A stretch of 64,000 nucleotides of DNA from Candidatus Bathyarchaeota archaeon (GTDB taxonomy: Archaea; Thermoproteota; Bathyarchaeia; Bathyarchaeales; DTEX01), in assembly GCA_018396655.1 (NCBI GenBank), contig JAGTQF010000001.1, positions 63,844 through 127,843 on the forward strand, read 5' to 3'. The notes beneath the pieces were generated by a model that did no database searches, had not been told where the DNA came from, and worked only from the letters and a program-made list of their open reading frames with translations. Made by a program: the position numbers and the translations under genes. Of this stretch, positions 1-64,000 are shown piece by piece; position 1 is the stretch's first letter; the number at the start of each line of letters is the position of its first letter.

Positions 1-49
1 TCCATAAAATCGTCTATACGCGTGCTGCCAGCCATCAATAACCCCATAA

Positions 50-490
50 TCACGCTATAGATGCGACAATAGCTTTATACTCCCAGTTGGGTGGAAGTAT
101 CCCCCTCTCCTTATAATACTCGGATAATCGGTGTATCTTAGACTCAACCAACTGAAGAGCTCTCTTATTATGCTTATCCTTCTTATTCTTCTGTAGATGC
201 GCCGCTATACGCGCAGCCTTCCTAAGAAGATTCTCTAAATCCTCAGGGATTTTGGGCGCTAAGCCATTCTCCCTCAATATCTCAGTTATACTCTTACCGA
301 CGATGGGCTTAACGAGCGGTATGCCATACTGGTCACGTAATATAACGCCTATTTTACTGGGGGGATTGCCCTCCCTAGCAAGCTTAATGACTAGAGCGAT
401 AACCTCATCTGGCGTATATTTACACCAGCTAGGCGGCCTCTTACCGACTGGTCTGGTCGAATGTGAGCGCCCTTTCTCCTTCTTCGGCAA
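50..490 (-). CDS. rps15: 30S ribosomal protein S15 (uS15, archaeal S15P/S13e type)
   Basis: 146-aa ORF. It has the N-terminal S13e-type extension (GRSHSTRP...PSWCKYTPDEV) and the C-terminal S15 helical bundle (LENLLRKAARIAAHLQKNKKDKHNKRALQLVESKIHRLSEYY). Confidence 0.9.
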   Translation of the reverse strand: MPKKEKGRSHSTRPVGKRPPSWCKYTPDEVIALVIKLAREGNPPSKIGVILRDQYGIPLVKPIVGKSITEILRENGLAPKIPEDLENLLRKAARIAAHLQKNKKDKHNKRALQLVESKIHRLSEYYKERGILPPNWEYKAIVASIA

Positions 491-608
491 GGCTTATCCT
501 CCAATAAACTTTTAAAAACAAAAGCAAACCCTTATTTAAAAGCTTTGTTCTGAATAGCCATAAATATTTTTGTGAGTAAAAAATAGAGAGTTGTTTGGGT
601 GGCTAGAG

Positions 609-1403
609 ATGACTGAGAAAATATTCTATCATGAGATGTCTTGGCCTGAAATTAAGAGTGCCATTGAGAAGGGGAAAATTCCTATCCTGCCAGTGGGTAG
701 CGTTGAGCAGCATGGTCCCCATTTACCCCTAATCACGGATGCATTTACGGCTTTTTCTATATGTGTTAGGGCTGCGGAGATTAGCGGCGACCTACTTGTT
801 ATGCCCCCAATATACTACGGTTATAGTACTCATCACATGGATTTTCCCGGAACAATCTCCATAAAAACGTTAAATTTTATGGGCTATATCTATGACGTCT
901 GCAGAAGCCTCGTCCATCATGGCTTCAGAAAAATAATAATTTTTAATGGACATGGTGGAAATGTAGCGCCGCTTCAGATAGTTGCCCGTAGAATATCTGA
1001 AGAAACCGATTCACTCTGCGCATTAATTTCATGGTGGAATCTGGCGAGGGAAGAGATAAGCAAATTAAGAGAGTCCGAGTTCCCTGGTGGAATGGCTCAT
1101 TCATGCGAGCTGGAGACTTCTGTCATGCTTAGTTTAAAGCCTGAATATGTTAGAATGGAGAAGGCTGTTAAAGATATAGGCTTTCCGAAATCCAATTTCA
1201 TTTGGCTTGACATCATGGGACAAAGCCCAGTATACCTAGTCGAGGGCTTCAGCAGATTTTCGAGAACTGGGATAGTAGGTGACCCAACTCTTGCAACAGC
1301 AGAGAAGGGCGAGAAAATATTGAGTGTTGTTGTGCAGAATCTGGTGAGGTTTGTAGCCGAGTTCAAAGCCAGAGAGGTTTGGCCGAGGGTTAATCACCAT
1401 TAA
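609..1403 (+). CDS. creatininase-family amidohydrolase
   Basis: The ORF track gives 591..1403 from a TTG; the first ATG is at 609 (MTEKIFYHEMSWPEI). Creatininase-fold landmarks are GSVEQHGPHLPLITD and FNGHGGN. The specific substrate cannot be told from the sequence. Confidence 0.75.
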   Translation: MTEKIFYHEMSWPEIKSAIEKGKIPILPVGSVEQHGPHLPLITDAFTAFSICVRAAEISGDLLVMPPIYYGYSTHHMDFPGTISIKTLNFMGYIYDVCRSLVHHGFRKIIIFNGHGGNVAPLQIVARRISEETDSLCALISWWNLAREEISKLRESEFPGGMAHSCELETSVMLSLKPEYVRMEKAVKDIGFPKSNFIWLDIMGQSPVYLVEGFSRFSRTGIVGDPTLATAEKGEKILSVVVQNLVRFVAEFKAREVWPRVNHH

Positions 1404-1491
1404 AATACTTAAGGTTGCTTTATTTGTGGTTAGGAAAGATTAAAAGCATCCTTGCACGATATTAGATATGAACCATTTATGGTTCTAGTGG

Positions 1492-2001
1492 TTGGAGATG
1501 TGGGACAAAATAGTGAAGTGTTTGGAGGGTTATCCAGAGAGACTCAATGTAGCAAAGATATTGATTAAGAATGGTTTGAGTGTTAGGGATGGAAAAATCT
1601 ATTGCGGTGATATAGTTATTCCAGTTGTTAGGATAAGCCGTGTTGCTGGCGTTGATAGGAGAACTGTAACACAAACAATAAAGATGATTGAAAGCAATCC
1701 AGAACTAAAACTCATCTTTAGTGGAATAAGTCCAGCCGGCCCTTCACTACGCGATGTAGCGAAATACCTAAACTTTGGAGTTGTCGAGATAACACCTGTT
1801 GATGCTAGAATGCCCGGCATACTGGCCGCAGCAGCCTCCTTAATAGCTCAGAAGAAAATAAGCATAAGGCAGGCGATAGTTGATGATCCGGAGCTCACAC
1901 CTGAACCCAAGCTTGTCTTAATAACTGAGACTAAGGTTCCGGGAGAGCTTATACCGGAGTTCCTAAAGATTAGAGGGGTCTCGAAGGTCTCAGTATATTA
2001 G
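1492..2001 (+). CDS. putative ACT-domain regulator of amino-acid metabolism (COG2150-like archaeal family)
   Basis: 169-aa ORF from TTG 1492, with an ATG at 1498. The pattern VAGVDRRTVTQTIKMIE...PGILAAAASLIAQKKISIRQAIVDDPE matches, from memory, the small archaeal HTH-plus-ACT family. Confidence 0.55.
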   Translation: MEMWDKIVKCLEGYPERLNVAKILIKNGLSVRDGKIYCGDIVIPVVRISRVAGVDRRTVTQTIKMIESNPELKLIFSGISPAGPSLRDVAKYLNFGVVEITPVDARMPGILAAAASLIAQKKISIRQAIVDDPELTPEPKLVLITETKVPGELIPEFLKIRGVSKVSVY

Positions 2002-2037
2002 GCTTAAGCCGAAACTGGAAGGGAAGGGTCTCCTAAG

Positions 2038-2694
2038 GTGTTCGACATACTGGGGATTGTAGCAGCATCCTTTATGACAGCGCTATATGGGGCTATAGTT
2101 CCTGGACCGGTCTTCGCACTAGTGGTTTCGGAATCTTTAAAGGGCGGTAAGATAGCTGGTCCCATAATAGTCCTAGGGCATTTCATAGTAGAGTGGATTA
2201 TCATTTCCGCTATCTTCCTTGGCGCTGGCCCCATACTAAGCTCTGAAGAAGCTAAGATTGTTGTGGGTTATGTTGGCGGCATCATACTTGGGCTTATAGG
2301 CTTGAAGATACTTAGGGATTCTTTGCATATCAAAATCATTGATGTCTCCTCCCCCGGCGTCAGCTCAGAAAAGGCGGGGGTTTTCTTACGCAGCCTGATT
2401 TTATCCGGTTTTATTGCTAGTTGCTCAAACCCATACTTCTTTCTATGGTGGTTGACTACCGGGTTATTTTTGATAATGAATTCTTTCTCAATGGCCGGGA
2501 TTCTAGGTTTTATACTGTTTTTGATTGGGCATATGGCTGCGGACCTTTCGTGGTTTACTCTAGTAAGCTATTCTGTCCATAGGGGTAGAAGAGTAGTAAG
2601 TGAGAGAGTTATTCGAGCGATACTCTTGGCAAGCGCCATCTTCCTTACAGCGTTCGCAGCCTACATAATGCTTTCAGTTTGGATTGGAATCTGA
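2038..2694 (+). CDS. LysE/RhtB-family exporter (membrane)
   Basis: 218-aa polytopic membrane protein with about 6 hydrophobic spans. It carries the N-terminal PGP motif (IVPGPVFALV) and SNPYFFLWW, both typical of LysE-type translocators. Confidence 0.7.
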   Translation: MFDILGIVAASFMTALYGAIVPGPVFALVVSESLKGGKIAGPIIVLGHFIVEWIIISAIFLGAGPILSSEEAKIVVGYVGGIILGLIGLKILRDSLHIKIIDVSSPGVSSEKAGVFLRSLILSGFIASCSNPYFFLWWLTTGLFLIMNSFSMAGILGFILFLIGHMAADLSWFTLVSYSVHRGRRVVSERVIRAILLASAIFLTAFAAYIMLSVWIGI

Positions 2695-2709
2695 TATGCC
2701 AATCAATAT

Positions 2710-5703
2710 ATGGCTGTTTTCCCAAGCAAAACACTTTTACATAGGCTATTCCTTTATTCTCTGAATCTCATTGAGCAGCGTGGCTGGCGAGAGTTGGCGG
2801 CTGAGGAAACGCAGCAAATACATGCTCATGCTATAGAGAGAAATGTATTCGATTTGCTAGCCCGCCCCATACGTAAACTTATTGAAGAGAAGGGCTTCAA
2901 ATCCCCAACTGAGCCACAGTCAAAAGTTATACCCTTAATTCTTGAGGGAAAGAATGTTTTATTAATATCGCCAACAGCAAGTGGTAAGACTGAGGCTGCA
3001 ATACTCCCAATATTAAATATGCTCATTCAGATGCCGAAGAGGGAGCCGGGAATAAAAGTTCTATATATCACGCCTCTGAGGGCTTTAAACCGCGACATGC
3101 TTGAGCGTCTAGAATGGTGGTGCAATAATCTAGACATTAGGTTGGCTGTTAGGCACGGTGATACAGACGCAAATGAGCGCTCGAAGCAAGCTAGGAGCCC
3201 ACCGGACATGCTCATAACAACGCCGGAAACCCTCCAGTCTATATTGTCCGGTTGGATTATGCGCCGCCACCTCCAGCCCATAAGATGGGTTGTTGTTGAT
3301 GAAGTTCATGAGCTGGCTGATAGTAAGCGTGGAAGCCAACTGGCCCTTGCCCTTGAGAGGCTTAGGGCTATAACCGTAAAAGACTTCCAAATAATTGGGC
3401 TATCAGCAACTATTGGCACACCAGAGAGGGTTGCGCAGTTTCTCGTTGGGAATAATAGACCGATTGAGATAGTCCGCGTGCCAGTTGCCAGGTTAATGAG
3501 GCTTCAGATACTTTATCCTAAACCTGAACCACAAGATTATGAGCTCGCTTCAATGTTATTCACGCATCCGGAGGTCGCGGCTAGGCTCCGCATAATGCGC
3601 CAGCTAATTGAGAAGCATAATTCGGTCCTGTTATTCACGAATACTCGAACAATCTCAGAAATTCTGGCGAGCAGATTCAAAATATGGGATGTAAACTTCC
3701 CAGTCTCAATCCATCATGGTTCATTGGCCAAACCATCTAGAATTGCGGCTGAGAAGGGCTTGAAAGAGGGTGAACTGCGTGGTTTAGTCTGCACAAGCAG
3801 CCTTGAGCTGGGGATAGATGTTGGCAGAATAGACCTAGTTATACAGTATATGAGTCCAAGGCAGGTTACGCGCCTAATACAGCGTGTTGGCAGAAGCGGT
3901 CATAGGATTGGGCGCATGGCAAATGGCATAATCATAACGATGGATTCAGATGACACGCTGGAGGCCATGGTTATTGGCAGAAAAGCCTATAGGGAGGAGC
4001 TTGAACCCGTCGATATACCCGAGAAACCATTTGATGTTTTAGCCCATCAGATAGCAGCATTCCTGCTAAAGAGAAAACGCTTGGAATTCAATGAAATATA
4101 TGAGGTTTACAGCAAAGCATATCCCTACAGGGACTTAACAATGGATGATATAAAGCGGATTCTAGAGTATATGCATAATCGCTTCCCGAGACTTGCATGG
4201 GTCTCATTTGAGGATGGAGTTGTCCTAAAGCCTCGTAGAACAAAAGCCCTATTTGAATACTTCTTTGAGAACCTATCAATGATACCGGATGAAAAACACT
4301 ATCTTGTCATAGATAAGGATACAGATACAGCCGTTGGACTACTTGACGAGGCATTCGTGGCAGAATATGGTAAGCCAGGTGTTAAATTCATAATTCGTGG
4401 GAGCCCATGGAAAATAGTGAATGTGGACGCTGACAAAATCTATGTGAAGTCCGTTAATGACCCAACGGGTGCAATCCCAAGCTGGGTTGGCGAGGAGATT
4501 CCGGTGCCATTTGAGGTTGCGCAGGAAGTTGGTCAGATAAGGGGTTTTGTGGAAGAGCGGTTAAAGGTTGGTCTCAGCCCAGATGAGATAGCCGAAGAGC
4601 TATCGACCAAGTATCCCGCCGACAAGAAGACGATTTTAGACGCCATAGCAGAGACTGTTGAGCACGTTAAGATGGGTTATCCGGTTCCAACAGACAAGCG
4701 TATAATCGTTGAGGAGTGGGAGGACTTCATCATTTTACAGTGCAACTTCGGCTCCCTAACTAATAGGGCTTTAGCGCAGATACTAGGCCATATAGTATCT
4801 GAGATAACCGGATACTCAATCGTAGTCCAGCACGACCCATATAGAATTTTCATCCAAACGATGGGTGAAGTTAAGCCTGAAACCATCATAAATATACTTT
4901 CAGACCTCAAAAACTCAAGTGAAGAATTAATTAAAGAAACTTTGACGAGAGCCGTCATTAAAACTGGTATATTTAAGAGGCGTCTGATACATGTTGCCAG
5001 AAGATTTGGCGCAATACAGAAGTGGGTTGACTTTGAGAGCGTAAGCCTAAGAAATCTAATTAAGAGTTTCGAGGACACCATAATATATGATGAGGCTCTA
5101 AAAGAGGTCTTCACAAAAGACCTAGACCTCAAAAACTTAATTAATGTTCTGGATATGATGAGGCGGGGTGAGATAGAGGTCGTTAAGGTTGAGACTGGCG
5201 GTGAGGCAACGCCGATAGCTCGTGTTGGAATAGAGCGCGTGAGCATGAAGACGGACTTAATACCACCCGAGAAAATGCGTAGAATATTAATAGAGTCCGC
5301 AAAAGCTAGATTGCTTGGTGAGACGAGAACATTTGTCTGCACAGAATGTTGGGATTACATAGAGATGATAACCCTTAAAGACTTACCGGACAAGCCCTTA
5401 TGTCCAAAGTGCGGCTCACCGAAGCTTGGGATGCTTAATGTTGAGGAGGAAGAGGCTTATCCGTTGATAGAGAAGAAGGGTGAGAAGCTAACTAAAAGTG
5501 AAGAATACCTTAAGGATGAAGCTATTGAAACAGCGAAGATAATCTCAAAATATGGTAAGGCGGCAGCCATAGCACTATCTGGCAAGAGGCTTAGGTTAAG
5601 TGATGTCAGAGAAATACTCTTGAAGGAGAGTATGCTGACGGATAAATTCTTTGAGATGATAATTGAAGCTGAGCGTGAGGCGCTAAAACGCAGGTTCTGG
5701 TAG
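2710..5703 (+). CDS. lhr: Lhr-like large superfamily-2 ATP-dependent helicase
   Basis: 997 aa. Motifs present: Walker A PTASGKTEAA, DEVH box (VVVDEVHEL), SAT (LSATIG) and motif VI QRVGRSGHR. A long Lhr-type C-terminal region ends in a CxxC...CPKC zinc ribbon. Confidence 0.85.
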   Translation: MAVFPSKTLLHRLFLYSLNLIEQRGWRELAAEETQQIHAHAIERNVFDLLARPIRKLIEEKGFKSPTEPQSKVIPLILEGKNVLLISPTASGKTEAAILPILNMLIQMPKREPGIKVLYITPLRALNRDMLERLEWWCNNLDIRLAVRHGDTDANERSKQARSPPDMLITTPETLQSILSGWIMRRHLQPIRWVVVDEVHELADSKRGSQLALALERLRAITVKDFQIIGLSATIGTPERVAQFLVGNNRPIEIVRVPVARLMRLQILYPKPEPQDYELASMLFTHPEVAARLRIMRQLIEKHNSVLLFTNTRTISEILASRFKIWDVNFPVSIHHGSLAKPSRIAAEKGLKEGELRGLVCTSSLELGIDVGRIDLVIQYMSPRQVTRLIQRVGRSGHRIGRMANGIIITMDSDDTLEAMVIGRKAYREELEPVDIPEKPFDVLAHQIAAFLLKRKRLEFNEIYEVYSKAYPYRDLTMDDIKRILEYMHNRFPRLAWVSFEDGVVLKPRRTKALFEYFFENLSMIPDEKHYLVIDKDTDTAVGLLDEAFVAEYGKPGVKFIIRGSPWKIVNVDADKIYVKSVNDPTGAIPSWVGEEIPVPFEVAQEVGQIRGFVEERLKVGLSPDEIAEELSTKYPADKKTILDAIAETVEHVKMGYPVPTDKRIIVEEWEDFIILQCNFGSLTNRALAQILGHIVSEITGYSIVVQHDPYRIFIQTMGEVKPETIINILSDLKNSSEELIKETLTRAVIKTGIFKRRLIHVARRFGAIQKWVDFESVSLRNLIKSFEDTIIYDEALKEVFTKDLDLKNLINVLDMMRRGEIEVVKVETGGEATPIARVGIERVSMKTDLIPPEKMRRILIESAKARLLGETRTFVCTECWDYIEMITLKDLPDKPLCPKCGSPKLGMLNVEEEEAYPLIEKKGEKLTKSEEYLKDEAIETAKIISKYGKAAAIALSGKRLRLSDVREILLKESMLTDKFFEMIIEAEREALKRRFW

Positions 5704-5800
5704 GAAGCGGGCTGCCAACATCAGCTCATAAAAGTGTAGCGTAAGGTAAAAATAACCCTTTAACAATTAAAACTGAAAATGAAAATAGAGGTGGAATCGA

Positions 5801-6274
5801 TTGTTTATATCCCCCTTCGTTGCATCCCCTATATCAGTTATAAGAAGACTTCTAACAATGGCGGAGCTAAAACCCGGTGAAATATTTGTTGATTTAGGGG
5901 CTGGGGACGGTGGGCCAGTAATAATAGCTGCTAAAGAATTTGGTGCATATGCGATTGGCATAGAGCTGAGAGAGGACCTAGCCAAACAAGCGATGAGAAG
6001 GGTTATTGAGCTGGGCTTACAGGATAGAGTTAAAATAATACATGACGACCTCTTTAACGTCAATATAAGTATGGCGGACGTCGTCTATTTATATCTGACA
6101 ACAAGCGCGAATGAGAAGGTTAGACCTAAACTTGAGGCTGAGCTAAAGAAGGGTGCAAGAGTTGTATCCCATGATTACGAAATAATAGGTTGGAAGCCGG
6201 TTAAAGTTGAGCGCTTCAGCGAAAACTCCTACCTGGGCTCCCCAACCCACACCTTATACCTGTATAAAAGATAA
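5801..6274 (+). CDS. small class I SAM-dependent methyltransferase
   Basis: The SAM-binding motif I is VDLGAGDGGPVIIAAKEFGAYAIGIE. The conserved N-terminal segment FVASPISVIRRLLTMAELKPGE requires the TTG start at 5801, which is preceded by GAGGTGG at 5787-5793. Confidence 0.7.
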   Translation: MFISPFVASPISVIRRLLTMAELKPGEIFVDLGAGDGGPVIIAAKEFGAYAIGIELREDLAKQAMRRVIELGLQDRVKIIHDDLFNVNISMADVVYLYLTTSANEKVRPKLEAELKKGARVVSHDYEIIGWKPVKVERFSENSYLGSPTHTLYLYKR

Positions 6275-6348
6275 GAAGTTAAATCGCCGCATAAAAAATC
6301 AAGTTTATTAATATGTTTATTTCATTTTCTCCAGAGGATTAGAAGGGG

Positions 6349-6897
6349 TTGGGGAAAGCATCTATGGTTTTCATACCATGGAGCTACGTGAACTTGTGGC
6401 GCTGTAATGGATGCGGAATATGCTGCAAAGAATTTGAGGTAGTTTTAACCTTTAATGAGTGGTTATATATAACGAAAAAGTACGGCGTCGGCGTTACTAA
6501 AACTGGACTAAACAAGTTTTTTATGGGCAAGAGAGCGGATGGCTCATGCGTCTTTCTCTATCCAGCCCCAGATGGAAAATGGTTATGCGGACTACAAAAC
6601 AATAAGCCTTTAGCATGTAAACTCTGGCCCTTCAAAATCCTTAATAAACCAACATATAGCGAGGCGAAAGAGGCGCTATTCGAGTATAATGGGCAAAAAT
6701 TTTACGTGTATGTTGACCAGTTCTGTCCGGGAATAAGGTTCGGTCTACCCTCAGCTGAACTAGTTTATAAAATTATACCAGAGTTTATAGAAATAGCGCT
6801 AGGGATTAGGCAGAAGCAGGTGTATTCAACAATGCGGGCGTCACCGAATTTTTATATAATAAAAATGGGGAGAAATTGGGCTCATAGGCTTATTTAG
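6349..6897 (+). CDS. YkgJ/UPF0153-family cysteine-cluster protein
   Basis: The CxxCGxCC signature (CNGCGICC) sits near the N-terminus, with additional Cys residues downstream. The start is TTG 6349 or ATG 6364. Confidence 0.6.
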   Translation: MGKASMVFIPWSYVNLWRCNGCGICCKEFEVVLTFNEWLYITKKYGVGVTKTGLNKFFMGKRADGSCVFLYPAPDGKWLCGLQNNKPLACKLWPFKILNKPTYSEAKEALFEYNGQKFYVYVDQFCPGIRFGLPSAELVYKIIPEFIEIALGIRQKQVYSTMRASPNFYIIKMGRNWAHRLI

Positions 6898-6915
6898 AAC
6901 TCTTTTCTATCCCAG

Positions 6916-9210
6916 CTACTGAACAATCACGTCGGTGAAGAGTTTTCGTCTCAAACCTGATATAACCCTCACTCCACCTGTAACCTCAAATCTCCCGGTT
7001 AATCTTATATCCTCGGATGAGCTGCCAACCATAACCTCATAGACGCCGGGCTCAACGATAAGTCTCATATGCCGGTCGTAGAAGGCCAATTGGTCCATTG
7101 AGAGTATAAACGTAATTCTCTTTTTCTCACTCGGCTCGAGGGTTATCCTCTTAAAGCCCTTAAGCTCCTTAACGGGTCTGGAGACTGAGGCGATTGGATC
7201 GTGGATGTACAATTGTGCTACTTCATCACCCTTAAATTTACCAATATTCTTCAGGTCGAAGCTTATATTGACTTTACCGGCTGGACCAACTTTTTCCGGT
7301 TCTATCTTAAGTGATGAGTATTCGAATTGGGTGTAGCTTAATCCATGCCCAAATGGGAATAGGGGCTTAGCGCTCATGAAGACATAATCTCTAAATGATG
7401 AGGCTCTTCTGCTATAGTAGACTGGTATTTGTCCGGCATCCTGCGGAACACTTATTGGAAGCTTGCCGCCCGGGTTATAATCCCCAAAGAGAACATCAGC
7501 CACAGCATTTCCACCCTCCTCACCTGGGAACCAAGCCTCGACAATCGCCGAAACCCTCTCAGCAGCCCACCTAACCGCCATAGGTCTACCATTCACGAGG
7601 ACAAGTATTAGCGGCTTACCCAGCTCCCAAAGCGCCTTAAGAAGCTCCTCCTGAAAGCCGGGTAGGGATAGGCTGTTTTGGTCCCTTCCCTCACCGGTTA
7701 CAGCTGGCAATCTGAACATTCCAGACCTCTCACCCATAACAGCTATGATGACGTCTGCCTTTGATGCTGCCTCTAGAGCCTCCTTAAATCCCTCCTTCGA
7801 CGGTTCATATATATCACAGCCCCTAGCAAAGTATACTTCGGTTTGCGGCGAAACCTTACTTCTTATCGCCTCAAGTATGCTGACTATTCTGACAGCATCA
7901 ACCTTGCAGTTTAAGTGCACTGTGTAACTGTAGTCGCCCAAAAGCCCTCTAGTAGTATCAGCATTGGGACCTATGACCGCTATCGCCCTCAAATCCTTCT
8001 TCAATGGCAGGACTCCATCATTCTTGAGAAGAATTATCGATTCCTTTGCTGCTCTAAGAGCTAAGGCCCTATCCTCTGGTCTATCGAAGGCCTCCACAGC
8101 TTCCTCAACCTTAACGTAGGGATTATCGAAGAGCCCAAGAAGGAATTTAACTCTTAAAACTCTTGAGACAGCCTCATCAATGAGAGTCTCTGATATGATG
8201 CCCTCTCTAACAGCCTTAAGCAATGGCTCACCATAACATTTAACCCTGGGCAATTCAATATCTATCCCAGCCTCTAGGGCTTGAACAGCAGCCTCCATAT
8301 CATCAGCCGCAACGTGATGGAAGGTCTTAAGCATCTCTATAGCGCCGTAATCCGATACAACATAGCCCTTAAAACCCCATCTAAATCTCAGAATCTCAGT
8401 CAGAAGATCCTTGGAGGCGGCGCATGGGACCCCATCTATATCATGATAAGCATTCATCAATGAGTAGGCTTCAGCCTCCCTAATAGCAGCCTCAAATGGG
8501 AATAAAAAGACCTCCATGAGCTCTCTGGGCGAGACATGAACGGGTGCACAGTTTCTACCGCCCTCCGGAAATCCATGAGCAACAAAATGCTTGGGTGTAG
8601 CAACAACACCAGAAGATAAACTCTCACCCTGAAGGCCTCTAATATATGCCACACCTATGCTGGCAACCAAATATTGGTCTTCACCTAGAGTCTCCTCAGT
8701 CCTGCCCCACCTAGGGTCTCTAGCAACGTCCAAAACCGGTGCAAGCCCCTGATGGGCGCCAATAGCCCTCATCTGCCTTCTAATAACGCTCGTAATGCTC
8801 TGGACCAAATCCGGATTCCATGTGCTCGCCAATCCAATCGCCTGCGGAAACGTCGTTGCACCATAAGCCATTAAACCGCTCAAGCATTCCTCATGGATTA
8901 TCGCTGGTATGCCAAGTCTCGTTTCCTCAACCAGAAACCTTTGGATATCATTTGCTATCTCAGCTACCCTAGACGGCTCTCTAGGACTCTCTGGGGCCTC
9001 GGGCTCCAGAAGCCTTCCAGCTAAACGTGTAATCTGCCCGATTCCCATACCAATCAACTTAGAGGCTTTATCGTGAGAGAACTTGCCATTCTCCAGAAGA
9101 TCTGATGCTGGAATGGAGCCTAACTGCGCAATCTTCTCTTCAATGCTCATCTTTCTAACTAAATCCCTAACCCTATCCTCTAAGGTGCCCATATCCATAA
9201 GAATCCCCAA
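6916..9210 (-). CDS. glycoside hydrolase family 3 beta-glucosidase-like enzyme
   Basis: 764 aa. GH3 landmarks are LDVARDPRWGRTEETLGEDQYL, KHFVAHG and GYVVSDYGA (nucleophile Asp context), followed by the C-terminal alpha/beta and FnIII-like domains. No signal peptide is visible. Confidence 0.9.
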   Translation of the reverse strand: MGILMDMGTLEDRVRDLVRKMSIEEKIAQLGSIPASDLLENGKFSHDKASKLIGMGIGQITRLAGRLLEPEAPESPREPSRVAEIANDIQRFLVEETRLGIPAIIHEECLSGLMAYGATTFPQAIGLASTWNPDLVQSITSVIRRQMRAIGAHQGLAPVLDVARDPRWGRTEETLGEDQYLVASIGVAYIRGLQGESLSSGVVATPKHFVAHGFPEGGRNCAPVHVSPRELMEVFLFPFEAAIREAEAYSLMNAYHDIDGVPCAASKDLLTEILRFRWGFKGYVVSDYGAIEMLKTFHHVAADDMEAAVQALEAGIDIELPRVKCYGEPLLKAVREGIISETLIDEAVSRVLRVKFLLGLFDNPYVKVEEAVEAFDRPEDRALALRAAKESIILLKNDGVLPLKKDLRAIAVIGPNADTTRGLLGDYSYTVHLNCKVDAVRIVSILEAIRSKVSPQTEVYFARGCDIYEPSKEGFKEALEAASKADVIIAVMGERSGMFRLPAVTGEGRDQNSLSLPGFQEELLKALWELGKPLILVLVNGRPMAVRWAAERVSAIVEAWFPGEEGGNAVADVLFGDYNPGGKLPISVPQDAGQIPVYYSRRASSFRDYVFMSAKPLFPFGHGLSYTQFEYSSLKIEPEKVGPAGKVNISFDLKNIGKFKGDEVAQLYIHDPIASVSRPVKELKGFKRITLEPSEKKRITFILSMDQLAFYDRHMRLIVEPGVYEVMVGSSSEDIRLTGRFEVTGGVRVISGLRRKLFTDVIVQ

Positions 9211-9367
9211 TCAAAAGAGAAACCTTACCATATAAAAGACTATTGAAAAAGAAGGTGGAAACATAAACTTTATAATTAAAGGAAGCGCAAAAATAATTGG
9301 CTAAAGGGAGGAGCAAAGAGAGAAAAGAGGGCCGGTCGTCTAGCTTGGTTAGGACGTCTGCCTGACG

Positions 9368-9384
9368 GACAAAAATCCAGGAGG
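9368..9384 (+). other. putative tRNA intron 1 (17 nt, canonical 37/38 position, relaxed BHB)
   Basis: This excision is needed to produce the 7-nt loop CTGACGC. Only a relaxed bulge-helix structure is visible (CCT/AGG and GGA/TCC helices). The boundary could shift by 1 nt and give the same product. Confidence 0.5.
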
Positions 9385-9391
9385 CGCAGAA

Positions 9392-9417
9392 AAAACCTCA
9401 GAAGAAGGTTTCTGCAG
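9392..9417 (+). other. putative tRNA intron 2 (26 nt, variable region about 44/45, canonical bulge-helix-bulge)
   Basis: A 4-bp helix GCAG(9386-9389)/CTGC(9412-9415) is flanked by the 3-nt bulges AAA (9390-9392) and AGG (9416-9418). The inner helix is AAACCT/AGGTTT with loop CAGAAGA. Confidence 0.6.
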
Positions 9418-9624
9418 GGTCGCCGGTTCAAGTCCGGCCCGGCCCACCACCCTATACTTGCCATCAGCATCGGCTAAAGTACTAAATGTATAAGCAGTGC
9501 CCCCAAAGGTTCTATTAAAATTTCCGTGTCCAGTCTCATTTTATTCAATTTTGTGACCAGTGGCCTTCATGCCTTCTGTTTAATTTTTATGACCTAAGCT
9601 TTAGCAGCCTTTTGAAAGAACTGC

Positions 9625-9982
9625 TTATTCTTCATGACCAACATCCTTTTTGTATCTATTCTTTTCTATCCAAGCCAGCCATGTCTCTAATCCTCTTTCA
9701 ATAAACCATGAGGCTCTATTTTCAAGACTAAGATGCTTCCTCTCCCATCTCTGTGCTCCTGTTTCTGCCCTCCAGCGAAGGAGCTGAAAAATAGCCCTAA
9801 AAACTGTATTAATTTTCGATCATAAACCTCAATGAGCTTCCCTTCTAAACCTTCTTTCATTAAATCTTTTGGTAAATTCTGAATCTTACTTTTCCTCCAC
9901 CTTTCAAAATACCATAGTATAAGCGCACCCGATTATCTGGAAAATCCTTTGTCACTAAATGATTAAATCTTTGGTTTTCCAT
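9625..9982 (-). pseudogene. degraded gene remnant of unknown family (multiple frame breaks)
   Basis: Reverse-strand reading gives three protein-like pieces in different frames: MENQRFNHLVTKDFPDNRVRLYYGILKGGGKVRFRIYQKI*, QNLPKDLMKEGLEGKLIEVYDRKLIQFLGLF... and ...WRAETGAQRWERKHLSLENRASWFIERGLETWLAWIEKNRYKKDVGHEE*. No intact ORF of 60 aa or more exists across the whole 566-bp gap. Confidence 0.3.
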
Positions 9983-10015
9983 TTTTAGTGATGCTCTATA
10001 GGGCGGTAGAGGAAA

Positions 10016-11191
10016 ATGGATTTAAAGCGGGATTTATCGGTTAGGGAGAGATTTTTCGAGGTAGCTTTCTTTGGAAATCCAGATAAGATTCCGCTATCGT
10101 TGTGGGAAATCAGACCTGCAACTCTCAAACGCTGGTGGAAGGAAGGGTTACCCTATGGGGTCAGTGCCTCGGAGTATTTCAGGTTTGATATTTATGGCTT
10201 AAAGTCCATAAATATAGTCTCCTATCCATCCGAAGGATTTAGATGGGAGCTGAGCGACACGCTAGTTAATTTAGGTCCAATCCCCCCATTTGAGTACAAA
10301 ATTCTTAGGGAAGATGAGCGTTATCGCATTTGGATAGATAGTTTAGGCATAACGCAGATGGGCTTTCAGGATGATTGGAGAGATGGCTGGAGCGGCTTTG
10401 CAACCAGAACCTTCTTAGAATTTCCAGTTAAAACAAAAGAGGATTTTGAGAAGATTAAGAAGCGATATGATCCTTATTCGGTAGAGAGATATCCGCCAAA
10501 ATGGGGTGATATGATAAAGAAACTTAATGAGAGAGATGGAGCTTACTTGGTGAGCGTCTCTACTAGGGGGCCTTTCTGGTGGATTAGGGATATGATGGGA
10601 CTTGAAGCAACATTGATCTCTCTGTTTAAAGATAGAGAGTTAATTCATGAAATCCTGGAATTATATATAGATTTTCACTCTAAGGTTTTAAGAAGAGCGT
10701 TAGAGGAGGTTGAAGTAGATTATATTATATTAAATGAGGATATGGCTTATAAGCATGGACCGATGATTTCACCATCCCTCTTTAAAGAATACTTCTCACA
10801 GGTATACCATGAAATCACAAGCTTCTTTAGGAATAATGGTGTTAAAGTTATTCTGGTCGATAGTGATGGCAATATTGAACCACTTTTACCCGAACTTTTA
10901 AAGGTTGGGGTTAATGGGATGACGCCCTGCGAGGTTGCTGCTGGCATGGACGTTATGACACTTAGGCAAAAGTATCCTAACCTTATAATGATGGGTGGGA
11001 TTGACAAAAGAAAATTATCATCCTCAAAAGAAGATATAAATGGAGAAATTAATAGGGTTACGCCGGCAATAAAAATGGGTGGCTATTTTCCGGGAGTTGA
11101 CCATGCGGTTCCACCAGATGTTTCATTCGAAAACTTTAGATATTTCATTGATTCACTTAAGAAGATTTGCGGATGGATGAACCAAGCATAA
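10016..11191 (+). CDS. URO-D/MtaA-family (methylcobamide-type) methyltransferase paralog A
   Basis: 391 aa. Uroporphyrinogen-decarboxylase-like fold landmarks are ILNEDMAYKHGPMISPSLFKEYF and the C-terminal GGYFPGVDHAVPPDVSFENF. The position of the MtaA HxCG motif reads DSDG. Confidence 0.75.
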   Translation: MDLKRDLSVRERFFEVAFFGNPDKIPLSLWEIRPATLKRWWKEGLPYGVSASEYFRFDIYGLKSINIVSYPSEGFRWELSDTLVNLGPIPPFEYKILREDERYRIWIDSLGITQMGFQDDWRDGWSGFATRTFLEFPVKTKEDFEKIKKRYDPYSVERYPPKWGDMIKKLNERDGAYLVSVSTRGPFWWIRDMMGLEATLISLFKDRELIHEILELYIDFHSKVLRRALEEVEVDYIILNEDMAYKHGPMISPSLFKEYFSQVYHEITSFFRNNGVKVILVDSDGNIEPLLPELLKVGVNGMTPCEVAAGMDVMTLRQKYPNLIMMGGIDKRKLSSSKEDINGEINRVTPAIKMGGYFPGVDHAVPPDVSFENFRYFIDSLKKICGWMNQA

Positions 11192-11285
11192 ATCTGAAAA
11201 ACAAACCCCGGGGTCCATTTCTTAGAAAAACTTAAAACTGGGTGAAGTATATTCTCTGAAATATAATCTAATCTCTAAAAGTAAA

Positions 11286-13487
11286 GTGAGGCTAATCAAT
11301 ATGGTTGATGTGCGCGAGTTAATTTTATCATCTCAGCCAGAGTCTCTAGACTATCCGGTATTAAGCACGGATCATTCTGGACACATAGTTTATTTGGCTA
11401 CTAGCGGCTATCCTAAGCTAGCTGCGGACCATATACTTAATGGAGAGGTTGTTGGGCGTCTGGAGGGCATTGTTGGAGGGGTGCTTCGGCAGTTCAACCT
11501 CATATCCAATAGGATTCTCTTGGGGGTTTCAGTGGATGATTTACTTAGGGATGGAAAAAGTGTTCCTCTTCTAGCGAGGATTTACGAGACATTAATTCAG
11601 ATGGCGCTAAATATTATTGGTTTAGAGAAGGATATCGTTGGCTTCTCTGATGAGGAGACTACTAAAACCTTTGTAAATATACTCGAGACCTTAAAGGGTT
11701 TAGAGGTTTTAGAAAGGAAGATTTTTGGTGGCGAGGCCCCGGTAGCTCACGCTATTATTGACATATTTCTGGCAGACATGAAGAAGGTTATGAGCGGCTT
11801 TTATCGTCCGCCGGGCTCGATGGTAGCATATATTGCCAGAGAGATAGAGAAAGAAGTTAAAATCGACTCTATTATGGAGTCCTTCCTCTATTCTGCCAAA
11901 AAGCAAATCGAGAATAACATATACTACAGGCTTGGTAAGCTTGGCATGTGCAGATTTGGTAATGACTACGCTCTTGGGCTTAGATGGCTTAGGCATTTAG
12001 GCTTTGTCCAGGTCTCAACAAATCCAGTTTTGGCGGCGGCAGCCTATGAGGATGACCCATCTCTTTGGGAGGGCTATAGAAGTGAGGATTTATGCCCAGA
12101 TTTTAAAACTGCAATTAAGCAGGATGAAGAGTGGCTTAAAAGACCGGATGCTCATGGGGATGAGTTGGCTGCCAAAGGAACTGAGGTCAGCATTTGGCCG
12201 AATCTTGTTGTATTCAGGCCAATAGCTATAGCATCAAATATGCGTCATGGTTTAGTTAGTCTCCAACTAAACCCAACGATAGCGGATAATTATGAAAGAA
12301 GTCTTCAAGAAGCCCTAAAAATATACTTTGACGCCGAGGAGTTTCTGAGAAAGTATGACTATTATCTTTTATGGGGCTATTCGACATGTGTTGAGCGCGG
12401 TAGACCAAACATTGTCTTTAAGGTGGCTGGTAGCTCTCCAGCAGCCATCGAGTTGACACGAAAGCTCGAAAGCCTTGGAATAGGCACAAATAACACAGTA
12501 ACATTTACAGTCTCTCAGGAAGTAGAGTTAATATTGGCGAAAATAGAGGGGCGGTCCGAAGCCGTTAAGAAGGGTATATCCCTAACAACGGTATATGAAA
12601 CGAATATGGGCGGGAGACTTGACGATCACATAAGAGAAGTTCAAGCTGAGGAGTTGGTAAGATACGCTCTTGAAAAGTTGGAGGATAAGGAGGGTGCCTT
12701 AAAAAGGCTTGCTGAGGCTTTAGGTGCGTGGGATGCGGTTAAAGACAAGGAGAGTTTAGATGAGAAAATAAGGGTTATTTGTAGCCGGCGTTACCTGAGC
12801 CCATTAAATAAGAAGCCATTTGTAGATTTTCTTGCGAGCTGTGGAATACCATCCAGCTCGAAAGAGACGGTCGCAGAATACTTGACTAGACTTGAGGAAG
12901 ACATCGGATACTGCGGCATCCTCGTGACCAAAAGAGTTTATGAAATCTTCTTTAATCCAGAGAATAGGCTTAAATGGTTAGAGTATATTCGGTCAAAATA
13001 TGGACTTACGAGCGAGCAGGCAGAGTATGTTCTTCAAGGGATAGATGTTTTACCAGCCTCAAAAAGGAAGCCCAAAGAAACACTACTAACACTCTCAAGC
13101 CTCCACATGACGCACACAGAGTTTCCAAATCACCAAATGAACGTCCTACTTGAAAGCCTAAAAGAATCATTCAGAATCAAAGATTACCAAGAATCAGTCT
13201 TAATCGAGGTTGACCCAGAAATAGCGCGTAGATTAATGAGCGGTTGGAGAAAAACCGCTGAGGAGTTTATAAAGGCTTATGAGCTAACCTCTGAACAGAT
13301 CAGGGTTTTAAGGGAAGTTGGATTTGTAAATCCGACGGAGAAATATGGGTCTAGGGGCATTAAGCCATCAGAATGGGGGCTCTTCGGGGCGACTGTGAAA
13401 ACTATGGATGAGTTTACGGGAAGCTACGAATTGTTTAAGAAGAGATGTATAGAATATGCTTCCAAGTTTGTTAAGGAAAAACAATAA
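11286..13487 (+). CDS. large transaldolase-fold protein of unknown function
   Basis: 733 aa. Transaldolase-superfamily landmarks appear in order: GFVQVSTNPVL, GLVSLQLNP, NIVFKVAGSSPAAIELTRKLESLGIGTNNTVTFTVSQ and ETNMGGRLDDH. About 230 aa of unknown N-terminal sequence and a long helical C-terminal region flank them. Confidence 0.6.
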   Translation: MRLINMVDVRELILSSQPESLDYPVLSTDHSGHIVYLATSGYPKLAADHILNGEVVGRLEGIVGGVLRQFNLISNRILLGVSVDDLLRDGKSVPLLARIYETLIQMALNIIGLEKDIVGFSDEETTKTFVNILETLKGLEVLERKIFGGEAPVAHAIIDIFLADMKKVMSGFYRPPGSMVAYIAREIEKEVKIDSIMESFLYSAKKQIENNIYYRLGKLGMCRFGNDYALGLRWLRHLGFVQVSTNPVLAAAAYEDDPSLWEGYRSEDLCPDFKTAIKQDEEWLKRPDAHGDELAAKGTEVSIWPNLVVFRPIAIASNMRHGLVSLQLNPTIADNYERSLQEALKIYFDAEEFLRKYDYYLLWGYSTCVERGRPNIVFKVAGSSPAAIELTRKLESLGIGTNNTVTFTVSQEVELILAKIEGRSEAVKKGISLTTVYETNMGGRLDDHIREVQAEELVRYALEKLEDKEGALKRLAEALGAWDAVKDKESLDEKIRVICSRRYLSPLNKKPFVDFLASCGIPSSSKETVAEYLTRLEEDIGYCGILVTKRVYEIFFNPENRLKWLEYIRSKYGLTSEQAEYVLQGIDVLPASKRKPKETLLTLSSLHMTHTEFPNHQMNVLLESLKESFRIKDYQESVLIEVDPEIARRLMSGWRKTAEEFIKAYELTSEQIRVLREVGFVNPTEKYGSRGIKPSEWGLFGATVKTMDEFTGSYELFKKRCIEYASKFVKEKQ

Positions 13488-13591
13488 TCTTAACTAAACT
13501 AATGTACTTCTAAAATATTTCTTCATCCTTCTATCGATTTATTCTAGCAAGGCTTATATTTGTGGCTTGAGTGTAGTTTCTCGGAGGGTGG

Positions 13592-14749
13592 ATGTATTTG
13601 GCGGTTAATAGGTTCGAGTGTGTTCTTTCGACACTACTACATGAAGAACCGCCTATTACACCACAGGTCTTAGGTTTTACGAATGAAATGTCAAGAGCCA
13701 AATTTATCCCGATTATAGAGGCGGATATTGCTAGAAGGGCCGTTGAATTTGAAAGTGAGGTGAGCAGCGCTTTATGTGAAATAACGGCCGCTGGACTAAA
13801 GCATATAGATAAAGCCCTAAAAGTGGCTGATTACATGGATAACTTTATAGTTGGCGTTGGCGGAGGCGGAATTAGAATTAAAAAGATTATTGAGAGTGGA
13901 GAGGAATGGAGTATTGTAGAGTGGGAGACTGGAGCTAAATGGCGTGTTGGGACATCTAAAACGGTTTGGGCGCGGCAATATATAGACTACCCAGTAAAAA
14001 CTGAGGACGACATAGATAACCTTGAGCTTCCAGACCCAGATGACCCATCAAGGTATGAGGGTATTGAAAAAGCAATAAAATATGTTCTTGACAAGGGTTT
14101 CTTCCCAGCGTGTGGCATTAATGGCTTCTTTTCAGGCGTTTGGTACTTCCTGAGAGGTCCGCTGGAAGTAATTCTAAAGGACATGTATATGAGAAGAGAT
14201 TTCGTAAGGAAGCTGATTGATAAATTTGGCGAATTTAATCTAAGGGCTGAAAAGAACCTTCTTGAGAGAGGCGCCATGATGATAGATTGGCCCGACGACT
14301 TAGGCTATAGAGGTGGAACTTTTATGAATCCTAAACTCTATGAGGAACTCATATATCCATGGCATGTGAAGGCCATAGAATTAGCACACAAATATGGCGC
14401 CTTCGTTAATATGCACAGCCATGGAAACATAATGTCCCTAATTCCCCTCTTCGTTAAAGCCAATCTAGATATGCTAAATCCAGTAGGACCAACCGATAAT
14501 ATGGACCTTAATAGTTTGAAGGAAAAATATGGCGATAAAATATGCTTTCTTGGTGGTTTAAGCAAAAACATCGGCTTCATGAGCGCTGAGGAATTGAAGG
14601 AGCACCTACTTGATAGACTTAGAATTGGAAGCCCTGGTGGAGGCTATATTCTAGGTTCAGAGGGCGATATACCCGTGGAAATGAGCGTAGAAAACTTTGA
14701 ATTGCTCCTTAAAATGAGTAGAAAATATAGAAGAAACAAAGTATCATGA
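13592..14749 (+). CDS. URO-D/MtaA-family methyltransferase paralog B
   Basis: 385 aa. Landmarks are DDLGYRGGTFMNPKLYEE and GGGYILGSEGDIPVEMSVENF. The HxCG position reads HSHG. A Shine-Dalgarno-like GGAGGGTGG precedes the ATG. Confidence 0.75.
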   Translation: MYLAVNRFECVLSTLLHEEPPITPQVLGFTNEMSRAKFIPIIEADIARRAVEFESEVSSALCEITAAGLKHIDKALKVADYMDNFIVGVGGGGIRIKKIIESGEEWSIVEWETGAKWRVGTSKTVWARQYIDYPVKTEDDIDNLELPDPDDPSRYEGIEKAIKYVLDKGFFPACGINGFFSGVWYFLRGPLEVILKDMYMRRDFVRKLIDKFGEFNLRAEKNLLERGAMMIDWPDDLGYRGGTFMNPKLYEELIYPWHVKAIELAHKYGAFVNMHSHGNIMSLIPLFVKANLDMLNPVGPTDNMDLNSLKEKYGDKICFLGGLSKNIGFMSAEELKEHLLDRLRIGSPGGGYILGSEGDIPVEMSVENFELLLKMSRKYRRNKVS

Positions 14750-14772
14750 AGATTCATTCCCTTTTCCTTTTA

Positions 14773-14788
14773 AATCATGACCATGATT
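14773..14788. promoter_or_regulatory. 16-bp palindrome AATCATG-AC-CATGATT, candidate operator
   Basis: Perfect 7-bp inverted arms with a 2-nt spacer. It lies 24 nt after the paralog B stop and 85 nt before the corrinoid-protein start. The spacer is too short for an RNA hairpin loop. Confidence 0.25.
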
Positions 14789-14872
14789 AACCTTCCTAGT
14801 ATATTAGTAGATGAGAAAAAGAACCCTACCTAAACTCTTAAATAATAGTGCTGTTTCTTCTCCTAGTAATAG

Positions 14873-15532
14873 GTGGCCTTCATGAGCAATAGAGAAGAGA
14901 TTTTAAATAAAATTAGAGATGCCATCGTAAACCTAGATATAGATAATATACAGAGATTATGTGAAGAAGCCCTTAAGGCTGGCATACCAGCATACGAAAT
15001 AGTTATGAACGGTATGTCTAAAGGTATGGAGATTGTTGGTGAAAAATACGAGAGAAACGAGTATTTCTTGGCCGAGCTAATTATGGCTGGCGAAGTAATG
15101 AAGGAGGGAATGAAGGTTTTAGAGCCGCATCTTAAGGGCGGAGAAGTAAAAAAGATTGGTAAGGTTGTCATTGGAACAGTTAGGGGTGATCTGCATGATA
15201 TCGGCAAGAATATTGTTGCAACACTACTGAGCGCGGCTGGATTTGAGGTCATAGATTTGGGCGTGGATGTTCCACCAGAGAAGTTCGTTGAAGCTGTTAA
15301 GGAATATAGACCTGATATAGTTGGCATGTCGGCCCTACTGACAACAACAATGATTGAAATGGAGAATGTCATTAAAGCGCTCAAGGAGGCTGGATTGAGG
15401 GATAAGGTGAAGATAATTATTGGTGGAGCCCCCGTGACAAAAGAGTTTGCAGAAAAAATAGGAGCCGATGCTGCGGCAAGAGATGCTGTTGAAGGTGTGA
15501 ATATATGTAAATCGTGGATGGAGCAGAAGTGA
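14873..15532 (+). CDS. corrinoid (cobalamin-binding) protein, MtaC/MtbC-like
   Basis: 219 aa. An N-terminal helical cap is followed by a B12-binding Rossmann domain with GTVRGDLHDIGKNIV (DxHxxG), MSALLTTT (SxL) and IIIGGAP (GG). Confidence 0.9.
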   Translation: MAFMSNREEILNKIRDAIVNLDIDNIQRLCEEALKAGIPAYEIVMNGMSKGMEIVGEKYERNEYFLAELIMAGEVMKEGMKVLEPHLKGGEVKKIGKVVIGTVRGDLHDIGKNIVATLLSAAGFEVIDLGVDVPPEKFVEAVKEYRPDIVGMSALLTTTMIEMENVIKALKEAGLRDKVKIIIGGAPVTKEFAEKIGADAAARDAVEGVNICKSWMEQK

Positions 15533-16611
15533 CATCACTTTTAGATGAAATGAAACCACGCGAGAGAATTAAACTTATCCTTCAACATCGCGAAGCAGAC
15601 CATATTCCAATTCACGATAGCCCCTGGACTGCAACTATAGATCGCTGGAGATCTGAGGGGTTACCCCCTGGCATTTCACCAGCCGACTATTTTGGTTACG
15701 AGATTGTCATTTTTGATGCTGATACAAGCCCGCGTTTTCCCACCGAGGTGTTGTATGAAAATGAGGAGTATATTGTTGAGAGAGATTCTTATGGTGCTGT
15801 CAGAAAGAACCATAAAGATTACTCTACTACACCGATGATAATCGATTATCCCTGTAAGAGCAGGGAGGATTGGGAGAGAATTAAGCCCAGACTTAAGGCT
15901 GACGATTATAGGGTTAATTGGGTTTCTAGTCTTCAGTCTTTTTATCGCGAATATAGCCGAGGTCGCTTCATAATGTATGGTGCTGCGGTGGGATATGATA
16001 AAATACAGCATTACGTAATTTCTGAAAGGCTATTAAAAGCAATAATTAGGGAGCCCGACTGGGTTATTGACATGTACTGGACTGATGCCAAGATCGTTAT
16101 GGAAATGTGTGAGCGTATGATAAGAGGTGGCTTCAAGTTTGACGGTGCCTTCCTATATTGCGATTTAGGTTATCGAAATGGTCTCTTTTTCTCACCAAAA
16201 CATTTCGAGGAACAGCTTCATCCGGTCTTTAAAGAATTATGCCGTTTCTTTCACAGCCATGGCATGTACGTCTTTCTACATTCATGTGGCAGAGTCAAGG
16301 ATTTAATACCATACTTTATTGAGGAGGGAATTGACTGCCTCCAACCGCTTGAAGTTAAGGCCGGAATGGATTTAGTTGAACTCAAGGAAAAGTACGGTGA
16401 TAAAATGACTTTTATGGGAGGTATAGATGTAAGGCTTATGGCGCTTGATGACCCAAAACCAATAGAAGAGGAAATAAAAAGGAAAATTACGGTCGCTAAA
16501 GAGGGAGGAGGCTACATATATCATTCAGACCATTCGATACCTAAGAACGTCAGCTTTCAAAATTACAAGAGAGTCATAGAGCTAGTTAAAAAATATGGAA
16601 AATACAGCTGA
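15514..16611 (+). CDS. URO-D/MtaA-family methyltransferase paralog C (retains the HxCG motif)
   Basis: 365 aa. Landmarks are CDLGYRNGLFFSPKHFEE, LHSCGRV and GGGYIYHSDHSIPKNVSFQNY. The GTG start at 15514 overlaps the corrinoid-protein gene by 19 nt; an alternative ATG lies at 15547. Confidence 0.8.
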   Translation: MDGAEVTSLLDEMKPRERIKLILQHREADHIPIHDSPWTATIDRWRSEGLPPGISPADYFGYEIVIFDADTSPRFPTEVLYENEEYIVERDSYGAVRKNHKDYSTTPMIIDYPCKSREDWERIKPRLKADDYRVNWVSSLQSFYREYSRGRFIMYGAAVGYDKIQHYVISERLLKAIIREPDWVIDMYWTDAKIVMEMCERMIRGGFKFDGAFLYCDLGYRNGLFFSPKHFEEQLHPVFKELCRFFHSHGMYVFLHSCGRVKDLIPYFIEEGIDCLQPLEVKAGMDLVELKEKYGDKMTFMGGIDVRLMALDDPKPIEEEIKRKITVAKEGGGYIYHSDHSIPKNVSFQNYKRVIELVKKYGKYS

Positions 16612-16724
16612 CCAGTTCTATCCGTCAATTTTACCGGTTAACAGAATATCTATTATCTTTATATCAATTTCCAAAACATTTAAATTTTGATATATGATAT
16701 AATGAAGTGGAGGGGAAGAAACAA

Positions 16725-16805
16725 ATGTCCAAGAAAATAGCAGATTTCTTCACGAGACTTAAAAGCATATTCAGAAAAAAACCCAAAGAACCAAGCAAAC
16801 CCTAG
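16725..16805 (+). CDS. possible 26-aa basic small protein
   Basis: ATG preceded by GTGGAGGGG; the peptide is MSKKIADFFTRLKSIFRKKPKEPSKP. It lies in the 222-bp gap after the methyltransferase locus. No homology is recognised. Confidence 0.2.
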   Translation: MSKKIADFFTRLKSIFRKKPKEPSKP

Positions 16806-16833
16806 ATATCATGAAATCCAACTTCATTGCTTT

Positions 16834-17154
16834 TTATTGTATGAAATCTGAAATCATCTCCTTCAGAATTTTCTTGAAGAAATCTCTCATATCTCTGAGA
16901 AGATTCTCACCCTTGCTTGTCAAATGATAATATTTTATATTTCGTCCATCCTCCTTAATCCACCTACCTGCGATAAAGCCCGCCGCCTCAAGGTTATGAA
17001 GGAATGGGTATAACATACTTGGCTTAACCCTTATTCCCATGTAATCTCTAAGTTCTTTAATTAACCCGTATCCGTGGGATGGTTTTTTAGAGAGAAGCCA
17101 AAGTATTAGCGGTCTCTCTAAACCTCGCAGAAAAGATTCAATTACATCAGCCAT
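16834..17154 (-). CDS. PadR-family transcriptional regulator
   Basis: 106 aa. Winged-helix PadR signature: SHGYGLIKELRDYMGIRVKPSMLYPFLHNLEAAGFIAGRWIKEDGRNIKYYHLTSKGENLL. Confidence 0.85.
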   Translation of the reverse strand: MADVIESFLRGLERPLILWLLSKKPSHGYGLIKELRDYMGIRVKPSMLYPFLHNLEAAGFIAGRWIKEDGRNIKYYHLTSKGENLLRDMRDFFKKILKEMISDFIQ

Positions 17155-17224
17155 GGTATTCTCCTCCCAAAAACTTTATTTTTGCAATCATCCCTTAAAA
17201 TTTTAATACTCTCCTCTCTCTTAA

Positions 17225-17593
17225 ATGACAGTGCCATCTTGTGGTGGAAGATTGCCAGCGAGTATAGAGGAGGATTTAATAAGGGCGGCTACTAGAGGCT
17301 TTAGCAGAATTTTTGTTCTCTGGCTCCTAAGTCATGGTTCTCTCTCCGGATATGGAATAATGAAGAAGATGGAGAATCTGACTAAGCGGAGTCTCAACTC
17401 AGGTACAATGTATCCGGTTCTGTATGAACTAGAGCGTGGGGGCTTGATAGTGGGTGAATGGGCTAGGAAAGGACGAAGAATGATAAAATACTATTACATA
17501 ACTGAGGAAGGAAGCAAAGTTTTGGAGAATGTACGCGAGCTTTTTGGGAAAACCATCGGAAAAATTCTCCTAGAGTTTTTAGGAAGGATTTAA
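17225..17593 (+). CDS. PadR-family transcriptional regulator (second, divergent copy)
   Basis: 122 aa. PadR signature: LSGYGIMKKMENLTKRSLNSGTMYPVLYELERGGLIVGEWARKGRRMIKYYYITEEGSKVL. Confidence 0.85.
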   Translation: MTVPSCGGRLPASIEEDLIRAATRGFSRIFVLWLLSHGSLSGYGIMKKMENLTKRSLNSGTMYPVLYELERGGLIVGEWARKGRRMIKYYYITEEGSKVLENVRELFGKTIGKILLEFLGRI

Positions 17594-17729
17594 TCCTTCT
17601 CCATGAAATGAACTATTCTTAGCAGAAATTTAAAAAGAACTTGTGAATCCAAACAATTTTATTCTTGTATTTTTTTGGGTAGCAAAAGATTTATTAATGT
17701 TGTGTAAAAAACTACATTAGGTATGTAAT

Positions 17730-18938
17730 ATGGAACACTTAAATTCGAGAAAAATCGCTCTCATAGCCATATTTGCAGCATTATATTATGCGATGTCCTA
17801 TCTTCCAGGTATACCGGCTATAGGCGCTCCGAAGGTTAAGATACAATTAGAAGCTTTTATGGCATCAATTTTCGGCTTAATCTTAGGCCCATATCTTGGG
17901 GCTCTAACAGCATTTTTAAGTGGTTTCGTCGCGTGGGTCCTTCCACCCGGAAGTCCTGGGCCAATTGGTCTCGTAATGCTACCAGCTATGGTGATAAATG
18001 CTCTGGTGACAGGTTTAATTTATAACGGAAGGTGGAAAAGCGCTTCCATGCTTCTATCACTGTTAATTATATTCTTTTGGCTTCTGCCTCCATCACATCC
18101 TATCGAACAGAATTTTCTTGTTGGCATTGCGGCGACATGGGATAAGATTTTAGCATTACTCTTGATGGTGCCAACCGCCCATTTGATGAAGAGAATTTCT
18201 CATCCTGAGAGTTCAACTACAATCCATGAAAAGGTGAAAAAATTTAATTGGGCTTCTTTTTTATCTCTAGTCTCCGCAATACTTGTGTTAGTTAATGCTT
18301 ACATGATATCTACTGGAGGAAATGTCTTAAGGCTTGAATATCAGCTCGGAAGTGATACTTATAGGATAACTTTTGGCTCCAAGGATTACATAGCATACTA
18401 TGTCCCTCCATTTGGGTATTTATGGCTTTTAACTGGCATTGGTATACTGACTGGGGCGATATTGCTCCATATTAAGCCAGACCATAATACTCTTTGGAGT
18501 ATTCTTATTCTAGTGGCTTCCGGTCTCTCATCAGTTATAGGTGGAGGTTTTATCGCTGGTCTTATTCTCGGAGCCTTAGGGGGATTATTGGGCTTTTTTA
18601 AGGCAAAAGTTCATTTTCAAAGATTGAAGCCACTAAATATCGAAGTACTTACGTTTTTCCTCTTGGCATACATTGGCATCCAAGCTGATAATGCTTGGGG
18701 GAATTTCGTCTACGCTATTCCAATTATTCATGATGAAATATTTGCGATGACTTTAGAAGCGGTTAGAGCGAGTTTCCTAATCAGCCCCTTCTCATACTTT
18801 ATTATGAGAGTTATACAAGCCATATTTGCAGCATTAGTCGCCTCACCACTAATTAATAATCTTAGAGCAGCCGGATTCATGATTCCGCTGAAAACCCCGA
18901 AGATACCAGCTAGTATACAAAATAAATCCATCACGTAA
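17730..18938 (+). CDS. polytopic membrane protein; the N-terminal part resembles an ECF-transporter S component
   Basis: 402 aa with 10 or more hydrophobic spans. The N-terminal segment IALIAIFAALYYAMSYLPGIP...FMASIFGLILGPYLGALTAFLSGF resembles S-component-type substrate-capture proteins. The C-terminal half is not recognised. Confidence 0.45.
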   Translation: MEHLNSRKIALIAIFAALYYAMSYLPGIPAIGAPKVKIQLEAFMASIFGLILGPYLGALTAFLSGFVAWVLPPGSPGPIGLVMLPAMVINALVTGLIYNGRWKSASMLLSLLIIFFWLLPPSHPIEQNFLVGIAATWDKILALLLMVPTAHLMKRISHPESSTTIHEKVKKFNWASFLSLVSAILVLVNAYMISTGGNVLRLEYQLGSDTYRITFGSKDYIAYYVPPFGYLWLLTGIGILTGAILLHIKPDHNTLWSILILVASGLSSVIGGGFIAGLILGALGGLLGFFKAKVHFQRLKPLNIEVLTFFLLAYIGIQADNAWGNFVYAIPIIHDEIFAMTLEAVRASFLISPFSYFIMRVIQAIFAALVASPLINNLRAAGFMIPLKTPKIPASIQNKSIT

Positions 18939-18973
18939 AAAAGAAAGAAGTGTTGGTTGTTCTATCTTTCATT

Positions 18974-20452
18974 TTATGGTTCAAGTGTTATATAAGCATA
19001 AACACCGTTCATTTCAGCATCAATTTTGAATGCCACAATGTTATTGTAATTGTTTAATTCTATCGTGTTCCAGCTTGGCGCAAGTTTTACATCCTCGAAC
19101 TCATTGTAGTTTGCTGAGCCTATTATGTAATGTGCTATATGCATTATTGTTTCTTCTGGAACCCTTACCTTCAGTTTCTTCTCCGTGAACCCCCTCAGTG
19201 GAATTCCACCAACCCAGCCGTTTAAGCCCATCCCCAATCTATAGATACCATCTAATACGCCTATTCTGACTCCACTCATTGGCTTGCCTAAAACCGCTCT
19301 CGGCTCAAGCATGAATATTGTTCCCCTATTGGTTCTCCACGTTAACATCGGCTCATGATTTACGCATGACGCATAAAAGTAGAGATATTCGCCATCAAAT
19401 GCCATTCCCGACATATAGAAGACGTGCATAATTATTTGCGGAACCGACGAATCAAATCTTAACAGAACTGGCGTGCTCAATGAGTCGTCAACATGCGCTT
19501 CCCCCGTGTTTACTGGTATTAATGCCGAGCCATTTATAGATACAGGTCTTTGCGCTCTTGCGCCAGACCGGGTCCACTGTCTCTCAAGCTTATAGCATGC
19601 AAAAAATGGAAAGCCAAGAAGTCTCCTAGTTGAATTTGCCCTCCAATCCCGTACGACAATTATCGCCGGACCCTGAACTAAATATGCGAGTCCACCAACC
19701 CTAAACGCCGCTCCACTAAACACTATTGGAATCTCCCATACTGACCCATCAAATGCTGGGATCGAGTTTAAGACTTCATATTGATTTGATTGTGGATTAT
19801 AAGAGAACAACGCATTACTATGCCAGCTATTAGTTAATATTTGATCATGAAGTATGACCATTTTGTAAGCATTGCCGAAGAACATCTGCTCCATTTCATA
19901 TGTAGATAAATTAAACATGTAGAGACCTTGATCTCCACCCCAGTTAACATCTCCCCTAGCAACCCACAAAACATCCTTTTTTGGGTCGTAAAGTAAGTCT
20001 GTTACCTCAGCATACCAGTAATGCGGCTTTATTTTCTCATCCCACCTCTTTATCCACTGAAGCTGAACATTCCCATTCTCATCTATGACGTGTATGTGGC
20101 TGAATTTTCCTCTCCGATCGGCTTCCTCAAATTGCTGTTTATCTGGGTTCCTATATGTTGGGGCCTCACCCCATCCGCCGAAAAACACTCTATCTCTAGA
20201 GGTTTCTATTGCACCATGCGTATCGCCGCCCACGCGGGGTTCGGGTCCACATTTCTCATATTTATATGTGAGTTCGCCGCTAATGTAGAGTTCAGCGCAT
20301 GTTCCATCATGAAATATTAGTTCCCTTAGCTTTGGATGTATTGCTAAGTAGCCGTGGCCGCCTGCAGCCGTTATTCCAACGCAGAGTCCCGGTACCAGGG
20401 GAATCTGATTTTTGATATCTTTATGTTGAGAATCCATTTTTATCATCCTCAA
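18974..20452 (-). CDS. hypothetical protein (beta-rich, no recognised domain)
   Basis: 492-aa intact ORF, rich in W, G, Y and N, consistent with a beta-propeller or beta-sandwich. No signal peptide and no catalytic motif that I can name. Confidence 0.5.
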   Translation of the reverse strand: MRMIKMDSQHKDIKNQIPLVPGLCVGITAAGGHGYLAIHPKLRELIFHDGTCAELYISGELTYKYEKCGPEPRVGGDTHGAIETSRDRVFFGGWGEAPTYRNPDKQQFEEADRRGKFSHIHVIDENGNVQLQWIKRWDEKIKPHYWYAEVTDLLYDPKKDVLWVARGDVNWGGDQGLYMFNLSTYEMEQMFFGNAYKMVILHDQILTNSWHSNALFSYNPQSNQYEVLNSIPAFDGSVWEIPIVFSGAAFRVGGLAYLVQGPAIIVVRDWRANSTRRLLGFPFFACYKLERQWTRSGARAQRPVSINGSALIPVNTGEAHVDDSLSTPVLLRFDSSVPQIIMHVFYMSGMAFDGEYLYFYASCVNHEPMLTWRTNRGTIFMLEPRAVLGKPMSGVRIGVLDGIYRLGMGLNGWVGGIPLRGFTEKKLKVRVPEETIMHIAHYIIGSANYNEFEDVKLAPSWNTIELNNYNNIVAFKIDAEMNGVYAYITLEP

Positions 20453-20518
20453 AATATCTTAAGGGTTTCAAGCAAATATATAAAAGTGAAATCATTATAG
20501 TTATGGTGGTGACGGGTT

Positions 20519-21370
20519 TTGGAGAAGCGAAGATATGGTAAGTCTAATATTGACCTTTCGGTTGTTGGTTTTGGCGGAATTGTTGTCATGAATGAAGCTC
20601 AGGAGGTAGCTAACCGTATGGTTGCGGAGGCGATTGAGAGGGGCATAAATTACTTTGATGTGGCACCAAGCTATGGTAATGCTGAGGAACGCTTGGGTCC
20701 AGCGCTTAAGCCATACCGTAATTCAGTCTTCCTTGCATGTAAAACTGCTAAGCGCACAAAGAGGGAGGCTTGGGAAGAGCTTCATCAGTCGCTTAAGCGC
20801 CTATGTACAGACTACTTTGACTTATATCAGCTGCATGCCGTTACAACAATTGATGAGGTTAACCAGATATTTAGCGATGGTGGAGCAATAGAGGCCCTTA
20901 TAGAGGCTAAAGAGCAGGGGATTGTCAAATATTTGGGTTTCTCAGCCCATAGTGAGGAGGTTGCGTTAGCTCTACTAGATAGATTCAATTTTGATAGTAT
21001 ACTCTTTCCAATAAATTGGGTATGCTGGTATCAGGGAAACTTTGGGCCCAAAGTTGTTGAAAAAGCCAGAGAGAAGGGTGTTGCAATATTAGCCCTAAAA
21101 ACTTTCGCTAAGAGAAAGTTAAGGGAAGATGAGAAAAGAAAATGGCCTAAGTGCTGGTATTATCCTGTTGAGAATTTCGAGGAGGCCCTTATGGCCGTTA
21201 GGTTTACGCTCTCTCTTCCAGTTACCGCAGCAGTCAGTCCAAGCCATGCAGAGCTATTATGGTGGATGTGTGATGCAGTAGAAATGTTTAGGCCCTTATC
21301 AAAAGAGGAGGAGCAGGAGTTAGCTGAGAGAAGTAAAGGACTGGAGCCAATCTTTCCAATAAAGCATTAG
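20519..21370 (+). CDS. aldo/keto reductase
   Basis: 283 aa. AKR landmarks are GINYFDVAPSYGNAEERLG, LYQLHA and KYLGFSAH. Confidence 0.85.
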   Translation: MEKRRYGKSNIDLSVVGFGGIVVMNEAQEVANRMVAEAIERGINYFDVAPSYGNAEERLGPALKPYRNSVFLACKTAKRTKREAWEELHQSLKRLCTDYFDLYQLHAVTTIDEVNQIFSDGGAIEALIEAKEQGIVKYLGFSAHSEEVALALLDRFNFDSILFPINWVCWYQGNFGPKVVEKAREKGVAILALKTFAKRKLREDEKRKWPKCWYYPVENFEEALMAVRFTLSLPVTAAVSPSHAELLWWMCDAVEMFRPLSKEEEQELAERSKGLEPIFPIKH

Positions 21371-21376
21371 CCCGGT

Positions 21377-22273
21377 CTACCAATATAGATTTAAGGCGCT
21401 GAGCTTATCCTTGAGCCTTGCCATTTCATCCGATTTTAGCGGCCTTAGTGGCTTTCTTGGTAATCCAGCTCTCACACCTCTTAATTCCATCGCGGCCTTT
21501 ATCGACGCTATGTTTGATGGTCCACCAGTATAGAGTATTCTTCTTAATGCATTCACCTTCCTCTGGAGTTCAAGCGCTCTCGTAATGTTATTCTCCTTAA
21601 ACGACTCGTATAATTCGACCATAAGCTCCGGAGCTGCATTAGCTACTCCGGATATTTCAGCGTTTGCTCCAACCAGTAGAGCTGCCAAAAGTATATCATC
21701 AGCACCATTTATGACAGTTATAGGTTTTGGCGCTGTCTCTATTATCTCTTGAAGCTGGCTTAAATTTCCACTTGAATCCTTTATCCCTACTATGCCCTCT
21801 ATTACACATAGTCTTCTGAAGATTTCAGGTGTGAGGTTAAAGCCCGTTATCTGTGGAATATTATAGGCAAATACGGGTATATGGGATGATTCGGCAATCA
21901 TCTGATAATGCATTATCAATCCCTCAATATCCGGCTTAAAAAAGTATGGTGTAATTGCTCCAACAGCTTTAGCACCAATCCTCTCAGCATGCTTAGCCAG
22001 CTCCACACACTCATTGGTATTTGTTGTGCCAACGTGAACTATCACCGGAACCTTACCGCTAGCTTCCTTAATAACGGTCTCAGCGACGGCTTTCCTCTGC
22101 TCAACACTCATTAAAGCTCCTTCCCCAACAGTTCCACAGACAAAAAATCCGTGAACTCCACCCTCAATCTGGAAGCGCACAACATCCCTAAGAGCCTCAA
22201 AATCCACATTTCCATCAGAATCAAATGGTGTAATAATGGCTGGAAATATACCCTCAAAAAGCGGTTTGCCCAT
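21377..22273 (-). CDS. DapA/DHDPS-family class I aldolase (4-hydroxy-tetrahydrodipicolinate synthase or KDG-aldolase type)
   Basis: 298 aa. Landmarks are GTVGEG, FAYNIPQITG and IVGIKDSSG (Schiff-base Lys context). The subfamily cannot be resolved by eye. Confidence 0.8.
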   Translation of the reverse strand: MGKPLFEGIFPAIITPFDSDGNVDFEALRDVVRFQIEGGVHGFFVCGTVGEGALMSVEQRKAVAETVIKEASGKVPVIVHVGTTNTNECVELAKHAERIGAKAVGAITPYFFKPDIEGLIMHYQMIAESSHIPVFAYNIPQITGFNLTPEIFRRLCVIEGIVGIKDSSGNLSQLQEIIETAPKPITVINGADDILLAALLVGANAEISGVANAAPELMVELYESFKENNITRALELQRKVNALRRILYTGGPSNIASIKAAMELRGVRAGLPRKPLRPLKSDEMARLKDKLSALNLYW

Positions 22274-22397
22274 TAATTGGCCTCCTTAAAGACTATGTCT
22301 ATTACTATACAGGAGATGGCAATATTTAATGCTTATTAATAACCACCAAAAAGATTAATAGAGAAAAAGTAACGTAGACTAAATAGTGAAATGAATA

Positions 22398-22475
22398 GCG
22401 GCCGTCGTCTAGCCTGGTCTAGGACATCGGCCTGCCACGCCGGTAACCCGGGTTCAAATCCCGGCGGCCGCACCA
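22398..22475 (+). tRNA. tRNA-Gly (anticodon GCC), intron-less, with CCA encoded
   Basis: Manual cloverleaf: GCGGCCG-TC-GTCT-AGCCTGGTCTA-GGAC-A-TCGGC-CTGCCAC-GCCGG-TAAC-CCGGG-TTCAAAT-CCCGG-CGGCCGC-A-CCA. Confidence 0.9.
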
Positions 22476-22624
22476 AGAGTTTCTTCTAAAATCATTATGA
22501 GCCATCTTATGAGTTTCGAAATGGGATGCAGGCTTAAAGACCTTAGGTCTCCAAGAGTCAGGTTGAAGCTAACCTTAATTTTGCTGTATGCTTATATCTT
22601 TATTATTGTGTGGGGTGCTAGAGG

Positions 22625-25021
22625 TTGTCGGTTTATCGTTTCTGGCTGCTGGACATAAATTATGTTGTTAAGGGGCATCAGCCTGAGGTTTGGCTTTGGG
22701 GTATGGGAAGTGATGGGAAGAATGTTCTGATCATAGATAGAGGTTTCTTATCATACTTTTATGTTATCCCATCCTCTGGCGAAGATGTTGAAAGATTGGC
22801 TGAGAGAATAGCGCGGCTAAAGGCTAATCTATCTTTTATGGCCGGACTGGAGGTTGTTGAACGTAGGCTTTTCGGCAAACCGGTGAAGGCTATAAAAATC
22901 TACTGCCAGGACCCGGATTTGATATCTGAGTATGTGAAGGTTGTTTTGAAGGTTAGGGGCGTTGAGAGCTGCCTAGAAGATGATTTAAGGTATTCAATGC
23001 GGTATCTTCTCGACAATAATGTTGTTCCATGCGGCTGGCATGAGATTGAAGCCGAAGAGATACCTAACACAATAGGCGTTCAAGTTGATAAAGTGTTGCT
23101 GGCAAAATCTAGGCCTAAATATCTTCCAGACATTCTTGAGATACCTAAACTAAGGATTTTGAGCTTCTCAATGGTGTGCTATAGCCCTAAAGGCGCTCCA
23201 AAACCTGAGAGAAATCCGGTCGTTATCATCTCGGTGGTAACTAATGAGGGTGATGAAAGGCAGTTTGTGGCTGAATCCTCTGAAGGCGATTATAATATTG
23301 TCAGGGATTTTATTGATTATGTGAGGAGGTTTAACCCAGATATAATTGTAGGCTTTGAGAGTAATCGAAGAGACATACCCTATTTGCTGGTGAGAGCGAA
23401 GAAGAATGGGTTAGCGCTTAAGATTGATAGGGCTAATACTGAGCCGCATACGAGCACATATGGTCATATGTCTGTGACTGGTAGAGCAAACATAGATATA
23501 TTTGATTATGCGGATGAGTTCCCAGAAGTTAAAGTTAAGACCCTAGAAAACATTGCCGACTATTTAGGCGTCATGAGAATTAAGGAGAGAACAATAATCG
23601 AGGATGTTGATGTCGCCCAATACTGGGAGGACCCTGCTAAGAGACCAATTCTACTAAGGTTCTCTATGGATAATGCGAGATGTATAATGGGTATAGCTGA
23701 AGCCATATTAGACTTCGCTATCCAGCTCTCAAGCCTAGTGGGCCTACCCCTAGACCATATTGGCACCGCGGCTGTGGGCTTTAGGGTTGAGTGGTTTTTG
23801 ATGCGCCATGCGTGTCAAATGGGTGAGCTAATACCAAAAAGGGTTGAGAGACCCTATGTTCCATATGCTGGGGCAATAGTTCTTGAGCCTAAGCCTGGAA
23901 TACATGAAAATATTGCGGTCTTAGATTTTAAGTCCATGTATCCGAATATAATGATTGCCTACAATGTTTCACCTGACACATATTTATCTCCAGAAGAGCC
24001 AGACCCACCTTCCGGGGTCTATGTCGCACCGGAAGTTAACCATAGGTTTAGAAAGGAGCCCTCTGGCTTCTATCGCGAGGTTCTCTTAAGGCTCATTAAG
24101 GCTAGAGATTACATTAGGGTTGAGCTCAAAAAGTTTAGGCCTGGAAGCCCGGAGTATAAATTGCTTGATGCACGTCAGAAGGCTATTAAGGTTATTACTA
24201 ATGCGACTTATGGTTATGCTGGATGGATAGGTGCTAGATGGTATATTAAGCCTGTCGCTGAGGCTGTTACCGCGTGGGGCAGATACACGATTACAAATAC
24301 TATTAAGATGGCCAGGAGCCTTGGTTTAGAAGTTGTTTATGGCGATACTGACAGCATTTTCATAAGGTATGAGCCTAGTAAAGTTGAGAAACTATCTAAG
24401 ATGATTGAGGAGAGTTTGGGTTTAGAGATAAAGCCGGATAAAATCTATACACGAATACTTTTTACTGAAGCTAAGAAGCGTTACTGTGGGCTTATGCCGG
24501 ATGGAACACTTGATATCGTTGGTTTAGAGGTTGTTCGAGGTGACTGGGCTAATGTCGCCAAGAATATTCAGGAGAAAGTTCTTGAGATAGTCTTGAAGGA
24601 GCAGTCAGCCAGAAAGGCTGTTGAGTATGTGCGCAAGTACATAGCGGACCTTAGAGATAGAAGGGTTCCATATAGGGATTTGGTTATATGGAAGTCTCTG
24701 GCGAAGTCCCTTGAGGAGTATGAGGTTAGAGCACCGCATGTTGAGGCTGCTAAGATGCTTCAGAAGGAGGGCTGGGTGCTGGCTGCTGGTGATAAAATAG
24801 GATACGTTATAACTATAGGCTCCGGGAAACTCTATGAACGGGCTAAGCCCTACACCTTAGCATCATATGATGAGGTTGACATAGAATATTACGTGACAAA
24901 CCAGGTTATTCCAGCAGCCCTAAGAATACTTTCCCTCTTTGGCGTTAGGGAGGAGGAGCTTTTATCCCCGAAGTCGGCTAAACCTCAAAGCCTTCTAGAC
25001 TTCTTTGGTAGGGACAAGTAA
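22625..25021 (+). CDS. polB: family B DNA polymerase (polymerase motifs intact, exonuclease motifs substituted)
   Basis: 798 aa, collinear with Thermococcales PolB. Motif A is LDFKSMYPNIMIAYNVSPDT, motif B is KVITNATYGYAG and motif C is VVYGDTDSIF. Exo I reads FSMV instead of FDIE, and Exo III reads FSMDN instead of YSMED. The start is TTG. Confidence 0.9.
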   Translation: MSVYRFWLLDINYVVKGHQPEVWLWGMGSDGKNVLIIDRGFLSYFYVIPSSGEDVERLAERIARLKANLSFMAGLEVVERRLFGKPVKAIKIYCQDPDLISEYVKVVLKVRGVESCLEDDLRYSMRYLLDNNVVPCGWHEIEAEEIPNTIGVQVDKVLLAKSRPKYLPDILEIPKLRILSFSMVCYSPKGAPKPERNPVVIISVVTNEGDERQFVAESSEGDYNIVRDFIDYVRRFNPDIIVGFESNRRDIPYLLVRAKKNGLALKIDRANTEPHTSTYGHMSVTGRANIDIFDYADEFPEVKVKTLENIADYLGVMRIKERTIIEDVDVAQYWEDPAKRPILLRFSMDNARCIMGIAEAILDFAIQLSSLVGLPLDHIGTAAVGFRVEWFLMRHACQMGELIPKRVERPYVPYAGAIVLEPKPGIHENIAVLDFKSMYPNIMIAYNVSPDTYLSPEEPDPPSGVYVAPEVNHRFRKEPSGFYREVLLRLIKARDYIRVELKKFRPGSPEYKLLDARQKAIKVITNATYGYAGWIGARWYIKPVAEAVTAWGRYTITNTIKMARSLGLEVVYGDTDSIFIRYEPSKVEKLSKMIEESLGLEIKPDKIYTRILFTEAKKRYCGLMPDGTLDIVGLEVVRGDWANVAKNIQEKVLEIVLKEQSARKAVEYVRKYIADLRDRRVPYRDLVIWKSLAKSLEEYEVRAPHVEAAKMLQKEGWVLAAGDKIGYVITIGSGKLYERAKPYTLASYDEVDIEYYVTNQVIPAALRILSLFGVREEELLSPKSAKPQSLLDFFGRDK

Positions 25022-25041
25022 AGCTCTGGCTGTCTCCCCAC

Positions 25042-26181
25042 CTATTCAAGTATATCATCAAATGTAAGTAGATTGACACTTAAGGGCTGCTTAACAACCT
25101 CAGATATTCTGGCCGCAACAAGATACTTGATATTCTTCTCGCTTGCTATGTCAACGAGCCTCTGCGTTATTATTCCATCGAAGACAACGGTGTTTACGCC
25201 CTCAAACTCCCTCAGTCTATCAGCCAGTTCACTAACCGGTAGCTTAGCTATCTGCTCCATCTTATCATCGAAGAGTATGGCTTCTAATGTTCCCTTGAGG
25301 CTCTCAGCCGCCTCAACGATGTTTTTTGGGACGAGAATTTTTTTGCGCCTCTTCTTTCGCTCAGAAATCTCCTCAACTGGAACCTTATTTCTTAATGCTT
25401 CCTCAATCTCTTTGGCTGTTAAATCTTCAACCTCCTTACCCCTAGGAGCCCTAGCCACATATTTTATGTTGGCAACTTGAAGGAGTTCTTTGAGAATTAG
25501 GTCTCCCCCATGGTCTCCATCTAGGAATGCGGTTGCCTCCTTCTCTCTAGTCAGTTTGATTACTGTCTCCGGTATTCTTACACCCTCCAGCGCTATAACG
25601 TTGTAAATGCCGTGCTTAACTAGGTTTATCACGTCAGCTCTACCCTCGACAATAATAATTTCCTTGGCTGAATCAACCTCTGGTCCAGCCGGAAGCTTCT
25701 CCGGTCCATACTCTCTAATCTTAGCCATCTTAAGTATCTCTGAAACCTCACGGAATATCTCCTCAGTCTCCGGTATGGTCTCCAGACTCCATTTGTGGAG
25801 TATCTCTTTAGCCCTTTCGATTATTGCCTTTCTCTTAGTCTCCCTAACATCCTCGATTCTCTCCAGGGTTACGCGAGCTGAGCAGGGGCCGACCCTATCT
25901 ATACTCTCGACGCTAGCGGCTATTATTGCTGTTGAGACTTTATCTAAACTAGTTGGTATAATGATTGTTCCAGTAGTCTTATTATCCCTCTGAGATGATA
26001 TCTCAACCTCTATCCTGCCAATTCTCCCAGTCTTCTGAAGCTCCCTCAAATCAAATTCGGTTCCAAAGAGCCCCTCAGTTTGGCCAAAAACAGCGCCTAT
26101 TACATCTGGCTTCTCAACTATTCCATCGACCTCAAACTTTGCCTTAATCACGTATTTAACCGCAAATGACTGTGAAGTCAT
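25042..26181 (-). CDS. dnaG: archaeal DnaG-type Toprim protein (primase homolog, exosome-associated)
   Basis: 379 aa. The characteristic N-terminus is KYVIKAKFEVDGIVEKPDVIGAVFGQTEGLFG. The Toprim core is IIIVEGRADVINL...FLDGDHGGDLI. Confidence 0.85.
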   Translation of the reverse strand: MTSQSFAVKYVIKAKFEVDGIVEKPDVIGAVFGQTEGLFGTEFDLRELQKTGRIGRIEVEISSQRDNKTTGTIIIPTSLDKVSTAIIAASVESIDRVGPCSARVTLERIEDVRETKRKAIIERAKEILHKWSLETIPETEEIFREVSEILKMAKIREYGPEKLPAGPEVDSAKEIIIVEGRADVINLVKHGIYNVIALEGVRIPETVIKLTREKEATAFLDGDHGGDLILKELLQVANIKYVARAPRGKEVEDLTAKEIEEALRNKVPVEEISERKKRRKKILVPKNIVEAAESLKGTLEAILFDDKMEQIAKLPVSELADRLREFEGVNTVVFDGIITQRLVDIASEKNIKYLVAARISEVVKQPLSVNLLTFDDILE

Positions 26182-26323
26182 AAACCACCATTCTCCTCAA
26201 ACGACGGTATCAGGATGCACAGCCACAACTTTAACTCCACTAAAATATTTTTTCTCTAACATATATCTTTAACTTAAGCGATAGATTAAACATGCCCTTA
26301 AAACAAGCTTAATCAAAGTAGAA

Positions 26324-26734
26324 TTAAAGACGAGCTTTCCTCTTAAGGTTCTCAATGTAGGTTGCTAACCCCTCTACGTCCTTTAAATCATTCCCTAAGA
26401 GACTACATAATTTTCTCCAGAATTCAATGTTAAGTTTAACTTTGCTCCTCTCGAGATTTCTGGCTAGGCGCTCAGTTAACTCTCTACCATGCTCATCAAA
26501 GTCCATTAGGAGTATAATTTCTCTATCACCAATCGACTCAATCTTGTCTATAATATCTTGAAGGCTTTTACCATGAGATTTAACCGCCAATATATTGCTC
26601 TCAATACCTATGGCCTTAAGTGCTTCAATATCTCTCTCACCCTCAACAATCAATAGGGCTCCCGTGAAAGTCTCACCTTTTAAATCCTCAATTAAGCAGT
26701 TTATCTTCTCAATCTTTCGCTCAAGACTTGACAT
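26324..26734 (-). CDS. small Toprim-domain protein (COG1658 / RNase M5-like)
   Basis: Toprim motifs are LLIVEGERDIEALKAIG and LLMDFDEHGRELTERL. I prefer the ATG at 26734. The ORF track extends to a TTG at 26800, which would overlap the upstream gene by 41 nt. Confidence 0.7.
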   Translation of the reverse strand: MSSLERKIEKINCLIEDLKGETFTGALLIVEGERDIEALKAIGIESNILAVKSHGKSLQDIIDKIESIGDREIILLMDFDEHGRELTERLARNLERSKVKLNIEFWRKLCSLLGNDLKDVEGLATYIENLKRKARL

Positions 26735-26759
26735 AATCCTCTTTTCCCGCACTAAAACA

Positions 26760-27629
26760 TCATATTTTGTGTGAACCCAGTATTTTTCCTTTTCCACCAA
26801 ACCTAACTATCGCTATAGGCTTATGCTTCACGCTTTTAAGCATATTCAATGTAACGCCGGATAAATCAACCCCAAATCTCTCAGCCATATCCCAAACTGT
26901 TAAGCCGGCTCCAGAACCCATAGCCTTATTTACAGCCTCAGCTATATCCAATGCTAGGTTTATATCAATCTCAGCTCCAGCTAACGCTAAGGGTGTTGAC
27001 CTACGCTTAAGCCTAAGGGCTCTGCCTACAACGTACGCTATGAAACCAAATAACGTATATATTCCTTTTAGGGGTTTTGGTCGGTGGGTGAAGTGCAGAC
27101 CACCAATAGAATATGTTTTATCAGTATCAATAATCATAACGGCAATTCTTCTACCAGTCTTATTCTCGATATGCTGTTTAATCCGTTCGGCAATATTCTG
27201 CGGGTTTTTTAGTGGTAGGCTTACATATGCATAAGGAAGATTACTCCCATCTATGCCGCCCTCGGAACCCCACATTAGTGCATGAAGAAAACCAGCGTAT
27301 TTTAATGCAACCTCTTTATGGGCAGCTCCCTCCCTAACCGGGTATTTTCTAAGCCGCTCAATATTCTCTCTTTTAAGATGGCATATTCTTCCAAGAAAAT
27401 AACCCCATATTATTCTCATCCAAAATCTGGCAATCAAATATGCAAGTAAGCTAGGCTTAATCTTAGATTCATCAATCACTAAGCCCTCACATATTGATAG
27501 GGCTTTCTCTGAAACAACGATTAAGTCGCCATCTGAAATTCTACCATTAACGGCATTTAGTATCCTATCAAGATAACTGTCGCCGGGCATCCAGTAGTCA
27601 GTCTTGATGGCTTCAACCGAAAAGTCCAT
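26760..27629 (-). CDS. CofE-like (F420-0:gamma-glutamyl ligase family, COG1478) protein
   Basis: 289 aa. DGDLIVVSEKALSICEG, GGIDGSNLP and TGRRIAVMIIDTD align by eye with CofE-family landmarks. The actual substrate is unknown. Confidence 0.55.
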   Translation of the reverse strand: MDFSVEAIKTDYWMPGDSYLDRILNAVNGRISDGDLIVVSEKALSICEGLVIDESKIKPSLLAYLIARFWMRIIWGYFLGRICHLKRENIERLRKYPVREGAAHKEVALKYAGFLHALMWGSEGGIDGSNLPYAYVSLPLKNPQNIAERIKQHIENKTGRRIAVMIIDTDKTYSIGGLHFTHRPKPLKGIYTLFGFIAYVVGRALRLKRRSTPLALAGAEIDINLALDIAEAVNKAMGSGAGLTVWDMAERFGVDLSGVTLNMLKSVKHKPIAIVRFGGKGKILGSHKI

Positions 27630-27795
27630 CTCTAAACACCATCTCTAACAATGAAGAAAGCACGCCATTAAAATTAAGAGCAAAGGATTTTTAAAAGCAT
27701 CCTTCACTCAGCCAAAAATGGGGGATTGAGAGGAAAAGATAGGGTTATAGGCATGCCCTCAAAATTTATTTTTCGAGGATAACCTGGAGAGAACA

Positions 27796-29514
27796 ATGCC
27801 AGGAGCATTAAACGAGAAATTTATAAAAGACTTGGTTGATGTCTCCCTTAACGAGATTTCCCCAGAGAATGCTGTTGCCATGATGATTTATGGACCTTTT
27901 GCCAGCGGATATGCTGATGAAAAAGTTGCCATAGATATTCTAGTAATTACGAGCTCGGAGAATTTTGTATTAAGCAGCTCCTCTAGGCTTATAGGTCCTC
28001 ATAGAACCCGCATATTAATGTCTGGCAGAAAAATTTTTGAGATGGATGTTGAGAGCGGATGGCTGGGCGGTCTACTTGCCGAAAACCTGTTGACCCCCTA
28101 CCAACCACTATTAAACCAAGACTATTTATGGAACCAGGAGGTAAAGGCTAAGAAGAGGATAATCGATGAGATTTTAAATAACCTTATTCTGGGCTTTCCA
28201 GAGATGTCAAAGCTATTTATGCTTAAGCCAGAATATTTCATGTTTGAGGCGATGGCTCGTAGGGCAGCCTTATTCCCCCTCTTAACTTATAGGTTTCTTA
28301 ATGTTTTGAGAGGTGACTTGAGAGAGAGGAATTGTTCTCTCGTGATGAGGGGTTTTGAGGCTGCAATAAAGGAGTTAAGTGATGAGGGGAAGATTTATTG
28401 GGCTGATGGTTTCCTGAAAATCTCTGAGGAATATATTAATTCGTTGCGAAATAAAGGCGCTCTTAACTTAATAAGCATATTTAGGAAGATACGCATCAAT
28501 ATCATTCGATACGTGCTTAGGATTCTGCCGTCAATAATGGAGGGGCTCTTAGATGACTATAAAATTTATAGGTCTCGCTCACATGTACTTAGGGAGAAGA
28601 ATTTTGGGCCTAAAATAGGTGGGCTTGAGGACCCAAAAAGATACATATTTATTCCAACCGCCTCCGGAGTATTGCCCTTTAACGAAAAAATTACTGTAAA
28701 TAAGTTTTTAGAGGAGAATATGCCAAAGGAATATGCTTTAAAGCGTAGCATTAAAAGACTGGGCGGCGTCTTAAATAACGCATATAAGCTTAGAATTGTG
28801 CATGATGGCAAAGAGAATAACCTCGTGGTTAAAGTGTTTAATGACTGGTACGGTTGGAAATGGTTCCCTCTTGCACTTTGGGCTTTGGGAACAAGGGGTT
28901 TTGCCGTGCTAGGCAGGGCCAGGCTTGAGAGAGAATATGCCATAAACATGTATCTCTCAAGTCATGGCATAAACGTTCCAAAAATAATCTACATAAGCCC
29001 CGGTGAGAAATTAATCTTCCAGGAATATATTGAGGGGCGCAGCGCATCCGAAATAATTAGGCAGGTATGCAAAGTGAAAAGCGGGGATGAGAGAGACCGC
29101 TTACTCGGGATTATTAGGAGAATTGGAGGGGAGATTGCGAGAATTCATGCGTTTGGCATATCCCTAGGGGACTGTAAGCCGGAAAACATTATATTATCAT
29201 CTGATGGGAGAATATTTTTTGTAGACCTTGAGCAGGCTGGGAAAAATGGGGACCAGGCTTGGGATATAGCTGAATTTCTATATTATTCCGGGCATGATTT
29301 CATTTTCTCGTCCCCAAAGATTGTTGAGATGGTTGCGAGGGAATTTATTTCTGGGTATTTGGAGGCTCATGGAAAAATTGAGAATGTTAGGAAGGCGACT
29401 TCCTTAAAATACGTGAAGGTTTTCAGCTTCTTTACACCACCACACATACTATTCGTCACATCATCGGTTTGCAGGAAAATCGTAAAGGAGTATGTAGTCA
29501 AAGAGATGGGTTAA
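27796..29514 (+). CDS. fusion protein: N-terminal nucleotidyltransferase-like region plus C-terminal Kdo/RIO/Bud32-like protein kinase domain
   Basis: 572 aa. The C-terminal kinase core is LVVKVF (Lys), EREYAINMYLSSHGINVPK, LIFQEYIEG, then catalytic LGDCKPENIIL and FFVDLEQAG. The N-terminal MMIYGPFASGYADEKVAIDILVI resembles a minimal NTase motif but lacks the second Asp. Confidence 0.6.
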   Translation: MPGALNEKFIKDLVDVSLNEISPENAVAMMIYGPFASGYADEKVAIDILVITSSENFVLSSSSRLIGPHRTRILMSGRKIFEMDVESGWLGGLLAENLLTPYQPLLNQDYLWNQEVKAKKRIIDEILNNLILGFPEMSKLFMLKPEYFMFEAMARRAALFPLLTYRFLNVLRGDLRERNCSLVMRGFEAAIKELSDEGKIYWADGFLKISEEYINSLRNKGALNLISIFRKIRINIIRYVLRILPSIMEGLLDDYKIYRSRSHVLREKNFGPKIGGLEDPKRYIFIPTASGVLPFNEKITVNKFLEENMPKEYALKRSIKRLGGVLNNAYKLRIVHDGKENNLVVKVFNDWYGWKWFPLALWALGTRGFAVLGRARLEREYAINMYLSSHGINVPKIIYISPGEKLIFQEYIEGRSASEIIRQVCKVKSGDERDRLLGIIRRIGGEIARIHAFGISLGDCKPENIILSSDGRIFFVDLEQAGKNGDQAWDIAEFLYYSGHDFIFSSPKIVEMVAREFISGYLEAHGKIENVRKATSLKYVKVFSFFTPPHILFVTSSVCRKIVKEYVVKEMG

Positions 29515-29520
29515 GCGATT

Positions 29521-30858
29521 TTGGTGATTAGTTTGGTGGCGAGCATCATTTTTTATGGTGGTGTGAATGAAGTTGGTGGTAATAAGATACTCGTAAGAGA
29601 CGATGATACGAGTATCCTATTTGATTTTGGGGTATCATTTAAGCTTAGAGACAGCTTTTATTCGGCGCCATTCCTCTCACCGAAGAGTGGCTTAGACCTA
29701 GTTAAGCTAGGGATACTCCCAGATTTGAAAGGAGCCTACTATTTCGAGGACTCCGCACCGGAGATAGATGCCGTTTTCCTTTCCCACTCACACATGGATC
29801 ACTCAGCCCACATATCATTTCTTAAAAGGGAAATACCAGTATACTGCGGTGAAACAACAGCGACCATACTTAGCGCCTTAAGTAATGTTCATACAGCAAA
29901 CATAGAGTTCAACCTTAAGGGGATGAGATTTAAGACCTTCAGAACTGGTAATAAAATTAAAGTTGGTTCCATAGAGATTAGGCCGATTCACGTTGACCAC
30001 TCTGTTCCAGGCTCATATGGCTTCATAATTCATACGTCCTCGGGCACTATCGTTTATACCGGAGACTTTAGGCTACATGGTCTAAAACCCGAGCTGACAG
30101 AGGATTTCATTTCAGCAGCATCCAAAGAGCAGCCGGATGTGGTGGTTTGCGAGAATACAAATATGACTGAGGTGGAATTCTCCTCAGAGAGCGAGGTCAT
30201 GGCGAAACTTAATCGTATAATTGGTGGGACATCTGGTATAGTTCTGACAGAATTTGCCTATGCAGATGTTGACAGGTTAAGGTCTTTTCATGAGGTGGCA
30301 GTGGCAAATAACAGGCAGCTTGTAATATCATTAAGGCAGGCTTATATACTACATAAGCTTAGCGGCGACCCCCATCTAAATATGCCGAGACTTAAGGATG
30401 GAAATATTCTTGTATTCCAAAAGGAGAAGAGAAGGCATTTTAGATGGGAGCAGGAAATAATGGATACAAGTGAGACTATTAGTCCAACCGAGGTCTCTAG
30501 GAGACAGAGCGGAATAATACTGTTTATGTCTTTCTTCGATTTGAACTGGCTTGTCGACATAAACCCTTCGCCTGGAAGCTGCTATATACTCTCGGCTTCA
30601 GAGCCATTTAATGAGGAGATGGAGATAGACTTCGAGAGATTGCTGAACTGGCTTGAACATTACGGCCTACCACAATATCACATCCATGTCTCAGGTCATA
30701 TAACCCCATTACACCTGAGAGAAGCACTAAAGGCGATTAGACCGAGAAAGATATTTCCCATCCATGGAGAGCGTCCAAAACTTTTCAGTAAATTTATGGG
30801 AGACCTGGATAGCAAAATAATTATGCCAGAAAAAGAGAAAGTTTATGAAATTATCTAG
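29521..30858 (+). CDS. metallo-beta-lactamase / beta-CASP ribonuclease (aRNase J or aCPSF2-like)
   Basis: 445 aa. Landmarks are GGVNEVGGNKILV, the HxHxDH motif (LSHSHMDHSAH) and the C-terminal PIHGE motif. Confidence 0.7.
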   Translation: MVISLVASIIFYGGVNEVGGNKILVRDDDTSILFDFGVSFKLRDSFYSAPFLSPKSGLDLVKLGILPDLKGAYYFEDSAPEIDAVFLSHSHMDHSAHISFLKREIPVYCGETTATILSALSNVHTANIEFNLKGMRFKTFRTGNKIKVGSIEIRPIHVDHSVPGSYGFIIHTSSGTIVYTGDFRLHGLKPELTEDFISAASKEQPDVVVCENTNMTEVEFSSESEVMAKLNRIIGGTSGIVLTEFAYADVDRLRSFHEVAVANNRQLVISLRQAYILHKLSGDPHLNMPRLKDGNILVFQKEKRRHFRWEQEIMDTSETISPTEVSRRQSGIILFMSFFDLNWLVDINPSPGSCYILSASEPFNEEMEIDFERLLNWLEHYGLPQYHIHVSGHITPLHLREALKAIRPRKIFPIHGERPKLFSKFMGDLDSKIIMPEKEKVYEII

Positions 30859-31319
30859 AACTGCTCATATCTCCATGCAACTATTTCTTCTTCATGCAGT
30901 ACGTAGGCGTCGCATGCTACTGGTCCCCAAGTCCACTCTTTAGTTGTTGGGTTCCAGAGATACCATATCCAATATCTGTTTGGGTCTCCGCCTACGCCGT
31001 TTATGTGGGTTACGAAGACACCATATTGCCCAGTTATATATTCCACTTTAGCCACTCTCCTAATTGCCTCAAAGAGCGTGGACTCTCTTTGGACTAGAGT
31101 CCCATTATACCACTTCGCTGTTCCATTTCCATAGTCGATTAGAATATTAACTGGCATCAGTAATCTCTTGAGGTCTTCGGCCGCCCTTTCGTAGAGCCGC
31201 TTATACCGCTCGCTCTCGTTGTAATAGTATGCTGCCACATAGATGGATATTATTAGAAGGCACACCAACCCTAAAGAAATCCACATCCAGAGACCTTTTG
31301 CACCAGTCCTCTCACTCAT
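30855..31319 (-). CDS. membrane-anchored DUF4430-like protein (possible extracellular corrinoid-binding module)
   Basis: 154 aa. An N-terminal TM anchor is followed by VNILIDYGNGTAKWYNGTL...YGVFVTHINGVGGDPNRYWIWYLWN...YVLHEEEIVAWRY, a typical DUF4430 pattern. It overlaps the upstream gene by 8 nt. Confidence 0.6.
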   Translation of the reverse strand: MSERTGAKGLWMWISLGLVCLLIISIYVAAYYYNESERYKRLYERAAEDLKRLLMPVNILIDYGNGTAKWYNGTLVQRESTLFEAIRRVAKVEYITGQYGVFVTHINGVGGDPNRYWIWYLWNPTTKEWTWGPVACDAYVLHEEEIVAWRYEQF

Positions 31320-31911
31320 ATTTTCTCACCCCCATAAATACTAATTTCTTAATCAGGGTAACCAGACTGCTAAAGCCGAAAAAGAAGAAAAAGAAGTTTG
31401 ATATTTCATGGGCTAATGCAAAGGCTATACCTTGCAATATAACTGCTATAAGCGGTATGCCAAACACAATTCCAGTCACAATGTTCGTAAATAAATCATA
31501 AATGAAGGTTAGAAGGAAGCCAATTATTCCAAACTTCAAGTTCACCAACCAGATTTTATCATCATTCGTGTTCATGGATGATAGCTCTGAGCCAAGACCA
31601 AACTTCGCAGAAAGCCCACCAACAATCCCATATAGGCTCTCACCTACACATGTGGCGGCAAGAGTTGGCAGATTAAATCCTCTTGGATTTAGGGTTCCAT
31701 ATATAAGCCATGTTAAGATGCCGACAATAGCTCCTGGAACAGCACCCATCACATACCCGCTAATGAAAACAAATAAATCCATGAACTTAACATTTGGAAT
31801 CCACAACATGGCATAATTCGACGCCAAATTAATTGCCGTAATCATTATTATTAGGCTTAAATTTTTCGTTGAGAGCGATGGAAGTTTCATTATATTGGAT
31901 GGATAATCCAT
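31312..31911 (-). CDS. ECF-transporter S-component-like membrane protein
   Basis: 199 aa with about 6 TM spans. The segment IMITAINLASNYAMLWIPNVKFMDLFVFISGYVMGAVPGAIVGILTWLIYG resembles S components. No ECF A or T genes are present in the window. Confidence 0.55.
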   Translation of the reverse strand: MDYPSNIMKLPSLSTKNLSLIIMITAINLASNYAMLWIPNVKFMDLFVFISGYVMGAVPGAIVGILTWLIYGTLNPRGFNLPTLAATCVGESLYGIVGGLSAKFGLGSELSSMNTNDDKIWLVNLKFGIIGFLLTFIYDLFTNIVTGIVFGIPLIAVILQGIAFALAHEISNFFFFFFGFSSLVTLIKKLVFMGVRKYE

Positions 31912-31984
31912 CCAATATAAAAACCTTATTCCTCAATAAATCTAAATTCTATAAGCAAAAATATGTAGAGTTGGAGGGCAGAGA

Positions 31985-32848
31985 ATGGTTGAGGATTTGA
32001 GGCGTAGGCTTGCTCTTCTGGAGAACGAGGTTAATGTTTTGAGGTCTGAGATTGAGAAGGTTAGTGGGGAAGCTCGTTTGATTGCTGAGGAGAGGAACCG
32101 TATTAATGCTAGGGTTAAGGAGTTGAGGGTTGAGGCTGCGAACTTTAGGGATAAGCGTAACGCTCTAAATGAGGAAGTTAGGGGCTTGAAGGTTATGTTA
32201 GGTGAGCTTAGGCGGGAATACGATGAGAGGGTGAATGCTCTTAGGGAGTTGAGGCAGAGGATTAAAGAGCATTTAAGGGCTAAACCATCGAGGGATGAGG
32301 AGAGCCTAAAGAAAGAAATCGCCGAATTAGATTGGAGGATTCAAACAACCCCTCTGTCTCTTGATGAGGAGAAGAGGATTATTGAGCGTATTAGGACACT
32401 TGAGTCTCAACTATCATTCTATTTAAAACTGAACTCTATGAGAGACGAGATTTCAGCTATTGAGAAGCGTCTGGAGACTCTTCGGGAAGAGATTTCTTCC
32501 TGCAAGAACAGGATTGCTGAGACCATTGCTAAAAGCCAAGATTTTCATGATAAAATGGTTGAACGCCTTAAAGAGGTGGGTAGATTGAGGGCTGAGGCCG
32601 ATGAGCTACATAAGAAGTATCTGGAGAAGAGAGGGAAGGTTGATGAGCTCCGCCTTAAATATAGGGAGTCGCTCAACCAGATTTCAGCTATAAGAAAGAT
32701 TATTCGTGAGGAGGAAGAGCGTAAGAAGGCTGAGTTTATATCTGCTCTTAAAGAGAAAATTGGGAAAGAAGCCCTAGAGAAGCTTAAGCGTGGAGAAAAA
32801 ATCTCCTTTGAGGAGTTTAAGATTTTGGCGGAGCAGGGGAAGATATGA
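31985..32848 (+). CDS. archaeal coiled-coil protein (COG1340-like)
   Basis: 287 aa. It is almost entirely heptad-rich and E/K/R/L-rich, with no enzymatic motif. Confidence 0.5.
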   Translation: MVEDLRRRLALLENEVNVLRSEIEKVSGEARLIAEERNRINARVKELRVEAANFRDKRNALNEEVRGLKVMLGELRREYDERVNALRELRQRIKEHLRAKPSRDEESLKKEIAELDWRIQTTPLSLDEEKRIIERIRTLESQLSFYLKLNSMRDEISAIEKRLETLREEISSCKNRIAETIAKSQDFHDKMVERLKEVGRLRAEADELHKKYLEKRGKVDELRLKYRESLNQISAIRKIIREEEERKKAEFISALKEKIGKEALEKLKRGEKISFEEFKILAEQGKI

Positions 32849-32946
32849 GTGGGATAAATATTTGGCTAATAGGTTAAGTTAAACTTTATCTTTAACGATT
32901 TACTTAATCTATATGACACCCTGTTTATGTTTATGGGAGAGAATCA

Positions 32947-34167
32947 ATGCTTAATAGAGAGGAGCAGGGAGAAGAGATAGAGCGCATATTAGTGGTATGC
33001 GTTGATAGAGATAATGATGTTGGGAGAAAGGCTGGTGTTAAAACACCAATTTTCGGAAAGAAGGAGAATATCGACGCAGCGCTTAAGCTTCTCTTGGCAG
33101 ACCCTGAAGAGGCTGATGCTAACGCTATGTTTGAGGCTGTTAGAATATGCGACAGCCTAGAGAAGAGTAGTTCAGGTAGTCTCCTCTGTCAAGTCGTAAC
33201 GATAGCTGGCTCTGAACTCGGCGGTATTGCGGCTGACAGAAAACTGATTGCGGAGCTTAATGAGGCTCTCAAAGAGTTTAAGCCCAGTAGCCTAATTCTA
33301 GTTACGGATGGCTTCTCGGATAAAGATGTTCTGCCCCTAATTCAATCGAGGGTTCCAGTTACCTCCGTGAGGAGGGTTATTGTGAAGCACAGTGAGGCGA
33401 TAGAGGAGACTGCAGCTCTTCTCTCCAGATACCTTAGAAAGATAGTTGAGGACCCAAGATATTCCCGTATATTTATGGGTTTACCCGGCGTTCTACTAAT
33501 AATGCTTGGTGTTCTCTCTCTTCTCGCAGTCTTTATACGATATGATATTTGGATGTGGGCTTGGATTTTCGGCCTTATAATTGTTGGGAGCTACCTGTTT
33601 GGTAAGGGCTATGGTTTAGATAAAAAGATAGCGTCAGCAATAATGAAGATTTCACTGCCCCATGGATTGGTGTCCGGCTCATCCTTAGTCTTTGGCATTC
33701 TACTAATAATAGTAGGGCTTTACCAATCTATTTCCCAGATAACCTCAAATCCCGATGTTATTCCAAATCCTCCGCCTAGCGATTTAAATATTTGGCTGAG
33801 CCTCATGCCCAGAATTCTCGGATTAATCATCTCTATGTCAATAACAATAGTGGTCATTGGTTTCTCAATTATTCTGTTCGGTAGAGCCCTCAGATACATC
33901 CTTGAGCGGGATTCAAGATTTTGGAGGACTATAATCTTCATAGCGGTTTGCGCGTGGTCTTGGAAAATCTTTAACGAGGCTGCTGAAATACTGATTAATC
34001 CGTTACTGCCTTTAGATGATTTAATAGCATCAATAATTATTGGTGTGGTGATAGCTGCTGCGCTGATACCCATTACCCACTTTTTGAGTAAGAAATATAG
34101 GGTTTTCTTTAGAGAAAATAGTAGAGTGCAACAGAATATTGAGGAAGAAGAAAAAGGGAAGAGATGA
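32947..34167 (+). CDS. DUF373-family membrane protein
   Basis: 406 aa. The cytoplasmic N-domain ILVVCVDRDNDVGRKAGVKTPI...ADANAMFEAVRICD is followed by about 7 TM spans, which is typical of archaeal DUF373 proteins. Confidence 0.65.
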   Translation: MLNREEQGEEIERILVVCVDRDNDVGRKAGVKTPIFGKKENIDAALKLLLADPEEADANAMFEAVRICDSLEKSSSGSLLCQVVTIAGSELGGIAADRKLIAELNEALKEFKPSSLILVTDGFSDKDVLPLIQSRVPVTSVRRVIVKHSEAIEETAALLSRYLRKIVEDPRYSRIFMGLPGVLLIMLGVLSLLAVFIRYDIWMWAWIFGLIIVGSYLFGKGYGLDKKIASAIMKISLPHGLVSGSSLVFGILLIIVGLYQSISQITSNPDVIPNPPPSDLNIWLSLMPRILGLIISMSITIVVIGFSIILFGRALRYILERDSRFWRTIIFIAVCAWSWKIFNEAAEILINPLLPLDDLIASIIIGVVIAAALIPITHFLSKKYRVFFRENSRVQQNIEEEEKGKR

Positions 34168-34974
34168 ATGAGAGCGGCCGACGAAAAGATTGCTGATATT
34201 GCAATTATAGGCGGCACGGGATTAGAGGAGCTTTTTGAGGGTTTTGAAGCAATTAATGTTGGGACACCCTATGGTCTATCATACACGATATTTATTGGAG
34301 AGATTCATGGTAGGAGAGTTGCCTTCCTTCCAAGGCACGGCAAGAAGCATAGTATCCCACCGCACAAAATTAATTACAGAGCTAACATATATGCGCTCCA
34401 TAAAATTGGTGTCGAGAGAATCATAGCGACCAACGCCGTTGGAGCAATAAACCTAAATTTTAAGCCCGGTGACTTGGTGGTTCCACATGATTTGGTGGAC
34501 TTCACAAAGCAGCGCCAATTAACATTCTATGACCAAGCCCCGGTTGTGCATGTGGATTTTACTGAGCCATACTGTCCGGAGGTCCGCAAAGTTCTTATTG
34601 AAAAAGCTAGGGACGAGACTGGAGCGGTGCATGAGAAGGCTGTTTATGTTTGCACTGAAGGGCCGCGTTTTGAGACCCCAGCTGAAATCAGGATGTTTAG
34701 GGCTCTTGGATGTGATATTGTTGGGATGACCGGTGTGCCGGAGTCAATTCTTGCACGTGAGCTTGGAATGTGCTATGCAACGATATGCTTTGTCTCAAAT
34801 ATGGCTGCTGGAATATCCGGAAAATTAACATATGAGGAGGTTTTGGAAATCTCGAGAATTGTTATGCCGAAGATTCGGAGGATTATTGTGGCTGCAATCA
34901 GCGCTTTACCTAAGATTAGGGGTTGTAGCTGCCCATCGGCTTTGGCTAGTGGGAAACCATCTGGAGGAGCATAG
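34168..34974 (+). CDS. mtnP: S-methyl-5'-thioadenosine phosphorylase (PNP family)
   Basis: 268 aa. Landmarks are IAIIGGTGL, FLPRHGKKHSIPPHKINYRANIYALHKIGVERIIATNAVG and GMTGVPE. The ATG follows the upstream stop directly. Confidence 0.85.
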   Translation: MRAADEKIADIAIIGGTGLEELFEGFEAINVGTPYGLSYTIFIGEIHGRRVAFLPRHGKKHSIPPHKINYRANIYALHKIGVERIIATNAVGAINLNFKPGDLVVPHDLVDFTKQRQLTFYDQAPVVHVDFTEPYCPEVRKVLIEKARDETGAVHEKAVYVCTEGPRFETPAEIRMFRALGCDIVGMTGVPESILARELGMCYATICFVSNMAAGISGKLTYEEVLEISRIVMPKIRRIIVAAISALPKIRGCSCPSALASGKPSGGA

Positions 34975-34975
34975 A

Positions 34976-35758
34976 ATGCTTAAGACCTTATTATCACTAC
35001 TTGGGATTTACAAAATTTACGAGAGGTGGCTCTGGCACCAGATAAAAAACCATAATAAGCCGGAGCACATAGCCATAATTTTGGATGGGAATCGCAGATG
35101 GGCGCAGGAGAGCGGGCTTGAGCCCTGGATGGGCCATTATTATGGGGCTGACAAAACTAAGGATGTTCTAAAATGGTGTCTCGATTTAAATGTTAAAAGC
35201 ATAACGCTTTATGCCTTCTCGACGGAAAACTTCCAGAGACCGCGGGAGGAGGTTGAGAAGCTTATGCAATTATTTAAAGAGAAGCTCAAGGAGGTTCTGG
35301 AGAGCGAGGAGATACATAAGCATGAGGTTAGAGTGAAGGTTATTGGAAGGGTTCATCTGCTACCACCCGACCTTCAAGAGATGATTAGGATGGTTGAGGA
35401 GAAGACAAAAGATTATAATAAGCATTTTCTGAATTTGGCTATAGCCTATGGTGGAAGGGCTGAAATAATTGATGCAGCAAAGAAGATAGCCCAAAAGGTT
35501 GCTGCTGGAGAGCTTTCACTTGAAGATATAGATGAGAGGGTTTTTGAGCAGCACCTATACACGGCTTTTCTCCCAAAACAGGACCCAGACCTAATTATAC
35601 GGACATCTGGCGAGGAGCGCCTAAGCGGCTTTCTGCTTTATCAGGCAGCTTATAGCGAGCTATGCTTCCTCGACGTTTATTGGCCTGAGTTTAGGCGCAT
35701 AGACCTACTGAGGGCTATCAGAACATATCAGAGGCGCAAGAGGAGGTTTGGTAGGTAG
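34976..35758 (+). CDS. uppS: cis-prenyltransferase (undecaprenyl-diphosphate synthase family)
   Basis: The start is placed at ATG 34976, just after the mtnP stop. Landmarks are HIAIILDGNRRWA, ITLYAFSTENFQRP and IRTSGEERLSGFLLYQAAYSE. Confidence 0.85.
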   Translation: MLKTLLSLLGIYKIYERWLWHQIKNHNKPEHIAIILDGNRRWAQESGLEPWMGHYYGADKTKDVLKWCLDLNVKSITLYAFSTENFQRPREEVEKLMQLFKEKLKEVLESEEIHKHEVRVKVIGRVHLLPPDLQEMIRMVEEKTKDYNKHFLNLAIAYGGRAEIIDAAKKIAQKVAAGELSLEDIDERVFEQHLYTAFLPKQDPDLIIRTSGEERLSGFLLYQAAYSELCFLDVYWPEFRRIDLLRAIRTYQRRKRRFGR

Positions 35759-35774
35759 AACCCTCCCTAAGTGT

Positions 35775-36998
35775 CTAAGCCCTTTTCTTGGCGCTCACGA
35801 TAGATATGACATCTCCATCCTTAAGCGCATAGTCTTCTCCAAGCCTCCTCTTTGTCCGCGCATCCACAGCATATATAAAACTCTCTCCAAGCTCCGTATG
35901 AATCATGTAGGCTAATTCCCTAGCTGTAGTGCCACCGGGCACAAGCCTAGCCTCCGGTAGAACCCTACCATAATGATCCGTAAGTTTCTCTGGGTCCTCA
36001 ACTGGATAAACAACGACCATGTTTAGGAGCTTTTTAAAGGCTGCATTTATCGCTTCTTGAACACCTGTTGAGCCATATCGGTCAAGAATCCTCTCCTTAA
36101 TGGTCTTAAGTGCGCTTTTCTGCTTCTCATTGATACCGCTGGACTCAAGTATCTCAAAGCTTGAGCTGCCGGGTATATAATTGATTAATCCTTTCTCTGC
36201 AGCTCTCCTCAGGGCTAGCTCAGCCTCAGCGCAGCATGGTATAACTAGATAGCCGGTTTCTTTAAGTCTCTCAAGATTCTCCTCAGCGAATGGTAAATCC
36301 ACCTTATTTGCGGCTATTAGCATGGGCTTTGAGATTCTCCTCAACGCGTCCACAAAATTTAGGAAGTCGTTCTCGTTCCATCTTGTCGGCTTATCGGCGT
36401 TAAGGCCAGTAACCTTTAATGCCTCAAGTATATGTCTCTTCTTTATCGCTAGGCCGCTCAGCCGCTCCTCCAAGAGTGATGGTAGATTGGCGGCCCCAGA
36501 CTCAACTGTTCTAGCAAGCCTAGGCCAATCCCTCCTTATAATCTGCGCAAACCACATCGTTAGCTCCTTCTCAAGGAACTTCACATCCTCTAGGGGGTCG
36601 TGCATTCCTGGCTTGATAAGTCTGCCCTCTATATCGGTTGAGCCCGATGCATCGACAACATGTATCAGCGCATCAGCCTTCCTAATCTCATCTAGAAATT
36701 GGTTTCCAAGCCCCCTGCCCTGCCATGCGTCTGGAACTAAACCAGCGCAATCAATAAGCTCAACTGGTATTAGTCTCACACCATCAACACATACAGAGTT
36801 AACTGGATTATCCTTAACATTAAATTCTCTACATACGCATTGGGTTTTAAAGTAACCGATGCCTCTGTTAGGCTTTATGGTGGTGAAGGGGTAGCTTGCA
36901 ATCTCAACGGTTGCTAATGTTGCAGCACTAAAAAATGTGGACTTACCAACATTAGGCTTACCAACAATGCCAACCATCATGTGATTATTTTCCTCCAA
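35775..36998 (-). CDS. Obg-like GTPase/ATPase of the YchF/OLA1-DRG group with a C-terminal TGS domain
   Basis: 407 aa. G1 is GIVGKPNVGKSTFF, G2 is YPFTTIKPN, G3 is DCAGLV and G4 is ANKVD. The C-terminal TGS-like segment is ALKDGDVISI. Confidence 0.8.
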   Translation of the reverse strand: MEENNHMMVGIVGKPNVGKSTFFSAATLATVEIASYPFTTIKPNRGIGYFKTQCVCREFNVKDNPVNSVCVDGVRLIPVELIDCAGLVPDAWQGRGLGNQFLDEIRKADALIHVVDASGSTDIEGRLIKPGMHDPLEDVKFLEKELTMWFAQIIRRDWPRLARTVESGAANLPSLLEERLSGLAIKKRHILEALKVTGLNADKPTRWNENDFLNFVDALRRISKPMLIAANKVDLPFAEENLERLKETGYLVIPCCAEAELALRRAAEKGLINYIPGSSSFEILESSGINEKQKSALKTIKERILDRYGSTGVQEAINAAFKKLLNMVVVYPVEDPEKLTDHYGRVLPEARLVPGGTTARELAYMIHTELGESFIYAVDARTKRRLGEDYALKDGDVISIVSAKKRA

Positions 36999-37135
36999 AT
37001 AGGAGAATGCTGATTGGCATAAATGAGCATTCCGGTTGTAAGCTGCTAGGCGGATTAATTATATAGTTTAAGAGGAAGGAGGGGCTCTTAAGTTGATAGG
37101 GAGGTATCATCCAGAAGGGGTTTACGATTAAATTC

Positions 37136-38377
37136 TCACTTTATTATGCCGTAGCCTATCAGTCTCCATCTTCCCATTATCTTCCGGCTTATTGCAGCCC
37201 TTGAGTTCTCTTCAGCGCAGACCGGTCGTGTGAGCTTTAGCTCCACATTTCCACCCCTAATATGTGTGACAATCCCGGTTGTAATAGCCGTCCCAACATC
37301 CAATAACAGAGCCTCCCCGATGTTTATCTGCTTAACCTCAGTCTGCTCCCTCGCTCCAACAACCCGCTCAAAGAGATGCGTCTCCATAACCAACTCATAC
37401 CTTGTTGGCGGAAGCATATCCGGCTTGCCAACAACATTCCCAGATAAACCATCAGCCTTAGTCAGCGATGGGTCCAATAGCGTGCCAACACCAACCAACC
37501 CCCCACATACAGCCTCCTCAACATATCGCCCACCAGCATGCAAGCTCATTATCCTCGTAAAGAGCGGTTCATAGGCCCCTCTGGCGGCTGGAGCGCTTAT
37601 CCCAGGTCTTATCTCAATATCTTCACCAACCCTGAATTTTCCCTGAAGTATTGAGCCTCCTACAACACCTCCAACAAGATTTTCAACCGATGTTCCAGGC
37701 TTATTCACGTCAAAGGAGCGTACAACATACATACGTGGAGGCTTATTTGGGTCTCTGGGAGGAGTTGGAATATACTTTTCTATCGCATAGAGTAGCAGAT
37801 CTATGTTGACTGAGTGGAGTGAGGAAACCGGGATTATTGGTGCTCCTTCAGCTATTGTTCCCTTTGTGAACTCGATTATCTCCCTATAACTCTCTAGGGC
37901 TCTCTTTTTATCAACTAAGTCTATCTTTGTCTGGGCTATAACTATCTTATCAACGCCCACGATCTCTATTGCAGCGAGATGCTCACGCGTCTGAGGTTGG
38001 GGGCACGGTTCATCAGCGGCTATAACCAGAATAACACCATCCATAACGGCTGCTCCAGAGAGCATCGTCGCCATTAGAGCCTCATGACCCGGTGAATCCA
38101 CAAAGCTAAGCGCTCGAACAAACTCTCCTTTAGACCCGCATCTTGGGCAAATCTCACTTGTCGAATAATTGCGTGGTGGCTCGCATGCGGGACACTTATA
38201 GACTGGAGCATCAGCATATCCAAGCTTTATTGTAATGCCCCTCTTCAGCTCCTCACTATGCCTTGCTGCCCAAACACCAGTAATAGCCTCAACAAGGGTT
38301 GTCTTCCCATGGTCAACATGCCCTATTGTTCCAATGTTTACCTCGGGTTGCCTTGGTAAGCCAGTAACTTTAGACAT
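37136..38377 (-). CDS. eif2g: translation initiation factor aIF2 gamma subunit
   Basis: The start is placed at Met15 of the ORF ([28 protein letters not shown]). It has the zinc knuckle CPACEPP...CPRCGS and EF-Tu-like domains II and III. Confidence 0.9.
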   Translation of the reverse strand: MSKVTGLPRQPEVNIGTIGHVDHGKTTLVEAITGVWAARHSEELKRGITIKLGYADAPVYKCPACEPPRNYSTSEICPRCGSKGEFVRALSFVDSPGHEALMATMLSGAAVMDGVILVIAADEPCPQPQTREHLAAIEIVGVDKIVIAQTKIDLVDKKRALESYREIIEFTKGTIAEGAPIIPVSSLHSVNIDLLLYAIEKYIPTPPRDPNKPPRMYVVRSFDVNKPGTSVENLVGGVVGGSILQGKFRVGEDIEIRPGISAPAARGAYEPLFTRIMSLHAGGRYVEEAVCGGLVGVGTLLDPSLTKADGLSGNVVGKPDMLPPTRYELVMETHLFERVVGAREQTEVKQINIGEALLLDVGTAITTGIVTHIRGGNVELKLTRPVCAEENSRAAISRKIMGRWRLIGYGIIK

Positions 38378-38491
38378 AGCAATCAACAGTATGAGGGAAC
38401 TAGACAAATATAAAGCCATCGATTAAACCATTTCGCTCCAAAGAAGCTTTTATTAGGGATTATGTCCTTTAAAGGATTAAGGTGAAACTTT

Positions 38492-39094
38492 ATGGCTAAC
38501 TGTAGCAAATGCGGCTTTAAACTACCAGAAGGCGCCATCTTCTGCCCAAACTGCGGCGCTCCAGTTGAAAGGATTGTAGAGAAACATGCAATCTCATCGG
38601 AATCCATAGAAGAACCAATAAGGCTTGGGCTGATAGGCTCGGTTCTATCGATATCAATAATGTTGCTTCTATCGCCATTAGAACAGGAAGTAAACCTGTA
38701 TTTTCTGCCATCCTTTATCTCAGCCCTAATAGTCACATACTTCTCCAAAATTAAGAGTCTGAGGGGGGCCATCATCATCGCCATGACAACATATCTCTTC
38801 ACCGATGCTATTGGCGCTTCTCTCACATTAGGTATGCTCTATGCTGAGCAACGAACACTCGCATCTCTCTATGGGAGTTACATACCATCATTAGTCGATG
38901 TCTTAATGTATTTAATTTCTCCAGTAACAGCGATAATTGCTGGATACATAGGGTTTAGGCTCTCGCCAAAGAAAAGGGAGGAACCACTGCGCGTTTATGT
39001 TAGAGAGGGGGGTTTCGGCCCAACATTATTCCATAACATTAAGATTTCCCTCAAAAAATTTAAATATGCTCTTGCTGGCTCTTATACAAGCTGA
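38492..39094 (+). CDS. zinc-ribbon membrane protein, function unknown
   Basis: 200 aa. An N-terminal zinc ribbon CSKCGFKLPEGAIFCPNCG is followed by about 4 TM spans. Confidence 0.55.
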   Translation: MANCSKCGFKLPEGAIFCPNCGAPVERIVEKHAISSESIEEPIRLGLIGSVLSISIMLLLSPLEQEVNLYFLPSFISALIVTYFSKIKSLRGAIIIAMTTYLFTDAIGASLTLGMLYAEQRTLASLYGSYIPSLVDVLMYLISPVTAIIAGYIGFRLSPKKREEPLRVYVREGGFGPTLFHNIKISLKKFKYALAGSYTS

Positions 39095-39120
39095 GTAAAA
39101 CGCTGCGTGGCGATATCCCA

Positions 39121-39396
39121 ATGAATGTGCCAAAAGAGATAAAAACCTACTGCCCAAGATGCAATAAACATACTGTGCATACAGTCTCCCTCTATAAAGA
39201 TGGTAGGCGTAGGGCACTTGCTAAGGGCGAGCGTGCACATGAACGCGAAAGGAAAGGCTATGGTGGACAAAAGTATCCTATGCTTAGACGTAAGGCTAAA
39301 ACAACGAAGAAGCAGACACTAAAGCTTAAGTGTAAGGATTGCGGCTACACCCTCCATAAGGAGGGTATCCGCCTAAAGAAGCTCACAATAGAATAG
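39121..39396 (+). CDS. rpl44e: 50S ribosomal protein L44e (eL42)
   Basis: 91 aa. YCPRCNKHTVHTV...GYGGQKYPMLRRKAKTTKKQTLKLKCKDCGY is the hallmark four-Cys eL42 sequence. Confidence 0.9.
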   Translation: MNVPKEIKTYCPRCNKHTVHTVSLYKDGRRRALAKGERAHERERKGYGGQKYPMLRRKAKTTKKQTLKLKCKDCGYTLHKEGIRLKKLTIE

Positions 39397-39413
39397 GTTT
39401 TGTTTTTATGTGA

Positions 39414-39632
39414 ATGTTAAGAGGGGTGGTTTGGGTGAGGGTTTGGGAGAAGATTATACCCAAGCCGAGAAGCAGCTTTCTCCAAGTTAAGTGTCCGGAC
39501 TGCGGCAATGAGCAAATAACATTCAGCCATGCATCATCCGTTGTCCGCTGCAATATTTGCGGCGCGGTTCTCGCGGAACCAACTGGCGGAAAAGCAGATA
39601 TAAAGGGCGATATAGTAGCTAGATTTGAGTGA
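39414..39632 (+). CDS. rps27e: 30S ribosomal protein S27e (eS27)
   Basis: [40 protein letters not shown]. The true start may be one of the in-frame GTGs at 39426 or 39435. Confidence 0.9.
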
Positions 39633-39650
39633 TAAATGCTGGAGTGAAGT

Positions 39651-40442
39651 ATGCCAATAATCAAAAGTGATGAGTGGCCTGAGGTAGGCGAACTCGTAAT
39701 ATCAACCGTTAATGAGATAACCGATTATGGAGCATACGTAACTCTTGACGAGTATGGAAAAGAGGGTTTCCTACATATATCAGAGATATCATCCGGCTGG
39801 ATAAGAAATATTCGCGATTACATTCGAGAGGGAGAAAAGGTTGTTCTGAAAGTTCTAAGGGTTGACCAAGAGCGTAATCAAATTGATTTATCGCTTAGAA
39901 GAGTTACGCAACGCGAGAAGCGCGAGAAGATTTTATTGTGGAAGAGAAGTAGGAAGGCTGAAAGCCTTTTAAGAAGCGCTTCGCAAAAGATTGGAATATC
40001 CCTCGAAGAATTATACGATAGGATCGCTGAACCGCTTGAGAAATCCTTCAGCGATATTTACGAGGGGTTAGAGGCTGCTGCTAGGGAGGGCTCTGAGGTC
40101 CTACTGAAGGCTGGCTTACCAAAAGATATAGCCAAGGTTCTCACGGAGATTGCTAAAGAGAAGATTAAGGTATCGGCAGTTAAAGTTAAGGGTGTGCTTA
40201 ACATAACATGTCTAAAGCCTGATGGGGTTCTGAGAATAAAGGAGGCTCTGTTAAAGGCTAAGGCGAGCGTTTCATCGCATGGCTCAAGCGTTAAGATATA
40301 TGTGATAGCACCGCCTAAATACCAGGTTGAAGTCACGGCTAAAGATTATAAGGAGGCAAATGCCATTTTAAAGAGAATTGCTGATACAGCCATAAACACT
40401 ATAACGAAGCTTGGAGGGCAGGGGGCATTTGAGAGTGGATAG
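39651..40442 (+). CDS. eif2a: translation initiation factor aIF2 alpha subunit
   Basis: 263 aa. An N-terminal S1 domain (GELVISTVNEITDYGAYVTLDEYGKEGFLHISEIS) is followed by the helical and alpha-beta C-terminal domains. Confidence 0.9.
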   Translation: MPIIKSDEWPEVGELVISTVNEITDYGAYVTLDEYGKEGFLHISEISSGWIRNIRDYIREGEKVVLKVLRVDQERNQIDLSLRRVTQREKREKILLWKRSRKAESLLRSASQKIGISLEELYDRIAEPLEKSFSDIYEGLEAAAREGSEVLLKAGLPKDIAKVLTEIAKEKIKVSAVKVKGVLNITCLKPDGVLRIKEALLKAKASVSSHGSSVKIYVIAPPKYQVEVTAKDYKEANAILKRIADTAINTITKLGGQGAFESG

Positions 40443-40447
40443 GAACC

Positions 40448-40645
40448 ATGGTCTGGCTACTGAGAAAATGTATTAGATGCGAAAGATATACGCTTAAAAA
40501 AGATGCATGCCCATATTGTGGTGGTGAGCTCCGCGTTCCACATCCAGCAAAGTTTTCACCTGACGATAAATATGCCATCTATAAAAGTCCCCTCAGGAGT
40601 GTAATCAATGAAGAAAACGATAATATTAGAGAAAGAGGAGATTGA
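40448..40645 (+). CDS. nop10: H/ACA RNP protein Nop10
   Basis: 65 aa. RKCIRCERYTLKKDACPYCGGELRVPHPAKFSPDDKY is the typical archaeal Nop10 zinc ribbon with the PxKFSP motif. Confidence 0.85.
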   Translation: MVWLLRKCIRCERYTLKKDACPYCGGELRVPHPAKFSPDDKYAIYKSPLRSVINEENDNIRERGD

Positions 40646-41381
40646 ACTTAAAAATCCGATTCTCATAGAGGGGCTTCCAGGTCTAGGTATGGTTGGTAGA
40701 ATTGCCGTTAAATACTTAATAAGGCAGTTTAAAGCTAGGAAATTTGCTGAACTCTATTCACCGCACTTCGCCTACTATGTTCTCGTGGATGAAAAGGGAA
40801 ACATAAACCTTCTCAAAAACGAGTTTTATTATTGGAAGAATGATTTAGGCGAGAATGACCTAATCCTCCTAACCGGCGATAGCCAAGCGCAAACCATCGA
40901 AGGTCAATATGAGGTGGCGGATGCGACGATTGAGTTTGCAAAGAAGAAGGGTGTCAAGCTAGTTATAACCATAGGTGGCTATAGGAAAGATGTTGTAGGC
41001 ACACCACAAGTCTTCGTCTCGGCAACGAGCCCAGAGACCCTTAAAAAAGCCTTGGATGCTGGAGCCATAAGCAGTCCACCTGGAAGCCCAATTGTTGGCG
41101 CTGCTGGACTACTACTTGGCTTAGCGAAATTTAGGGGTATAGAGGGAATTTGCCTTTTAGGTGAGACGCCCGGCTATATACCGGACCCTAGAGCTGCAAA
41201 GAGTGTCCTCTCTATTCTCATGGGGATGTTGAATTTAAGGCTAGATTTAACGGACCTGGATAGGGAGATTGAGAGAATCGCGCAAATAGAGGAACAGATG
41301 AGAAGGATAGAGGAGCAGCGTAGAATGGCTGAGAGGGAGATTCGAAAAATGGAGGAGGAAAAAATATCCTATATAGGATGA
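40608..41381 (+). CDS. PAC2-family proteasome assembly chaperone-like protein (COG1938)
   Basis: 257 aa. PILIEGLPGLGMVGRIAVKYL...LLTGDSQ...ITIGG, with a C-terminal coiled-coil tail. It overlaps the nop10 3' end by 38 nt. Confidence 0.7.
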   Translation: MKKTIILEKEEIELKNPILIEGLPGLGMVGRIAVKYLIRQFKARKFAELYSPHFAYYVLVDEKGNINLLKNEFYYWKNDLGENDLILLTGDSQAQTIEGQYEVADATIEFAKKKGVKLVITIGGYRKDVVGTPQVFVSATSPETLKKALDAGAISSPPGSPIVGAAGLLLGLAKFRGIEGICLLGETPGYIPDPRAAKSVLSILMGMLNLRLDLTDLDREIERIAQIEEQMRRIEEQRRMAEREIRKMEEEKISYIG

Positions 41382-41391
41382 TGTATGCGAA

Positions 41392-41964
41392 TTAAACAAT
41401 AAACTCCTGCTTAAACTTCATATATTTTTGCAGTATTCTCTTATATTCCTCCAGGTCGCTAATTGTATGATTTATTATACTTATATGAAAGTTTACGGCA
41501 TCATATATTTCCTCCTCAGAATCAGCCTCAAGAATATCGCTCTCAATCTGCTCAACTATAAGCTGCGTCAGCTCATTCCTCCTAGAGACGGACTTAAGCG
41601 AGTCTAAAATCTTCCTCCTAACCTCGTTTATCTGCGGCTTAGGCAAGTCCCCCCTAATAATTTGGTTGGCTATTTCATTTATCGTATTCTCATCTGAAAG
41701 TGGTATGCTCTTTCTTGAAGCAACCTCACCCTTAGGCGTCAAAAATATGACAAGCGGAACACTATTAACATTATAAAATTCCGTTAACTCGATGTTTTCT
41801 GGGTCCTCAACATTAATCAACCTGACCCTTATATCCCTTCGCTTCCTCTGAAGTCTCTTTATAAGAGGGATTAGGCTTCTTTTACTCTCGTAAAAGTCCG
41901 AGTAAAAGTATATTATCTCAACCTTTCCGTCAGAGCTCATACTCTCTCCCCTTTCTAAGCTCAC
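41392..41964 (-). CDS. hypothetical protein with an N-terminal thioredoxin-like fold (no CxxC)
   Basis: 190 aa. KVEIIYFYSDFYESKRSLIPL...NVNSVPLVIFLTPKGEV resembles a thioredoxin fold, but the active-site position reads SDFYES. The C-terminal half is helical. Confidence 0.4.
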   Translation of the reverse strand: MSLERGESMSSDGKVEIIYFYSDFYESKRSLIPLIKRLQRKRRDIRVRLINVEDPENIELTEFYNVNSVPLVIFLTPKGEVASRKSIPLSDENTINEIANQIIRGDLPKPQINEVRRKILDSLKSVSRRNELTQLIVEQIESDILEADSEEEIYDAVNFHISIINHTISDLEEYKRILQKYMKFKQEFIV

Positions 41965-42060
41965 TCCGAGGATGAAGCCAATTTTTAGGATTCTAATAAA
42001 TTAAAAATTAGGGAAAAATTGAAATTGTATAAGTGGTTTTGCGTCAGCGGCGAGAGCCTA

Positions 42061-43386
42061 CTAACCAGTAACCTTCTTCGGAACTTCCACCTTCTTTGTT
42101 ATCTCCTTCACTACGCCAGCTGCAATCGTTGTGCCCATGTCACGTATAGCGAACCTTCCCAGCTCTGGAAATTCTGTGTAAACTTCAAGCGCTACCGGCC
42201 TTACTGGCTCAAATCTAACAAGTGCGCTGTCCCCGGTCTTCAGGAACGCTGGTTTCTCTTCAACGGTCTGTCCGGTTCTCGGGTCTATCTTTCTTATAAG
42301 CTCAGCAAATCTGCACGCAACCTGGGCCGTGTGAACATGTAGTACTGGTGTGTATCCGGCAGCTATGGCTGTTGGGTGATAGATGACTATTATCTGCCCT
42401 ATAAACTCCTTAGCGACTGTTGGTGGATTATCTAGTGGTCCAGCTACATCACCACGTCTAATATCAGTCTTTGCTACACCCCTAACGTTAAAGCCAATAT
42501 TATCGCCAGGCTCGGCTCTCGGTATTCTCACGTGGTGCGTCTCTATAGATTTAACCTCCCCCACAACACCTGAGGGCATAAAGATGACTTTATCGCCTTC
42601 CTTAAGCACACCGGTCTCAACACGTCCTACTGGAACTGTTCCAACACCGGTTATCGAATATACATCCTGTATGGGTATCCTTAATGGCTTATCAATCGGC
42701 TTCGGCGGGATCTCAAATAAATCTAATGCCTCATAGAGCGTTGGACCCTTATACCACGGCATGTTTGGACTTGGCTTAACTAGGTTGTCGCCGGTCCATC
42801 CGGATGTCGGTATGAAGGGTATTTTAGCAACGTTATAGCCCACTAACCTGAGCATTCGGCTCACTTCATTCTTAATCTCCTCATAGCGCTCCTTGCTCCA
42901 GTTAACCGTTGGGTCATCCATCTTATTAATGCAGACAATCATTTGCCTAACTCCCAGCGTGAAAGCTAAGAATGCATGCTCCCTGGTCTGTCCTCCAGGA
43001 CCTATACCAGCTTCAAACTCTCCCTTCTTAGCTGAGACGAATAGTATCGCTGCATCCGCTTGGCTTGCTCCCGTTATCATGTTCTTCACGAAGTCTCTGT
43101 GTCCCGGCGCATCTATAATTGTGAAGAAGTATTTTGGAGTCTCAAACTTTAGGTATCGGAGGTCTATTGTTAGGCCTCTTTCTCGCTCCTCTTTGAGGTT
43201 ATCGAGTATCCAAGCATACTTGAATGATTCCTTACCCATCTTTTTTGCTTCTTCCTCATATTGCCTAACAGTTCGCTCATCAACCACACCAGTCAAATAT
43301 AGGAAGTGTCCCATTGTCGTTGACTTACCGTGGTCTACATGACCGATTATGACTAGGTTCAGGTGGGGTTTCTCTGGCTTGCTCAT
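42061..43386 (-). CDS. tuf: translation elongation factor aEF-1 alpha
   Basis: 441 aa. Landmarks are [27 protein letters not shown] and NKMD. It is full-length and collinear with aEF-1alpha/eEF1A. Confidence 0.95.
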
Positions 43387-43471
43387 TCTTCATCCTCCAA
43401 ACATATACCTTTGACATTTGGCTTGATTAAAATCAGCTCAATCAATTATTTTAAGTTTACTTTTCGGTTAC

Positions 43472-44515
43472 TTAAAATCTTCGCTTTTCCTCATAAAGGA
43501 ATGGGCTAGTTACATCATCCCGCCTGTCAATATACTTGATTGGATAACGTTTCTCCGGCCCTAAAAGAGATTTCGGCCTCCCTATGACCTCAAATCTGAA
43601 TAGAGTTGACTTATACCAGTATACCCCAGGGTTTTGTTTAACTGGAAAACTTAGTTTAATGGTAAATTTTTCGTAGTTTGCGTTATCATACAGGGTCTTA
43701 TATTTTGAGAAATCCCTAATGACATCTGTTATTACGCAGTTCATTCTTAGGAGCATCCTTTCAACAGCCATCCACTTCCTAAATGAGGCCTCAGCCGTTG
43801 ACAGCCCGAAATATCCAGCGCCATCATCTTTTAAGCATGCGATACCCCTAGAAAGGAAAGCTTTAAGCCCACTTAATGTCTCTAGAGGCTCTGATGAGAA
43901 GACATCAAACATGCCAACCAAGCTTTCTGGAAGGGGATTCGACACATCATACCTTTGGAATTCAATCTCTAAGCCATATCTCCTATTTATCTCCCTTATG
44001 TATTCACCAAGTCTCTCATCAATATCTAGAACGAATATTCTTGATGGGAGTCCCGTTAGAGCTAAAGCTATGCTTAACAGGTCGTCGTCGCCTACTAATA
44101 TGAAAGATTTATGTGCCAAATCATCATAATGGTGCATCAGAGCTAACCTAGCTATCACATCTTGAGCGCGCATATATCCCTGGAAGAACTCTGCTTTTGG
44201 AGCCGGTCTATCGTCAACTATCTTCAAGTAATCCTTCATTACATCCTTAAATCTCTCGTCAAATACTATTCTCTTTCCCTCACATTCACTGCATATCCTA
44301 CTCTTAAATTTTAAAAGTCTTCCATCAATCTGCTCCTTTCCCTTCTCCGTTATATATATTAAGTCTCCTTTAACATCAATAAGGCCATCTCTGAAGAGAT
44401 TGTTTACTGCGCTTATGAACTCCTTCACTGTGTAACGGTTCTCGTCTAAGAGTTCCCAGAATCCCTTACTGGACTCTAGGAGGCTGCTTAGTATTTGTAT
44501 TTCGATTTTTCTCAT
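43472..44515 (-). CDS. bpsA: N4-bis(aminopropyl)spermidine synthase (branched-chain polyamine synthase, DUF43 family)
   Basis: 347 aa. ILVGDDDLLSIALALTGLPSRIFVLDIDERL and GYFGLSTAEASFRKW closely match, from memory, the Thermococcus kodakarensis BpsA sequence. Confidence 0.8.
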   Translation of the reverse strand: MRKIEIQILSSLLESSKGFWELLDENRYTVKEFISAVNNLFRDGLIDVKGDLIYITEKGKEQIDGRLLKFKSRICSECEGKRIVFDERFKDVMKDYLKIVDDRPAPKAEFFQGYMRAQDVIARLALMHHYDDLAHKSFILVGDDDLLSIALALTGLPSRIFVLDIDERLGEYIREINRRYGLEIEFQRYDVSNPLPESLVGMFDVFSSEPLETLSGLKAFLSRGIACLKDDGAGYFGLSTAEASFRKWMAVERMLLRMNCVITDVIRDFSKYKTLYDNANYEKFTIKLSFPVKQNPGVYWYKSTLFRFEVIGRPKSLLGPEKRYPIKYIDRRDDVTSPFLYEEKRRF

Positions 44516-44858
44516 AAAAGTCCCTTCTCAACATCTTCTTCTCAATGGCTTTAGGCTTTAGCTCCTCAACCAATAAATCGAAGGCTCTAAAAGCACATTC
44601 ATCAGAACCACACGTAAATATATCCAAAGCAACATAACCATACTCAGGCCACGTATGAACACTCAAATGGGACTCGCTCAGAATATACGTGGCAGAAACA
44701 CCATGAGGCTCAAACTGATGAAAAACTGATGAGACAGCATGAAGGCCAGATTTAGAGACAACCCTATCTAAAATAGCGCGTAAATCTTCTACCCTCGCAA
44801 TCTTCCCGGGGTCCACCCCCAGGAAGTCCGCGATGATATGGATGCCCAACTTTAACAT
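44466..44858 (-). CDS. speH: S-adenosylmethionine decarboxylase proenzyme (pyruvoyl, SpeH type)
   Basis: 130 aa. It carries the self-cleavage and active-site context ILSESHLSVHTWPEYGYVALDIFTCG. The 3' end overlaps bpsA by 50 nt. Confidence 0.85.
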   Translation of the reverse strand: MLKLGIHIIADFLGVDPGKIARVEDLRAILDRVVSKSGLHAVSSVFHQFEPHGVSATYILSESHLSVHTWPEYGYVALDIFTCGSDECAFRAFDLLVEELKPKAIEKKMLRRDFYEKNRNTNTKQPPRVQ

Positions 44859-45167
44859 CCACCGCTTCTTTTATATACTTTGTCAATGAAATTGTTACTT
44901 GCCGACACTGCATACAGTGCTAGTTCTCCTTATCTCCAGAAATTATAGAGCGATTTTTTATAAATGTTTCGATTAAAAGAGATTGGATTTTTATAACAAA
45001 AGATTTTAATTGAAAACAGATAAAAGGTTAATTTCGTGAAAAAAGAAAAAAATAACCGAATATTTTTGGCATTTTAACAAAATAAATCGCTATAAATCGT
45101 TTAATTCTGCAAAGTCCTCAAAATTGTTTAATGTAAGTGTTGTGCTGCTTAGCTTTTGGCTTAATAT

Positions 45168-45371
45168 TTATGCATTCTGCATCCTTCTAAGGGTTACTAC
45201 CGAATTCAACGCGTCAATCGTTATTATCTTCACATTGTTCACTATTGTTTCCCTCATATCGGCATCTAAAAGTTTAATGTTATCACCCTCCCTAAGAATT
45301 AAAGTCACATCCTTGGCGATTAATCTCCTACCAAAATTTTGGTCCTCAACATAAACTTTTAGTAGGCACAT
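45168..45371 (-). CDS. cooT: CooT-family small nickel-binding protein
   Basis: 67 aa. It starts MCLLKVYV (Met-Cys2, the Ni-binding Cys of CooT) and has the size and beta-rich pattern of the CooT/PF10133 family. It lies 18 nt downstream of the cooC-like gene. Confidence 0.6.
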   Translation of the reverse strand: MCLLKVYVEDQNFGRRLIAKDVTLILREGDNIKLLDADMRETIVNNVKIITIDALNSVVTLRRMQNA

Positions 45372-45389
45372 TGAGCTATCTCCATCCTC

Positions 45390-46175
45390 TTAAACTTTAA
45401 TCCTCCACATACCTTCGATTATTTCTCTTAAATCATTTATCGCTGTGCTCGATTTAATTGGCTCCTTCCTTAAACATGAAATATATAATTCTCTATCGAA
45501 CCTCACCACACCATCAATCTTTAAACCTAATCTCGCAGCTTCTCCTAGAAGAGCCTCTTTAATATCTTCCGTAACTTTATTGGCTATAATCCATATGTCT
45601 TTATTCAGTTTTTTAGCTGTCTCATTTAACATTAAGGCTGTTTCTAGGGATTCTATTGTTGGGTCAACAATCACAAGTAGCCCGTCACACGCCTCCTCTA
45701 TCCTTCTGCCAACATGCTCTACCCCCGCATCAGTATCAACGAGAACAAACTCGTCCTCCATCAGTTTTAGGTTGCTCAGTAAAGCCCTTGCCAAAATATT
45801 GAATGGGCATGCACATCCCTCGCCATATTCTCTAACTTTTCCTATTGTCATCAAGCTTATTCCCTCCCTCGAGGTGGCGATGTATTCTTTGGGCAGTAGA
45901 TTAAGCCTTATTCCCTCCCTTGCCTTGGCCAGTGCACTAATTATTTTGGGTAGAGCCCTCTCCATCTCTTCCTCCTCCCTTTTACCGCCAATGTAGTCAA
46001 TTAGGGGTTTAGGAGGTTCAACGCCTAAAAAATACGGAAGCAGAATGTTAGATTCATCAGAGTCAACAACATAAACTTTGAAGTACTCAGAAAGTATCCG
46101 CGAAGCTAAAACAGTTATGGCAGTTTTTCCAGTTCCGCCCTTACCACATACCATCACCCTCATAGGGACCCTCAT
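45390..46175 (-). CDS. cooC: CooC/AcsF-type nickel-insertion ATPase (MinD/ParA superfamily)
   Basis: Deviant Walker A is VCGKGGTGKTAI. The CxC metal motif GEGCACPFN aligns with CooC1 SQCYCREN. VDTDAGVEHVGRR is also present. The ORF track extends to a TTG at 46196; ATGs lie at 46175 and 46163. Confidence 0.75.
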   Translation of the reverse strand: MRVPMRVMVCGKGGTGKTAITVLASRILSEYFKVYVVDSDESNILLPYFLGVEPPKPLIDYIGGKREEEEMERALPKIISALAKAREGIRLNLLPKEYIATSREGISLMTIGKVREYGEGCACPFNILARALLSNLKLMEDEFVLVDTDAGVEHVGRRIEEACDGLLVIVDPTIESLETALMLNETAKKLNKDIWIIANKVTEDIKEALLGEAARLGLKIDGVVRFDRELYISCLRKEPIKSSTAINDLREIIEGMWRIKV

Positions 46176-46239
46176 ACTCAACGCCTTCACACTCAATAAA
46201 TATTAGAGGCTACAGATATGCTTTGGGTAATGGTCAGTG

Positions 46240-46266
46240 ACGCTAATAAACTAAAAACATTAGCGT
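46240..46266. repeat. inverted repeat ACGCTAAT-N11-ATTAGCGT (8-bp stem)
   Basis: A perfect 8-bp inverted repeat in the 200-bp gap between the AAA-Lon gene stop and the cooC start. Its function (terminator or operator) is unknown. Confidence 0.5.
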
Positions 46267-46397
46267 ATATTGTTGTGGGCTCACTCCAGTATGACGTCAA
46301 TATCTCTAAGATTCTCTTCTCCATCTCGACAACTCTTGGCTCTTGAATACTATTTTATCGGCTCACTTCATGGGCTGAATAGAAGAGTTAACATCAT

Positions 46398-49112
46398 TTA
46401 TTCTTTAATGTTCAGGATGCCCTCTTTAACCCTCTTAAAGTCTAATAGGGCTATGGATGCTGCCTCAAGGAATGTTTGGACTGGAACTATTTTTATGCCC
46501 CTCTCAGCTAGCATCTTCTCTGTGTCAAAGCTCTTCAGCCTCTCATAATTATATCTTGGTATGATTAGCGTGCGGGCATACTGGTCTGAAAGGGCAGCCT
46601 CAATCTTACCCATCCCCCTATAATCGAGTCCACCAACTGGCCAAACCTCCCCAAGCGCGGTTATAGCGCCCGTCATAACAACAGTCGGGTCAACCTCAAC
46701 ACCAGTTAAAGCTGAGAGCATTGCTACTGCTATTGCGAGACCAGCGGATGGTCCTGAGACGGGTGGTCTCGTTATGCCGGGTCCGACTATTTGTTTCTCC
46801 ATTCCTTTGGCTGGTGTAACTAATTCGATATATACATCGTAGTCTTTAAACCTCCAGTTTGAAATCGAGTTTATATATATGAACGCATCATATGCGCTTG
46901 CTAATATACTCTCACCAGTTTCGCTTCCAATCACATGAACCTTCCCAGAACCCCTTGGGTTAACAACAACCTCTATCACGCCGACAAATCCGCCCAATTC
47001 ACCACGTTCTCCCAAAGCCACAAGCCCATAGCTCTTTCCTATCTCCGGTTTCGGTATTCTAACAGTCTCAAACATCATTCTCTGCGCCTCTTCAAGTGCC
47101 TCGTCATAGGTTCTCTCTAGAGCCTTCTCGAAATGATAGAGTCTCAGCGGGTAATTCTCAGGCTCAATCCTCTCGAGCTTACTTATTAAATCTGGGTCGT
47201 TTGGGTCAACCTTTAACACCTCGAAGAGGCGCTCTAGGTCGCTTTTATAAAGCTCCTTTATTTCACTTGTTTTCTCAGGCTTATACTTCATTGTTTGAAG
47301 AAGCCTATAGCATGCTTCGAGTTCTTTTGTTCTTAATCGGTTTGCATCATCAATTGTATCAGCGATTTTTCTCGGACTTAGAATCTTCTTCTCAAAGATT
47401 CTTAATATATCGCTGGCTGTTAGACCCCTTTCTAAATGATGCCTGTACCTTCTAAGGTGTATTTCTATTATCTCGAGCTTCTCCTCCCTATTCTTTGGAT
47501 ACGTGAACTCAAAGTGTCTCGTGAAGCGCTCAAGCAACGCTGGGTCAAGAATCTCGATGCGGTTTGTGGCGCCAATAACCACAACATTCGTAAGCGGCGT
47601 GAAGCCATCTATCTCCGTGAGCAGCTGGGAGACAACCCTATCAATAACTGGGTCGTGGGTTCCTCTTCTAGGCGCTATGGCATCAATCTCATCGAAGAAT
47701 ATTATTGCTGGGGCATTCTTACGCGCGTCCTCAAATATATCGCGTATAGTCTTCTCGGGGTCCCCATAATGTCCCTGGAGGATTGAGGGACCATTGATAT
47801 TGTAGAACCAGACATTGTTCTCTCCGGCTATAGCCTTAGCCAATAGAGTCTTACCGGTGCCTGGAGGACCGTAAAATATGAAGCCCTTCGGCGGTTGATA
47901 GCCAGCCTTAACAGCTAGGTTAGCGTCTAGAGCCAGAGATATCTCTTTAATTATCTCATCTTTTATTCCATGGAGACCTCCGACGTCACTATATCTTTCC
48001 CTTGGCGCTATCCTAATAATCGCCTTTTTTGCAGCCTCAGTCTTCTCTGCAGATGTGTAGCTTTTAAGCTTACGGGCGGCAGCCCTGAAGTCGCTAAGGC
48101 TTACCTCCTTTCTGATGGTTTCAACATGCACGTCATCTTCGGCCTTAAAGAAGATTCTATCTATGAGCTTACGCTGTATTGGTCTATATTTTTCGCTCAT
48201 AACTATATCGAAGGCATTGCATATATCGGCGGGTGTTAATTTTGTTCCACCCACACTTCTCAACGTATCCTCTATCGCATCAACTATCTCCCTTGGATTA
48301 AGTTCCAAGCCGTATTTCTCACAATTCCTTTTTGCTATCTCAATAAGCATATCCCTTGTGATTCCCGTATCGAGGTCTATTGTTCCAACAACACCTCTAC
48401 GCCGAAGGGTTTCCGTAATAGTTTCATACTCATTTGTTGATATTAGCAGAATGCACCTGTAATTCTTCTTTTGTAGGTCATCAATCTTCTCTAGAAATAC
48501 TGTTTGAACCCTCTTCTCTTCCATTCCAACCTCAGTTGAGGATGCAAATCGACTTCCAAAAGCCTGAAACTCGTCAATCAATATTACACTGGGTCTTTGG
48601 AATGCTGCCTCAAAGAAGGCGCTGAGCTGCTGGGCGCTCCTACCATACCACATAGTGTAGACTTCCTCTGGCTTGAGAGATGCATAATAAACAATTAAGC
48701 CGTATTTTAAGCCAGCCTCAAATATTTCTCTTTGGCATGCTTCGGCAAAAAACGTTTTTCCACTTCCTGAACTGCCCTTCAGTATGAAGACTTTTGGTGG
48801 TGGAACTGGGCTGCTCTTGCGAATCTCAGGGTCTCGAAATATGTGATAGTAAGCGCTTAAGAGAACCTTATCGAATTCCTCATCTCTTCCAACAACATCA
48901 GCCCTCGTTACTCTTGGGAAGTCAAGTCTTTTTCTTATAGCCCTAGCCTTCTTTTCAACCTCAGCCTTCCTTTTCTCGGGGGGCTTTTGTAGAAACCTCC
49001 ATAGCCTATATTGCCATGAGGTCAGGTAGAGTAGTGGAGCAAATATTTTTCTTAACTTTGGCCTATTATACCACCATTGGCTTGTGAACTCTTCCTCCTT
49101 CTCCTCATACAT
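46398..49112 (-). CDS. tandem AAA+ ATPase fused to a C-terminal Lon-type Ser-Lys protease domain
   Basis: 904 aa. AAA-1 has GSSGSGKT, ILIDEF and MWYG. AAA-2 is the classical clade: GPPGTGKTLLAKAIAGE, IIFFDEIDA, GHYG and ATNRIEILDPALLERF. The Lon protease domain has VSGPSAGLAIAVAMLSALTG and GGLDYRGMGKIEAA. Confidence 0.8.
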   Translation of the reverse strand: MYEEKEEEFTSQWWYNRPKLRKIFAPLLYLTSWQYRLWRFLQKPPEKRKAEVEKKARAIRKRLDFPRVTRADVVGRDEEFDKVLLSAYYHIFRDPEIRKSSPVPPPKVFILKGSSGSGKTFFAEACQREIFEAGLKYGLIVYYASLKPEEVYTMWYGRSAQQLSAFFEAAFQRPSVILIDEFQAFGSRFASSTEVGMEEKRVQTVFLEKIDDLQKKNYRCILLISTNEYETITETLRRRGVVGTIDLDTGITRDMLIEIAKRNCEKYGLELNPREIVDAIEDTLRSVGGTKLTPADICNAFDIVMSEKYRPIQRKLIDRIFFKAEDDVHVETIRKEVSLSDFRAAARKLKSYTSAEKTEAAKKAIIRIAPRERYSDVGGLHGIKDEIIKEISLALDANLAVKAGYQPPKGFIFYGPPGTGKTLLAKAIAGENNVWFYNINGPSILQGHYGDPEKTIRDIFEDARKNAPAIIFFDEIDAIAPRRGTHDPVIDRVVSQLLTEIDGFTPLTNVVVIGATNRIEILDPALLERFTRHFEFTYPKNREEKLEIIEIHLRRYRHHLERGLTASDILRIFEKKILSPRKIADTIDDANRLRTKELEACYRLLQTMKYKPEKTSEIKELYKSDLERLFEVLKVDPNDPDLISKLERIEPENYPLRLYHFEKALERTYDEALEEAQRMMFETVRIPKPEIGKSYGLVALGERGELGGFVGVIEVVVNPRGSGKVHVIGSETGESILASAYDAFIYINSISNWRFKDYDVYIELVTPAKGMEKQIVGPGITRPPVSGPSAGLAIAVAMLSALTGVEVDPTVVMTGAITALGEVWPVGGLDYRGMGKIEAALSDQYARTLIIPRYNYERLKSFDTEKMLAERGIKIVPVQTFLEAASIALLDFKRVKEGILNIKE

Positions 49113-49119
49113 AAAATGG

Positions 49120-49941
49120 TCACCCCTCTAAAATCATGAGGCGAACTTGGTAAAGTATGAAGAAGCTCGCTAGAATCAGTAGAATTATCAGCGCCCAGCG
49201 AGTCTTTGGCACTCCCTCTATTCTATTCTTGAAATATGAGTCTACAATAAGAAATATGTCAAAATATGCGAGCCCTGCTACGGTGGCAGCGAACAAAAAT
49301 ATGCTTAAAGGTTTGAAAGAGCCCAAAAGTGCTAATGGATTTGAAGACTTATTATAAACTTGTAGGGTAACATTGATTTTGTGGTTTAAACTTCTATCTC
49401 CTTCTGGCGATATGCCGATTTTCGGAAAAAGAATTATGAATGAGGAAGTTAAGATGGTGAGGGAGCCGGCTGATGTGCCGCCGGCTGGTGTAATTGTGGG
49501 GGTTCCTACCGTCTCGTAAAATTTGGGTTCACTTGTATATACACCTATAGTAGCATTCCACGCTCCTGCAAAACTAAATGTAACCATGAAACTATAAGTT
49601 CCCTCAGACTTTGGTGTCACGTATATCGATGAAACCCTTTGCCCCTCATATAGGTCGTTGGTTGAGAATTTTATGAATATCGGCTTTGAAGGAATACACT
49701 CCACCGATAGATTTTCTACTGGCGGCCATATATAAATCGCCAGAGTATCGTTTGCTAGGATTCTTAGTTCTCCTGTTTGCCAAATTGTTTCCTCCGCTAA
49801 TGCAGGTCTCAAAAGCGTGGCGGTTAAAATGCATGCAACCGCCATTATGCGAAGAATGAGCTTTAAAGGTGGGCTTCTATTTATGCGAGTTTTAGAACAC
49901 TCTCTCTTATAGAGAACTTCGTTCATTGAACACCTTCTCAA
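49120..49941 (-). CDS. membrane protein, paralog 1 (N-terminal anchor, extracytoplasmic beta-rich domain, C-terminal TM hairpin)
   Basis: 273 aa. It shares IYIWPPVENLSV.C.P and (A/S)(A/T)WNATIGVY with the upstream paralog. Its stop lies 7 nt before the AAA-Lon start. Confidence 0.6.
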   Translation of the reverse strand: MRRCSMNEVLYKRECSKTRINRSPPLKLILRIMAVACILTATLLRPALAEETIWQTGELRILANDTLAIYIWPPVENLSVECIPSKPIFIKFSTNDLYEGQRVSSIYVTPKSEGTYSFMVTFSFAGAWNATIGVYTSEPKFYETVGTPTITPAGGTSAGSLTILTSSFIILFPKIGISPEGDRSLNHKINVTLQVYNKSSNPLALLGSFKPLSIFLFAATVAGLAYFDIFLIVDSYFKNRIEGVPKTRWALIILLILASFFILYQVRLMILEG

Positions 49942-49999
49942 TATTGCTATTTCCTAATACCTTATGATAAATATTTCTCCCAATATCCGCTTCTTTCTT

Positions 50000-50791
50000 T
50001 TACCCTGATAAAGCAACATATAATTGATATATGATTAGAAGGCTTATGAGAGCCAGCAGAGCTACTAACGCTAGGCGGATTCTCGTCGCCCGCTCAGCCC
50101 TTCTCTTAAAATATAAATCTGTAACGAAGAACGCATTTAAATAAATCAGTACAGTGCTAATTACCGCAAATAAAATCATATTTGTGGTGCTAGGAAAACT
50201 TATATTAAGTGTCTCGGAGAATGGTTGTTCATAAACCCTTAAATCAATGCTTATCTTATAGTGGCTATTTGTTGTTTGGCCGCTTGATAATGCAGTAATC
50301 TTCTGGAGTTCCACAAAATAGTAGCCTTGAGATACTGAGATGGTTCCAATTCTCTGGTAAAATTTGATGTTACTTGGATATACACCTATAGTGGCATTCC
50401 ATGTAGCACTGGAGCTAAATGAGACTAAAACATTATATACTCCACTCGTGCTTGGCGTAAAATATACAACTGATAGTTCACGCCCATATTGCCGCCATCT
50501 TGAGGAGAAGGCGGTCCAGAACCTATTTGACCCCTGTGGATTGCAATTTACCGATAGGTTTTCTACTGGCGGCCATATGTAAATCGTTAACGTATCATCT
50601 CTAAAAATATCGAATTTAAGATTGACTGATGTCTCATTCGCGAGTATGCACCTTGGCATAATGGCTGATGTGCTTAGAAGAGCAATCGTTAGGGCAAAGA
50701 TTACGTTCCCACAATATCTGAGACCATGCTTTCTTCCTATTCTCCTTAAAAGGAGATTTCTACCCTCTCTATAATTTGTGCTCTTTAGCAT
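50000..50791 (-). CDS. membrane protein, paralog 2 of the 49120..49941 product
   Basis: 263 aa with the same architecture and the same two conserved motifs. It lies 58 nt upstream of paralog 1. Confidence 0.6.
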   Translation of the reverse strand: MLKSTNYREGRNLLLRRIGRKHGLRYCGNVIFALTIALLSTSAIMPRCILANETSVNLKFDIFRDDTLTIYIWPPVENLSVNCNPQGSNRFWTAFSSRWRQYGRELSVVYFTPSTSGVYNVLVSFSSSATWNATIGVYPSNIKFYQRIGTISVSQGYYFVELQKITALSSGQTTNSHYKISIDLRVYEQPFSETLNISFPSTTNMILFAVISTVLIYLNAFFVTDLYFKRRAERATRIRLALVALLALISLLIIYQLYVALSG

Positions 50792-50907
50792 CTCTCTTTA
50801 GCTCTTTTCCCATTATATGTATGAATTTAGGCTTCTCTTTGCGATAAATATTTCTCTCAGATGAAGATTATTTATAGCATGTTAAGCGCCCTTTCTAACC
50901 GGAATGG

Positions 50908-52200
50908 ATGCTTATGCACAAGCGTAAGTATTGGGGCGAGATTAAGGACCCAATATATGGTTATGTTTCTATAACTGATGTGGAGAAGGAGATTATAGAT
51001 TCGTTTCCATTTCAGAGGCTGCGTAGGATAAGGCAGCTTGCTGGTGCCGAATATGTTTATCCAGGGGCTAATCATACTAGATTTGAGCATTCGATAGGTG
51101 TTATGCATCTTGCTGGGCTTATGGTTGATAACCCCCAAATATCGCAGATTATATCTGAAGATGAAGCCCAGATGATTCGTATAGCAGCCCTACTCCATGA
51201 TGTTGGTCATGGACCTTTCTCGCATGTATTTGAGCACATTCTCACGAAGTTTCTTGGAAAGACCCATGAGGACATGACTACTTGGATAATTACAAGCTCT
51301 GAACTTAGGGATATTATAAGTGGTTTAGGCTATGACCCGAATGTTATTGGGGCCCTAGCAGTTGGCAGATTAAATAGACCTAAAATGGCTTTTATGGACC
51401 AGATTATTAGGAGTGCCGTTGATGCCGATAAGCTGGATTTTGTCGTTAGGGATACGTATCATACTGGCGCGGAGTATGGTTTTGTGGATGTTTTCCGCCT
51501 AACGCGAACATTAGATGTGATTGATGGAAACCTATCTGTCGATGTGGGTGCGCTCTCAGCGCTAGAGTCATTTATACTTGCACGCATAGAGTCTTTCAAG
51601 AGTATATATTTTCATAGGGTTGGGAGGGCTGTTCAGATAATGCTCGCGATGGCTATGGAGAGTGCCAAAGATGAGTTAGGTCTTGTAGATTTTAGGTCTC
51701 CAGAAGAATATTTGTCGCTCAATGATTACACGCTATGGACTAAGCTGAAGGAATGCGAGAAGTCTAGGGGGATTATTGAGAGGTTAGAGAGGCGAAAGCT
51801 GTTAAAATGCGCCTATGACCCGCCACCATTCTATATTAAAGATAGAATTGTCTCAGCAATATTCAATGTTGAGGGAATAAGGAATAGGATAAGGGAGCAG
51901 ATAGCCGAGGAGGCTGGCGTAGAGCCCCAAGAGGTTATAATTGATGTGCCAACACTTCCCTCAGTTCCATACCACCATGCCTTCCCGCTCGAGCCAATGG
52001 AGATACCTGTCTTCCAGAAGACTAGGGATGGAAGAAAAATTTCAGGCAGACTGAGCGAGGTTTCCGGAATATTCGATCTTCTTAAAGGTTTCATGAATAT
52101 TCTAAGGGTCTATACTGAGGAGGAGCATTTGAAGAGGGTTCAGGAGGTTTCTGAAAGGCTTTTTGGTAATCTTCCATTTTCAATGAAAATATCATATTAG
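50908..52200 (+). CDS. HD-domain phosphohydrolase (COG1078, SAMHD1/dGTPase-like)
   Basis: 430 aa. Landmarks are FQRLRRIRQLAG, HTRFEHSIGVMHLA, LLHDVGHGPFSH and DADKLDFVVRD. Confidence 0.8.
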   Translation: MLMHKRKYWGEIKDPIYGYVSITDVEKEIIDSFPFQRLRRIRQLAGAEYVYPGANHTRFEHSIGVMHLAGLMVDNPQISQIISEDEAQMIRIAALLHDVGHGPFSHVFEHILTKFLGKTHEDMTTWIITSSELRDIISGLGYDPNVIGALAVGRLNRPKMAFMDQIIRSAVDADKLDFVVRDTYHTGAEYGFVDVFRLTRTLDVIDGNLSVDVGALSALESFILARIESFKSIYFHRVGRAVQIMLAMAMESAKDELGLVDFRSPEEYLSLNDYTLWTKLKECEKSRGIIERLERRKLLKCAYDPPPFYIKDRIVSAIFNVEGIRNRIREQIAEEAGVEPQEVIIDVPTLPSVPYHHAFPLEPMEIPVFQKTRDGRKISGRLSEVSGIFDLLKGFMNILRVYTEEEHLKRVQEVSERLFGNLPFSMKISY

Positions 52201-52245
52201 TGGTTACGCATGTAATGGGTGTGAAGACTAGGGGAGAGGTGGATA

Positions 52246-52653
52246 TTGGCTGAGATTATACTTAGGGGTCGGCCGATAGTTTCTGGTCGAGCTAGAGGGG
52301 TGGCTCTAGTATCAAGTAAGCCCCTAAGTTTTCTGGGTGGAGTTGACCCTAAGACGGGGATAATTGTTGAGAGGGGCCATGACCTTCATGGCAAAAGCGT
52401 TAGAGATGTAATTTTATGTTTTCCACATGGGCATGGCTCAACAGTCGGCAGCTTCGTGCTCTTCTCGCTTGCCAAGAATGGCTTAGCTCCAAAGGCTATA
52501 GTAAACTTGGTTGCCGACCCAGTTGTAGTTGTTGGCGCAGTTATCGCCAACATACCAATGATTGATGGGGTCGATATTACGAAGATTAGGTGCGGTGACA
52601 TCTTGGAGGTTGATGGCGAGACGGGCTTAGTGAAGGTTTGTAGGGAGGGTTAA
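52246..52653 (+). CDS. aconitase X swivel-domain small subunit (DUF126); putative phosphomevalonate dehydratase small subunit
   Basis: 135 aa. GRARGVALVSSKPLSFLGGVDPKTGII...GKSV...ILCFPHGHGSTVGS is the typical DUF126/AcnX pattern. Confidence 0.75.
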   Translation: MAEIILRGRPIVSGRARGVALVSSKPLSFLGGVDPKTGIIVERGHDLHGKSVRDVILCFPHGHGSTVGSFVLFSLAKNGLAPKAIVNLVADPVVVVGAVIANIPMIDGVDITKIRCGDILEVDGETGLVKVCREG

Positions 52654-52660
52654 TAGAGGC

Positions 52661-53836
52661 ATGTATTTGACTAAGGATGAGGAGCGAATATATGATGGTG
52701 AGATGGGCTGGGCCTACCAAGTCTCCATGAGGATACTTGTTAAGCTGGGTGAGCTTTATGGTGCTAGGCGCTTAATACCGGTGGAATCAGCGCATATCTC
52801 AGGGGTATCCTATAAGACTGTTGGTGACGCCGCCATCGACTTTCTTAAAGCCTTGGTTGAGTCTGGTGGAAAAGTTAGGGTTAAGGCGACAATAAACCCG
52901 TCCGGCGTCGATTATAATTATGCATTTTTCAGGGCACTTCCAGAGGATTTGTTAGAGAGACAGAGGGAGATAATTGATTTGTATGAGATGATGGGTGTGG
53001 ATGCAGTTTTAACATGCACACCATATTATGTTGAGCCCCCCTCATGTGGGGCGCATGTGGCGTGGGCGGAGTCATCGGCTGTTGTATATGCAAACTCGAT
53101 TATCGGTGCTTGGACGAACCGTGAGGGTGGACCTAGTGCGCTTGCATCAGCGCTTATAGGCAAAACACCAGATTATGGGCTCCATCAGCCGGAGAATCGT
53201 CAGCCGACGATACTAGTAAGGGTTGAGGCGAATCTTGGGAGTGAGGCGGATTATGGAGCGCTTGGCATACATCTGGGTAAAATCTTGGGTGATAGAATAC
53301 CGTTAATTCAAGGGTTACATGGCGCTAATGAGACATGCCTAAAGCAGATGGGGGCTGCGATGGCGACCAGCGGCATGACCCCAATGTTCCACATGAATGA
53401 ATACGGTGCGGAGCACAATAAAAGCCTTGAAAAAATAGCCGTTGAGGATAGGGATTTAGTTAGGGTATATGAGGAGCTCTCAACTTCTGATGAAAAGCCT
53501 GATCTGGTCTTTATAGGATGCCCACACTGCTCATTTGATGAAATCAAGCTTGTTTCAAAGCTTATTGAGGGTAGAAGGATTAGGGAAGACATTAGATTGT
53601 GGGTTTGCACCTCTCGCTTTATACGTGGAAAGGCTGAGGATTACGTGAGACTTATTGAGTCGGCTGGCGGTAGAGTGGTATGTGGAACATGCGCCGTAGT
53701 CACGTGGTTGAAGAATTTTGGGATTAAAACGGTGATGACAAATTCAGCTAAGACGGCTTACTATGTGCAATTACTGGATGGTGTTAAAGCCAGCTTATCT
53801 CCAATAAGTGAATGCATTAATGTAGCATGCGAATAA
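52661..53836 (+). CDS. aconitase X catalytic large subunit (DUF521); putative phosphomevalonate dehydratase large subunit
   Basis: 391 aa. MYLTKDEERIYDGEMGWAYQVSMRILVKLGELYGA...VESAHISG matches the DUF521 N-terminus. It starts 7 nt after the small subunit. Confidence 0.75.
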   Translation: MYLTKDEERIYDGEMGWAYQVSMRILVKLGELYGARRLIPVESAHISGVSYKTVGDAAIDFLKALVESGGKVRVKATINPSGVDYNYAFFRALPEDLLERQREIIDLYEMMGVDAVLTCTPYYVEPPSCGAHVAWAESSAVVYANSIIGAWTNREGGPSALASALIGKTPDYGLHQPENRQPTILVRVEANLGSEADYGALGIHLGKILGDRIPLIQGLHGANETCLKQMGAAMATSGMTPMFHMNEYGAEHNKSLEKIAVEDRDLVRVYEELSTSDEKPDLVFIGCPHCSFDEIKLVSKLIEGRRIREDIRLWVCTSRFIRGKAEDYVRLIESAGGRVVCGTCAVVTWLKNFGIKTVMTNSAKTAYYVQLLDGVKASLSPISECINVACE

Positions 53837-53908
53837 AGCATCATGATGCATTAGGCGCTAAGGGGTAGAGGGAGAGGCTACTCCAGTTGATACCTCCCTA
53901 TCATCTAA

Positions 53909-55234
53909 TTAGCCCCTCCCTAGGCTCAGTTTAATACTCTCAATTATCTTCGCAGCCCTATCAGATATAGGGACGTTTGCCCTCTCAAACCTCTCTTTGG
54001 GGAGCATTAGCGGGGCCGTTGCATCCAAGCCGACCTTAGTTGTCAAGCCAGTCTCTATGTCTGCTGAGGGGTCGAGGGTTGAACCTCTAACATTCCGAAT
54101 AACCACTAAATCTTCATCCGCCTGGAAGCGTGTCGCTATGGCCCACTCAACCTCGCTTGGATTAAAAACATCCACATCTTCATCTACGACAATAGCGTGC
54201 TTAAGGCTCGGATGGGCGGCAAAAGCTGCTAGAAGAGCATTCTTGGCATCGCCATCACTCTGCTTCCTAATCGATATTACGGCATGAAGCCACCCGCACC
54301 CACCCATAGTTAGATTAACAGCCCTAACCTCGGGCACAACCTTAGAAACAGCATCATATATGGCTGCTTCTCTAGGCAAGCCCATGAGCAGCATATGCTC
54401 AGGTCCACCTGGCAGAAGAGCCTGATAAATATAGTCTTCTCTTCTCATAACGTTAATGACCTCGACGATGGGTTGCATCCTTCGTGCATCATAAGCCCCA
54501 GTTATATCAACGAATGGTCCCTCAGGCGCCTCCTCAAAATGCGAGATTCTTCCCTCAAGTATCATTTCGGACTCCGCTGGAGCATATGCATTCACCTTCT
54601 CGCATTTTATGAGTTTCAGTCCGCCTTTAAGCAGCCTATTTGCAACACCATACTCGCTGACACCGAATGGCGGCGATGAGGCTGCCGCTAAGAGTACTGC
54701 TGGATGAACGCCCACGGCTATAGCAACATCAAGGTCTCGCCTGGCCTCCTTAGCCATGCTCCAAAGCCTAAACAAATGCCTTGGAACAAGCCTTATCGTC
54801 ATCCGCCTATCGTCAAGAACAAGAAGCCTATGAACCGAAACATTCTCGACGCTTCCATCAGGGCTCTTGGCAGAGACAATAGCAGAGGTTATATATGGGC
54901 CAGCATCGCGCTCAAAATGTCTTAAAACCGGAATTCTAGAGAGTTTAGGTTCTTCAATAACCTCCTTAACCGGCCCATCATTAACTATTCTTGGGTTCTC
55001 TGGCCTATTCATCGCATCAATCAAATCTCTATATAATCTCTCAGGGCTTGTCTTTAGAGCTAGGCAGAGTCTCCTCCTTGTGGCGCATACATTTCCAACA
55101 ACCCTAGAATCATACCCCTCAACATTCTCGAAGAACACTATTGGTTCACCTGGGATAGACCTCATTATCGCTGAAATCTCAAACACTGGTGAAACGCTGT
55201 CCTCTACATGGATTACCTCGCCTAAATCCTCCAT
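53909..55234 (-). CDS. UbiD-family (prFMN-dependent) decarboxylase; candidate anhydromevalonate-phosphate decarboxylase
   Basis: 441 aa. UbiD landmarks are DAGPYITSAIV, SVHRLLV and EGPFVDITGAYD. It is convergent with the AcnX genes. Confidence 0.75.
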   Translation of the reverse strand: MEDLGEVIHVEDSVSPVFEISAIMRSIPGEPIVFFENVEGYDSRVVGNVCATRRRLCLALKTSPERLYRDLIDAMNRPENPRIVNDGPVKEVIEEPKLSRIPVLRHFERDAGPYITSAIVSAKSPDGSVENVSVHRLLVLDDRRMTIRLVPRHLFRLWSMAKEARRDLDVAIAVGVHPAVLLAAASSPPFGVSEYGVANRLLKGGLKLIKCEKVNAYAPAESEMILEGRISHFEEAPEGPFVDITGAYDARRMQPIVEVINVMRREDYIYQALLPGGPEHMLLMGLPREAAIYDAVSKVVPEVRAVNLTMGGCGWLHAVISIRKQSDGDAKNALLAAFAAHPSLKHAIVVDEDVDVFNPSEVEWAIATRFQADEDLVVIRNVRGSTLDPSADIETGLTTKVGLDATAPLMLPKERFERANVPISDRAAKIIESIKLSLGRG

Positions 55235-55250
55235 TACCTTAAGAAATTCC

Positions 55251-55616
55251 CTAAGGCTCGTTGCCCATCCTCCCCCTCAAGATTTTCTCAAGAAGCCTTA
55301 CAAATGCCTGACTAGCCTTGGCTTCATTTACTGTTTTAACGAAGACTGATACGAGAACCATCTTATTTGTGGCCGCCGCAAATCTCTCCGCTATAAGCCT
55401 AGCGGTTATAGTGCTTCTTTCGCCCAAAAGCGTTGAGGATATGGGGAGCCTAGATATTTCTGGCCTTGTGGGTATAGAAACCGCTAGGGTTCCGAGGTTC
55501 TCGTCTCCCTCGCTTAAGAGTATTATATAGGAGTTCTTTAGCTCTATCACCGTAGCCGATAACGTAATGCCATCCTCAGTTATCTCTTCATGGAAAACTT
55601 TAGCCCTATACGCCAA
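55251..55616 (-). CDS. PAC4-like small protein (proteasome assembly chaperone 4 homolog)
   Basis: 121 aa. LGTLAVSIPTRPEISRLPISSTLLGERSTITARLIAERFAAATNKMVLVSVFV aligns by eye with human PAC4 LRNLAVAMCSRYDSIPVSTSLLGDTSDTTSTGLAQRLARKTNKQVFVSYNL. Confidence 0.5.
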   Translation of the reverse strand: MAYRAKVFHEEITEDGITLSATVIELKNSYIILLSEGDENLGTLAVSIPTRPEISRLPISSTLLGERSTITARLIAERFAAATNKMVLVSVFVKTVNEAKASQAFVRLLEKILRGRMGNEP

Positions 55617-55640
55617 AAATTAACAACCCCAAACCTTAAT

Positions 55641-56441
55641 TTATATTCCGGATAACAATTTCCTTAGTTCTTCACCATTCTTTTTCCACCAATTGAAAAG
55701 TATCCTTAGGTCTACGCCTATATTGAAGTTTCGAACCCCCATCTCAATATACCTCTTAGCCTCCTCGGGGCTTCCAATCTCAGCTCTTGGTGCAACATCC
55801 ATTTTTAGGGCCGTCTTAATAGTCTTCTCCTCAGCCTCTCTAACCTTAGGGTGGTTTATCTCGCCTGGAACACCTATACTTATGGAGTAGTCGACCGGGC
55901 CGAACTGCACCATATCAATACCCTCAACTGATAAAATCTCTTCGAGGTTTTCAACGGCGGATTTTCTCTCAATCATCAATGCAACCACAGCGTCCTCACA
56001 AATCTTTACAATATCTGCTGGTGATGCTATGGCACCTATATACCCAACCCTCCTATCCATTCTATAGCCGTTAACACCCTTAGGCTCAACCCTAACTGCT
56101 CTAACAGCCTCCTCAGCATCCCTAACATCCATTATATCAGCGAAGAGAATATTCTGTATGCCAGCTGCCAGAGCTCTCTCGGCCAAATAAACCCTAGGTT
56201 GCTGGTCAATTTTTATCATCGTTGAGAGCCCGGTCAACTCAGCAGCCCTAGCAATATTATCCAAATCATGGAGGCTGTAGGGTCCATACTCGCTTAGAAA
56301 CTCAACATAATCATAAATCCCAGTATAGCCTATAACCTCAACCAGCCCAGGCCACGGGCAGATTATTCTTGTCCCTAGCGTTGGCTCACCCCTCCTTAAG
56401 AGCTCCCTAAGCCTATTAACCCTCAGACGAATCCCTCCCAC
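55641..56441 (-). CDS. HpcH/HpaI-family aldolase / citrate-lyase-beta-like TIM-barrel protein
   Basis: 266 aa. The N-terminal NRLRELLRRGEPTLGT, the DYVEF..E acidic cluster and the later FGPVDYSISIG are consistent with the HpcH/HpaI fold. Confidence 0.65.
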   Translation of the reverse strand: MGGIRLRVNRLRELLRRGEPTLGTRIICPWPGLVEVIGYTGIYDYVEFLSEYGPYSLHDLDNIARAAELTGLSTMIKIDQQPRVYLAERALAAGIQNILFADIMDVRDAEEAVRAVRVEPKGVNGYRMDRRVGYIGAIASPADIVKICEDAVVALMIERKSAVENLEEILSVEGIDMVQFGPVDYSISIGVPGEINHPKVREAEEKTIKTALKMDVAPRAEIGSPEEAKRYIEMGVRNFNIGVDLRILFNWWKKNGEELRKLLSGI

Positions 56442-56528
56442 AATCCTTATACAGTTTCTCCAGAAGACCTATAAAGTTTAATGCTGAAGAAAAAAGAATA
56501 TAATGTGCGATTTTAGAGTGAAGAGAGC

Positions 56529-56942
56529 ATGACCAGAAAGGCATTCATATCCGGACCAATTCAGGGCATGGAAGAAAAGCAGGGCTACAGGAATAGAATT
56601 AGCAGTATTCTAAGGAAATATGGCTACGAGCCAATAGACCCTTGGAAACGCGAGAAGATTCTTTATCGCGGTCCACCGGAGGATTGGTGGAGCCACGTTC
56701 CATCAGAAGATTTCATTAGAAGAGACTTAGAGGATATTGAGCGATGTGATATTCTAATCGCATATCTGCCTAAGCTCTCAGCTGGAACATGTATGGAGCT
56801 ATTTTATGCGAAACTTAAGGGAAAGAAAACCGTAACTATTTGTGGGCTTAAAAATCCAAGCCCATGGATTGTAAAGCACTCAGACATAATCGTTAGAAAT
56901 ATTAGGGAGTTTGAGGCGCTCCTGAAGGAGGGGCACATTTAA
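56529..56942 (+). CDS. nucleoside 2-deoxyribosyltransferase-like protein
   Basis: 137 aa. AFISGPIQG...DLEDIERCDILIAYLPKLSAGTCMELFYAKLKGKKTV shows the Rossmann-like NDT-family pattern with the conserved Glu. Confidence 0.6.
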   Translation: MTRKAFISGPIQGMEEKQGYRNRISSILRKYGYEPIDPWKREKILYRGPPEDWWSHVPSEDFIRRDLEDIERCDILIAYLPKLSAGTCMELFYAKLKGKKTVTICGLKNPSPWIVKHSDIIVRNIREFEALLKEGHI

Positions 56943-56950
56943 TCACCCTT

Positions 56951-57232
56951 TTAGGTTTTCACTTCACTAGCAGCCACTTTCTCTAGGAAATCTGATATGG
57001 ACGAGGCCTTCACGAGGCTTTTAACAACAATCATCTTGCCCCTCAAAAGGTCGAAGAGTCTCTTCACCTCCCTCTCCTCCAACTTCGCCACATTTATGAA
57101 TATCATAGAGGAGAAATACTGCGCAAATAGATATGGATCTCTGCGTATAACAAATGGGCTTTGCTCAGCAACAAGCCTAAATGTTCCAACATCATCAACC
57201 TCAATAAACTCCTGAACCATTAGGTCAATCAC
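56951..57232 (-). CDS. hypothetical protein
   Basis: 93-aa ORF filling an otherwise empty interval. It is preferred over its antisense partner, but nothing is recognised in it. Confidence 0.4.
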   Translation of the reverse strand: MIDLMVQEFIEVDDVGTFRLVAEQSPFVIRRDPYLFAQYFSSMIFINVAKLEEREVKRLFDLLRGKMIVVKSLVKASSISDFLEKVAASEVKT

Positions 57233-57320
57233 CTCAAATTAATCTATAAAGCCCGAAACAGATAATATCTTTTTAGTCCAGTTAGTCCAGCTAAAACCCA
57301 CAAAGCAGGTTTTACTCTAA

Positions 57321-58361
57321 TTATTTCTGCTCTTTAATTTCCCTCAAATGCTCCTCAAGAATAGCCCTAAGCATCTCATGCTCACTCGATTGCTTCACTA
57401 TGCCGCCCTCCTTAATAATTCTCTTAATCTCATTCGGGTTAGCATACGGCAAACCGTCAATCCATCTAATGCTCACCTTGTCAGCTGGGATAACTGGCAC
57501 GTGGTATCTCTCAAAAACCTCAAGGGCTTCGTGTGCCATCAAGCCTCTTAGAATTATTGCTCTAACACCCCTCTTAGCAAGCCTCTCAGCCGTTGTCCTT
57601 CCGCCACCGCTTGGGTCTAGAATGAAAACTATATCGCCCACTTTAATGCCATACAATCTGAATGCCTTATCCAAACCCTCTCGGGTGAAAGCCTCTATAG
57701 GTTTAAGGAGCGTTAATCCCTCCCTAGACTCTAAATCACCTATTTGCTGGAGCTGATTAATCGTCCGCTTATAAATCTCAATTTGCGCTTCAAGCTCGGA
57801 AATTCTATTTCTAAGAGAGTTTATCTCCTCAACTAGGCGTTGATATTCCCTCTCACGCCTTATTTGGGCTATCTGCTCGCTGCGGCTCTTCTCAAGGGCT
57901 TCCCTCAAACCTTTGATTTCAACCTCTAAATCCCTTATCTTCAGCTGTAGTTCCCTGTTTACAGCCCTTAACCGCATGACTTTCTCTCTCTCAAGCATAA
58001 GCTTATTGGTTAATTCCTCAATAATCTCCCTCATCCGCTCCTCACGGTTTGATGCGCTTAAAATGACTGCTGGCTCTCCGGGAACTCTCAGCTCCTTAAG
58101 GGTCTTTATAGCCCTCGTTATACTATAGCCTCGAATAACCAAGTCTTTAACATCATCGGGGAATAAGTCTTCGTTAGCCCTCTTGAGCCTCTCATCAACC
58201 TGCTCAAGCTTATTCTTATAATGCTGGTAAGCTTTTATTGCAGCCGCCAAGGCATCAATCTCATGTGCATTCTCAACCTTAATTCCATAGCGCTCCACAT
58301 ATGCCTGAGCCAATTTATGCTTCTCCTCAGAGCCCATAGAAATTATAGGCTCGAAGAGCAC
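57321..58361 (-). CDS. DUF460-family protein (RNase H/RuvC-like nuclease fold plus coiled coil); the N-terminal domain continues upstream without a canonical start
   Basis: The 346-aa ORF-track call starts at a GTG. The same frame stays open to 58619 and encodes KRLIVGVDPGLNCGLAILTLDGKPILVESHRGWSLAKILERII, an RNase-H-fold N-terminus typical of DUF460. A central coiled coil follows. Confidence 0.65.
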   Translation of the reverse strand: MLFEPIISMGSEEKHKLAQAYVERYGIKVENAHEIDALAAAIKAYQHYKNKLEQVDERLKRANEDLFPDDVKDLVIRGYSITRAIKTLKELRVPGEPAVILSASNREERMREIIEELTNKLMLEREKVMRLRAVNRELQLKIRDLEVEIKGLREALEKSRSEQIAQIRREREYQRLVEEINSLRNRISELEAQIEIYKRTINQLQQIGDLESREGLTLLKPIEAFTREGLDKAFRLYGIKVGDIVFILDPSGGGRTTAERLAKRGVRAIILRGLMAHEALEVFERYHVPVIPADKVSIRWIDGLPYANPNEIKRIIKEGGIVKQSSEHEMLRAILEEHLREIKEQK

Positions 58362-58896
58362 GGCATTAAGCTTCTTCGAGAGCCTCCTGAGGAGTTCAGG
58401 GGCCGGCGAGACATCGCTCGAAATTATCGTGGGTTTTCCAACACTAATAATCCGCTCCAGAATCTTGGCGAGAGACCAACCTCTATGGCTCTCAACGAGA
58501 ATAGGTTTACCATCAAGCGTTAAAATGGCTAGACCGCAATTAAGCCCTGGGTCGACGCCAACAATTAGTCTCTTCGTTCCGCAACCCCCTACACTTAAAA
58601 ATTGAGCAAGACGATATACTTAAATTAATCCTCGGATATCCACAAGAAGCCGCTCAACATAATCAACCAAAGAATTTCATCTCACCTCCATAAAATATAC
58701 TAAAGTATACTGCGTGAATGATAAAAGAAAGATAGTTTAATATAAACATGTTATAATAAATTTATAATAAATCTAACTAAGTGTTAATGGGGTGGGTTAA
58801 ACGTACCCGCCATGCGAAGCGATAGGCCGATATCTACTGCCAATATTCAGGTCTTACATAGCTAAGGAGCTTGTTGAGAGATACAAGTTCACGCAG

Positions 58897-59136
58897 GTGG
58901 AGGCTGCCGAAAAACTTGGAACAACTCAGGCTGCCATAAGTCAATATTTGCGTTTAAAGCGTGGGCATAAGAGTCTAGAACAATTTGCCGATTTTCTTCC
59001 AATAATACAGTCAGCTGCTGGCGATGTTGCGCGGAAGATAGCATTCGGAGAGGTTAGCTCAGAGAAGATGGCGCTGAAATTTTGCGAGCTATGTTTGCTG
59101 ATACAAAAGAGAAAGCTCTCGGCGGGTGGAATTTAA
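58897..59136 (+). CDS. HTH transcriptional regulator (COG2522-like); the conserved N-terminus lies upstream of the called GTG start
   Basis: HTH segment VEAAEKLGTTQAAISQYL. The same frame is open from 58801 and encodes PPCEAIGRYLLPIFRSYIAKELVERYKFTQ, which belongs to the family domain. Confidence 0.6.
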   Translation: MEAAEKLGTTQAAISQYLRLKRGHKSLEQFADFLPIIQSAAGDVARKIAFGEVSSEKMALKFCELCLLIQKRKLSAGGI

Positions 59137-59248
59137 TATTTTACGTTTTTCGTAATTATTTATCGATTTAAGTAAAACTTATATATGACTCCCGATACTA
59201 TATGGGGGCTAGTGAAGTATAAAACAATAAGGGCTCAGAGGAGATTAG

Positions 59249-61192
59249 ATGGTTCAAAGGATGGAAGCTAAAGAGGAGAAGGAAAGAATGCATAGAATCT
59301 GGAGGACAAATAGATATCTGGAGACATTAAAGAGTAGGATGGATAAAGAGAACTTTGAGAAACTATGCGCCATCCCCAATCCCGAGGTTCACCGCTTCAT
59401 CGCCGAAGCAGCCGAACTCTGCAACCCAAAAAATATATTCATATGCAGCGACACCCCCGATGAGATAGCATATATCAAACATATGGCCATTGCCAGCGGC
59501 GAGGAATGCGCCGCACTAGCAATGCCAGGACACACCTACCACTTCGACGGATACTATGATCAGGGTAGGGATCGTGAGGCAACTAAATTCCTTGTTCCTA
59601 AGGGTGATCGCTTAAGCCCGGCGTTAAAGCAGATTGATAGGGACGAGGGGCTAAAGGAGATTTTTGATCTGCTTAGGGGTTCAATGAGTGGGCGCACGAT
59701 GATTGTGAGATTTTTGATTTTGGGCCCGGCCAACTCTGTGTTTACGATTCCGTGTATGGAGTGCACTGATTCTTGGTATGTGGCTCACTCGGTCAGCCTA
59801 CTCTATAGGTGTGGCTATGAGACCTTTCTTAATATGAACGATGATACGGAGTTCTTTAAGACGCTACATTCCTCCGGGAAGCTGGATGAGAGGATGATAA
59901 GCGTAGATTACGAGAAGAAGCGCATATACATTGACTATGTAACGAACACCGTTTACAGTGTTAATACGCAATACGCTGGGAACTCTGTGGGCTTTAAGAA
60001 GCTTGCGCTCCGACTGGCAATACGTAAAGCCCATCGGGAGGGATGGCTTGCAGAGCACTTCATGATAATGGGGGTTCATGGTCCGGGAGGAAGAAAAACA
60101 TATGTTGCCGGAGCCTTCCCAAGTGCATGTGGAAAAACCTCGACGGCTATGCTTCCCGGCGAAACCATACTCGCCGATGACATAGCGTATGTTCGCAATA
60201 TTGATGGGGTTTGCCGCGCGGTTAATGCTGAAGCGGGCGTCTTTGGCATTCTTAAGGATATTAATCCCGTAAACGACCCGCTACTTTATAGTGTTCTAAC
60301 GAGTCCAGGTGAGATAGTGTTCTCTAATGTTCTAGTTAAGGATGCTAAGCCATGGTGGCTTGGTATGGGATGTGACCTTCCAAGCGAGGGAATAAACTTC
60401 TCTGGAAAATGGTTTAAAGGTAAGATAGGGCCGGATGGTAAGGAGATACCGCCGGCAAGCGAGAATGCCCGTTACATGATATCTATAAAGGCTCTGCCAA
60501 ACTGCGACCCGGAGGTGGATAATCCTCTGGGTGTGGAGTTGGGCGCGATAATATATGGGGGCCGAGATTATAGGGCTTATGTGCCTATACAGCAAGCCTT
60601 TAGTTGGGAGCATGGCGTAGTTGCCTATGGAGCGGCATTAGAAACCGAGACCACATTCGCCATAACTGAGGAGAAGGGCAAATATGAGATAAATGTTATG
60701 AGCATCCAGGACTTCGTTTCAATACCGCTTGGACAATATATAGGAAACTATATTGAGTTTGGTAGGCGGCTCAAGAAGCAGCCCTTAATCTTTGGAGCAA
60801 ACTACTTCCTACGTGACTTAAAGACTGGGGAGTTTCTTAATAGCCGTCGTGATAAGCATGTTTGGGTAAAGTGGATAGACCTCCGGGTCCATAATGATGT
60901 GGGTGCAATAAGAACCCCAACCGGTCTTATACCAAAATACGAAGACTTGGCCAGATTATTTGAGCGGGTCCTCGATAGGGAATATAAATGGGAAGATTAC
61001 GTAAGACAGTTCACTATACGTGTTCCAGAGAATCTCCGTAAGATTGAGCGTGTCAAAGAGTTCTGGACAACAAAAGTTGATGATGCACCGGAGTTTCTTT
61101 TCCAAATATTAGATGAGCAGGCTGAGCGGTTAATTAAGGCTAGGGAGCGATTCGGCGACTACATACCACCAGACAAATTCGAGGAAGAATAA
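59249..61192 (+). CDS. pckG: phosphoenolpyruvate carboxykinase (GTP)
   Basis: 647 aa. The GTP-PEPCK kinase-1a motif is FPSACGKTS, and the protein is collinear with GTP-dependent PEPCKs. Confidence 0.9.
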   Translation: MVQRMEAKEEKERMHRIWRTNRYLETLKSRMDKENFEKLCAIPNPEVHRFIAEAAELCNPKNIFICSDTPDEIAYIKHMAIASGEECAALAMPGHTYHFDGYYDQGRDREATKFLVPKGDRLSPALKQIDRDEGLKEIFDLLRGSMSGRTMIVRFLILGPANSVFTIPCMECTDSWYVAHSVSLLYRCGYETFLNMNDDTEFFKTLHSSGKLDERMISVDYEKKRIYIDYVTNTVYSVNTQYAGNSVGFKKLALRLAIRKAHREGWLAEHFMIMGVHGPGGRKTYVAGAFPSACGKTSTAMLPGETILADDIAYVRNIDGVCRAVNAEAGVFGILKDINPVNDPLLYSVLTSPGEIVFSNVLVKDAKPWWLGMGCDLPSEGINFSGKWFKGKIGPDGKEIPPASENARYMISIKALPNCDPEVDNPLGVELGAIIYGGRDYRAYVPIQQAFSWEHGVVAYGAALETETTFAITEEKGKYEINVMSIQDFVSIPLGQYIGNYIEFGRRLKKQPLIFGANYFLRDLKTGEFLNSRRDKHVWVKWIDLRVHNDVGAIRTPTGLIPKYEDLARLFERVLDREYKWEDYVRQFTIRVPENLRKIERVKEFWTTKVDDAPEFLFQILDEQAERLIKARERFGDYIPPDKFEEE

Positions 61193-61262
61193 AGATAACG
61201 GCCAATCATTAAAGGTAAACTTTTAATTATCCTAAAACTCAGTCTTTAATGGGGATTCAGAG

Positions 61263-61529
61263 TTGAGCAAACTGATTTTCACATTAATACTTAATGAGGT
61301 TTTAAGCAGAAACAGAATAAAGTTCAGTCTGAGCGAGAAGGAGAAAGACCAGCTTTACATGGAGATACTAAACCATTTTGGGTTGGCTGGCGGATTGAAT
61401 GTTTGTGAGGCTCTTGAGAGAGCATGGCAAGACCCATACAATAAGGGTGAGATTGAGGATTTTATAATCGCGTGGCTTAGGAGAAGAATGAAGAGAGTGG
61501 CAAGTGAAAGCCAAACTGGAATAATCTAA
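61263..61529 (+). CDS. hypothetical protein
   Basis: 88-aa ORF with no recognised motif. Confidence 0.35.
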   Translation: MSKLIFTLILNEVLSRNRIKFSLSEKEKDQLYMEILNHFGLAGGLNVCEALERAWQDPYNKGEIEDFIIAWLRRRMKRVASESQTGII

Positions 61530-61611
61530 ACGCCTCACATACGAGCGGCCATGCTCTAATCTCTAGACTAAAATAATCCATTTTCTAAATTGTATATTAG
61601 GGTGAAAGGAT

Positions 61612-62346
61612 TTGAGGGCTAAAATTGGATGGCTCCTTAGAAGGCTCTTAGCTTTTCTACTCGCCTTAATGAACATCATTCCACAGGTGACTGTTATTAT
61701 CAATCCCCTTCTCTTCATAATGTTTCTTCCAGTTGGATTATATGCCATTTTATCCTGGCATTGGATAGCGCTTAAAGATATACCGGACCCATTCCATCCA
61801 GGCGAGAGCCTATATTGGCTAACATATGCCATAAAAGTTGATAAAGAAAACCCCCTCTTTCCATCTCTATTTAGGTGGGGGATTATAGATTCACTACTCT
61901 TAATCACAGGCTCAGCGATTTTTCTGGCAGCCTTCATCTCTTGGCTGATAAATTTGAGGAGAGATAGAGAACTGCTTACTTGTGGAATTTATGGTTTCGT
62001 TAGACATCCACAATATTTGGGGATAATATTATTGTCCCTTGGGGTGACCATAAGGTCTCTCAGACCCATCTCATTTATCGCATGGATAACATTACTGTTT
62101 GGATATCTGGTCTTGGCAAGTCTGGAGGAAAGAAATCTGATTAGGGTTTATGGGCAGAGGTATGAAGAGTATGCTAGGAGAGTCCCATTTATAATACCCT
62201 ACTTAAAATTTAATGTTCCAGGGTGTCTCTCTCCAGGAAAACCCTACAGATACATTATTTTTGGTTTTGCATGGATAATTCTAATTATAGCCATTATGGT
62301 TGGAATGAGGGACATGGTTTTCGCATTAAGAGGCATAACATACTAG
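61612..62346 (+). CDS. ICMT/PEMT-family membrane methyltransferase
   Basis: 244 aa, polytopic. GIYGFVRHPQYLGIILL...LEERNLIRVYGQRYEEYARRVP is the isoprenylcysteine carboxyl / phospholipid methyltransferase signature. Confidence 0.75.
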   Translation: MRAKIGWLLRRLLAFLLALMNIIPQVTVIINPLLFIMFLPVGLYAILSWHWIALKDIPDPFHPGESLYWLTYAIKVDKENPLFPSLFRWGIIDSLLLITGSAIFLAAFISWLINLRRDRELLTCGIYGFVRHPQYLGIILLSLGVTIRSLRPISFIAWITLLFGYLVLASLEERNLIRVYGQRYEEYARRVPFIIPYLKFNVPGCLSPGKPYRYIIFGFAWIILIIAIMVGMRDMVFALRGITY

Positions 62347-62369
62347 ATTGGAAGGCTGGAGGCCCCCGG

Positions 62370-63410
62370 TTATATTTCGTCAATTTTTATTTCTCTCTCA
62401 AGCTTAGCCGACTTATAGGCCATATCGATTATCTGCATGACTTTTAAGCCGTCCTCTCCGGGAGTTTTTGGCTGTTTGTCCTCTAAGCATGCGTTTACAA
62501 AATCCTCAACTAGGAGGTTTTGTATTGGACCTGCTGGTATGTCCAGATATGATGTAGCCATACATCTGCCATCTTCCTCACCGAAGTATGTGAATGGATT
62601 TAGCCTTAAACCCCCATCAGAACCGAATACTATTGCTTCTTGATAGGAGTTTATATTTGCAGCCCAGGCCGTCTCGAAGGAGATTGCTAAGCCCCCTTTA
62701 AATCTAACGAAGACCGAGGAATACTCCTCAACATCATATTTTGTTTCCAGCTTAAGTGGGCGGCCTACTCCCCTAAACATCATCGCGGTTGCGGAGATAG
62801 GTTGTATGTCGCCTAGAAGGTATAGCGCGAGGTCAATGTCATAGCAGCCTATATCGATTAATGCGCCGCCGCCAGCCTTGGATGAGTCAAGAAACCATTT
62901 AGACTCCTTCAGTATATCTATGCCAGGCCGCCCCCTCCAGCGGATGCTTGTGAACCTGGCATAATATATCCTGCCGAGCTTCCCCTCAGAAATATATCGC
63001 TTAGCCATCTCAGCCTGGGGCGTCAACCTTGACCTTGCGCTGCAAATTCCAAGTTTTACACCAGCCTTCCTGCATGCGCTAACCATTTCAGCGGCTTCTT
63101 TAGTGTTCATTGCCATGGGCTTCTCACATAAAACGTGTTTACCAGCAGATGCGGCGTTGCATGTTATCTCGGCGTGATTGAAAGGTGGTGTTGCGACGAT
63201 TACGGCATCTAAATCTTTTAGGGCTAGGAGGTCATGGTAGTCCCTGAAGCACTTTTTAATCTTGAATTGTTTGGCAGCAGTCTTCAGAGTCTCCTCATTT
63301 ATGTCCGCTATTGCTATGGCTTTTGCGTTCTTCTGGACCGTGAGGGCTTGTAGATGGGATTTACCTATAACCCCAACTCCAATAACACCAACATTTAATA
63401 TTCTGCCCAT
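62370..63410 (-). CDS. Gfo/Idh/MocA-family NAD(P)-dependent oxidoreductase
   Basis: 346 aa. The N-terminal Rossmann motif is LNVGVIGVGVIGKSHL, followed by EKPMA and a C-terminal alpha/beta dimerisation domain. Confidence 0.85.
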   Translation of the reverse strand: MGRILNVGVIGVGVIGKSHLQALTVQKNAKAIAIADINEETLKTAAKQFKIKKCFRDYHDLLALKDLDAVIVATPPFNHAEITCNAASAGKHVLCEKPMAMNTKEAAEMVSACRKAGVKLGICSARSRLTPQAEMAKRYISEGKLGRIYYARFTSIRWRGRPGIDILKESKWFLDSSKAGGGALIDIGCYDIDLALYLLGDIQPISATAMMFRGVGRPLKLETKYDVEEYSSVFVRFKGGLAISFETAWAANINSYQEAIVFGSDGGLRLNPFTYFGEEDGRCMATSYLDIPAGPIQNLLVEDFVNACLEDKQPKTPGEDGLKVMQIIDMAYKSAKLEREIKIDEI

Positions 63411-63493
63411 TTTAATCGCCGATTTCCTTTTTCGTCAAAAATAATATTTAATTCTTTGGGAACATTTACATGGGGAATGGATGGTGAACTCAT

Positions 63494-64000
63494 TTGGCGA
63501 AAATTAGAATTGCTCTACAGCTCTGGTCTGTTCGTGAGGATTGTGCTCGCAATCTGGAAAAAACTCTCGAGGCAGTGGTAGACATGGGTTATGAGGGAGT
63601 TGAATTCGCTGGGTATTATGGTCGAATGGCAAGCGAGCTGAGGAGGCTTCTCGATGATTTGGGGCTTGAGGTTGCTGGAACGCATATAGGCATAGAGACG
63701 CTAATGGGCGATAAGTTAAAGGAAACTATAGAGTTTAACCGCATACTGGAAAATAAGTTTCTTATAGTGCCGGGGCTTCCTCAGGAGATGAGGAGCTCTA
63801 AGGAGGCTTGGCTTAAAACTGCTAGGCTGTTTAATGAGATTGCCGATAGATTAAAGTCTGAAGGAATATATGTTGGCTACCACAATCATGTAATCGAATT
63901 TCAGCCCATAAATGGCGAGATACCATGGTTCATATTCTTTGACGCCACCAGGCCGGATGTCATTATGCAGCTGGATACTGGACATGCTATGCGTAGTGGA
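63494..64000 (+). CDS. sugar phosphate isomerase/epimerase (xylose-isomerase-like TIM barrel), 3'-truncated by the window edge
   Basis: Open frame from TTG 63494 to the window end: MAKIRIALQLWSVRED...GYEGVEFAGY...YVGYHNHVIEF...MQLDTGHA. It is not in the ORF track because no stop is reached. Confidence 0.7.
   Translation, partial: MAKIRIALQLWSVREDCARNLEKTLEAVVDMGYEGVEFAGYYGRMASELRRLLDDLGLEVAGTHIGIETLMGDKLKETIEFNRILENKFLIVPGLPQEMRSSKEAWLKTARLFNEIADRLKSEGIYVGYHNHVIEFQPINGEIPWFIFFDATRPDVIMQLDTGHAMRSG

What the first reader, a model, noticed from the sequence alone, without database searches (positions are those of the whole stretch)
22625..25021. Family-B DNA polymerase with intact polymerase motifs but substituted exonuclease catalytic residues
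The protein is collinear with Thermococcales PolB over its whole length. Motifs A (DFKSMYPN), B (KVITNATYGY) and C (YGDTDS) are intact. In the 3'-5' exonuclease domain, Exo I reads LSFSMVCY (23165-23176) where proofreading PolBs have FDIE; both carboxylates, equivalent to D141/E143, are replaced by Ser and Val. Exo III reads RFSMDNA (23660-23677) where they have YSMEDA, so Tyr becomes Phe and the catalytic Asp becomes Asn. Only the Exo II Asp (RRDIPYL) is retained. Inference: this is a polymerase-active enzyme lacking proofreading, a combination reminiscent of eukaryotic Pol alpha/zeta rather than a typical archaeal replicative PolB. Whether it is the cell's only PolB is unknown from this window.
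Basis: partly seen in the sequence, partly recalled or inferred. Interest (0 to 1): 0.55.

Follow-up and report, generated by a model that had tools for sequence, protein, structure and literature searches.

The report
Proofreading-dead PolB3 polymerase of Bathyarchaeia
This gene encodes the Bathyarchaeia version of the archaeal DNA polymerase PolB3; its DNA-copying site is intact but its error-correcting nuclease site was lost long ago across the whole lineage, so these very abundant archaea carry a naturally non-proofreading family-B polymerase.

Summary
ORF 22625-25021 (+, 798 aa) is a full-length family-B DNA polymerase. Motifs A, B and C are canonical. Four of the five DEDDy exonuclease residues are replaced: Exo I D->S and E->V, Exo III Y->F and D->N. 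Only the Exo II Asp remains.

It is not an error or pseudogene. The same state is found in all 120 closest database homologues and in all 80 species-level Bathyarchaeia genomes retrieved. Polymerase motifs A and C are near-invariant there, and the exonuclease domain is under purifying selection (dN/dS 0.15). The predicted fold is confident (TM 0.87-0.91 to Pyrobaculum PolB, 5MDN).

The gene is the positional orthologue of crenarchaeal PolB3. It groups with Thermoprotei and Korarchaeota PolB3 (bootstrap 100) and keeps the convergent dnaG neighbour (66 of 73 loci). Exo-dead relatives also occur in Culexarchaeia and in a MAG labelled Nitrososphaeria.

Best reading: an active polymerase without proofreading, probably tethered to PCNA and serving as an accessory enzyme. 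The resemblance to Pol alpha/zeta is functional analogy only.

I could not determine whether PolD or another PolB shares the genome. I found no prior report. I rate it a new variant of a known kind, of moderate interest.

The parts
22625..25021 (+). polB3 gene: family-B DNA polymerase, 798 aa, TTG start, stop codon included
   Evidence: ORF. Pfam DNA_pol_B (E 2.7e-65) and DNA_pol_B_exo1 (E 4.6e-21). Best PDB match 5mdn_A at E 1e-243. TTG is the only start codon between the in-frame TAG at 22619-22621 and the conserved RFWLLD N-terminus.
22625..23014 (+). N-terminal domain (aa 1-130) with most of the archaeal uracil-pocket positions retained (Y13, Y44, P97, I100, L121, Y123; Pfu P36 is Ser43 here)
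   Evidence: Alignment to Pfu PolB 2jgu/3a2f residues 2-131; family conservation. The pocket residue list comes from my own knowledge of Pfu/Tgo PolB and was not tested functionally.
23015..23779 (+). 3'-5' exonuclease-fold domain (aa 131-385): fold retained, catalytic site lost
   Evidence: pLDDT is mostly 85-97. dN/dS is 0.148 against a 94%-identical relative. The exo/pol identity ratio is the same as in exo-intact clades.
23159..23182 (+). Exo I remnant LSFSMVCY. Ser182 replaces the catalytic Asp and Val184 replaces the catalytic Glu
23363..23386 (+). Exo II remnant NRRDIPYL. Asp250 is retained; the conserved Phe preceding it is Arg249 here
   Evidence: The Phe is present in 94% of exo-intact representatives and is not kept in the exo-dead set.
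23447..23473 (+). Conserved HTSTYGHMS segment between Exo II and Exo III, modelled as short beta strands. It probably corresponds to the exo beta-hairpin
   Evidence: P274, H275, S277, Y279, G280, H281 and S283 are conserved at 82-100% in exo-dead representatives. Secondary structure. The hairpin assignment is my inference.
23657..23677 (+). Exo III remnant RFSMDNA. Phe346 replaces the Tyr and Asn350 replaces the catalytic Asp
23864..23875 (+). Y-GG/A-type motif YAGA (aa 414-417)
   Evidence: aligned with SYTGG of Pfu.
23924..23947 (+). Polymerase motif A, DFKSMYPN (catalytic Asp434, steric-gate Tyr439)
   Evidence: D434, F435, Y439 and P440 are invariant in 64 sequences. DFKSMYP was found in 72 of the 79 Bathyarchaeia loci read at this motif; the others have A for S or T for K, and one locus is masked.
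24188..24217 (+). Polymerase motif B, KVITNATYGY (fingers; K522, N526, Y529, G530)
   Evidence: these residues are invariant.
24338..24355 (+). Polymerase motif C, YGDTDS (catalytic Asp574 and Asp576)
   Evidence: DTDS is present in 79 of 80 loci; the remaining one reads DTDA.
24473..24484 (+). KKRY (KxY) primer-binding motif
   Evidence: K617, K618 and Y620 invariant.
24986..25006 (+). C-terminal PIP-like tail QSLLDFF. The core L790-x-x-F793-F794 is present, but the Gln is one residue off the canonical register
   Evidence: L790 and F793 are invariant. An L-x-x-aromatic-aromatic tail is found in 94 of 120 homologues, and L-x-x-F in 25 of the other 26. The tail is disordered in the model (pLDDT below 50). 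PCNA binding is inferred.
25042..26181 (-). Archaeal dnaG (Toprim primase/exosome-associated protein), convergent with polB3 and 20 nt from its stop codon. It is a synteny marker for PolB3 orthology
   Evidence: NCBIfam NF003108 DnaG, 504 bits against a cutoff of 300. The same convergent arrangement occurs in 66 of 73 Bathyarchaeia loci. It was described for crenarchaeal polB3 in PMC4104785.

Best explanation
The gene is the Bathyarchaeia orthologue of crenarchaeal PolB3. It makes a full-size family-B polymerase with these features:
- The polymerase active site (motifs A, B, C, KxY, Y-GG/A) is intact, so the enzyme should extend primers with dNTPs.
- The DEDDy 3'-5' exonuclease site has lost three of its four metal-binding carboxylates, the catalytic Tyr and the Exo II Phe. 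Two-metal hydrolysis of a mispaired 3' end should therefore be abolished.
- The exonuclease domain survives as a constrained structural or DNA-handling module.
- A PIP-like C-terminal tail probably tethers the enzyme to PCNA.

The loss is ancient. It covers all sampled Bathyarchaeia and also Culexarchaeia and other relatives.

The most likely cellular role (inferred, not shown) is a non-proofreading accessory polymerase working beside a proofreading replicase, presumably PolD with its DP1 exonuclease. Candidate tasks are gap filling and strand-displacement synthesis during Okazaki-fragment maturation and repair, the role now assigned to PolB in Thermococcus. Loss of exonuclease 'idling' would favour displacement.
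For: Shown here:
- Motif identities and coordinates.
- An unambiguous alignment to exo-proficient 5MDN.
- Clade-wide conservation of the substitutions, with near-invariant polymerase motifs.
- Purifying selection on all three regions: dN/dS 0.11 (N-terminal), 0.148 (exo) and 0.084 (pol).
- The exo domain diverges no faster relative to the pol domain than in exo-intact clades.
- A confident PolB fold: pLDDT 87, TM 0.87/0.91 to 5MDN.
- Beyond the five DEDDy residues, the positions that lose conservation in the exo-dead set include the Exo II Phe, with Tyr244 and Glu222 conservatively replaced. The polymerase motifs are unaffected.
- Placement in the TACK PolB3 clade with bootstrap 100, and Bathyarchaeia + Culexarchaeum with bootstrap 99.
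- The nearest exo-intact relatives are Thermofilaceae/Thermoprotei, Sulfolobaceae and Korarchaeota PolB3.
- Convergent dnaG synteny in 66 of 73 loci, matching the crenarchaeal polB3 context (PMC4104785).

From the literature:
- PolD is reported in all archaeal superphyla except Crenarchaeota (PMC6355029; PMC7544198).
- Crenarchaeal PolB3 already has weak exonuclease activity in Aeropyrum (PMC5911459).

From my own knowledge: D141A/E143A substitutions are the standard way to make exo-minus Pfu, Vent and 9°N polymerases.
Against: - No biochemical data exist for any member.
- The Exo II Asp (kept in 115/120) and an acidic residue at position 349 are retained, so trace or altered nuclease activity cannot be formally excluded.
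- I could not verify that PolD, PolB1 or PolB2 co-occur in this genome or in any Bathyarchaeia genome. The window holds no other polymerase gene.
- The cellular role is therefore inference by analogy.
- The PIP-like tail is off the canonical register.
Confidence: 0.72

Rival explanations
1. The main role is translesion or mismatch-extension synthesis, a Pol zeta/PolB2-like mutagenic extender, rather than lagging-strand or gap-filling synthesis.
For: Exo-dead family-B enzymes known so far include the TLS polymerases Pol zeta and archaeal PolB2/Dpo2 (PMC7544198; PMC8764526, listed). B3 enzymes are said to have either replication or repair functions.
Against: The polymerase site is fully canonical, unlike PolB2, which has a rearranged motif C. 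The gene sits in a replication neighbourhood: dnaG in 66 of 73 loci and MCM nearby in some. The uracil-pocket residues typical of high-fidelity archaeal PolBs are largely kept.
Confidence: 0.18
2. The exonuclease is still active through non-canonical residues, for example the retained Exo II Asp250, Asp/Glu349, Ser182 and Asn350, so proofreading is altered rather than lost.
For: Asp250 is kept in 115/120 homologues, an acidic residue at 349 in 120/120, Ser182 in 120/120 and Asn350 in 118/120. This shows constraint at the former active site. Very weak activities were reported for S. solfataricus PolB2 despite replaced residues (PMC4104785).
Against: Three of four metal ligands and the catalytic Tyr are gone. 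In more distant exo-dead relatives these positions carry unrelated residues (W, H, K, G, L; R, Q, V), and the Exo II Asp is also lost in many. This argues against a conserved alternative catalytic set.
Confidence: 0.06
3. The protein is a non-catalytic scaffold or regulator, like the C-terminal half of Pol epsilon, with neither activity used.
For: Inactivated PolB modules that serve structural roles are known (PMC2669801 and PMC7544198).
Against: Every polymerase catalytic and dNTP/primer-binding motif tested is conserved across 55-100% identity. dN/dS in the pol domain is the lowest of the three regions at 0.084.
Confidence: 0.03
4. The finding is a sequencing or assembly artefact, a pseudogene, or a viral/mobile-element polymerase.
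For: The window comes from a metagenome-assembled genome. Some homologues carry inteins (P0119).
Against: The ORF is intact, and identical or near-identical proteins occur in independent datasets (P0001-P0003). The state is shared by 80 species-level genomes. Chromosomal synteny with dnaG is conserved. The surrounding genes are core housekeeping genes such as aEF1-alpha and aIF2-gamma. A scan of 2.9 million viral contigs gave only four matches of about 90 residues at 30-36% identity.
Confidence: 0.01

Closest known systems
Crenarchaeal PolB3 (e.g. Pyrobaculum calidifontis PolB, PDB 5MDN; Aeropyrum pernix PolII/PolB3; Sulfolobus Dpo3)
   Same: - Same length and domain order.
- 47-50% identity to 5MDN over the whole length, with TM 0.87-0.91.
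- Same clade, bootstrap 100.
- Same convergent dnaG neighbour.
- Same motif A variant (SMYPN) and a C-terminal LLDF-type tail.
   Different: 5MDN and its exo-intact relatives carry FDIE, FD and YxxxD. Here four of the five DEDDy residues and the Exo II Phe are replaced. The published view is that PolB1 and PolB3 contain conserved exonuclease motifs (PMC5911459).
Thermococcales PolB (Pfu, KOD, 9°N, Tgo) and their engineered exo-minus variants (D141A/E143A)
   Same: Collinear fold (TM about 0.8). The polymerase motifs, N-terminal uracil-pocket positions and a PCNA-binding tail are similar. The engineered exo-minus enzymes are the laboratory equivalent of what this lineage did naturally.
   Different: Only 28-30% identity. 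The natural Thermococcales enzymes are strong proofreaders. The loss here is natural, ancient, and also involves Exo III and the Exo II Phe.
Archaeal PolB2 (Dpo2), the 'inactivated' PolB family
   Same: It is an archaeal family-B enzyme with a non-conserved Exo I, and it is thought to work without proofreading.
   Different: PolB2 lacks Exo III altogether and has only one Asp in motif C, with a compensating D(K/R) motif (PMC7544198). Here the Exo III helix is present, motif C is a canonical YGDTDS, and the protein groups with B3 rather than B2.
Eukaryotic Pol alpha and Pol zeta catalytic subunits
   Same: They are family-B polymerases with an active polymerase site and a retained but catalytically dead exonuclease domain (PMC7544198).
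   Different: There is no specific relationship: Pol alpha scores E about 1e-43 and Pol zeta about 1e-21, against 1e-243 for archaeal B3. This protein has no C-terminal Cys-rich metal-binding domain; it has only seven Cys, the last at position 621. It also lacks the N-terminal extensions. This is independent, convergent loss.

Membership tests
Family-B DNA polymerase (PF00136 + PF03104) | Polymerase motifs A (DxxSLYPS), B (KxxxNSxYG) and C (YGDTDS) with both catalytic Asp residues | tested here: met
   DFKSMYPN, KVITNATYGY and YGDTDS. Pfam DNA_pol_B at E 2.7e-65.
Family-B DNA polymerase (PF00136 + PF03104) | N-terminal domain plus exonuclease-fold domain preceding the polymerase domain | tested here: met
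   PF03104 at E 4.6e-21. Model pLDDT is high across aa 1-385. TM 0.87-0.91 to 5MDN.
Proofreading (DEDDy) family-B polymerases | Exo I DxE, Exo II D, Exo III YxxxD catalytic residues | tested here: not met
   The residues are S182/V184, D250 and F346/N350, so only one of five is retained. The same holds in 120 homologues and 80 species loci.
Archaeal PolB3 group | Phylogenetic placement with B3 enzymes rather than B1 or B2 | tested here: met
   PDB E-values are 1e-243 (P. calidifontis) and 1e-105 (Pfu), against 3e-44 for Sso PolB1 1s5j. In the neighbour-joining tree the clade with Thermoprotei/Korarchaeota B3 has bootstrap 100. No B1 or B2 sequences were included in the tree.
Archaeal PolB3 group | Convergent dnaG immediately downstream (crenarchaeal polB3 gene context, PMC4104785) | tested here: met
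   dnaG lies at 25042-26181 on the minus strand. The arrangement is found in 66 of 73 related loci.
Archaeal PolB3 group | Conserved exonuclease motifs, as the literature states for B1 and B3 | tested here: not met
   literature statement in PMC5911459. The protein is a B3 orthologue by descent but an atypical member by active-site content.
Archaeal PolB3 group | C-terminal PCNA-interacting peptide | tested here: inconclusive
   The tail is QSLLDFF, with invariant L790 and F793 and a disordered conformation. The Gln register is shifted by one, and binding was not tested.
Archaeal PolB3 group | N-terminal uracil-recognition pocket | tested here: inconclusive
   Six of seven pocket positions are conserved or conservatively replaced, and Pfu Pro36 is Ser43. 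Function is not testable here.
Archaeal PolB2 (inactivated PolB) | Motif C with a single Asp, Exo III absent, D(K/R) motif | tested here: not met
   YGDTDS is intact and the Exo III helix is present. The PolB2 definition is from PMC7544198.
Eukaryotic Pol alpha/zeta (Delta-like clade) | C-terminal Cys-rich metal-binding domain that binds a B-subunit; membership of the Delta-like clade | tested here: not met
   There is no Cys after residue 621. The similarity scores are much weaker than to archaeal B3.
Any active DNA polymerase / any inactive exonuclease | Measured primer extension and absence of 3'-5' exonuclease activity | not testable with these tools
   This requires purified protein.

The most novel reading that the evidence does not exclude
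PolB3 lost proofreading once, early in the history of the PolD-bearing Thermoproteota (Bathyarchaeia, Culexarchaeia, part of Nitrososphaeria and unnamed relatives). It has since been kept for hundreds of millions of years as a dedicated non-proofreading, PCNA-bound replisome polymerase. That would be an independent archaeal invention of the Pol alpha/Pol zeta type of division of labour, with all proofreading delegated to PolD-DP1. In the stronger form, this exo-dead enzyme is the only family-B polymerase in these cells.
Probability: 0.3. Interest if true: 0.7.

Novelty: new variant of a known kind. Interest (0 to 1): 0.55.

Why it matters
Bathyarchaeia are among the most abundant archaea in sediments, yet almost nothing is known about how they replicate.

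- A lineage-wide, naturally exo-minus PolB3 contradicts the textbook statement that B1 and B3 enzymes carry conserved exonuclease motifs.
- It shows that loss of proofreading in an otherwise intact family-B polymerase is not confined to eukaryotic Pol alpha/zeta or the odd PolB2 family.
- It gives a natural experiment for asking how archaea split work and fidelity between PolD and PolB.
- It provides natural exo-minus polymerases from hot-spring lineages, which may be thermostable, as candidates for applications that now rely on engineered D141A/E143A mutants.

Tried and rejected
1. Inventory of other polymerases.
- I annotated every window ORF of 250 aa or more that could be a polymerase. I found Lhr helicase, DnaG and housekeeping genes, but no PolD, PolB or PolY.
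- Long ORFs in the 80 related loci gave MCM, AOR and ACS-type genes but no DP2.
- A genome-wide inventory was impossible.

2. Literature. Ten full-text searches and several papers, including the supplements of PMC7544198, were checked. I found no statement about exonuclease loss in Bathyarchaeia PolB and no explicit PolD inventory for Bathyarchaeia. This is a limited negative, because subscription papers are not searched.

3. NCBIfam. No equivalog cut-off was reached for the polymerase, so that library gives no finer name.

4. Single versus multiple loss. The neighbour-joining bootstrap for monophyly of all exo-dead sequences is only 51%, so the question is unresolved. No maximum-likelihood software was available.

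5. Cys185/Cys353 pair. I considered whether this pair at the former active site forms a new disulfide or metal site.

6. Viral origin. Rejected.

7. A caution on my own analysis. The 'exo-intact' comparison group was defined by having DEDYD. The 100% conservation of those five residues there is circular, and only the additional positions (Exo II Phe, Tyr244, Glu222) are independent.
Full report
**1. The observation**

ORF 22625-25021 on the + strand encodes 798 residues. TTG at 22625 is the only possible start codon, because an in-frame TAG lies at 22619-22621. Residues 5-13 (RFWLLDINY) already align with residue 2 onward of the closest solved structure.

| Motif | Sequence | Residues |
|---|---|---|
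| Exo I region | LSFSMVCY | 179-186 |
| Exo II | RRDIPYL | 248-254 |
| Exo III | RFSMDNA | 345-351 |
| Motif A | DFKSMYPN | 434-441 |
| Motif B | KVITNATYGY | 522-531 |
| Motif C | YGDTDS | 572-577 |

Pfam sees DNA_pol_B (E 2.7e-65) and DNA_pol_B_exo1 (E 4.6e-21).

The best PDB match is the exo-motif-bearing polymerase of Pyrobaculum calidifontis (5mdn_A, E 1e-243). It aligns collinearly over residues 5-795 without gaps around the exonuclease motifs. FDIEVY pairs with FSMVCY, NGFDWPYL with NRRDIPYL, and RYVLDDV with RFSMDNA.

The enzyme has therefore lost the Exo I Asp and Glu, and the Exo III Tyr and Asp. It has also lost the Exo II Phe that precedes the retained Asp.

**2. It is real and old, not an error**

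The window derives from a Bathyarchaeia genome. P0002, 100% identical, is an NCBI protein of 'Candidatus Bathyarchaeota archaeon' on a 129-kb contig.

Conservation in the 120 best homologues (62-100% identity):

| Position | State | Count |
|---|---|---|
| Exo I Asp | Ser | 120/120 |
| Exo I Glu | Ile or Val | 118/120 |
| Exo III Tyr | Phe | 117/120 |
| Exo III Asp | Asn | 118/120 |
| Exo II Asp | kept | 115/120 |

In 80 species-representative Bathyarchaeia genomes (55-77% identity), none of the 79 in which the Exo I region could be read has a DxE at Exo I. Motif A keeps DFKSMYP in 72 of the 79 loci that could be read there (the others carry A for S or T for K). Motif C keeps DTDS in 79 of 80.

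Against a 94%-identical relative (L081), dN/dS is 0.107 overall, 0.148 in the exonuclease domain and 0.084 in the polymerase domain. At matched polymerase-domain divergence, the exonuclease domain is no more diverged in exo-dead pairs than in exo-intact pairs (ratio 0.70-0.74 against 0.73-0.75). The domain is therefore kept under constraint even though its catalytic residues are gone.

An AlphaFold2 model is confident (pLDDT 87, pTM 0.80) and preserves the Exo I strand and the Exo II and Exo III helices. It superposes on 5MDN with TM 0.87/0.91 and on Thermococcales PolBs with TM about 0.8.

**3. What it is**

The protein belongs to the PolB3 lineage of the TACK archaea (Thermoproteota).

- It scores E 1e-243 against P. 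calidifontis PolB and 1e-105 against Pfu PolB. It scores only 3e-44 against Sulfolobus PolB1 and 1e-48 to 1e-21 against eukaryotic Pol delta, alpha and zeta.
- In a neighbour-joining tree of 94 full-length sequences, Bathyarchaeia form a clade with bootstrap 100. Bathyarchaeia plus Candidatus Culexarchaeum have bootstrap 99.
- That group together with the exo-intact PolB3 of Sulfolobaceae, Korarchaeota and a Thermofilaceae-like group has bootstrap 100.
- dnaG lies convergently 20 nt downstream (25042-26181; NF003108, 504 bits). The same arrangement is present in 66 of 73 Bathyarchaeia loci. Makarova et al. described exactly this context for crenarchaeal polB3 (PMC4104785).

The gene is thus a vertically inherited positional orthologue of PolB3. 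It is not a stray paralogue and not a mobile-element polymerase. A scan of viral contigs found only matches of about 90 residues at 30-36% identity.

**4. Extent of the loss**

Among representatives of 50%-identity clusters, degenerate exonuclease motifs are not limited to the query's group. They also appear in:

- Candidatus Culexarchaeum nevadense (P0121/P0271);
- a MAG labelled Nitrososphaeria (P0124/P0285);
- a more divergent Bathyarchaeia group (P0132);
- several unnamed or mis-binned clusters.

In the tree all of these fall in one group, sister to the exo-intact Thermoprotei and Korarchaeota sequences. Support for monophyly is only 51%, so one loss versus several remains open.

In the distant members the former catalytic positions hold unrelated residues, and even the Exo II Asp is often gone. 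This argues against a conserved replacement active site.

Apart from the five DEDDy residues, the exo-domain positions that are conserved in exo-intact representatives but not kept in the exo-dead set are few. The Exo II Phe is lost outright. Tyr244 and Glu222 are conservatively replaced by Phe and Asp. The change in the exo domain is concentrated at the nuclease site.

**5. How it most likely works**

Shown by sequence:

- The polymerase site is canonical: catalytic Asp434, Asp574 and Asp576; steric-gate Tyr439; fingers Lys522, Asn526, Tyr529 and Gly530; KKRY; and Y-GG/A as YAGA.
- Three of the four carboxylates that hold the two metal ions of the exonuclease are missing, together with the Tyr.

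It follows from established knowledge of DEDDy exonucleases, and from the routine use of D141A/E143A to make exo-minus Pfu, Vent and 9°N enzymes (my own knowledge), that proofreading should be abolished.

Inferred:

- The disordered C-terminal tail QSLLDFF probably binds PCNA. Leu790 and Phe793 are invariant, although the Gln is one residue off the canonical register.
- Most N-terminal uracil-pocket positions are kept, so read-ahead stalling at uracil may persist.

Inferred by analogy: the enzyme is an accessory, non-proofreading polymerase working beside PolD.

- PolD is reported for all archaeal groups except Crenarchaeota (PMC6355029; PMC7544198).
- In Thermococcus, PolB works on the lagging strand and is the better strand-displacing, Okazaki-maturing enzyme (PMC13136892).
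- Aeropyrum PolB3 already has distinctly weak exonuclease activity (PMC5911459).
- Loss of exonuclease idling would favour strand displacement (my own knowledge of Pol delta exo-minus behaviour).
- A translesion or mismatch-extender role like Pol zeta or PolB2 is the main rival for the cellular function.

**6. What could not be settled**

The window contains no other polymerase gene. I could not inventory PolD, PolB1, PolB2 or PolY in this or any other Bathyarchaeia genome with the tools left. No enzymatic property was measured.

**7. Comparison with the known, and novelty**

Exonuclease-dead family-B polymerases are a known kind: Pol alpha, Pol zeta, the C-terminal half of Pol epsilon, and archaeal PolB2 (PMC7544198). 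This protein is not a member of any of those families.

- It keeps a canonical motif C and an Exo III helix, unlike PolB2.
- It has no Cys-rich C-terminal domain, unlike Pol alpha and zeta.
- It is a B3 orthologue by descent.

[quoted passage not shown] It discusses exonuclease loss only for B2/G2 among the B1-3 groups. Ten full-text searches found no report of an exo-dead PolB3 or of this feature in Bathyarchaeia. I therefore rate it a new variant of a known kind. The caveat is that subscription literature and supplementary figures were not fully searchable.

**8. Verdict**

The Pol alpha/zeta comparison is downgraded to convergence.
- Interest is moderate (0.55). A specialist would find a class-wide natural exo-minus PolB3 noteworthy and directly testable, but the phenomenon of a dead exonuclease in a B-family polymerase is itself familiar.

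Noticed in passing
window 22625-22705 (start of polB): The NCBI protein model for this gene (P0002, 772 aa) starts at Met27. That cuts off 26 conserved N-terminal residues, including the Tyr13 uracil-pocket position. The TTG at 22625 is the only start compatible with the alignment to 5MDN and with family conservation.
   Followed up: yes
window 22398-22475 (+): A tRNA-Gly(GCC) gene with an encoded CCA end lies about 150 nt upstream of polB.
   Followed up: partly
window 26324-26800 (-), also L081 5288-5698: A second, small (158 aa) Toprim-domain protein (PRK04017-like 'hypothetical protein') sits directly next to dnaG. An F420-0:gamma-glutamyl ligase-like gene follows it. The trio is conserved in the close relative L081.
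   Followed up: partly
window 10016-16611 (+): Three paralogous URO-D/MtaA-like methyltransferase genes lie at 10016-11191, 13592-14749 and 15514-16611. They flank a 733-aa ORF (11286-13487) that has only a weak transaldolase-family match. This may be a methyl-transfer gene cluster.
   Followed up: partly
window 46398-49112 (-): A 904-aa protein has two AAA+ ATPase modules fused to a Lon-protease C-terminal domain, which is an unusual architecture for an archaeal Lon.
   Followed up: no
P0119 (homologue); P0123, P0124, P0141 and others: Several relatives carry inteins, inserted within motif A (between DFK and S..YPN in P0119) or at motif C. The window's gene has none.
   Followed up: partly
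L046 7880-9955; similar ORFs in L048 and L051: In some Bathyarchaeia the MCM helicase gene lies a few kb downstream of polB3-dnaG, forming a small replication gene neighbourhood.
   Followed up: partly
L040, L061; P0288, P0339: Contigs carrying this archaeal polymerase are deposited under bacterial or unrelated names (Candidatus Acidoferrum, Limnocylindrales, 'bacterium HR11', Aciduliprofundum). These are probably mis-binned contigs in public MAGs.
   Followed up: no
window 2710-5703 (+): A large Lhr-type DEAD/H helicase (997 aa, with DEAD_assoc and WH_Lhr domains), a DNA-repair helicase, lies about 17 kb from polB.
   Followed up: no

Follow-up and report, generated by a model that had tools for sequence, protein, structure and literature searches.

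Here we ask what kind of protease is encoded by a Candidatus Bathyarchaeota gene that joins two AAA modules to a Lon peptidase domain, and what the two membrane proteins encoded directly upstream have to do with it. The open reading frames of the window (the whole 64,000-nucleotide stretch of DNA analysed here) bear out the original prediction of three minus-strand genes in position and spacing, with measured intergenic gaps of 58 nt and 7 nt:

46398..49112, minus strand: fusion protein gene, 904 aa, identified from the ORF, two Pfam AAA matches, Lon_C and a CDC48 profile match; its product consists of an N-terminal motif, AAA D1, AAA D2, a helical linker and the Lon peptidase
49120..49941, minus strand: proximal membrane partner paralog, 273 aa from a TTG start, identified from the ORF, model and HMM family
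50000..50791, minus strand: distal membrane partner paralog, 263 aa, with the same architecture as the proximal paralog

Where the 273-aa ORF begins is uncertain because a database copy of the proximal partner, identical across the aligned 88% of the ORF, has 241 aa and is called from Met33; possible starts are the TTG, Met6 and Met33.

Domain structure of the fusion protein

The fusion protein divides into the following segments, all on the minus strand:

48933..49091: conserved aromatic/basic region (residues 8-60) with invariant residues, the proposed docking site for the membrane partner
48093..48929: AAA module D1 (residues ~62-340), best solved relatives D1 of VAT, Cdc48 and p97; Walker A GSSGSGKT (K119), Walker B ILIDEF (D180/E181), pore loop MWYG (154-157), Arg fingers R238/R239
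47433..48017: AAA module D2 (residues ~366-560), VAT match at E=2e-97 and Pfam AAA at 412-537; Walker A GPPGTGKT (K421/T422), Walker B FFDEID (D474/E475), pore loop GHYG (Y449/G450), sensor-1 N517, Arg R529
47064..47432: all-helical linker from D2 to Lon (residues ~561-683), family-specific, with helices at 566-683 in the model
46401..47063: Lon (S16) peptidase domain (residues 684-904), from Lon_C and alignments to LonB and LonA structures
46746-46748: codon of catalytic Ser789, context PVSGPSAG, with Pro before the Ser
46605-46607: codon of catalytic Lys836, context GKIEAA

Pfam returned two AAA stretches (whole-protein E=1.4e-61) together with Lon_C, and residues 50-555 align with positions 157-637 of the NCBIfam CDC48 profile (TIGR01243). 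The motifs predicted for both AAA modules are all present in the translation and in the alignment, the full set being GSSGSGKT, ILIDEF, MWYG, GPPGTGKT, IIFFDEIDA, GHYG, ATNRIEILDPALLERF, GPSAG and GKIEAA. Full-length homologs are 57-98% identical to the fusion. Among 50 sequences at 57-90% identity, K119, D180/E181, R238/R239, MWYG, K421/T422, D474/E475, Y449/G450, R529, S789 and K836 are invariant, and judging from these residues D1 and D2 are both apparently active ATPase modules. Only the second module had been predicted to be of the classical clade. D2 is indeed classical, with about 50% identity to VAT within the aligned core (E=2e-97), and the closest solved relatives of D1 place it in the classical Cdc48/VAT type as well.

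The spacer expected after D2 exists, as about 125 aa of helices in the model rather than the predicted 200 aa or so. No Pfam family matched residues ~561-683, and the linker and Lon domain taken together were matched by family members only. Lon_C (PF05362) was found at residues 689-889 with E=1e-15 (58 bits against a cutoff of 21), and 42 Lon chains in the PDB match the fusion. HMMER places Ser789 opposite the GPSAG serine of a LonA (7p6u) and Lys836 opposite the KIEAA lysine of Archaeoglobus LonB; we take both residues to be catalytic. The Ser and Lys contexts thus align with solved Lon structures as predicted, and the dyad appears intact. Its spacing is 46 residues in 105/105 parsed core-family members, with a 4-residue insertion (DYRG) relative to LonB inside the interval, whereas in LonA and LonB exactly 42 residues separate the two catalytic positions (PMC9569914).

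Comparison with known ATP-dependent proteases

The original prediction could not assign the fusion to a characterised family, and this stands. The defining features of LonA, LonB, LonC, LonBA, Cdc48 and FtsH were each tested and failed. No NCBIfam model was passed, the best being CDC48 at 258.6 bits against a cutoff of 802.65, and all homologs carry only the database label "AAA family ATPase". Literature searches found no published description of the architecture, which is also absent from a 2008 survey of Lon architectures and from the 2022 Lon classification; it is neither common nor characterised.

The ATPase half resembles archaeal Cdc48/VAT. Both have tandem classical D1-D2 modules with aromatic pore loops, the best PDB matches in sequence and fold are VAT, Cdc48 and p97, and the probable mechanism, threading of substrate into a peptidase chamber, would be shared. 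Unlike these proteins, the fusion lacks the N-terminal double-psi barrel and beta-clam domain, and the first 156 positions of the CDC48 profile are unmatched. Archaeal Cdc48 docks on a separate 20S particle through HbYX, a proteasome-docking signal (Forouzan et al., PMC3493965), whereas the fusion ends in …GILNIKE after a covalent Lon domain, with no terminal HbYX motif, and has a dedicated membrane partner gene.

The peptidase half matches the Lon family (MEROPS S16) in its Lon_C domain and Ser-Lys dyad and departs from it in dyad spacing and in having more than a single AAA+ module. As in LonB (S16.005), an ATPase and a Ser-Lys peptidase share a single chain, the Lys lies in a KIEAA context, and the presumed job is energy-dependent proteolysis at the membrane. 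In LonB, TM helices are inserted into the one AAA+ module, Asp precedes the catalytic Ser and the spacing is 42 residues (2022 Lon classification). By contrast, the fusion has two Cdc48-type AAA modules, no TM helices, G-P-S789 in place of Asp-Ser and the longer spacing, and any membrane contact would come from a separate protein; the LonB model (TIGR00764) scored 67 bits against a cutoff of 517. The Pro before Ser is an A-type catalytic centre, shared with LonA and LonBA. The LonA model (TIGR00763) also reached 67 bits, against 608, and no LON N-domain of LonA was present among the best 25 of 36 Pfam families at E<=0.1. LonA, LonC and LonBA differ in having a single AAA+ module each, and LonC further in being ATPase-dead, whereas both modules of the fusion keep all catalytic residues.

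FtsH is a protease that works at the membrane; in bacteria the membrane proteins HflK/C associate with it. Like the fusion, it joins a classical-clade AAA module to a C-terminal peptidase; it differs in that its AAA module is single, its peptidase is an M41 zinc metalloprotease and it carries two N-terminal TM helices of its own. Against TIGR01241 the fusion scored 192 bits (cutoff 600), the match being confined to the AAA domain, and it has neither an M41 match nor a TM helix.

Gene linkage and the membrane partner

Family members are found in Bathyarchaeia, Brockarchaeota, Marsarchaeota and other Thermoproteota, with more distant ones in Nitrososphaerales and one CPR bacterium. Co-occurrence with the membrane proteins, raised in the original prediction, is strict: in all 63 loci with enough upstream DNA to show the partner gene, spanning the four groups named first, exactly one partner homolog adjoins the fusion gene while the remaining flanking genes vary. 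Because this adjacency holds across phylum-level distances with otherwise unrelated flanks, it is very unlikely to exist without a functional link. The tandem pair that had been taken as part of the unit is peculiar to this window, and a second partner copy occurs at no other locus. In the co-directional loci (n=42) the gaps are mostly -20 to +25 nt, and such close spacing or overlap suggests that both proteins are made together. Gaps are 15-116 nt in the divergent loci (n=16); in a Brockarchaeota-like clade the two genes are divergent and not co-transcribed. The module is present once per examined locus. It is surrounded by housekeeping genes (RNA polymerase, tRNA synthetase, ribosomal protein, EF-1alpha), and there was no transposase or integrase among the annotated neighbours.

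The proximal partner has a signal/anchor helix (26-43), a beta-sandwich ectodomain (~51-196) and a TM hairpin (211-241 and 246-272):

49327..49791, minus strand: ectodomain (residues ~51-205), Ig-like beta-sandwich in the model, rich in N-x-S/T sequons
49123..49317, minus strand: C-terminal TM hairpin and cytoplasmic loop (residues 209-273), the most conserved part of the partner family

The two paralogs of the window are 33% identical (E=2e-35), both contain IYIWPPVENLSV and WNATIGVY, and each carries a hydrophobic segment at the N-terminus and a pair of TM helices at the C-terminus, so that alignment, TM prediction and model agree with the anchor, beta-rich domain, shared motifs and two-TM hairpin described earlier. 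The model, built from a 12-sequence alignment, is of moderate confidence (mean pLDDT 69), with core beta strands of the ectodomain at about 80-89, and the fold matches are generic Ig-like only. Sequons number 4.0 across the family against 1.5 expected (p=4e-13). The middle domain carries them at 17 times the density seen in the fusion protein, which fits a location outside the cell. The ectodomain is variable and fast-evolving, at 20-40% identity where the fusion shows 55-90%. The lowest mean column entropy (1.68) falls instead in the basic loop between the two TM helices, D234-S-Y-F-K-N-R-I-E-G-V-P-K-T-R248; among 70 partner sequences Y226 is invariant and D234, Y236, R248 and Y264 are highly conserved.

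The N-terminal region of the fusion

The fusion itself lacks a TM segment. A hydropathy scan found no TM-like window outside a buried active-site helix, and the N-terminus, described earlier as basic and partly hydrophobic, is basic but reaches a maximum KD-19 score of only 0.57 and is not a TM segment. In the model, residues 1-60 form short helices, and the conserved region at residues 8-60 has a pLDDT of 83-89. The region follows the pattern EF..WWY.R..LR..F.PLLYL.SW.YRLW.FL..PPEKR, then a basic helix, and E8, F9, W13, W14, F24, L28, S32, W33, R36 and R48 are invariant in the 50 sequences.

The presence of this motif co-varies with that of the neighbour in seven distant fusions (4 vs 3 loci). 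In the four that keep the motif, the adjacent upstream protein always ends in a TM pair (L070, 416 aa; L071, 459 aa; L074, 242 aa; L075, 85 aa). L069, L072 and L073 have a different N-terminus without the motif, and no such neighbour. The ectodomain varies among these neighbours, and the L075 neighbour is too small to contain one. Their similarity to the partner family is topological only, with non-significant HMM E-values (2.7e-5 for L071 in a 6-sequence search, above 0.05 for the others).

Proposed function and alternative explanations

We propose, with a probability of roughly 0.55, that the fusion works as an ATP-dependent, self-compartmentalising protease, that its partner keeps it at the membrane, and that it serves membrane-protein quality control. 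The partner had been suggested to be a membrane partner, adaptor or substrate; because its conserved part is the cytoplasm-facing TM hairpin and not the ectodomain, an anchor or adaptor is more likely than a substrate, though it could instead be a substrate or regulator.

The partner as a dedicated substrate or signal transducer is an unlikely reading, in which the ectodomain would detect some envelope or extracellular condition, and the protease, acting from the cytoplasmic side, would extract and destroy either the partner or a factor bound to it. Such a scheme would resemble the way bacterial AAA+ proteases degrade membrane anti-sigma factors in a regulated manner. Strict adjacency suits a dedicated substrate as well as an anchor, fast evolution is common in sensing or exposed domains, and the two paralogs of the window could mean two inputs. 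Yet conservation sits in the hairpin and loop rather than in the putative sensor, the L075 partner is too small to include an ectodomain, and the loci examined show no conserved transcription-factor gene next to the module. The close or overlapping co-directional genes, with the joint production they suggest, also speak against it. Somewhat less probable again is a soluble cytosolic quality-control protease, the one-chain equivalent of Cdc48 plus 20S, with a neighbour that is loosely modulating or unrelated. The missing TM segment, the kinship of the AAA modules with soluble VAT and Cdc48, and the clade without co-transcription are consistent with such a protein; the 63/63 adjacency amid unrelated flanks and the co-variation of the N-terminal motif with the neighbour argue against it.

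An anti-virus defence or toxin-like AAA ATPase and protease system comparable to IetAS is highly improbable. PADLOC IetA models do match residues 346-592 (E=2e-43), and NCBIfam IteA_antiphage matches the fusion at 8e-36, but these matches cover the generic D2 AAA only and are weaker than those to CDC48, PAN and FtsH, with IteA (NF042959) at 124 bits against a cutoff of 510. The partner proteins and neighbours match no PADLOC model, and a single copy per examined locus among housekeeping genes, with no annotated transposase or integrase beside it, is not what a defence system would suggest.

For the membrane-held protease, we infer that the Cdc48/VAT-type double AAA ring (D1 and D2) forms a hexamer whose aromatic pore loops would grip substrates and thread them via D1 and D2 past the helical spacer. 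They would then enter a ring formed by the covalently joined Lon Ser-Lys peptidase domains; this ring would occupy the place of the 20S proteasome in ordinary archaeal Cdc48. The aromatic/basic N-terminal motif, standing where the Cdc48 N-domain would be, may dock onto the partner, a small membrane glycoprotein, at its cytoplasmic loop and TM hairpin, and the two diverged paralogs in this genome may be two alternative or mixed anchors. With the motif docked, the motor's entry face would stay at the membrane, in position to extract and degrade membrane or membrane-proximal proteins, a role like that of FtsH in bacteria and LonB in other archaea. Reviews list two types of ATP-driven protease in archaea, and the fusion looks like an additional one.

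Locus organization

The locus comprises three minus-strand ORFs, found at exactly the coordinates of the original prediction and separated, as it had stated, by intergenic gaps of 58 and 7 nt:

46398-49112, minus strand: fusion protein of 904 aa
49120-49941, minus strand: proximal membrane partner of 273 aa, with a TTG start
50000-50791, minus strand: distal membrane partner of 263 aa

The window has a G+C content of 38-47%, and its nearest database proteins come from Candidatus Bathyarchaeia MAGs. The two small proteins are indeed paralogs with common motifs (33% mutual identity, E=2e-35), and neither has a match in Pfam or NCBIfam. A scan for sigma-70 promoters and terminators returned no more sites than shuffled sequence did; its consensus is bacterial and not meaningful for an archaeal host.

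Directly downstream of the fusion gene (45168-46196, minus strand) are a CooC/CbiA-type P-loop protein (268 aa) and a CooT homolog (67 aa), accessory proteins for nickel insertion into CO dehydrogenase. This pair is absent beside the module in the other loci examined. At 43472-44858 (minus strand) there is a branched-chain polyamine synthase (BpsA_C, E=3e-70) overlapping a 130-aa ORF, which from the look of its sequence we take to be a candidate S-adenosylmethionine decarboxylase. This pairing is typical of thermophiles, which suggests that the Bathyarchaeia organism lives in a hot environment. On the opposite side (50908-55234), an HD-domain gene divergent from the distal partner precedes AcnX-type and UbiD-type genes. 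This order recurs in the related Bathyarchaeia contig L001, so synteny is confined to that side.

Domain architecture of the fusion protein

Pfam places two AAA stretches in the fusion, with Lon_C at residues 689-889. Positions 157-637 of the NCBIfam CDC48 profile align with residues 50-555, at a score (258 bits) far under the family cutoff of 802, and the fusion passes no NCBIfam model. Searches of solved structures with each AAA module alone placed both nearest to VAT, the archaeal Cdc48 homolog, and to Cdc48/p97 (E=1e-23 for the first module, D1; E=2e-97 for the second, D2). The AlphaFold model of the fusion (mean pLDDT 78.5) runs from short N-terminal helices (residues 13-60) through D1 and D2 to an all-helical spacer (566-683) and the Lon domain. 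In structural comparison it is most similar to p97, Cdc48, and VAT (about 600 columns), and none of its 50 best PDB matches combines tandem AAA modules with a Lon domain in one structure.

Conservation was scored on 50 full-length homologs that are 57-90% identical. In D1, the Walker A K119, Walker B D180/E181, Arg fingers R238/R239, and the pore loop M-W-Y-G are invariant, as are the D2 Walker A K421/T422, Walker B D474/E475, pore-loop Y449/G450, and R529. The N-terminal 60 residues, which are helical by prediction, are also strongly conserved, with E8, F9, W13, W14, F24, L28, S32, W33, R36, and R48 invariant. We considered this N-terminus as a transmembrane (TM) anchor and rejected it, as the region peaks at a KD value of 0.57. 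No TM-like segment was found anywhere in the fusion; the sole hydrophobic window is the helix after the catalytic Ser. The C-terminus has no HbYX motif as Forouzan et al. define it (PMC3493965).

The Lon active site was predicted to have intact Ser and Lys contexts, and alignment to solved Lon proteases with HMMER agrees. Ser789 (PVSGPSAG) falls on the GPSAG Ser of a LonA (7p6u), and Lys836 (GKIEAA) on the KIEAA Lys of Archaeoglobus LonB; both are invariant in the 50 homologs. A four-residue insertion precedes Lys836 in these alignments, and the nearly invariant Arg832 occupies the canonical Lys position. The dyad (46605-46748, minus strand; residues 789-836) is spaced by 46 residues in all 105 family members that were parsed. 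Judged from its sequence, the fusion is very probably an active ATP-dependent protease.

Distribution of the family

Full-length homologs at 58-98% identity occur in Bathyarchaeia, Brockarchaeota, Marsarchaeota, Thermoprotei, and unclassified Thermoproteota, all of them named merely “AAA family ATPase” or similar. With the family-specific linker and Lon part as query and one genome per GTDB species, 64 loci were recovered from these groups, one of them in a complete genome, “Thermoproteati archaeon 3918-20” (L040, CP117708.1). When 1.84 billion representatives were searched exhaustively with HMMER, the linker and Lon query added approximately 25 further clusters of 860-1260 aa, which cover the whole linker and Lon region at their C-termini with 28-41% identity. 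Ten of these clusters were checked; all contain two AAA stretches and nine contain Lon_C at E<=1e-4; P0155, the tenth, has none at that threshold but does match the linker-plus-Lon query.

Several members depart from the common form. P0119/P0154 (1261 aa) carries a LAGLIDADG-type intein within the D2 module. Nitrososphaerales members (1120 aa; P0286 at L070:5001-8363, P0148 cluster) have degenerate D1 Walker A/B motifs and an extra C-terminal BSP-type peptidase domain (PF04450). At L065:2552-6056 the fusion ORF is just 641 aa and lies 856 nt from its partner (record coverage 0.79), and at L025:748-1503 the partner is divided into two ORFs; in both cases an assembly error or frameshift is more probable than a true pseudogene. 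One family member is on a Candidatus Nealsonbacteria (CPR) contig (L071:3615-7694) with bacterial neighbors, including RuvA and a Mur ligase. It is adjoined by a 459-aa partner whose N-terminal sequence resembles the Nitrososphaerales partner, which points to an interdomain transfer of the two-gene module as a whole. The family extends from Bathyarchaeia to the ammonia-oxidizing Nitrososphaerales, and it apparently reached a CPR bacterium by one transfer along with the partner gene.

A membrane partner adjoins the fusion gene

In four homolog neighborhoods an unannotated gene of about 255 aa adjoins the fusion gene, and all other flanks differ. A partner HMM was built from these neighbors and run iteratively against every ORF in 68 loci. 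Exactly one match was found in 63 loci, always adjoining, as the proposed co-occurrence of membrane protein and fusion would have it; in the other five, truncation has removed the stretch in question. Partner and fusion share a strand, with the partner upstream, in 42 loci (gaps mostly between about -20 and +25 nt) and diverge in 16 Brockarchaeota-like loci (L004, L044-L055, L057, L059, L064), with 15-116 nt between the genes. Beyond the window, no second copy was found in any other locus, and the two window paralogs stand equally far (31-42%) from the partner that close relatives carry in single copy. The link between fusion and partner in the proposed three-gene unit therefore holds, but the conserved module is two genes and the paralog pair is peculiar to the window. 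Evolution is much faster in the partner, which has 20-40% identity where the fusion has 55-90%. A profile search for further partner homologs among 5.8 billion proteins, in which the word filter saturated, gave at least 8.

A partner model of moderate quality was generated from a 12-sequence alignment (mean pLDDT 69, with 80-89 in the beta-sandwich core). It consists of an N-terminal helix (residues 26-43), a beta-sandwich (51-196), and a helical hairpin (211-241 and 246-272). In many orthologs the N-terminal helix is replaced by a typical signal peptide. N-x-S/T sequons average 4.0 in the middle domain compared to 1.5 in shuffles (p=4e-13), at 17 times the density in the fusion, and the partner is predicted to be glycosylated. 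This sequon-rich domain and the basic loop joining the final two helices support an out-in-out topology. Within the partner, conservation peaks in the cytoplasmic loop and its flanks: Y226 does not vary, with high conservation also at D234, Y236, R248, and Y264. A Foldseek search against the PDB gave TM-scores <=0.25, all to look-alikes of a generic Ig-like or topological kind (TMEM206/ASOR, filamin, chagasin-type inhibitors), which we rejected as uninformative.

Most distant relatives of the fusion have a recognizable N-terminal aromatic/basic motif, W-x-R…R…P-L-L…S-x-x-Y-R-x-[WY]-[RK]-F. We inspected four of these (L070, L071, L074, and L075). Each has an unannotated, co-directional upstream gene that ends within a few nt of the fusion gene or overlaps it, and each product ends in two TM helices with a short basic loop between:

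L070 partner: 416 aa, with a much larger ectodomain
L071 partner: 459 aa
L074 partner: 242 aa
L075 partner: 85 aa, mostly TM helices, with no room for an ectodomain

Their similarity to the core-family partners is not significant, so the correspondence is topological. In this small sample, the TM hairpin is constant and the ectodomain variable. The hairpin neighbor is absent from three distant relatives with a different, longer N-terminus (P0137, P0136, and P0144).

Comparison with known Lon and AAA proteases

The 2022 classification recognizes LonA, LonB, LonC, and LonBA, each with one AAA+ module (PMC9569914), whereas the fusion has two Cdc48-type AAA modules. Ser and Lys have exactly 42 residues between them in LonA and LonB (PMC9569914), compared to 46 in this family. 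The fusion also lacks the TM insertion of LonB and the N-domain of LonA. A Pro precedes its catalytic Ser; A-type Lon centers have Pro at this position and B-type centers Asp (PMC9569914). AAA-AAA-Lon_C is not listed in a 2008 survey of Lon domain architectures, which covered five Crenarchaeota genomes and found no Lon in any. None of the archaeal AAA groups of Forouzan et al. (Vps4, MBA, Mm0854, AMA, PAN, and CDC48) is Lon-fused (PMC3493965). We found no description of a Cdc48-Lon fusion in the openly accessible full-text literature. The protein fits no described Lon or AAA protease family, consistent with the original prediction, and the Cdc48-Lon fusion apparently arose independently of the fusion in canonical Lon.

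Proposed function of the module

Cdc48/VAT and Lon modules act as hexamers that thread polypeptides via aromatic pore loops into a peptidase chamber. With every catalytic residue conserved, the fusion is most likely a one-chain unfoldase-protease. The partner would be a membrane anchor or adaptor that places the D1 entry face at the membrane, and the pair may be a functional analogue of FtsH or LonB. Strict linkage, a fusion without a TM segment, conservation in the partner's cytoplasmic loop, and the correlation between N-terminal motif and partner all argue for this role. We give the whole model, an unfoldase-protease with the partner as its anchor or adaptor, a probability of roughly 0.55.

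The two small proteins had been proposed as partners, adaptors, or substrates. Adjacency to the protease could also befit a dedicated substrate or sensor, but the conserved loop and the correlation with the N-terminal motif favor an anchor or adaptor, and we consider the substrate or sensor role unlikely. A fusion lacking a TM segment could be a soluble protease loosely linked to its neighbor; with a partner adjoining in each of 63 loci, this is decidedly unlikely. A defense system is very improbable, and we rejected it since the PADLOC/NCBIfam IetA/IteA matches reach the generic AAA domain alone, below threshold. The anchor or adaptor model can be taken further, more tentatively and with the odds somewhat against it: the family may be a third, unrecognized class of archaeal ATP-dependent protease, in which a single-chain Cdc48 and Lon protein is recruited by a membrane glycoprotein through the N-terminal motif and extracts and degrades membrane proteins.

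Significance

Reviews describe the energy-dependent proteases of archaea as the proteasome and membrane-bound LonB alone, with FtsH absent (PMC4343526). The Cdc48-Lon module is a real and well-supported finding, an addition to the AAA+ proteases that we found uncharacterized, and is clearly of interest to those who specialize in proteolysis or in the cell biology of archaea. The family would add a module combination, a classical double-ring Cdc48 motor with a Lon peptidase. As one chain with one small partner, it offers a compact system for structural study of how a type-II AAA motor is coupled to a peptidase chamber, and the genetically fixed partner makes a directly testable model for targeting a soluble unfoldase to the membrane. 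If cultured, the complete-genome organism (L040) would make native-host work possible. The carriers are abundant, poorly studied lineages (Bathyarchaeia, Brockarchaeota, Marsarchaeota, and Nitrososphaerales), in which the module, if the third-class reading is true, would be a prokaryotic, ubiquitin-free counterpart of Cdc48-driven, ERAD-like membrane extraction with the peptidase built in.
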